Source: an uncultured virus (IMG/VR IMGVR_UViG_3300031565_000019)
Taxonomy: Duplodnaviria; Heunggongvirae; Uroviricota; Caudoviricetes
Length of the DNA: 20,000 nt
Virus record (IMG/VR): IMGVR_UViG_3300031565_000019
Strand: one strand, 5' to 3'
Part shown: positions 1 through 20,000 of the stretch, in pieces
Numbering within the stretch: position 1 is the stretch's first letter
Layout: each line of letters opens with the position of its first letter
The notes under the pieces: model-generated
Seen by the model: the letters and a program-made list of their open reading frames with translations, nothing else
Told to the model about the DNA's origin: nothing
Databases searched by the model: none
Translations under genes and position numbers: made by a program

Positions 1-53
1 TTGGCTTGCTTTAGAAACAGGGGCGCTTTGTGCTTATGATAATGACTGGGATA

Positions 54-332
54 ATGTATGAGATAGCAAAAATATCATTAATAGCTTTTATGTTCTGTGC
101 TTTAGGGCAGAAGAAAGGAGATATATTTCATTGGTATCAGAGGTTATTAAAACGATTACCTGTCTATGTCGGCAAACCTTTTGGTTCATGTTACAAATGC
201 TTTACAGGGCAGGTTTGTCTTTGGTATTTCGTAATCACAAAACCATTTAAGATAATTGAACTCTTATTTTTCGTTTCAGCAGGGATAATGATTGCAATGA
301 TTTATAATAAATTTTATTGTTTGATTAAATAA
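54..332 (+). CDS. Small membrane protein with CxxC motif (phage hypothetical, DUF1360-like)
   Basis: ORF 30..332, more likely starting at ATG 54. Two to three hydrophobic stretches and GSCYKC motif; stop overlaps next ATG (TAATG). Confidence 0.55.
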   Translation: MYEIAKISLIAFMFCALGQKKGDIFHWYQRLLKRLPVYVGKPFGSCYKCFTGQVCLWYFVITKPFKIIELLFFVSAGIMIAMIYNKFYCLIK

Positions 333-3300
333 TGGCAACCTATTACATAGCAACTCCCGCAAATGGGGGTGATGATGCTCACTCAGGTACGATTGGCGAA
401 CCGTGGGCAACATGGCAAAAGGGTTTTGAATCTCTTGTCGCAGGAGATACTTTATATATCGGAGGTGGTGAATATTTAACAATCGGTTCACTTAAATCAG
501 GTGAGTTCGTAGGTGTCTATGAAGGTACACACAGCGGAGCTCCAGGCAATTTTATTAATGTCTTTGCTGCTCCTGGTGAAGTACCGATACTGAATTGTAT
601 TGGTATTGTTGAACCGTCTATCAATCATAACGGAATTCTTTTAGAGAATATTAATTACTGGCATATTAAAGGGCTGAGAATCAGAAATGTCAAAGAGGCA
701 ACTGGGAAACTTGCCATAGGGATTAATTTATATAAAGTCTGTAATTCAACATTTGAGAACTTACAAATATATGATAATGGAAGCGGGTTTGTTGCTTCGG
801 GTTTCTGTGATGGAAACCTTGTAAAAAATTGTGACTCGTATGATAATCAAGATTTCACAGACGGGGGAAATTTTGCGGATGGTTTTACATTTGGTCTTTA
901 TGGTGCCGGTGCTGCTTGTCATAATGTTTTTGATGGCTGTAGGGCATGGCATAATTCGGATGATGGTTTTGATTGTTATAGTTCTGATGGTTCTTATCGG
1001 GGTGGTTATATAACATATAAGAATTGCTGGTCATTCAATAATGGCTATACAGGAGGTAATGGAGCAGGATTTAAGGCTGGTCAGTCTTATTCTCCTAAAG
1101 AAATAGGGATTCAAAGAACATATCAGAACTGTCTGTCATTTAATAACAGCGGATATGGATTTGATGAATCTCAGGATATTGCAGCTTATATGGATATGAA
1201 CCTATTCAATAACGTTGCATATAATAATGGTAATGATGGGTTTGCATTTGGCTATACGGCTGGTGGAGGTGTGATAACACTTAGGAATAATATTGCATAC
1301 CTGGATAATGTTGGATTAAGAGTTGATTGTGTGCATGATCATAATTCATGGGATAGTGCTGTCACCGTTACCGATGATGACTTCTTGTCTGTTGATACAG
1401 CAGGAACCGACGGAGCACGACAACCTGACGGCAGCTTACCTGATCTTAATTTCTTGAAATTGGCAGATGGAAGTGATTTAATAAATGCAGGTGTAGATGT
1501 CGGATTGCCCTTTGAAGGTATAGCACCCGATTTAGGCGCTTTTGAATATTCATCCAAGGGAAGTCCCCCGGTAGTTCCTATAACATGTTCAGAGTCTGAT
1601 GTTGATTTTATAGAGACAGCAGGCAGTTTCTATGAAATATCACCCGGTGTTTGGGGAAATGGAACAGGTTATGGAAGTTCGGATAGTTATCTTGATGTTT
1701 CAAATGACGGATATTATGCAGCAATTTATGCAGCCAAAACGGCTAATTATAATTCTGTAATTGGCCTGGATCATCTTAATACACTTATGGATTATTCCAG
1801 TTTTGATTATGCTTTGTATGTAAACTCTGATGATTTATACAGGTGTATAGTTAATGGTTCGTATATTGATCTTGCAATAGCAGCAGTTCCCGGTGAAAGA
1901 TATGCTTTATTCAGGAATGGTGATGTTATTACTGCAAAATATTATGGGGGTGGGGAATGGCATACGCTTTACGTTTTTCCGGCAACAACTAATGATCCGC
2001 TTTATATTAAGGGATCTTTAGCAATGGCTGACAAGACGCTTGTTAATCCAGTTTGTTGTACTACTATAACCAGTCCTCCTGTATCGCCTCCAGTTAGTCC
2101 ACCAGTATCACCCCCGGTAAGTCCACCTGTTTCACCTCCCGTGAGTCCTCCGATAAGTCCTCCCGTGGAACCACCAGTTAGTCCTCCAGTTTACAGAACG
2201 CCTGTAAAAATTGGAGATATTAAGGTATTAATATCTCGATGTGCTGAAGGAATATATTTACGCTGGTATTTTAATGGCTGGCATTATTTTAACTTCCAGA
2301 ATGGTTATGATATAACTATGCAAACCGAAAGCATGGGAATCCAGGTAACTAATTTCTTTTCGGTTATTTCAAAGATAGAACGTGACACGAGAATAAAATC
2401 TGAATATGCATATCAGGTAACATTGCATGGGATCACTCCCGAAAACGTTCCGGGTTTTACGGGATTGTTGCTGGCGGAGCAGGTCGAACAATACGAAGAT
2501 GAGCAATGGAGAATTGTTGAAATTACCAGAGGCGATCATCTGATAAAAGAGGAAGGGACGAATGGGTATATCCTTGATTTTGAAATTACCAGAAAGGAAC
2601 TACCTGATTCGTCTTCGGTTTATCAAAAGAATTTAAGGCTTTATATCGGGGACACTCTTTGTGATATGGATGATGACGAAGTTATACCTGTAAACAAGCA
2701 AGTAAATAATATTGCGGAAATGCAGGATAGGCAGTCTGACTTCACGGCTCAGTTCAAAATACGAAAGACACGGGCGATGCGGGCTCTTTTCGAGTTGTCC
2801 GGAGAGGTCGGAGCGAATACTCTCTTCCCTTATCGGCAGCACGAATGCCGGGTTGTTCAGGATAATATAGAAATGATTACCAATGGCATATTAATACTTG
2901 AGAGAGTTGATGATCAGTATTATTATGTCTCAATCTCTTCCGGGAATATGAATTTTTTCAAGACTATTGAAACATTAAAATTATCTGATCTAACATTGGC
3001 TGGGATGGTACATAATTGGAATGCAACTTTTATGGCATCCACGCACGCTTGCACGAGTCCTAATTGTGATATTGTATATCCGTTATGCGAGCCTTCAGAT
3101 GATGGCAGTATTGCACCCCTTACAGATGATGGGGACAAGGTAGAGATGTACGGAGGTTGGATATGGCCTTTTTGCCGGGTGAAAGCTATATGGGAAGAAA
3201 TATTTGAGAACGCAGGATATACTATTACGGGTGGTGATATTCTTGACAGTGATATTTTTGAGAAACTGTTTATGCCTATTAGCACACGGAAAAATAACAA

Positions 3301-4540
3301 TACGGATGCTTGGCTTTATTCGATGTTTTGGGGAGGCGCACATGGAGCCACACTTAATGACGTTTTAGGTGCGACTGATTTTCCGGGGACAACACTGATA
3401 CTTGGCAATGAGCTTTTTAGACTCGGTTGGTATGAAACACCTCTTACAGCTACATATACTATCCATGTAGGGATTATTACTTTAGCAGGAGTAGCAACAC
3501 TTTCGCTTTGGAATCACGCAGCATACGTTGGGGATTTTCGAATAGTTGATTGGGGCATAGGGATAACGAATTACGAAATAGAATATGTCGGAGTGCCACT
3601 CGACCATTTAAACATACGCACGACAGCAGCCTATTATTACTATTTTTCCGTTAATATAACAAAAATAGAGGATGCATTGATAGCATACGGATCAGATGTT
3701 GATCCACGTTATCATCTTCCGCAGATGACACAGATAGATTTTGTTAAGATGATCTGTAATTTATTCGGTTTGGTTCCTGAAGTGATAGCACGTGACAGAA
3801 AAATAAGATTCTGGAATTATCAGGAACTTTATGACAATATGATCATTGCACGGGATTGGAGTAATTATTTATCTGAACGTGATGATGAGGTAGAGTTCAA
3901 GTTCGGAGATTACGGACGCAATAATTATCTGAAATACAAAGAATCACAGGATGTTATAAAAGACAATGGGAAAGGGAATATGCCTATTGAAGATGAAACG
4001 TTACCGGAATCAAAGGATATTGTGCAACTCAATGTTTCAACTTGTGATGAGGTAACTATTCTGGAAGATGATTTCAGCGTTGACGTTTCTCGAATAGCAT
4101 TTAATAAGTGGTACGAAGATAAAACTGACAAGGCTAATTCACATTATGATTCCAATGAGAGCATTGATCCACGTATCGTGTATGTTGATGTTATTCCAAT
4201 ATTTTCACCGCCAGACCCTAAGAGTTTATGGATAAGGCCTACCGCTGCTCCTCTCGCAGGGATATTCGCTGCCCCTTCACTCGAAGTTGTCAATCCAAAG
4301 AAAGCATCATCACTCGAAGTGTCGTTCTCGAACCTTATAGTTTACTATGCAAATATTTCAAGGATGCTCACAAAAACCAACCTTCGTAGGTCTAAATTCA
4401 ATCTTCCGGTTTACGAGGTTGCCGGATTAAAACATAATATACCAGTATATTTGCGACAATACAAGGCTTATTTTTATGTTAACAAGATCAGTAATTATGT
4501 TGCAGGGCAATTATGTACTGATGAACTTATAAAATTATAA
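332..4540 (+). CDS. Large tail-associated protein: N-terminal PL9/pectate-lyase-like right-handed beta-helix, SPPV linker, C-terminal distal-tail/baseplate-hub-like region
   Basis: Motifs GTIGEPWAT, AGDTLYIGGGEY, GGNFADGF, GCRAWHNSDDGFD, GNGAGFKAG, LINAGVDVGLPFEGIAPDLGAFEY in the first ~405 aa. The C-terminal part (LRWYFNGWHYFNF, QSDFTAQFKI, LPQMTQIDFVKMICNLFGL, VYLRQYKAYFYVNKISNY) resembles Bacteroidota siphophage tail proteins. It sits next to the tape measure gene. Confidence 0.75.
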   Translation: MATYYIATPANGGDDAHSGTIGEPWATWQKGFESLVAGDTLYIGGGEYLTIGSLKSGEFVGVYEGTHSGAPGNFINVFAAPGEVPILNCIGIVEPSINHNGILLENINYWHIKGLRIRNVKEATGKLAIGINLYKVCNSTFENLQIYDNGSGFVASGFCDGNLVKNCDSYDNQDFTDGGNFADGFTFGLYGAGAACHNVFDGCRAWHNSDDGFDCYSSDGSYRGGYITYKNCWSFNNGYTGGNGAGFKAGQSYSPKEIGIQRTYQNCLSFNNSGYGFDESQDIAAYMDMNLFNNVAYNNGNDGFAFGYTAGGGVITLRNNIAYLDNVGLRVDCVHDHNSWDSAVTVTDDDFLSVDTAGTDGARQPDGSLPDLNFLKLADGSDLINAGVDVGLPFEGIAPDLGAFEYSSKGSPPVVPITCSESDVDFIETAGSFYEISPGVWGNGTGYGSSDSYLDVSNDGYYAAIYAAKTANYNSVIGLDHLNTLMDYSSFDYALYVNSDDLYRCIVNGSYIDLAIAAVPGERYALFRNGDVITAKYYGGGEWHTLYVFPATTNDPLYIKGSLAMADKTLVNPVCCTTITSPPVSPPVSPPVSPPVSPPVSPPVSPPISPPVEPPVSPPVYRTPVKIGDIKVLISRCAEGIYLRWYFNGWHYFNFQNGYDITMQTESMGIQVTNFFSVISKIERDTRIKSEYAYQVTLHGITPENVPGFTGLLLAEQVEQYEDEQWRIVEITRGDHLIKEEGTNGYILDFEITRKELPDSSSVYQKNLRLYIGDTLCDMDDDEVIPVNKQVNNIAEMQDRQSDFTAQFKIRKTRAMRALFELSGEVGANTLFPYRQHECRVVQDNIEMITNGILILERVDDQYYYVSISSGNMNFFKTIETLKLSDLTLAGMVHNWNATFMASTHACTSPNCDIVYPLCEPSDDGSIAPLTDDGDKVEMYGGWIWPFCRVKAIWEEIFENAGYTITGGDILDSDIFEKLFMPISTRKNNNTDAWLYSMFWGGAHGATLNDVLGATDFPGTTLILGNELFRLGWYETPLTATYTIHVGIITLAGVATLSLWNHAAYVGDFRIVDWGIGITNYEIEYVGVPLDHLNIRTTAAYYYYFSVNITKIEDALIAYGSDVDPRYHLPQMTQIDFVKMICNLFGLVPEVIARDRKIRFWNYQELYDNMIIARDWSNYLSERDDEVEFKFGDYGRNNYLKYKESQDVIKDNGKGNMPIEDETLPESKDIVQLNVSTCDEVTILEDDFSVDVSRIAFNKWYEDKTDKANSHYDSNESIDPRIVYVDVIPIFSPPDPKSLWIRPTAAPLAGIFAAPSLEVVNPKKASSLEVSFSNLIVYYANISRMLTKTNLRRSKFNLPVYEVAGLKHNIPVYLRQYKAYFYVNKISNYVAGQLCTDELIKL
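2072..2191 (+). repeat. Ten tandem 12-nt coding units encoding (S/E)PP(V/I) proline-rich linker
   Basis: SPPV x6, SPPI, SPPV, EPPV, SPPV, with codons synonymously scrambled (agt/tcg/tca, cct/cca/ccc/ccg). Confidence 0.95.
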
Positions 4541-4542
4541 TC

Positions 4543-6576
4543 ATGGCTACAGAAGAAAAAAAATACTTAGTAAATATTGAGAGCAATCTTGACAAGTATA
4601 TCAAAGAGGCGGAACTGGCAAAAAAGCGAGTTGATGAACTGAAAATTGCCAATATGTTAATGACCAAAGACACGCCACGTGATGAGGTTGAAAGGAATAA
4701 TGCTGCATTGCGTGACGCACAGAAGGATTACAGGAATGCAACAAAAAGTGTTGATCTGGCAACTCAGGCTAATAAAGCACAATCCGGCAGTTATGAACAA
4801 CTTTATAAACAATGGCAGTTAGCTCAGACACAGCTTAAGTTAATGGGGAGTGCTTATACTGTTGATGCAAAAGGGATAAGAATATTATCAGATAAATATA
4901 TAGAAAACAAAAAAGCTGTTGAGGATGCAAAAAGAGCTCTTGATGCTTTCGGGAAAGGTATTGCAGACAATAGGTTGAATGTGGGTAATTATGGTGAAGC
5001 GGTAAGTCAGGCATTCTCAGATGTAGGAAAAAGCATGATGGCAATGCTGGGGCCAGCAGCATTAGTGACGGCTGCTGTTGCTCTGGGCAAGAAAATATTT
5101 GATGGTTTAAAAGAGGCTATCATGTCAACGACATTTGCTATAAACATAATGAATATTGCAGGAGAAGTAACTAAACAAATATTCTATGATATTGCAATAA
5201 ATGGAAAATTTAGTGCTGAAAGTATAATGTCAGTCGTACAAGCAACAAGAATATTGAATGAATTAAGAACAGAACAATATAAAGTAGATTATGAGTTAGC
5301 AAAAATAAACAGAGAAAGGGCATCCCTTGAATTAACTGCACAAGATCAAATGGAAACCACATCTGTTAAGCTGGCAGCATTAACTGAAACAAAAAAACTG
5401 GATGCCATAGCTACAAAAATGGAAACGGATCAATTAAAAAAAGAATTAGCTGCTGTTGTTGATCTTATAAAAACACGCCCTGAAGATGAAAAATTACGTG
5501 CAAGAGCTTATGGCTTAATGGCTAAAATAGAAAATGCCTATGCAAGATCCGATCAGGCAATGAAAAGAGTTGAAAGCAGGAGATCAGGATTTCTTAAACA
5601 AGAAATAGCCGATCAGGAAAAAAGAGTTAAAATGACTGAGGCATGGTATGAGGAAATTGAACAAACGAATATAGCGAACGCAAAAAAGAAGGACGAGGAA
5701 ATTAAAAAGGATTTCAAACGCTGGAGTGATTACTGGGATAAGATTGATGCTTTAGAAGTAGAACAAAATAAAAAGAAGGACGCAGGAATCGAAAAAGATT
5801 TCAAACGTTGGAGTGATTATTGGGACAAAAGGGATGCTCTGGAAGCAGAACGAAGTAAAAGGGATATATCGGCAGGATTTGAATTACAAAAAATAATGGC
5901 GCAGGGCAATCTTGATGTATTAAATATTATTCTTGATAATGAATATAAAGCATTAACTCAAAGTGTTGAATATCAAAGATTGACAAATAATGAAAAATTA
6001 CTTGCAGATCAACAATATACTGATGCCAAAAGAGAACTTTCATTAATAAGAATGGATCAGCATTTATGGGAAGCTGATTTGATTGGTGATATAGCTGGTT
6101 CATTATCTAATTTATTCCAGAAGCAAACAGTGGCTGCAAAAGCACTTTCTGTATCACAGGCATTAATAAGTACATATACAGCAGGCGTTAAAGCAATGGC
6201 AGAACTACCATTAGGATCAGGGCCGATTTTACGCTTCCTTACTTTAGCTTCAGTAATTGCTGCTGGTCTGTTACAAGTTAAAAATATACTTGCTGTAAAG
6301 GTTCCGGGGGGCGGAGGAGGGGGCGAATCGGCACCGGCAGCAATATCGGCCTCAATGCCTGCAATGAGAATATACGCTCAACCAGTGGGGGCAACTTTCC
6401 TGAATCAACCACAATTAACACAGCCACAGATCAATGCATTGCCTAATCAAAATCTTTTGACGGCTGCCGATATAGCTGCTGCAATAAGTAAATTACCACC
6501 ACCGATAGTGACGGTCGAGGACATAAATGCAAAGACAGCGAGTGTGAGGAAAATTGAGGTTCGTGGAACGATATGA
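4543..6576 (+). CDS. Tape-measure-like tail protein
   Basis: 677 aa, Ala/Lys/Glu-rich helical. GSYEQL...RLNVGNY motif typical of Bacteroidota phage TMPs, hydrophobic segments, C-terminal PPPIVTVEDIN. Confidence 0.8.
   Translation: MATEEKKYLVNIESNLDKYIKEAELAKKRVDELKIANMLMTKDTPRDEVERNNAALRDAQKDYRNATKSVDLATQANKAQSGSYEQLYKQWQLAQTQLKLMGSAYTVDAKGIRILSDKYIENKKAVEDAKRALDAFGKGIADNRLNVGNYGEAVSQAFSDVGKSMMAMLGPAALVTAAVALGKKIFDGLKEAIMSTTFAINIMNIAGEVTKQIFYDIAINGKFSAESIMSVVQATRILNELRTEQYKVDYELAKINRERASLELTAQDQMETTSVKLAALTETKKLDAIATKMETDQLKKELAAVVDLIKTRPEDEKLRARAYGLMAKIENAYARSDQAMKRVESRRSGFLKQEIADQEKRVKMTEAWYEEIEQTNIANAKKKDEEIKKDFKRWSDYWDKIDALEVEQNKKKDAGIEKDFKRWSDYWDKRDALEAERSKRDISAGFELQKIMAQGNLDVLNIILDNEYKALTQSVEYQRLTNNEKLLADQQYTDAKRELSLIRMDQHLWEADLIGDIAGSLSNLFQKQTVAAKALSVSQALISTYTAGVKAMAELPLGSGPILRFLTLASVIAAGLLQVKNILAVKVPGGGGGGESAPAAISASMPAMRIYAQPVGATFLNQPQLTQPQINALPNQNLLTAADIAAAISKLPPPIVTVEDINAKTASVRKIEVRGTI
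5683..5856 (+). repeat. 87-bp (29-aa) tandem duplication within tape measure gene
   Basis: KKKDEEIKKDFKRWSDYWDKIDALEVEQN / KKKDAGIEKDFKRWSDYWDKRDALEAERS; copies start at 5683 and 5770. Confidence 0.9.
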
Positions 6577-6803
6577 ATCTATTTGTATATATAAGCCATA
6601 ATATTGACTTGATTAAATATCTTGTCCGGATAGGTCTTATTCCTTGCGGCATTTTAAAGCATTGGCAAATTTATAGCAGATACGATTATTATAAGAAGAT
6701 TGGGAATGAAAATTATAAATCTGTGCTATTTACAGCAGAGGACATGGGTGTACAGGAAAATTGGGTTTATTGTATTATCAGAAAAATGGAGACTGAATTA
6801 TGA
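6573..6803 (+). CDS. Small putative helix-turn-helix DNA-binding protein
   Basis: 76 aa; C-terminal TAEDMGVQENWVYCIIRKM fits an AExxGVSxxxVYxII HTH pattern. ATGA overlaps on both sides. Confidence 0.5.
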   Translation: MNLFVYISHNIDLIKYLVRIGLIPCGILKHWQIYSRYDYYKKIGNENYKSVLFTAEDMGVQENWVYCIIRKMETEL

Positions 6804-7564
6804 AAATAACACAGGGTTACTCATCTATTACGATGAATGTAATTGGATTTTTAAAAATGCACAAATTAAGATTATATGATAATATGAATGAGCCACTTGT
6901 TGTATTTGGCTGTTATTCAGATAAGGATGTAGAGACAATTAAAAATCACAAATCAATCGTAGTAGTTCAATGGGAGGGACTTGATTCAAAAATGAAGAGT
7001 AATCCTTCAATTTTTACTGAGAAGAATATAATAAATGTAAGCCCTCATCCCAATATTAAAAAATACCTTGATTCAAAAGGAATACAATGTCATCTAATAA
7101 AATGGGCAATCGATGAAACTTTGCAGCCACAAATTTTAGGGAATAAAGTATATAGTTATGTGAATAAAAAAACTCCGGTATATTATGGTGGAACTTTAAT
7201 TAATAAATTAAATATTCCTTTTGAAATTTTAATTGGCGATTATAGTATAAGTCATACCGATTGGAGAACTGGCGGATGTGATGAATTTTATCCGAAATGT
7301 TTTATTGGATTGGCATTATCAGAATATGCAGGGGGTGGGACAAGTATAGTTGAATTAGGATTAAGAGGGATAAAAGTCATTACAAATATATTGAATTTGC
7401 CTCATACAATTAAATGGAATACAATTAAAGATATTGAAGATGCCATAAATAAAGAAGCCGAAAATATAGGAAAAATCAATACATCACTTGCAGGGAACGT
7501 TTATAATAATGTTCTTTCTGATGAAAAATTAAAATGTTATGATTTAGACCAATTAATAATATGA
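6800..7564 (+). CDS. Putative glycosyltransferase (GT-B-like)
   Basis: C-terminal FYPKCFIGLALSEYAGGGTSIVELGLRGIKVITN resembles the GT-B donor-binding segment; first of four coupled genes. Confidence 0.55.
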   Translation: MKITQGYSSITMNVIGFLKMHKLRLYDNMNEPLVVFGCYSDKDVETIKNHKSIVVVQWEGLDSKMKSNPSIFTEKNIINVSPHPNIKKYLDSKGIQCHLIKWAIDETLQPQILGNKVYSYVNKKTPVYYGGTLINKLNIPFEILIGDYSISHTDWRTGGCDEFYPKCFIGLALSEYAGGGTSIVELGLRGIKVITNILNLPHTIKWNTIKDIEDAINKEAENIGKINTSLAGNVYNNVLSDEKLKCYDLDQLII

Positions 7565-8286
7565 GAATTTTAGTAACTGCATTTGCATACAATGAAATGA
7601 AGTATATCCCGGAAATGGTAAATTACTATCGTAATCAGGGATGCGATCTTTTAATACTTGATAATTATTCCACCGATGGTACATTTGAATGGTTACAGAA
7701 AAATGGAATAAAAACGAGGCAGATAAATACTAATGAATCATTTCATTTAGGGATTTTACAAACAGAATTGCTTAAAGATATAAAAAAAGAATCACCTGAT
7801 TGGGTGGTTTATACCGGGATTGATTTTTATTATATTTTTGATAAGACTATCAGAGAAACAATATTGGATGCTTCAATGCTGGGTCATAATATAATTGAAG
7901 TGAGACATTGCACAGCTTACAATACCGGAGAAGAAAGAGGATTGCCGCTTCAGAATTATTTTTTTCACATAGCAAGAAACCGGAATTTGCAACTGATAGC
8001 AAAATATGATCAGGGATTTAATATTTTCGCAGATGATATTAAATTAAAATTCCCAAATGTTTTTAAGCCTGATGGGTTTTCTATAAATTATGGATGCTGT
8101 AAATCTGCAAAAGAAAGAGAAGAAACATTTGCAAGACGAAAGAAGGCATGGGATAGCGGAATGACAAAGGGTTGGGGAACGCATTATCTTGTCGGGAAAG
8201 AAAAGAATTGGATTTGGGAAAAAGAGGAATTAATTGATATTCGTAAAACAGATGATTGGAAATATATTCAAAAAATTTTATTATGA
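7561..8286 (+). CDS. Glycosyltransferase family 2-like (GT-A)
   Basis: N-terminal ILVTAFAYNEMKYI...LLILDNYSTDGTFEWL, and DWVVYTGIDF at the DxD position. Confidence 0.75.
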   Translation: MRILVTAFAYNEMKYIPEMVNYYRNQGCDLLILDNYSTDGTFEWLQKNGIKTRQINTNESFHLGILQTELLKDIKKESPDWVVYTGIDFYYIFDKTIRETILDASMLGHNIIEVRHCTAYNTGEERGLPLQNYFFHIARNRNLQLIAKYDQGFNIFADDIKLKFPNVFKPDGFSINYGCCKSAKEREETFARRKKAWDSGMTKGWGTHYLVGKEKNWIWEKEELIDIRKTDDWKYIQKILL

Positions 8287-9041
8287 TAATTTTAATCACT
8301 CCTACTGGCGCACGTCCACGACAAATAGAATTATGTGCACAATTTATGAAAAATCAGGATTACAAAGGCGTTGTCCTTTGGATAATTATTGATGATGCCG
8401 TATTAAGAACAACGGATTTTATCAAAGACGATTTCAAAAAAGAATGGATTATTAAAAAAATATATCCTGTTCCTTCATGGAGAATTGGCCAAAACACACA
8501 AGGACGAAATATTGCGGCCGGGATAAATTTTATAAAGGATTATAAAGACATTGAAGCGATATTTATTATTGAAGATGATGACTATTACACTCCTTCCTAT
8601 TTAACAAAAATGGTAAAGAAACTCGAAGGATACGATATTGCCGGGGAAATGTTTACATTTTACTATAACATAATTATAAGAAGATATACTGTCTGTCGGA
8701 ATACATGGTCGAGTTTATTCCAGACAGCTTTCACTCCGGCAATTATTCCTATTTTGGAAAAATTATATGGAATGAAATTTATTGACATGGAACTTTTTAA
8801 ATTAGTAAATAACAAGAATCTTTTTAAAGACGAGTATCTGGCAATAGGAATAAAAGGGCAGCCCGGGAGGGCAGCGGTCGGCCGTGCACATGGTCGGATA
8901 ATGTCGTGGACAGCCGATCCTGAACTGAAAAAATTAAGATCATTAATTGGAGAAGATGTAAATTATTATCTTAAATATTATGGCATGGATTTCCGATCAA
9001 ATATTTTAACTGGAAGAAAATCATTGCTCCACAGAAAATGA
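8283..9041 (+). CDS. Glycosyltransferase family 2-like (GT-A)
   Basis: Start re-assigned to ATG 8283 (ATGA overlap). LITPTGARP, WIIIDD, IFIIEDDDYYTPSYL motifs. Confidence 0.75.
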   Translation: MIILITPTGARPRQIELCAQFMKNQDYKGVVLWIIIDDAVLRTTDFIKDDFKKEWIIKKIYPVPSWRIGQNTQGRNIAAGINFIKDYKDIEAIFIIEDDDYYTPSYLTKMVKKLEGYDIAGEMFTFYYNIIIRRYTVCRNTWSSLFQTAFTPAIIPILEKLYGMKFIDMELFKLVNNKNLFKDEYLAIGIKGQPGRAAVGRAHGRIMSWTADPELKKLRSLIGEDVNYYLKYYGMDFRSNILTGRKSLLHRK

Positions 9042-9550
9042 GAATAGCAGTATTGGGCCTCGGAGAATCGAGAAGTTTGTTTAATTCATCAGAGTATGAA
9101 TTATCAATAGGTGTTAATGATATTTGGAGATATATTCATACGGATTATGTTGTCTGTGTAGATTATCCACGAGCTTTTACACCAGACAGAATAAAGGTGA
9201 TTAATGAATGTAAGCCAAAGATATTTTTCAGTCAGTTCCTGCAATGGGAAACGAGGCCGGATTTTGAGAAGATTCATATAGCGGCCGGATATCCGGATTT
9301 TATTTGCAACCTGGATCAACTGACTTATCAGAAATCTTATTGCAGCCCGTTTATTGCCACGCAGGTAGCATACAAGAGGTTCGGGGCGACTGAAATACAT
9401 TTGTTTGGTGTCGATCTATTAAATCATCCGCATCTTAATATTACCTTATGTGCCAAAATCAAAGTTCATTTTACTAATCTGAAGAAAGCTTTGCAGTTGA
9501 AGGGGTGCAAATTAATTATTTATGGCGAGGGAATTCTAAAAAATATTTAA
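9038..9550 (+). CDS. Sialyltransferase/MAF-like (DUF115-type) Rossmann-fold putative glycosyltransferase
   Basis: IAVLGLGES, SIGVND, DYVVCVD, SPFIATQVAYKRFGATEIHLFGVDL pattern. Confidence 0.6.
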   Translation: MRIAVLGLGESRSLFNSSEYELSIGVNDIWRYIHTDYVVCVDYPRAFTPDRIKVINECKPKIFFSQFLQWETRPDFEKIHIAAGYPDFICNLDQLTYQKSYCSPFIATQVAYKRFGATEIHLFGVDLLNHPHLNITLCAKIKVHFTNLKKALQLKGCKLIIYGEGILKNI

Positions 9551-9557
9551 AGATTTA

Positions 9558-9587
9558 TTTGTTTATATCAAATATTGTGTATCTTTG
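9558..9587 (+). promoter_or_regulatory. Bacteroidota sigma-A type promoter (-33 TTTG / -7 TAnnTTTG) driving the array RNA
   Basis: TTTG at 9558-9561, 18-nt spacer, TATCTTTG at 9580-9587. Predicted start ~9592-9594. Confidence 0.7.
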
Positions 9588-9592
9588 TAATT

Positions 9593-9696
9593 GAGAATGA
9601 CAAAATGCAAAAAATTATTATTTACAATATTGCCCCGCGGCATTAATCCCATTGAAGTCTGGTCATTCTCCTTTGATGGTTTTTTGTTGCGGGGCA
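9593..9696 (+). ncRNA. Structured leader RNA: long hairpin whose loop is complementary to the transcript 5' end
   Basis: 9631-9642 pairs with 9685-9696 (12 bp, 2 G-U). 9649-9657 pairs with 9671-9679 (9 bp, 2 G-U). Loop GTCATTCTC 9662-9670 is the exact reverse complement of GAGAATGAC 9593-9601. Confidence 0.6.
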
Positions 9697-9705
9697 CGTT
9701 CTTTG

Positions 9706-9921
9706 AATCATTACATTTAAGATAACCATTGGCACAAAGTGAATCACAAATGGAAAGACAACCAATGACTAAAAGTGAATCAGGATGTTTAAGATAACCA
9801 GGAAGCGGAAGTGAATCATAATAAACAAGATACCCAATATGCTTAAGTGAATCAGAACGTAAAAGACAACCATTAAAATAAAGTGAATCATATATGTTAA
9901 GATAACCATCGTTGATAAGTG
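9706..9921 (+). repeat. TIGR-like dual-repeat, dual-spacer guide array: 6 x 36 nt, AATCA-[9 nt A]-AGAYAMCCA-[9 nt B]-AGTG
   Basis: Units start at 9706, 9742, 9778, 9814, 9850, 9886. Spacer A/B pairs: TTACATTTA/TTGGCACAA, CAAATGGAA/ATGACTAAA, GGATGTTTA/GGAAGCGGA, TAATAAACA/ATATGCTTA, GAACGTAAA/TTAAAATAA, TATATGTTA/TCGTTGATA. No indels and all spacers unique. Confidence 0.85.
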
Positions 9922-9950
9922 AAGCTTCTGAGAAATCAGGAGCTTTTTTT
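9922..9950 (+). terminator. Intrinsic terminator closing the array transcript
   Basis: AAGCTTCTGA-GAAA-TCAGGAGCTT 10-bp stem (one G-U) with GNRA loop, running into a T7 tract; begins immediately after the last array unit. Confidence 0.85.
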
Positions 9951-10003
9951 ATGCTCAAAAGTTACTATCCATTTATGAATAGTAAAATAATCTCATTGTG
10001 ATT

Positions 10004-10011
10004 TACTTTTG
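10004..10011 (+). promoter_or_regulatory. Possible -7 element (TAnnTTTG) for the head operon
   Basis: TACTTTTG downstream of the terminator and 24 nt before ATG 10035; no canonical -33 TTTG. Confidence 0.45.
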
Positions 10012-10034
10012 TCTCATAATTAAATCAAAAGACT

Positions 10035-10163
10035 ATGAATCCGATGGGTGTTTGTTCAGCTTATACTTATATTGATCAGGTTCTATTTATTATCAATGAC
10101 AATAGTTATCCGGATATAGCTAATGATTTCTGGTATAATTTATTTGGCTGTGGTGGCAATTAA
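10035..10163 (+). CDS. Unannotated 42-aa peptide (MNPMGVCSAYTYIDQVLFIINDNSYPDIANDFWYNLFGCGGN)
   Basis: A-rich leader (TAAATCAAAAGACT-ATG); stop TAA lies 1 nt before the protease ATG at 10165. Confidence 0.5.
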   Translation: MNPMGVCSAYTYIDQVLFIINDNSYPDIANDFWYNLFGCGGN

Positions 10164-10164
10164 T

Positions 10165-11280
10165 ATGGAACCTGCAATCCTTAAAATATACAGTGATATT
10201 GGAGAATCACTTCCTGATACATTCATGGGAGAAGGAGCACAATCTATTTCTGCAAAAGATGTATCACAATTTCTTGATGATAACAAAGAGGCAACTGAGA
10301 TTAATATTCTCATTAACTCCCGGGGTGGAGATGTTCAGGAAGGATGGGCAATACATGATCTGCTCAAAAATTCCGGAAAGAAACTAAAAACTATTGGCGA
10401 AGGCAAAATTTATTCTATTGCCACTATCATATTCCTTGTGGCAGATGAACGTGAGATAATGAAAAATGCCGATGGTCTGATTCACAATCCCTTTATCCCC
10501 CCTTACACGCTTGCTGATAAATATGAATCCGATGATCTTGAAAAGATTGCCGAAGAATTGAAGCAAGAGGAAGAGAAAATACTTGATTTTTATGTGGAAC
10601 GTACAGGTACCCCGGCCGACAAACTTGCAGAATATATGAAAGAGAACACGAAGTTATCAGCAGAGGATATGCTTAGTCTTGGTTTTGCAACTAAAATAAT
10701 TGAGCCTGTTAAGGCGTATGCAATTTTTAAACCGAAAATAAATTCTATTATGGATTCAAAAGATGTAAAAACATTCGGAGAAAAGCTCGACACTATCATT
10801 TCAAAGATAGCAGCCTTCTCCCGGCTTACTACCATTGATCAGACTTTAAAAGACAAGGATGGCAAGGAGTTCAAGCTTGAAAAAGAAACCGGAGCGCCTG
10901 CTGTCGGAGACAAGGCTTCTCCCGATGGGACTTATGTTATGGCAGACGGCAAAACGATAGTCATAACAGACGGTGCAGTATCGGAGATCAAAGAACCTAT
11001 TGCAGCCAAGACGGAACTTGAATTGGCAAATGAGAAGATAGCCGATTTGCAATCTAAACTCGATGCTGCCGAGAAAGAGAAGCCTGATCTTGTTGCTGTT
11101 GAAGCATCATTTAAGGCGAAAGAAGCACAAGCAGTCGCTCTCGCTACTGAACTTCAGGGCATGAAAAATTCATGGATTCCTGAAGGGAGGACTAAATTTA
11201 GTTCTGCCGAAAAAGTCGGATCGATTGACCTTAACAGGGTACGTGAACTGAAAGAAAAATTAACTTCAAAAACTGAATAA
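10165..11280 (+). CDS. ClpP-type prohead protease with C-terminal scaffold-like extension
   Basis: INSRGGDV, IYSIATII (Ser), LIHNP (His), LSAEDMLSLGFATKI. C-terminal DGTYVMADGKTIVITDG plus coiled coil. Start re-assigned from 10123 to 10165. Confidence 0.85.
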   Translation: MEPAILKIYSDIGESLPDTFMGEGAQSISAKDVSQFLDDNKEATEINILINSRGGDVQEGWAIHDLLKNSGKKLKTIGEGKIYSIATIIFLVADEREIMKNADGLIHNPFIPPYTLADKYESDDLEKIAEELKQEEEKILDFYVERTGTPADKLAEYMKENTKLSAEDMLSLGFATKIIEPVKAYAIFKPKINSIMDSKDVKTFGEKLDTIISKIAAFSRLTTIDQTLKDKDGKEFKLEKETGAPAVGDKASPDGTYVMADGKTIVITDGAVSEIKEPIAAKTELELANEKIADLQSKLDAAEKEKPDLVAVEASFKAKEAQAVALATELQGMKNSWIPEGRTKFSSAEKVGSIDLNRVRELKEKLTSKTE

Positions 11281-11281
11281 T

Positions 11282-12367
11282 ATGTCACAGACATCACCAG
11301 TGTGTGGACACACACTCAACTTAGACAATCTTCACTTCACTCCTGATGAACTCAGGTCATTGAATGAACTGGTTGTAACTGCTGTTCTCGAAGCACCGGA
11401 ACTTTCGTCTTTCCATACCCTTGTTACCGGAATAAAGAACGATAGACGAATCGGAATAATCCCGGGAACATTCGGGCTGGTGGGGAAAGCTGCCCAAGCT
11501 TGCGATCCGGTAGCTCAGTGTTACGAGGATGTAGCTATTGAAAAGACATGGGAACCTCGTTATCTGGAAGTCATTATAGATATGTGCGTGGATGAACTGG
11601 CAGATACATTGATGAAGCTCGCAATTAAATGCGGGGTTGATCTTTATGATCTGACCAAAACGGAGATCTTCACATTCATTCTGAACATTCTTTCAAAGGA
11701 CATTTCGAAGATGGTTTTCCGTCATGCATGGTTCGGAGATCAGAATGCTGCACAGCTTCCGGCAGGAATTTTAACTCCGGGGACTGATCCTGCTTTCTTC
11801 AATGTCATTGACGGCTTCTGGGTTCAATTAGCAGCCGTGTATGCAGCTAATCCCTTACAGCTTGCAGCACTACCGGGGAATACGCAGTTAACTTATGCCT
11901 TACAACAGTCAGTAGCAACTCCTGTATTGATGTATGCCGCAGTAAACAATGTAATTGATTCTGCTGTTTCCGAGCTGGCAGCACAACCTGATAGGGTTCT
12001 CCTTGTCACAAGGTCAGTAATGGACAGGTTACGCAGACAACTACAGGCACTTGGAACAGCATTTCAGGACTACAAACTGATGATCAACGGGCTGGAATTT
12101 GCTACATGGGACGGAATTAGAATCGTATCTATTCCTTTATGGGATCAATGGATCAGGGCATACGAAAATAACGGAGCGAGCTGGAATGATCCTCACAGAG
12201 TTGTTTACACAACTGTCTCCAATCTAAATATTGGGATGGCCTGTACTTCACTATTTGATAATATTAATTCGTTTTACGATCCGAGAAGTCGTTACAACAG
12301 GATTGAGGCAGTTGATGCTTTCGATGCCAAAATTATTGACGACAGGCTCTTCATGGTAGGACGTTAA
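11282..12367 (+). CDS. Major capsid protein (probable)
   Basis: 361 aa directly after the protease. KMVFRHAWFGD, FNVIDGFWVQL, TWDGIRIVSIPLWD resemble Bacteroidota phage capsid proteins. Confidence 0.75.
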   Translation: MSQTSPVCGHTLNLDNLHFTPDELRSLNELVVTAVLEAPELSSFHTLVTGIKNDRRIGIIPGTFGLVGKAAQACDPVAQCYEDVAIEKTWEPRYLEVIIDMCVDELADTLMKLAIKCGVDLYDLTKTEIFTFILNILSKDISKMVFRHAWFGDQNAAQLPAGILTPGTDPAFFNVIDGFWVQLAAVYAANPLQLAALPGNTQLTYALQQSVATPVLMYAAVNNVIDSAVSELAAQPDRVLLVTRSVMDRLRRQLQALGTAFQDYKLMINGLEFATWDGIRIVSIPLWDQWIRAYENNGASWNDPHRVVYTTVSNLNIGMACTSLFDNINSFYDPRSRYNRIEAVDAFDAKIIDDRLFMVGR

Positions 12368-12378
12368 AAACTGACGAT

Positions 12379-13026
12379 ATGACAATAGGTTGTAACCAAA
12401 TTGTAGATTGCATCCTTAAAAACTGTGAGAACCTTGTTCCAGGGATTAAGGATATAGCGTATTTCATTAACTATGATTGTGTAGATAAGGATGGAAGCAC
12501 ATTTGACGAAGATAATTCTTTATTATGTACTTCACTTCTCCTGAAAGAAACATCTCCACCCTGCTATGCATATTGTGTACAGGGATATAATTTCTCGAAT
12601 GAACATACCGTTGCGATGGTCAAAAAGACTTATCAAAAGGTATGGGATCATAATTTTATTTTCAGGATATTCGATAATACTCCCGAAGTGAAATTATGGA
12701 TTCAGTCAGCCGTTGACAGCCGTTTCATGATTGTCATTGAGAACAATTACAATAAACCTGGTGCTACTGCTGCTGATGATGGCAGAACTGTTTTTGAAAT
12801 TCTGGGATGGGATTTCGGACTGGAATTGAATGCAGTGGAACGAAATGTCAACGATGAGGAGTTACTTGGCGGATGGTTGCTCACTGCCGGATGTTCTGAT
12901 AAATTGAAAGAGTCACTGCCTCCACTTTCGTTTTTCGCAGCAACTATTGCAGCAACAAGGGCTGCTTTGGCTGAACTCGTAGCGCCTTGCTGCCCGGAAG
13001 AATTCCAGCCATTACCACCGGCTTAA
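12379..13026 (+). CDS. Major tail tube-like structural protein
   Basis: 215 aa; N-terminal Cys...PGIKDIAYFINY, RFMIVIEN, FEILGWDFGL pattern of Bacteroidota phage tube proteins. Confidence 0.6.
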   Translation: MTIGCNQIVDCILKNCENLVPGIKDIAYFINYDCVDKDGSTFDEDNSLLCTSLLLKETSPPCYAYCVQGYNFSNEHTVAMVKKTYQKVWDHNFIFRIFDNTPEVKLWIQSAVDSRFMIVIENNYNKPGATAADDGRTVFEILGWDFGLELNAVERNVNDEELLGGWLLTAGCSDKLKESLPPLSFFAATIAATRAALAELVAPCCPEEFQPLPPA

Positions 13027-13029
13027 TAT

Positions 13030-13057
13030 GAGTGCGGATTAAGTTCCGCATTTCTTT
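13030..13057 (+). terminator. Probable weak intrinsic terminator after capsid/tube genes
   Basis: TGCGGA-ttaagt-TCCGCA stem (13033-13050) followed by TTTCTTT. Confidence 0.5.
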
Positions 13058-13058
13058 A

Positions 13059-13562
13059 ATGATTGAGGAAGTAATATCATTCGCCCGTGAATATATTAAT
13101 AAGCCTGCATACAGGACGGCTGAACGTAAAGCGAAGATAAGAGAAGCGTTAAAGCAATTAACCGGAGAAATAATTATAATTTCATGTGGAACATGTTACA
13201 TAGAGGCATTATATAAAATTTTAAAACGTACAACGATGGCAACAAGCAAATATGAATTAAGAAGAGGAGTCGTTTTACAGGTGTTTGGTGATCCTACCAA
13301 GACCTGCACTAACAATACTTTGACTGATGAACTCGCAGAATGGTATCTGACATACCATCCGGAGAAAGCTGTTTACTTTATACGGAGGCCAGCGCCGAAA
13401 GTGCCTGTTATCCCTGCCGGGATCAAGATAATTCCACCTGCTCCGAAAGTAGAAGAAATTATCCCGGAAGAGAATTTACCGGAACAGATTATTAATGCGG
13501 TAATTCCAGATAAACCAGTCAAGGAGCCTGCAAAAAAGAAATCCTATAAAGCCAAAACGTAA
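13059..13562 (+). CDS. Hypothetical phage protein with CxxC motif and Pro/Lys-rich tail
   Basis: Start re-assigned to ATG 13059 (the GTG at 13032 lies in the hairpin). SCGTCYIEAL motif; TAATG coupling to portal. Confidence 0.6.
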   Translation: MIEEVISFAREYINKPAYRTAERKAKIREALKQLTGEIIIISCGTCYIEALYKILKRTTMATSKYELRRGVVLQVFGDPTKTCTNNTLTDELAEWYLTYHPEKAVYFIRRPAPKVPVIPAGIKIIPPAPKVEEIIPEENLPEQIINAVIPDKPVKEPAKKKSYKAKT

Positions 13563-14713
13563 TGAAAGTATCCGCTACAAAAACAGCACAGAGAGTTGAG
13601 CGGAACATTTACATTACTTCAAAAGGAATTAAGGGATACGGCACAAATAATGATTATCCTCAAAAGGTATTAGAGATTGTAAATAGTTCCGGAACAGGCA
13701 AAACCTGTATGGATATTTATGTTAAATTTGTCGAGGGTGCTGGATTCTTAGACGAGATATTATCTAATACAGTTTTAAATTCCCGTAAGGAGCGGGCTGA
13801 TTCCCTGCTCCGCAAATTCACAAAGGATCTTAAAAATTTCAATGGTTTCGCCTGTAACGTTAAATATGACGGACTTGGACTACCTTCTGAATACTTTAAT
13901 ATTCCATTTGAGCATTGTCGGATCGAGATAAGATCAGACGGCACGTACACGGGGAGAATTGCTGTTCATCCTGACTGGACGAATATCACTGGCAGAACAT
14001 TCAGAATGGCGGATGTGAAATTTTTTAATCGTTTTGATCCCTTTAAAGTTATTGATGAAATGACTGAGGCCGGAGGTCCGGGGGCTTATTTGGGTCAAAT
14101 ATTTTACTTCACGGCAGATGGCGATCTGGAATATCCCATTAGTCCTTTCGATCCTATTGTTACTGATATGCTCACAGAAGAAAGTGTTTCGACTGTCAAG
14201 CATCGTAATGCAAAGTTTAATTTTCTTCCTGCAGGGATATTGGTAAGAAAAGGCATTAAGCCGAGAACACTTGATAATGGTTCGATTGATCCAAATGATC
14301 CTTATAATCAAGAGCAGCAAGCAAGTTCTGATTGGATTGCAAAAGCACAGGGAGATATGAATGTCTCAAAAATATGGGTAGTTGATGTTGATGCTGATGA
14401 GGAGGTTCCTGTCTTAATTCCTTTTGATGCAAAAAATTACGATAAGGAATTTGACTACACGGAAAAATCTGTTCAGGAGAATATCGGGGCGATGTTTATG
14501 ATTCCGCCTATTTTGAGAGGTATAGATGTAGGTGCAGGATTCGGAAGTGAATTAGTCGCACAAGCTTATAATTTTATGAACTCCATTACCGGGAATGAAC
14601 GCAGGATGCTCGAAACTGCCTTCCGGGATTTGTTAGAATATTATATAATTAAATTTGCTGATTTTACAATCAGTCCTTTACAATATGTTGCACCAATAAG
14701 CCAGCCGCAATGA
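13562..14713 (+). CDS. Portal protein (probable)
   Basis: 383 aa; YGTNNDYPQ...SSGTGKTC...FVEGAGF, NIPFEHCR, NFLPAGIL, MFMIPPILRG motifs. Confidence 0.8.
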   Translation: MKVSATKTAQRVERNIYITSKGIKGYGTNNDYPQKVLEIVNSSGTGKTCMDIYVKFVEGAGFLDEILSNTVLNSRKERADSLLRKFTKDLKNFNGFACNVKYDGLGLPSEYFNIPFEHCRIEIRSDGTYTGRIAVHPDWTNITGRTFRMADVKFFNRFDPFKVIDEMTEAGGPGAYLGQIFYFTADGDLEYPISPFDPIVTDMLTEESVSTVKHRNAKFNFLPAGILVRKGIKPRTLDNGSIDPNDPYNQEQQASSDWIAKAQGDMNVSKIWVVDVDADEEVPVLIPFDAKNYDKEFDYTEKSVQENIGAMFMIPPILRGIDVGAGFGSELVAQAYNFMNSITGNERRMLETAFRDLLEYYIIKFADFTISPLQYVAPISQPQ

Positions 14714-15249
14714 TAGCACTTGTAACAAAAGCCGATCTGGACAACTTTAAGTATATAGCCGATAGCATCAAGAATGCTACTACATGGCCGCAGTTTGTTT
14801 CGGAGGCCCAGATATTGGATATCAAATCATGGCTAACGGATGCTCTATTGCTTGAAATTGTCGGACAGGCTTCCACATTGCCTACTACAATATCAGTTAA
14901 TAATCAGAAGCTTTTGGATGGAGGCATTTACACTTATTTATCAAAGACGTATTATTTTCAAGGACTTAAAGCATGCATCCTATATTATGCCTTTGCCCGG
15001 TTTACTAACCGCACTTCATTCAATTATACGGCAGCAGGGGTTGTATTGAAAGACAGTGATTTTTCAACTCCGGCCACGACAAAGGATATTCAGCGACTTG
15101 AAACGGAGGCTAGACTGACTGCGGATGCTATCAAATGCGAAATAATAACATTCTTAAACAGAAAATATGCTGATTATCCGCTATGGGCTTCTTCCGGATG
15201 CGGAAGTCGTTGCAGCGATAACAGACCTTTCAGGGTCATTGGTGAATAA
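14710..15249 (+). CDS. Head-tail adaptor-like protein (DUF6712-like)
   Basis: FVSEAQILDIKSWL, GLKACILYYAFARF, TAAGVV, FL...YPLW; follows portal. Confidence 0.6.
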   Translation: MIALVTKADLDNFKYIADSIKNATTWPQFVSEAQILDIKSWLTDALLLEIVGQASTLPTTISVNNQKLLDGGIYTYLSKTYYFQGLKACILYYAFARFTNRTSFNYTAAGVVLKDSDFSTPATTKDIQRLETEARLTADAIKCEIITFLNRKYADYPLWASSGCGSRCSDNRPFRVIGE

Positions 15250-15260
15250 AGTTAATAAAT

Positions 15261-15617
15261 ATGAAAGAAATAGATATACAACAAAATGTTCCGGCAATAA
15301 TCAGAATAGAACTTACTGACAATAATTATATTCCTGCTATTCCTTATGTTATTACCGGCAAAACAATATTTATTTCAGTTAAAGAAGAAACGAATTTTGA
15401 TCTTGATGATACAAAAGCTATAATCACAAGCAAAATCACAGCTCATACTGATCCGGCAAATGGGATAACAGAATGGATTTTGACGGCAGCAGAAACAAAA
15501 CAGGCTCTTGGAAGATATAAAGCTGATGTCAGGATTTATACCGATGCTACAAATTATGTCAATTCTGAATCGTTCTACATTAATATTATTCCTGTTGTAA
15601 CACAAAGACTCATATAA
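15261..15617 (+). CDS. BppU-N-like Ig-fold virion protein
   Basis: ITGKTIFISVK, TDPANGITEWILTAAET, GRYKADVRI pattern. Confidence 0.55.
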   Translation: MKEIDIQQNVPAIIRIELTDNNYIPAIPYVITGKTIFISVKEETNFDLDDTKAIITSKITAHTDPANGITEWILTAAETKQALGRYKADVRIYTDATNYVNSESFYINIIPVVTQRLI

Positions 15618-16576
15618 TGGATCATGGTATTTCAATATCTGTCAAATCACAATCAATCGGTATAAATACAGGAGGATTACAATCAATTGGTGTAAAAGTA
15701 TCAGGAGGATCAAACCTTCCTGCGCCGGTAGCGGAGAATGATTTTATAGTTGCAAATACAGGACTTAATTGGATTAAAAAGACATTAGGTGAAATAAGAA
15801 CAATTCTCGGACTTGGTTCGGCTGCTTATACTGAGAGTACTGATTATGCAGATTCAGTCCATGCTCATGATGAAGACTATGAACCTGCAAATACAAATAT
15901 TCAGGAACATATAGCAGATAATACTCAGGCACATTCAGATTATCTTTTGAATACAGGCGATACAGCAACGGGAGTTTATAATTTTGATACAAATACTTTT
16001 GTTATTGATAGTATAAATCATAGAGTTGGAATTGGGACGACGGAACCTGGGGGGACTTTAGAAATAGGTAGCGGGCAATTACTTATTCCAAAGGGTCTTT
16101 CAACAGCCCCCGCTATTGCATTCTCTGGCGACAAAGATACGGGTATGTGGGCGAGTATGGCAAGCAGGTTGGGTTTCGTAGTTGATGGAACTCAAGTTAT
16201 GACCGCGTCTCCAACATGGTTTCAATTTCAAGTGCAAATGCAAACTACTCCTGGGACAGCGGCCGCTCCTGGATATTCCTTTAGAAATAATGCTGATACA
16301 GGAATGTTAAGTCCAGGCGATACTCATCTTGCTTTTAGTGTTGGTGGTACTGAAAAAGTAAGAATAGAAGAAGGCGGCAACGTCGGCATCGGAACAGCAA
16401 CTCCAAACGCAAATGCAATATTAGATATCACAAGTATTACTAAGGCATTTATGCCACCGAGAATGACTACTACCCAAAGGGATAATATTCCTTCACCAAC
16501 AGAAGGAATGGTTATATATAATCTTACTACTCATGTGCTCAATTTCCACAATGGTACAGCATGGGACGCAGTATAA
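15617..16576 (+). CDS. Fibre-like virion protein
   Basis: LGLGSAAY, RVGIGTTEP, two TAPAIAFSGDKDTG / AAPGYSFRNNADTG repeats, GNVGIGT, PRMTTTQRDNIPSPTEGMVIYN. Confidence 0.7.
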   Translation: MDHGISISVKSQSIGINTGGLQSIGVKVSGGSNLPAPVAENDFIVANTGLNWIKKTLGEIRTILGLGSAAYTESTDYADSVHAHDEDYEPANTNIQEHIADNTQAHSDYLLNTGDTATGVYNFDTNTFVIDSINHRVGIGTTEPGGTLEIGSGQLLIPKGLSTAPAIAFSGDKDTGMWASMASRLGFVVDGTQVMTASPTWFQFQVQMQTTPGTAAAPGYSFRNNADTGMLSPGDTHLAFSVGGTEKVRIEEGGNVGIGTATPNANAILDITSITKAFMPPRMTTTQRDNIPSPTEGMVIYNLTTHVLNFHNGTAWDAV

Positions 16577-16658
16577 ATATGACACAAGCCATGCAAAACA
16601 TGTATAACAAAATTTAAATAATATATATTAATTTAAATAATAATAGGAGACTAAAAAC

Positions 16659-16934
16659 ATGGCACAACCAATAAGAACAATCGGAAACATGAACATCACA
16701 CGGGTAGTACCTGTGGATTTAAGCGAGGATGACTTCATAGATGAAAATGGTTTTTTCATCAGAGCAGCAGGTAATGGTGGCGATATAAAATATTGCCCTG
16801 TGGGGAACGAAAATTCCGAAGCTATTACAAAGAATTTTGCAGGATCGGATATCTTTGTTGATCCCGAAGTGTGCAGAAGGATTTTTGCGGTTGGCACTGA
16901 TGCGACTGAAATTTATGCGGGATATGGTGTGTGA
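16659..16934 (+). CDS. Head spike base-like protein (resembles RcGTA Rcc01079)
   Basis: 91 aa; FIRAAGNGGDIK...PEVCRRIFAVGTDATEIYAG pattern. AGGAGA upstream. Confidence 0.55.
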   Translation: MAQPIRTIGNMNITRVVPVDLSEDDFIDENGFFIRAAGNGGDIKYCPVGNENSEAITKNFAGSDIFVDPEVCRRIFAVGTDATEIYAGYGV

Positions 16935-17080
16935 TGGGAATACGAATCGGAATCGGGCGAATAGTAATCGGAGGAATAGCAGAACCGATAATTGAAATAA
17001 TTCCTGCTAATGCACTACTTAATGATGATGGTACACCAATTCTGAATGATGATGGATCATATATATTAACAGACGATTAA
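16934..17080 (+). CDS. Unannotated 48-aa adaptor peptide (MGIRIGIGRIVIGGIAEPIIEIIPANALLNDDGTPILNDDGSYILTDD)
   Basis: TGATG overlap with the upstream gene and stop 1 nt before the next ATG. N-terminal GIxIGIG and C-terminal acidic LNDDG repeats. Confidence 0.75.
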   Translation: MGIRIGIGRIVIGGIAEPIIEIIPANALLNDDGTPILNDDGSYILTDD

Positions 17081-17081
17081 A

Positions 17082-18227
17082 ATGAAAAAATTATTATTAT
17101 TAATATCTCTTGCTATTAGCATAGGAATAAATGGGCAGAAAATAACAAATTTAACTGAAGCCACCACGGCTCCGACAGGTTCCTTACTTATGGTGAGATC
17201 AGGGACAACAGGAAATCTTATCAAAAGGATTACCGTGGATAATTTATTATTAAATTATATAATCAGTGCTGACACGGCTGCAATGTTAGATAAATATCTG
17301 CGTAAACAGCCTATTGATTCTCTTGGGACTGTTGGGACGGCGGTTGGATTTTATAATAGCGCAGGAGATACAGTTCCTCCTTATATACCTTATGCAAACA
17401 GGGCAGATTTGGTAGCTGTATTAAGAGATCTTGGTGTAACTATGTTTACTGACAAATATCAACTTGTATATAACGCACTTGATATTAAGCCGGATAGCGA
17501 CACCGCACATTATCAGAATGATATGGTATATAGTCTTGACAGTGCAGGATATTGGGACAGGGGAAAATTACTTTATGTTGCTGCACAAAGAAGCACGGCA
17601 GGAGCTAAGATTAACTGGATAACGCCGGGGACTTATAATCTTACTGATCCCGGCAGTACTGTTCCATCATTTATTAAATATCAGGGGTTTGATATGGATG
17701 GTTCGTCTGATTATTTTTCAACAGATTATGTTCCTGTTACTGATTCTTTACTCGCGAGTAGTCCTGCTAATTATATTGGAGTAAATTGTACAACATTGTC
17801 TGCATGGACATTAACAGGATTAAGCGCAGGCGGCAGAACTGTAATTGGTGCATTTTCCGGTACTGGTATTGGAACACACCTCGCTACATTAAACTCAATA
17901 GCTACAAAGATTAATTCAGTATCAAATTCAGTTCTTGGTGCCCAGACAGATGGGAATGGATATACGATGGCAACAAGACGAGGAAAGACAGAACTTGAAG
18001 GATATTTTAATGGTGTTATCAATGGGACAGATAATGAAGTAAGTTATTCTCTGCAAGATGATGCTTTATTTGTTGGAGCTCTTAATGATGATGGAGGGAG
18101 TGTTTTATATTTTTATGACGGTATTATTTCGATAATACTGGTTATGGATGATGTTTCGGATGCCGATGCACTTGGAATTTTTAATATTTTCAATCATTTT
18201 ATGAATCACATGGGACTGGGATTATGA
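17082..18227 (+). CDS. Signal-peptide protein with fibre-type N-terminal motif and C-terminal LamG/concanavalin-like domain
   Basis: MKKLLLLISLAISIGING|Q signal peptide, then QKITNLTEATT...KRITVDNLL. C-terminal GFDMDGSSDY, TLSAW, LEGYFNG, LFVGALN, YDGIISII. Confidence 0.65.
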   Translation: MKKLLLLISLAISIGINGQKITNLTEATTAPTGSLLMVRSGTTGNLIKRITVDNLLLNYIISADTAAMLDKYLRKQPIDSLGTVGTAVGFYNSAGDTVPPYIPYANRADLVAVLRDLGVTMFTDKYQLVYNALDIKPDSDTAHYQNDMVYSLDSAGYWDRGKLLYVAAQRSTAGAKINWITPGTYNLTDPGSTVPSFIKYQGFDMDGSSDYFSTDYVPVTDSLLASSPANYIGVNCTTLSAWTLTGLSAGGRTVIGAFSGTGIGTHLATLNSIATKINSVSNSVLGAQTDGNGYTMATRRGKTELEGYFNGVINGTDNEVSYSLQDDALFVGALNDDGGSVLYFYDGIISIILVMDDVSDADALGIFNIFNHFMNHMGLGL

Positions 18228-20000
18228 AAAAACTTATATTCATACCGTTACTATTTCTTTCAATTTCTACCTTTTGTGGGTTGCGTTATGTTTCTACAAC
18301 GGGTACAGATGATACTTATCCCACTCGTGGAACATTTGCTAATCCCTGGTTAACTTGGAACTATGCTTTTAATCATACCCCTTCAAGTGATACCTGTTAT
18401 TTCAGAGGAGGTATCTATGCAACTTCTACTGGTGTATTAGTGGAGGGGCCGGTAAATGATGGTACTCACGATCACCCCACTTGTTTTTTTGCTTATCCTG
18501 ATGATTGGGATGCTGGTAATTATCCTGTTCTTGATTGCTGGACAAAACCTGATGTAGGTTACGAACAAGTCGGAATAGCACTAAGGAGGTTAAGTTATTA
18601 TCACTTAAAAGGATTAACAGTTAAGAATGTTCAACAACATACTTCTGATGATTTAGCTATCGGTATATATATTTCTTTTACTGCAAATCCCGCTTATAAT
18701 GTTAATAATATAATATTTGAAAATTGTACAGTTCATGATTGCGGAGGACACGGATTTTATGCGAGTTTTTATGATACATTATATTTTGTTAATTGTGATG
18801 CTTATAATATTTGTGATAGTTTAACTACATACGATCCCGGCGGGTGGGGTACTGGATTTGGACTTTATTTTAATTACTATACAGGTTCAGATAAATCTTA
18901 TGCTGAATTAAAAGGTTGCAGGGCATGGCAATGTGCAGATCAGGGGTTTTCAGCTATAAGTAAAGGATTAGTAGTTTATGATAGTTGCTGGGCAGTAAAC
19001 AATGGTAATATGCCCTTTCCCACAAATATTCATACTAAAGGTAGTGGATGGAAATCGTGGGAAAGGTATAACAAGAATCCTGCTATCGTACAACTAATCT
19101 GGAAAAATTGTATTGCTGTCGATAATGAATTTCGTGGATTTAATGGTGCCGATGAGGATGGCAATCATGAAGAATTAAGAATACACTTTTATAATAGTTT
19201 TGCATATCGTAATGGTAAATTACATTATAACGGATCAACTTCCGGTCATGGATTTCTTGATTGGACAAATGTGGATACAGTAGGACGATGGGATCACTGG
19301 TATGTGAATAATCTGTCATTTGATAATTATGGTCATTCGGCTTGGGGATCAGAAGGAGATATAGTGACCGGAGCATATCAACAAGCGACTAATTATTGGG
19401 ACCCGACATCATCTGTTACTGCTGCTGATTTTGTAAGCCTTGACACAACAGGTTTATGTGGGCAGAGACAATTGCCAAGTTTTAAACTACCAATCACCAC
19501 TTTTGGTCATCTGGCATCAACATCAAATCTCATTAATGCAGGAACAGATGTGGGTTTACCTTATAACGGTGCTGCTCCTGATGTCGGATGGGTGGAATAC
19601 GAACCACAAGACCCGCCAGTTGATCCAATAGTTATCGTAATTGTAGATGTTTCCGCAGGAGCAAGACAGGCAACGATAGGATGTAACGTTACGGATGATG
19701 GCGGTGGAACAGTATCAGATCGAGGTGTATGTTGGAGTGAATCTGCTGATCCTGATTTAAGTGATAGTCATAACCATAACGGTACTGGCACTAGTGCTTT
19801 TAATTCATATATAACAGGACTATTGCCAAATACTACTTATCATGTAAGAGGGTTTGCAACTAATGAAGCAGGTACGGGATATAGTGCAGATTCAGAGTTT
19901 ATGACAACTTCCGATGCGGGACTTGGTGGTGATGTCGTATTTAGTCCTGATGGGAAGCCTTTATTTATTTACGATAATGTCAGTGGAACTTGGAAAATAT
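18224..20000 (+). CDS. Signal-peptide PL9-like beta-helix protein with FN3-like domain (3' truncated by window)
   Basis: Absent from the ORF track because it runs off the end. ATGA overlap at 18224; MKKLIFIPLLFLSISTFCG, GTFANPWLTW, DTCYFRGGIY, GCRAWQCADQGF, LINAGTDVGLPYNGAAPDVG, then DDGGGTVSDRGVCWS...GLLPNTTYHVRGFATNEAGTGY. Confidence 0.8.
   Translation, partial: MKKLIFIPLLFLSISTFCGLRYVSTTGTDDTYPTRGTFANPWLTWNYAFNHTPSSDTCYFRGGIYATSTGVLVEGPVNDGTHDHPTCFFAYPDDWDAGNYPVLDCWTKPDVGYEQVGIALRRLSYYHLKGLTVKNVQQHTSDDLAIGIYISFTANPAYNVNNIIFENCTVHDCGGHGFYASFYDTLYFVNCDAYNICDSLTTYDPGGWGTGFGLYFNYYTGSDKSYAELKGCRAWQCADQGFSAISKGLVVYDSCWAVNNGNMPFPTNIHTKGSGWKSWERYNKNPAIVQLIWKNCIAVDNEFRGFNGADEDGNHEELRIHFYNSFAYRNGKLHYNGSTSGHGFLDWTNVDTVGRWDHWYVNNLSFDNYGHSAWGSEGDIVTGAYQQATNYWDPTSSVTAADFVSLDTTGLCGQRQLPSFKLPITTFGHLASTSNLINAGTDVGLPYNGAAPDVGWVEYEPQDPPVDPIVIVIVDVSAGARQATIGCNVTDDGGGTVSDRGVCWSESADPDLSDSHNHNGTGTSAFNSYITGLLPNTTYHVRGFATNEAGTGYSADSEFMTTSDAGLGGDVVFSPDGKPLFIYDNVSGTWKI

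Follow-up and report, generated by a model that had tools for sequence, protein, structure and literature searches.

The locus described here raises the question of what use an array of dual-spacer guide RNAs could be to a phage whose genome encodes no protein to employ them. The array lies in the structural region of an uncultured Caudoviricetes virus from soil (IMG/VR IMGVR_UViG_3300031565_000019), of which a stretch of 20,000 nucleotides, hereafter the window, was analysed; the full phage record spans 44,007 bp, bears a 127-bp direct terminal repeat, and has an estimated completeness of 100%. TIGR-Tas systems entered the literature in 2025 (PMC12045711). On balance, we lean towards the view that the locus is a TasH-type array that forms a self-contained unit, was acquired from a TasH locus, resides in a tas-less genome, and acts in trans.

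Positions 9706-9921 on the plus strand consist of six tandem 36-nt units of the form AATCA + 9 nt + AGAYAMCCA + 9 nt + AGTG, without indels. The motif AGTGAATCA-N9-AGAYAMCCA was found five times in the window at a spacing of 36 nt and never in 200 dinucleotide-preserving shuffles, which bears out the periodicity and the two alternating, indel-free repeats reported in a first-pass annotation of the letters. Tandem Repeats Finder returned a period of 36 with 5.7 copies (9704-9909), and a genome-wide search with an independent pattern recovered these six units and two others, the reversed control pattern giving zero. All 12 spacers are mutually distinct, as had also been claimed. The ninth base of each presumed 9-nt spacer is A in 12/12 cases, which makes each repeat 10 nt long (edge AAGTGAATCA, loop AAGAYAMCCA) and leaves 8 nt for each spacer. 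The two repeat types of the annotation stand, and its 8-9-nt spacers are refined to 8 nt. Listed as spacer A, loop, and spacer B, the tigRNA units are unit 1 (9706-9741; TTACATTT, AAGATAACCA, TTGGCACA), unit 2 (9742-9777; CAAATGGA, AAGACAACCA, ATGACTAA), unit 3 (9778-9813; GGATGTTT, AAGATAACCA, GGAAGCGG), unit 4 (9814-9849; TAATAAAC, AAGATACCCA, ATATGCTT), unit 5 (9850-9885; GAACGTAA, AAGACAACCA, TTAAAATA), and unit 6 (9886-9921; TATATGTT, AAGATAACCA, TCGTTGAT), all on the plus strand. The complete edge repeats are identical in 5/5 cases, and AAGA...CCA is kept in 6/6 loop repeats.

This layout of 10-nt edge, 8-nt spacer, 10-nt loop, and 8-nt spacer agrees with the published dual-repeat TIGR array, in which repeats of 8-12 nt alternate with spacers of about 8-9 nt in a tandem 36-nt unit (PMC12045711). 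In TIGR arrays, moreover, the first edge repeat is described as lacking its 5' part and the last as lacking its 3' part, with a terminator after it (Faure et al. 2025, PMC12045711), and the same was found here: the first edge repeat is the 5'-truncated TGAATCA (9704-9710, plus strand), and the last is the 3'-truncated AAGTGAA (9917-9923, plus strand), which runs into the terminator hairpin in the manner of the array end in Salicola phage CGphi29. The annotated extent, 9706-9921, is thus right for the six units and slightly short for the array, whose truncated edges lie partly outside it. Edge and loop both start with AAG and end with CA (edge TCA, loop CCA), the positions of box D and box C; the TasR consensus is given as UG...CCA, and the box motifs are said to be able to diverge while covarying between edge and loop (PMC12045711). 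A CRISPR array was rejected, in agreement with the annotation, because it needs one repeat type of ~25-36 nt with spacers of similar length, and the window has two 10-nt repeat types with 8-nt spacers.

We are confident that this is a real TIGR array of the TasH type. Its repeats are those found beside HNH-Nop (TasH) proteins: letter-identical copies of AAGTGAATCA and AAGATAACCA occur in many tasH-adjoining arrays (e.g., L062, L063, L069, and L070), and the proteins of ~315 aa that adjoin arrays with these repeats (the neighbour in L010) match solved TasH chains (21kl, 9w03, and others) with E = 2.8e-86. Among contigs matching the repeat pattern, a Tas profile match adjoins the array in 23 of the 28 distinct metagenome contigs, 8 of the 11 distinct viral contigs, and both of the two genome contigs. 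The array was also compared directly with SpTIGR-TasH of CGphi29 (NC_020844; PMC12045711; PMC13421893). Both have 36-nt units with 10-nt repeats and 8-nt spacers, and in both the two repeats read AAG...CA; the CGphi29 loop AAGACAACCA is identical to that of window units 2 and 5. Each array finishes with an edge repeat that is cut short on its 3' side and fused with a terminator, and both are sited among phage head genes. They differ in the edge repeat, which is AAGCGAGCCA in CGphi29 (3/10 bases different), and in that TasH is encoded immediately upstream of the CGphi29 array, whereas the window phage has no tas gene anywhere. The likeness to TIGR repeats that the annotation had drawn holds up in direct comparison with CGphi29 and with dozens of environmental tasH-adjoining arrays whose repeats are letter-identical, and so does its placing of a TIGR array in a phage structural region. 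Its description of the array as a divergent variant has to be dropped: for the TasH clade these repeats are canonical, and those of CGphi29 likewise start with AAG.

The array is part of an inserted cassette of 424 bp (9538-9961, plus strand), delimited by comparison with relatives, and is, as predicted from its elements, a self-contained transcription unit made up of a promoter-like motif, a structured leader, the array, and an intrinsic terminator. The bipartite promoter-like motif (9558-9587, plus strand) comprises TTTG (9558-9561), 18 nt, and TATCTTTG (9580-9587), and we take it to be the Bacteroidota promoter consensus. Where shuffles lead one to expect 0.68 copies of the pattern TTTG-N17-21-TAnnTTTG, the coding strand of the genome has five; two of these stand directly upstream of the two arrays of this phage, and the homologous leaders of two other loci, L059 and L057, have kept the motif. 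The non-coding leader (9588-9703, plus strand) belongs to a region sharing 89% identity across 142 nt with the leader before array 1 in the TasH locus of L058/L059, the homology to L059 beginning at window position 9539, and it can also be aligned with the leader of L057; a short ATG-started frame within it showed no conservation in L057 when the alignment was read by eye. Folding and a 3-sequence alignment delimit a conserved leader hairpin (9631-9696, plus strand) with an MFE of -32.6 kcal/mol (z = -5.6; 0/200 shuffles fold equally well) and 35 predicted pairs, 7 of them with compensatory double changes. The predicted terminator (9921-9953, plus strand; hairpin 9921-9946) has an 11-bp stem, a GAAA loop, and a T run, with one such element found against 0.3 expected, and is homologous to the L057 terminator, with compensatory changes in the stem. 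On the upstream side lies a gene of 170 aa (9038-9550, plus strand) that belongs to no family, since neither Pfam nor PHROG gave a match; relatives without the array conserve this gene, which is therefore not a partner of the array. The downstream gene (10123-11280, plus strand) encodes a head maturation protease with the Clp protease fold (PF00574, E = 1.7e-24; phrog_94, E = 1.3e-38).

Comparison with related phages shows that the 424-bp cassette is an insertion. None of the 33 protease-linked related phage loci, which are all the loci examined, contains an array. The closest relatives, L020 and L021 (82-88% nucleotide identity), are colinear with window positions 9045-9537 and from 9962 on, and they are contiguous across the gap corresponding to 9538-9961. 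Soil runs containing this phage number six; minor contigs in two of four soil runs jump from 9489 to 9964, so that cassette-less variants co-occur with the cassette. A megablast search with the whole window as query gave no match among 50,697 phage records. The L058/L059 TIGR-TasH locus, on a metagenome contig, has a homologous promoter-like motif, leader, and hairpin and the same edge and loop repeats. The order in L059 is leader, 7 units, tasH (313 aa), 9 units, and terminator, unlike the window, which has 6 units, a different terminator, and no tasH; the two share no spacers, and the window phage has no nucleotide similarity to the L059 phage other than in the leader region. The 424-bp unit was probably acquired horizontally from a TIGR-TasH locus of another phage. 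The cassette is missing from all retrieved relatives and thus shows no long-term conservation in the lineage, and its intactness may just reflect recent acquisition.

Searches for a partner gene covered the complete 44-kb genome. Pfam Nop and Transposase_20 had no match, a 7-sequence Tas profile had none, TasH was found neither by tblastn nor by hmmsearch of six-frame ORFs (best E = 0.35), and hhalign of 42 ORFs for Tas reached a probability of 0.6% at best. These searches show a complete phage genome with no tas gene. A TIGR-Tas system has a Nop-domain tas gene adjacent to its array, and such a gene was lacking here; given the absence of Tas from the complete genome and the conservation of the flanking genes without the array, we classified the locus as a TIGR array and not as a complete TIGR-Tas system. 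A second array, of two units and likewise tas-less, lies outside the window at genome positions 16436-16536, with its own promoter-like motif and terminator. It holds a chimeric unit that joins the spacer A of unit 3 to the spacer B of unit 4, each with 1 mismatch, which indicates that A/B spacer pairs get shuffled and makes recombination visible at the loop repeats. The first-pass annotation had described the array and passed over the absent tas gene, the recent insertion of the cassette, and this second mini-array.

Further arrays without a tas gene were found elsewhere. L057, an unrelated contig, carries a homologous tas-less cassette consisting of a leader, 7 units, and a homologous terminator; the terminal CCA is gone from 3/7 of its loop repeats, which looks like decay. 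This contig stops 300 nt past the terminator, and a tas gene farther downstream is possible there. G002, another complete phage genome (74.7 kb), contains an array and no Tas. The same soil runs contain other arrays with the same repeats and different spacers. On the host side, the Tas profile matched 2 of 401 sampled Bacteroidota genomes, namely the centre genome itself and one weak partial match, and the effector appears to be phage-borne, not host-borne. We infer that the host belongs to Bacteroidota from the promoter-like motif, from weak, below-threshold Pfam DUF matches, and from one Flavobacteriales MAG contig with a related array.

The spacers were then compared with related arrays and with possible targets. 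Related arrays contain 282 distinct spacer pairs in 333 units, and arrays sharing the repeats differ in their spacers. None of the 12 spacers of the window recurred among these 333 units in the same orientation; one reverse-complement 8-mer match looked chance-like. The predicted target consists of spacer A, 0-2 nt, and the reverse complement of spacer B. In the phage's own genome, neither paired-spacer geometry gave an exact or 1-mismatch self-target, and the best match had 2 mismatches (9441-9456), the level of mispaired controls. No exact paired-spacer match was present in 476 kb of fetched loci, and 92, then 282, distinct spacer pairs of related arrays had 0 exact matches in all fetched loci and the own genome. 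A search for the 8 tigRNAs of this phage, covering array-bearing phage loci of 266 kb in all (532,842 positions counting the two strands), gave no exact match, 1 with one mismatch, and 14 with two, against 0, 0.57, and 12.6 for mispaired controls scaled to equal number in the same loci; there was no excess of near matches. A scan of IMG/VR for the predicted unit-3 target returned 88 scattered stretches, of which 80 were fetched (20, 38, and 22 with gaps of 0, 1, and 2 nt, respectively), and they fell into small clusters of near-identical contigs, the largest homologous cluster numbering 6. We judged this scatter to be at chance level; a 16-mer gives too many chance matches in a collection that large. 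Paired-spacer targets above background, for which the annotation had suggested a search, were thus found neither in the own genome, nor in the fetched or array-bearing loci, nor in the unit-3 scan. Genuine TIGR-Tas targets are described as hard to identify (PMC12045711). Compared with the diversity of soil, the databases searched are small, which makes the absence of targets weak evidence.

For a phage that carries such an array, we think it somewhat probable that tas-less arrays are functional in trans. The annotation had taken the six units for dual guides that might serve competition between phages or control of host genes. With a promoter-like motif and a terminator, the array would be transcribed, presumably early and by the host polymerase, and we propose that the transcript is processed into 36-nt RNAs; SpTasH is reported to process pre-tigRNA unaided (PMC13421893). 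Since the phage has no effector of its own, its tigRNAs could only work on TasH that another phage, co-infecting or resident, makes within that cell, and given the identity of the repeats, such a foreign TasH would be expected to process these RNAs and load them. The likeliest effect would be that they compete with a rival's guides for its nuclease and so act as an RNA 'anti-TIGR', which taken singly we regard as possible and no firmer than that; a close second, in itself rather unlikely, would be redirection of the rival nuclease to targets of this phage's choice. More broadly, we tentatively suggest that tas-less TIGR arrays may be a mobile, guide-only phage weapon that floods a rival's TasH and blunts or retargets it, an extension that we hold with less assurance than activity in trans as such. 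The second tas-less array, the L057 cassette, G002, and the 7 compensatory hairpin pairs look like signs of maintenance.

Other explanations have to be weighed against activity in trans, and the least probable by far is that the repeats operate at the DNA level, as iterons or operators for a phage protein, or form part of a minus-strand gene for a tandem-repeat protein. Direct repeats spaced at helical multiples can be protein-binding sites, and an open frame does cross the array. Against both versions, the repeats are letter-identical to those of tasH-adjoining arrays in many contigs, the layout is that of the CGphi29 array, whose RNA products are experimentally characterised, and truncated edges followed by a terminator are the architecture of a transcription unit. 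Iterons or operators would be conserved at the locus among relatives, and the region is absent in 33/33 of them, which argues against a core origin or operator; of the two possibilities that the annotation had set against each other, a protein-binding site and an array, this absence and the identical tasH-linked repeats speak for the array. We judge the minus-strand frame (131 codons, 9563-9958) to be an artefact of the 36-nt (12-codon) periodicity: it has no Pfam or PHROG match and continues through the terminator and leader, similar frames occur across other arrays, and in arrays with 37-nt units (e.g., L006, L013, and L015) a frame of this kind is broken. Rfam returned nothing relevant, its one sRNA match (minus strand, 9917-10018) being sub-threshold at 24.7 bits against a gathering score of 48.

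The serious rival to activity in trans is a neutral remnant: a TIGR-TasH locus was gained and tasH lost, for instance by recombination between flanking arrays, leaving a unit that is transcribed, functionless, and undecayed. This is possible, if on the doubtful side. Loci with arrays on both sides of tasH do exist (L010, L059, and L075), and a repeat-to-repeat deletion there would leave precisely a leader, an array, and a terminator; the chimeric unit of the second array displays recombination at loop repeats, the cassette is missing from 33/33 relatives and is therefore young, the L057 homologue has degenerate loop repeats, and the target searches turned up no target. It sits less well with the presence in one tas-less genome of two distinct arrays, both having a promoter-like motif and a terminator of their own, with the intact repeats (5/5 complete edges identical, 6/6 loops keeping AAGA...CCA), and with the recurrence of tas-less arrays among unrelated phages, one of which is a second complete genome. 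The window and L057 cassettes also share leader and terminator despite marked leader divergence (many non-conserved columns), and a common tas-less ancestor, if there was one, would mean persistence. Within the in-trans reading, the same data bear on whether the tigRNAs would serve as offensive guides, loading onto the TasH of a prophage or co-infecting phage and cutting either this rival or the host. All units are complete and well formed, their 12 spacers are unique, their repeats are identical to those of TasH-linked arrays, TasH is PAM-independent and processes arrays itself, and viral mini-CRISPR arrays are described as a precedent in interviral conflict (PMC6858448). We nevertheless consider offensive guides improbable: the 266 kb of array-bearing loci hold no paired-spacer target above mispaired controls, the unit-3 scan of IMG/VR gave only its 88 scattered matches with a largest homologous cluster of 6 near-identical contigs, and A/B pairs are shuffled between the two arrays. 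Such shuffling would destroy a specific 16-bp target, which counts against retargeted guides and is neutral for competition.

Phage RNAs that mimic the repeats of an RNA-guided system they do not encode are described in accounts of Racrs (PMC10651486) and of viral CRISPR-like regulatory RNAs (bioRxiv 10.1101/2024.10.29.618823), and these interfere by occupying the proteins of the system. As reported there, they target host CRISPR-Cas, whereas the array in the window mimics TIGR-Tas, with an effector that is apparently phage-borne. Racrs are, moreover, solitary, spacer-less repeats, unlike the units of the window, which are complete dual-spacer guides and for which interference is hypothetical. 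Virus-borne mini-CRISPR arrays (PMC6858448) resemble the array as short, effector-less guide arrays with an effector thought to be supplied in trans in virus-virus conflict; they belong to a different RNA-guided system and are reported to match related viruses, whereas no such match was found here.

Literature searches gave nothing relevant on effector-less TIGR arrays, and two TIGR preprints examined for them contain no mention; arrays or repeats with a bearing on this may be listed in the Science paper (figures S4 and S5, table S1) and in the TIGRSafari resource. The catalogue of 6,685 arrays is described as built only around known tas loci (bioRxiv 10.64898/2026.09.09.750476), and a design of this kind would miss tas-less arrays. 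In this phage, TasH-type arrays are seen to travel without an effector as well, as predicted self-contained transcription units; a single complete genome has two of them, homologues occur in other phages, and presence/absence variants are found within the same soil samples. The leader hairpin, which loci with and without tasH have in common, is a candidate element of TIGR expression that has not been described before. The arrays raise the testable question of whether tas-less arrays parasitise or jam the TasH of another element. If they are only remnants, the finding documents tasH loss and half-unit recombination at loop repeats. Should the anti-TIGR reading hold, such arrays would provide the first natural example of an RNA 'anti-TIGR' and a first indication of what TIGR-Tas systems contend for in nature.

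The window array (9706-9921) consists of six 36-nt units, arranged head-to-tail and free of indels, each in the order AATCA, 9 nt, AGAYAMCCA, 9 nt, AGTG. Tandem Repeats Finder reported a period of 36 across 9704-9909, and the composite motif AGTGAATCA-N9-AGAYAMCCA occurred five times in the window versus never in dinucleotide-preserving shuffles (n=200). Because all 12 nominal spacers carried A as their ninth base, each unit really comprises an edge repeat of 10 nt (AAGTGAATCA), spacer A of 8 nt, a loop repeat of 10 nt (AAGAYAMCCA) and spacer B of 8 nt. All 12 spacers are mutually distinct. The first edge repeat (TGAATCA, 9704-9710) is truncated at its 5' side. The last edge repeat, truncated at its 3' side (AAGTGAA, 9917-9923), runs into a terminator, in which a hairpin of 11 bp, closed by a GAAA loop, precedes a T run, the sole terminator-like site in 9300-10200 (0.3 expected). 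Faure et al. 2025 (PMC12045711) describe TIGR arrays as alternations of two 8-12-nt repeats with short spacers, in which the first edge is 5'-truncated and the last edge is 3'-truncated and followed by a rho-independent terminator, and from which processing yields 36-nt tigRNAs with ends in the middle of the edge repeat. The anatomy of the window array agrees exactly with this description.

Judged by its sequence, the window array is a TIGR array of the type linked to TasH, an HNH-Nop effector nuclease. Scanning IMG/VR with the window's own repeat pattern yielded 13 stretches on 11 distinct viral contigs. In eight of the 11, a frame of ~284-321 aa lies open directly beside the array (one of the eight is cut by the contig end), and these frames match a Tas profile built from six of the array-neighbour proteins. 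One such protein (318 aa, locus L010) matched solved TasH chains (21kl, 9vzx, 9w03, 9w04 and others) over residues 12-317 (E = 2.8e-86), its sole Pfam match being IS110-type Transposase_20. As a query among named phages it retrieved Salicola phage CGphi29 (49% identity), whose tasH is located between the major head protein gene and the head-tail adaptor gene. Direct inspection of the CGphi29 sequence revealed an array downstream of tasH, with edge AAGCGAGCCA, loop AAGACAACCA and 8-nt spacers, whose final edge repeat is truncated and fused with a terminator. The loop repeat of this experimentally characterised system (SpTIGR) is letter-identical to the window loop in two window units. The window edge departs from that of CGphi29 by three substitutions, each from G/C to A/T; the GC content of the phage genome is 36%. 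Further, a metagenome scan returned 29 stretches on 28 distinct contigs, 23 of them with a Tas profile match directly adjoining the array, and many of the tasH-adjoining arrays have consensus repeats (AAGTGAATCA with AAGATAACCA or AAGACAACCA) letter-identical to those of the window. In the genome collections two contigs matched, one from a Flavobacteriales MAG and one from a Nitrospiraceae MAG, with Tas adjoining the array in both. The array type is already known and, given these identical repeats, its earlier classification as a divergent TIGR variant gives way to a TasH-type assignment.

The window spans bases 23986-43985 of a virus record that is 44,007 bp long, has terminal direct repeats (measured at 127 bp) and is estimated to be 100% complete. 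By every search run, this phage genome is without a Tas-like gene. Neither Pfam Nop nor Pfam Transposase_20 gave a candidate in the 44,007 bp, tblastn with six Tas proteins returned only noise (E of at least 1.2), and the best E from hmmsearch for Tas, run on every open stretch of 40 aa or more in the six frames, was 0.35. A 7-sequence Tas profile, which did detect Tas in three other genomes (G004, G005 and G006), had no match in the phage genome. The top hhalign probability against the Tas alignment was 0.6% for 42 plus-strand phage ORFs of 100-700 aa, and Pfam and PHROG scans of 53 phage-genome ORFs indicated ordinary phage functions and no Tas candidate. Of the two genes flanking the array, one encodes a protein of 170 aa and the other the head maturation protease; as both are kept in array-less relatives, neither is a dedicated array partner.

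Several other genes of the phage were recorded as well. Four consecutive small genes (6800-9550), two of them with glycosyltransferase family 2 matches, separate the putative tape-measure gene from the head protease and make up an unusual glycosylation block within the structural module. The junction after this block is variable among relatives, and one of them (L029) has other small genes inserted there. The 677-aa coiled-coil protein (4543-6576), probably the tape measure, contains an 87-nt tandem duplication at 5683-5860 (two copies, 82% matches). Pel9A-like right-handed beta-helix domains were found in two large proteins (332-4540, 1402 aa; 18224-19999, at least 592 aa), which are likely tail fibre or depolymerase proteins. 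The whole phage genome (L001) also has genes, at 1581-2363 and 10555-11379, for a protein with a caspase domain (Peptidase_C14, E = 3.8e-20) and for one that is radical-SAM-like (phrog_9298, E = 1.5e-23).

The window array is a recent, self-contained insertion. Among 33 loci of relatives retrieved via the head protease (57-87% amino-acid identity), none contained the repeat motif or a period-36 tandem repeat of any kind. The closest relatives (L020 and L021) align with the window over 9045-9537 and again from 9962, and are contiguous across the gap. Independently of this boundary, homology to an unrelated TasH locus (L059) starts at window position 9539. Together these limits define an inserted unit of 424 bp (9538-9961), the cassette. 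It contains a bipartite promoter-like motif (TTTG at 9558-9561, 18 nt, TATCTTTG at 9580-9587), which we take to match the Bacteroidota promoter consensus; a sigma-70 promoter scan gave nothing above background. The phage genome has five copies of the pattern TTTG-N17-21-TAnnTTTG on its coding strand and one on the opposite strand (shuffle expectation 0.68). Two of the five coding-strand copies precede the window array and a second array of the same genome, and two more precede early-region genes. The stretch was present in six soil metagenome runs, and the dominant contig was identical across the array in all four runs whose contigs were compared. Low-depth variants skip from 9489 to 9964, or from 9489 to 10052 with 138 other letters between, so that cassette-less relatives occur in the same soil samples. 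In runs X1 and X5, low-depth contigs over window 9300-10300 carried the same repeats with other spacers, some half-sharing window units, suggesting that this soil community also contains variant or foreign arrays.

Over 142 nt, the window leader (~9570-9710) shares 89% identity with its counterpart in a metagenome-contig locus (L058/L059), in which the TIGR locus adjoins a head-morphogenesis gene and, in L059, runs as promoter-like motif, leader, 7 units, tasH (313 aa), 9 units and terminator. Beyond the leader, the window phage and L059 have no nucleotide similarity and no spacer in common; a leader identity of 89% with a TasH-bearing phage against this background implies that such phages have been in genetic contact. 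In the third homologue (L057), the same promoter-like motif and leader come with 7 units, and the terminator is homologous to that of the window, its stem showing compensatory changes; no Tas match was found in 2.9 kb upstream, and, as the contig ends 300 nt downstream, a tas could lie further on. The leader contains a 66-nt hairpin (9631-9696; MFE -32.6 kcal/mol, z = -5.6), which recurs at ~2560-2625 of L059 (minus strand) and ~2999-3066 of L057, so that one locus with tasH and two cassettes without tas have it. When the three sequences were aligned, 7 of the 35 pairs predicted had changed on both sides yet still paired; with three sequences only, these compensatory changes are suggestive, not proof, of a conserved hairpin.

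BLAST of L059 against the phage genome also revealed the second array outside the window, confirmed by pattern search. It lies at 16436-16536 of L001 (16396-16536 with its promoter-like motif), upstream of the terminase genes, and was absent from all 24 terminase-linked relatives. A few bases after the motif (TTTG-N19-TATCTTTG) come two units, then a truncated edge and a terminator, the spacer pairs being TTTGATTT/AAATTGAC and GGATGTTC/ATATGCCT. Its unit 2 is a chimera in which spacer A corresponds to that of window unit 3 and spacer B to that of window unit 4, with one mismatch each, the expected product of a deletion between two loop repeats. The half-shared units in low-depth soil contigs hint at the same shuffling pattern.

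Arrays with no detected tas also occurred elsewhere, and, as far as sequence searches go, the evidence is firm for two complete genomes and suggestive for several further cases. L006 is part of a 74,681-bp record (G002; terminal repeats, estimated completeness 100%), in which the Tas profile had no match; its array (G002 C1 ~71025-71205) comprises ~5 TasH-type units by eye and 3 by strict pattern, one of 37 nt. At a syntenic site, L010 has a clamp-loader-like gene, 3 units, tasH, 6 units and the next gene, and L004 (same contig as L067) has only 3 units between the two genes; L004 is a 7.8-kb fragment (an estimated 10% of its genome), and tas could lie elsewhere in that genome. No Tas was found in L014, an estimated 39% of a genome, or in 1.1 kb upstream in L080, where a promoter-like motif directly precedes 8 units and a terminator. 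Contigs L056 and L081 are cut inside or beside their arrays, and the start of L056 reads as TasH C-terminal codons.

Faure et al. (PMC12045711) describe 3' overhangs and state that gaps of 1-2 bp are tolerated, so the predicted target is spacer A, 0-2 nt and the reverse complement of spacer B, the first register considered in the first-pass annotation. No paired-spacer search yielded evidence of a target. The phage's own genome had no site with zero or one mismatch; its best site (two mismatches, 14/16; 9441-9456), a match to the predicted target of tigRNA unit 1, occurred at mispaired-control frequency. This near-target, ~250 nt upstream of the array and inside the 170-aa gene, is probably a chance match. 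Exact sites for 282 spacer pairs numbered 0 in 476 kb of fetched loci (0.13 expected), the 8 phage tigRNAs had 0/1/14 sites at 0/1/2 mismatches in array-bearing loci versus 0/0.57/12.6 in scaled mispaired controls, and an IMG/VR scan for the unit-3 target gave 88 scattered stretches, consistent with chance. As the site is 16 bp and soil viruses are sparsely sampled, the absence of targets says little either way.

The literature searched has no description of a mobile TIGR cassette that lacks an effector, sits in a complete phage genome and has a conserved leader hairpin; the search behind the published TIGR catalogue was confined to the surroundings of tas loci. A neutral remnant, that is, a functionless leftover array, is a less likely but serious alternative; the youth of the cassette in the window-phage lineage and the decaying loop repeats of the L057 homologue speak for it. 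The favoured inference is that the cassette is transcribed and acts in trans. Among 401 Bacteroidota genomes drawn evenly across the phylum, the Tas profile matched two, one being the centre genome itself and the other matching weakly and over part of the profile (positions 70-237, E = 1.4e-10), which indicates that TasH is essentially phage-borne among the genomes searched. A co-infecting or resident phage would be the most plausible source of an effector for the window tigRNAs. PMC13421893 reports that SpTasH processes pre-tigRNA autonomously via its Nop domain, so a repeat-matched TasH should accept a foreign array. Functionally, the nearest analogies are with RNA anti-CRISPRs, viral CRISPR-like RNAs and virus-borne mini-CRISPR arrays. 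The cassette would give rise to tigRNAs acting on another phage's TasH, and competition for the rival nuclease is slightly likelier than its retargeting, as it would not depend on particular target sites and is compatible with the half-unit shuffling seen.
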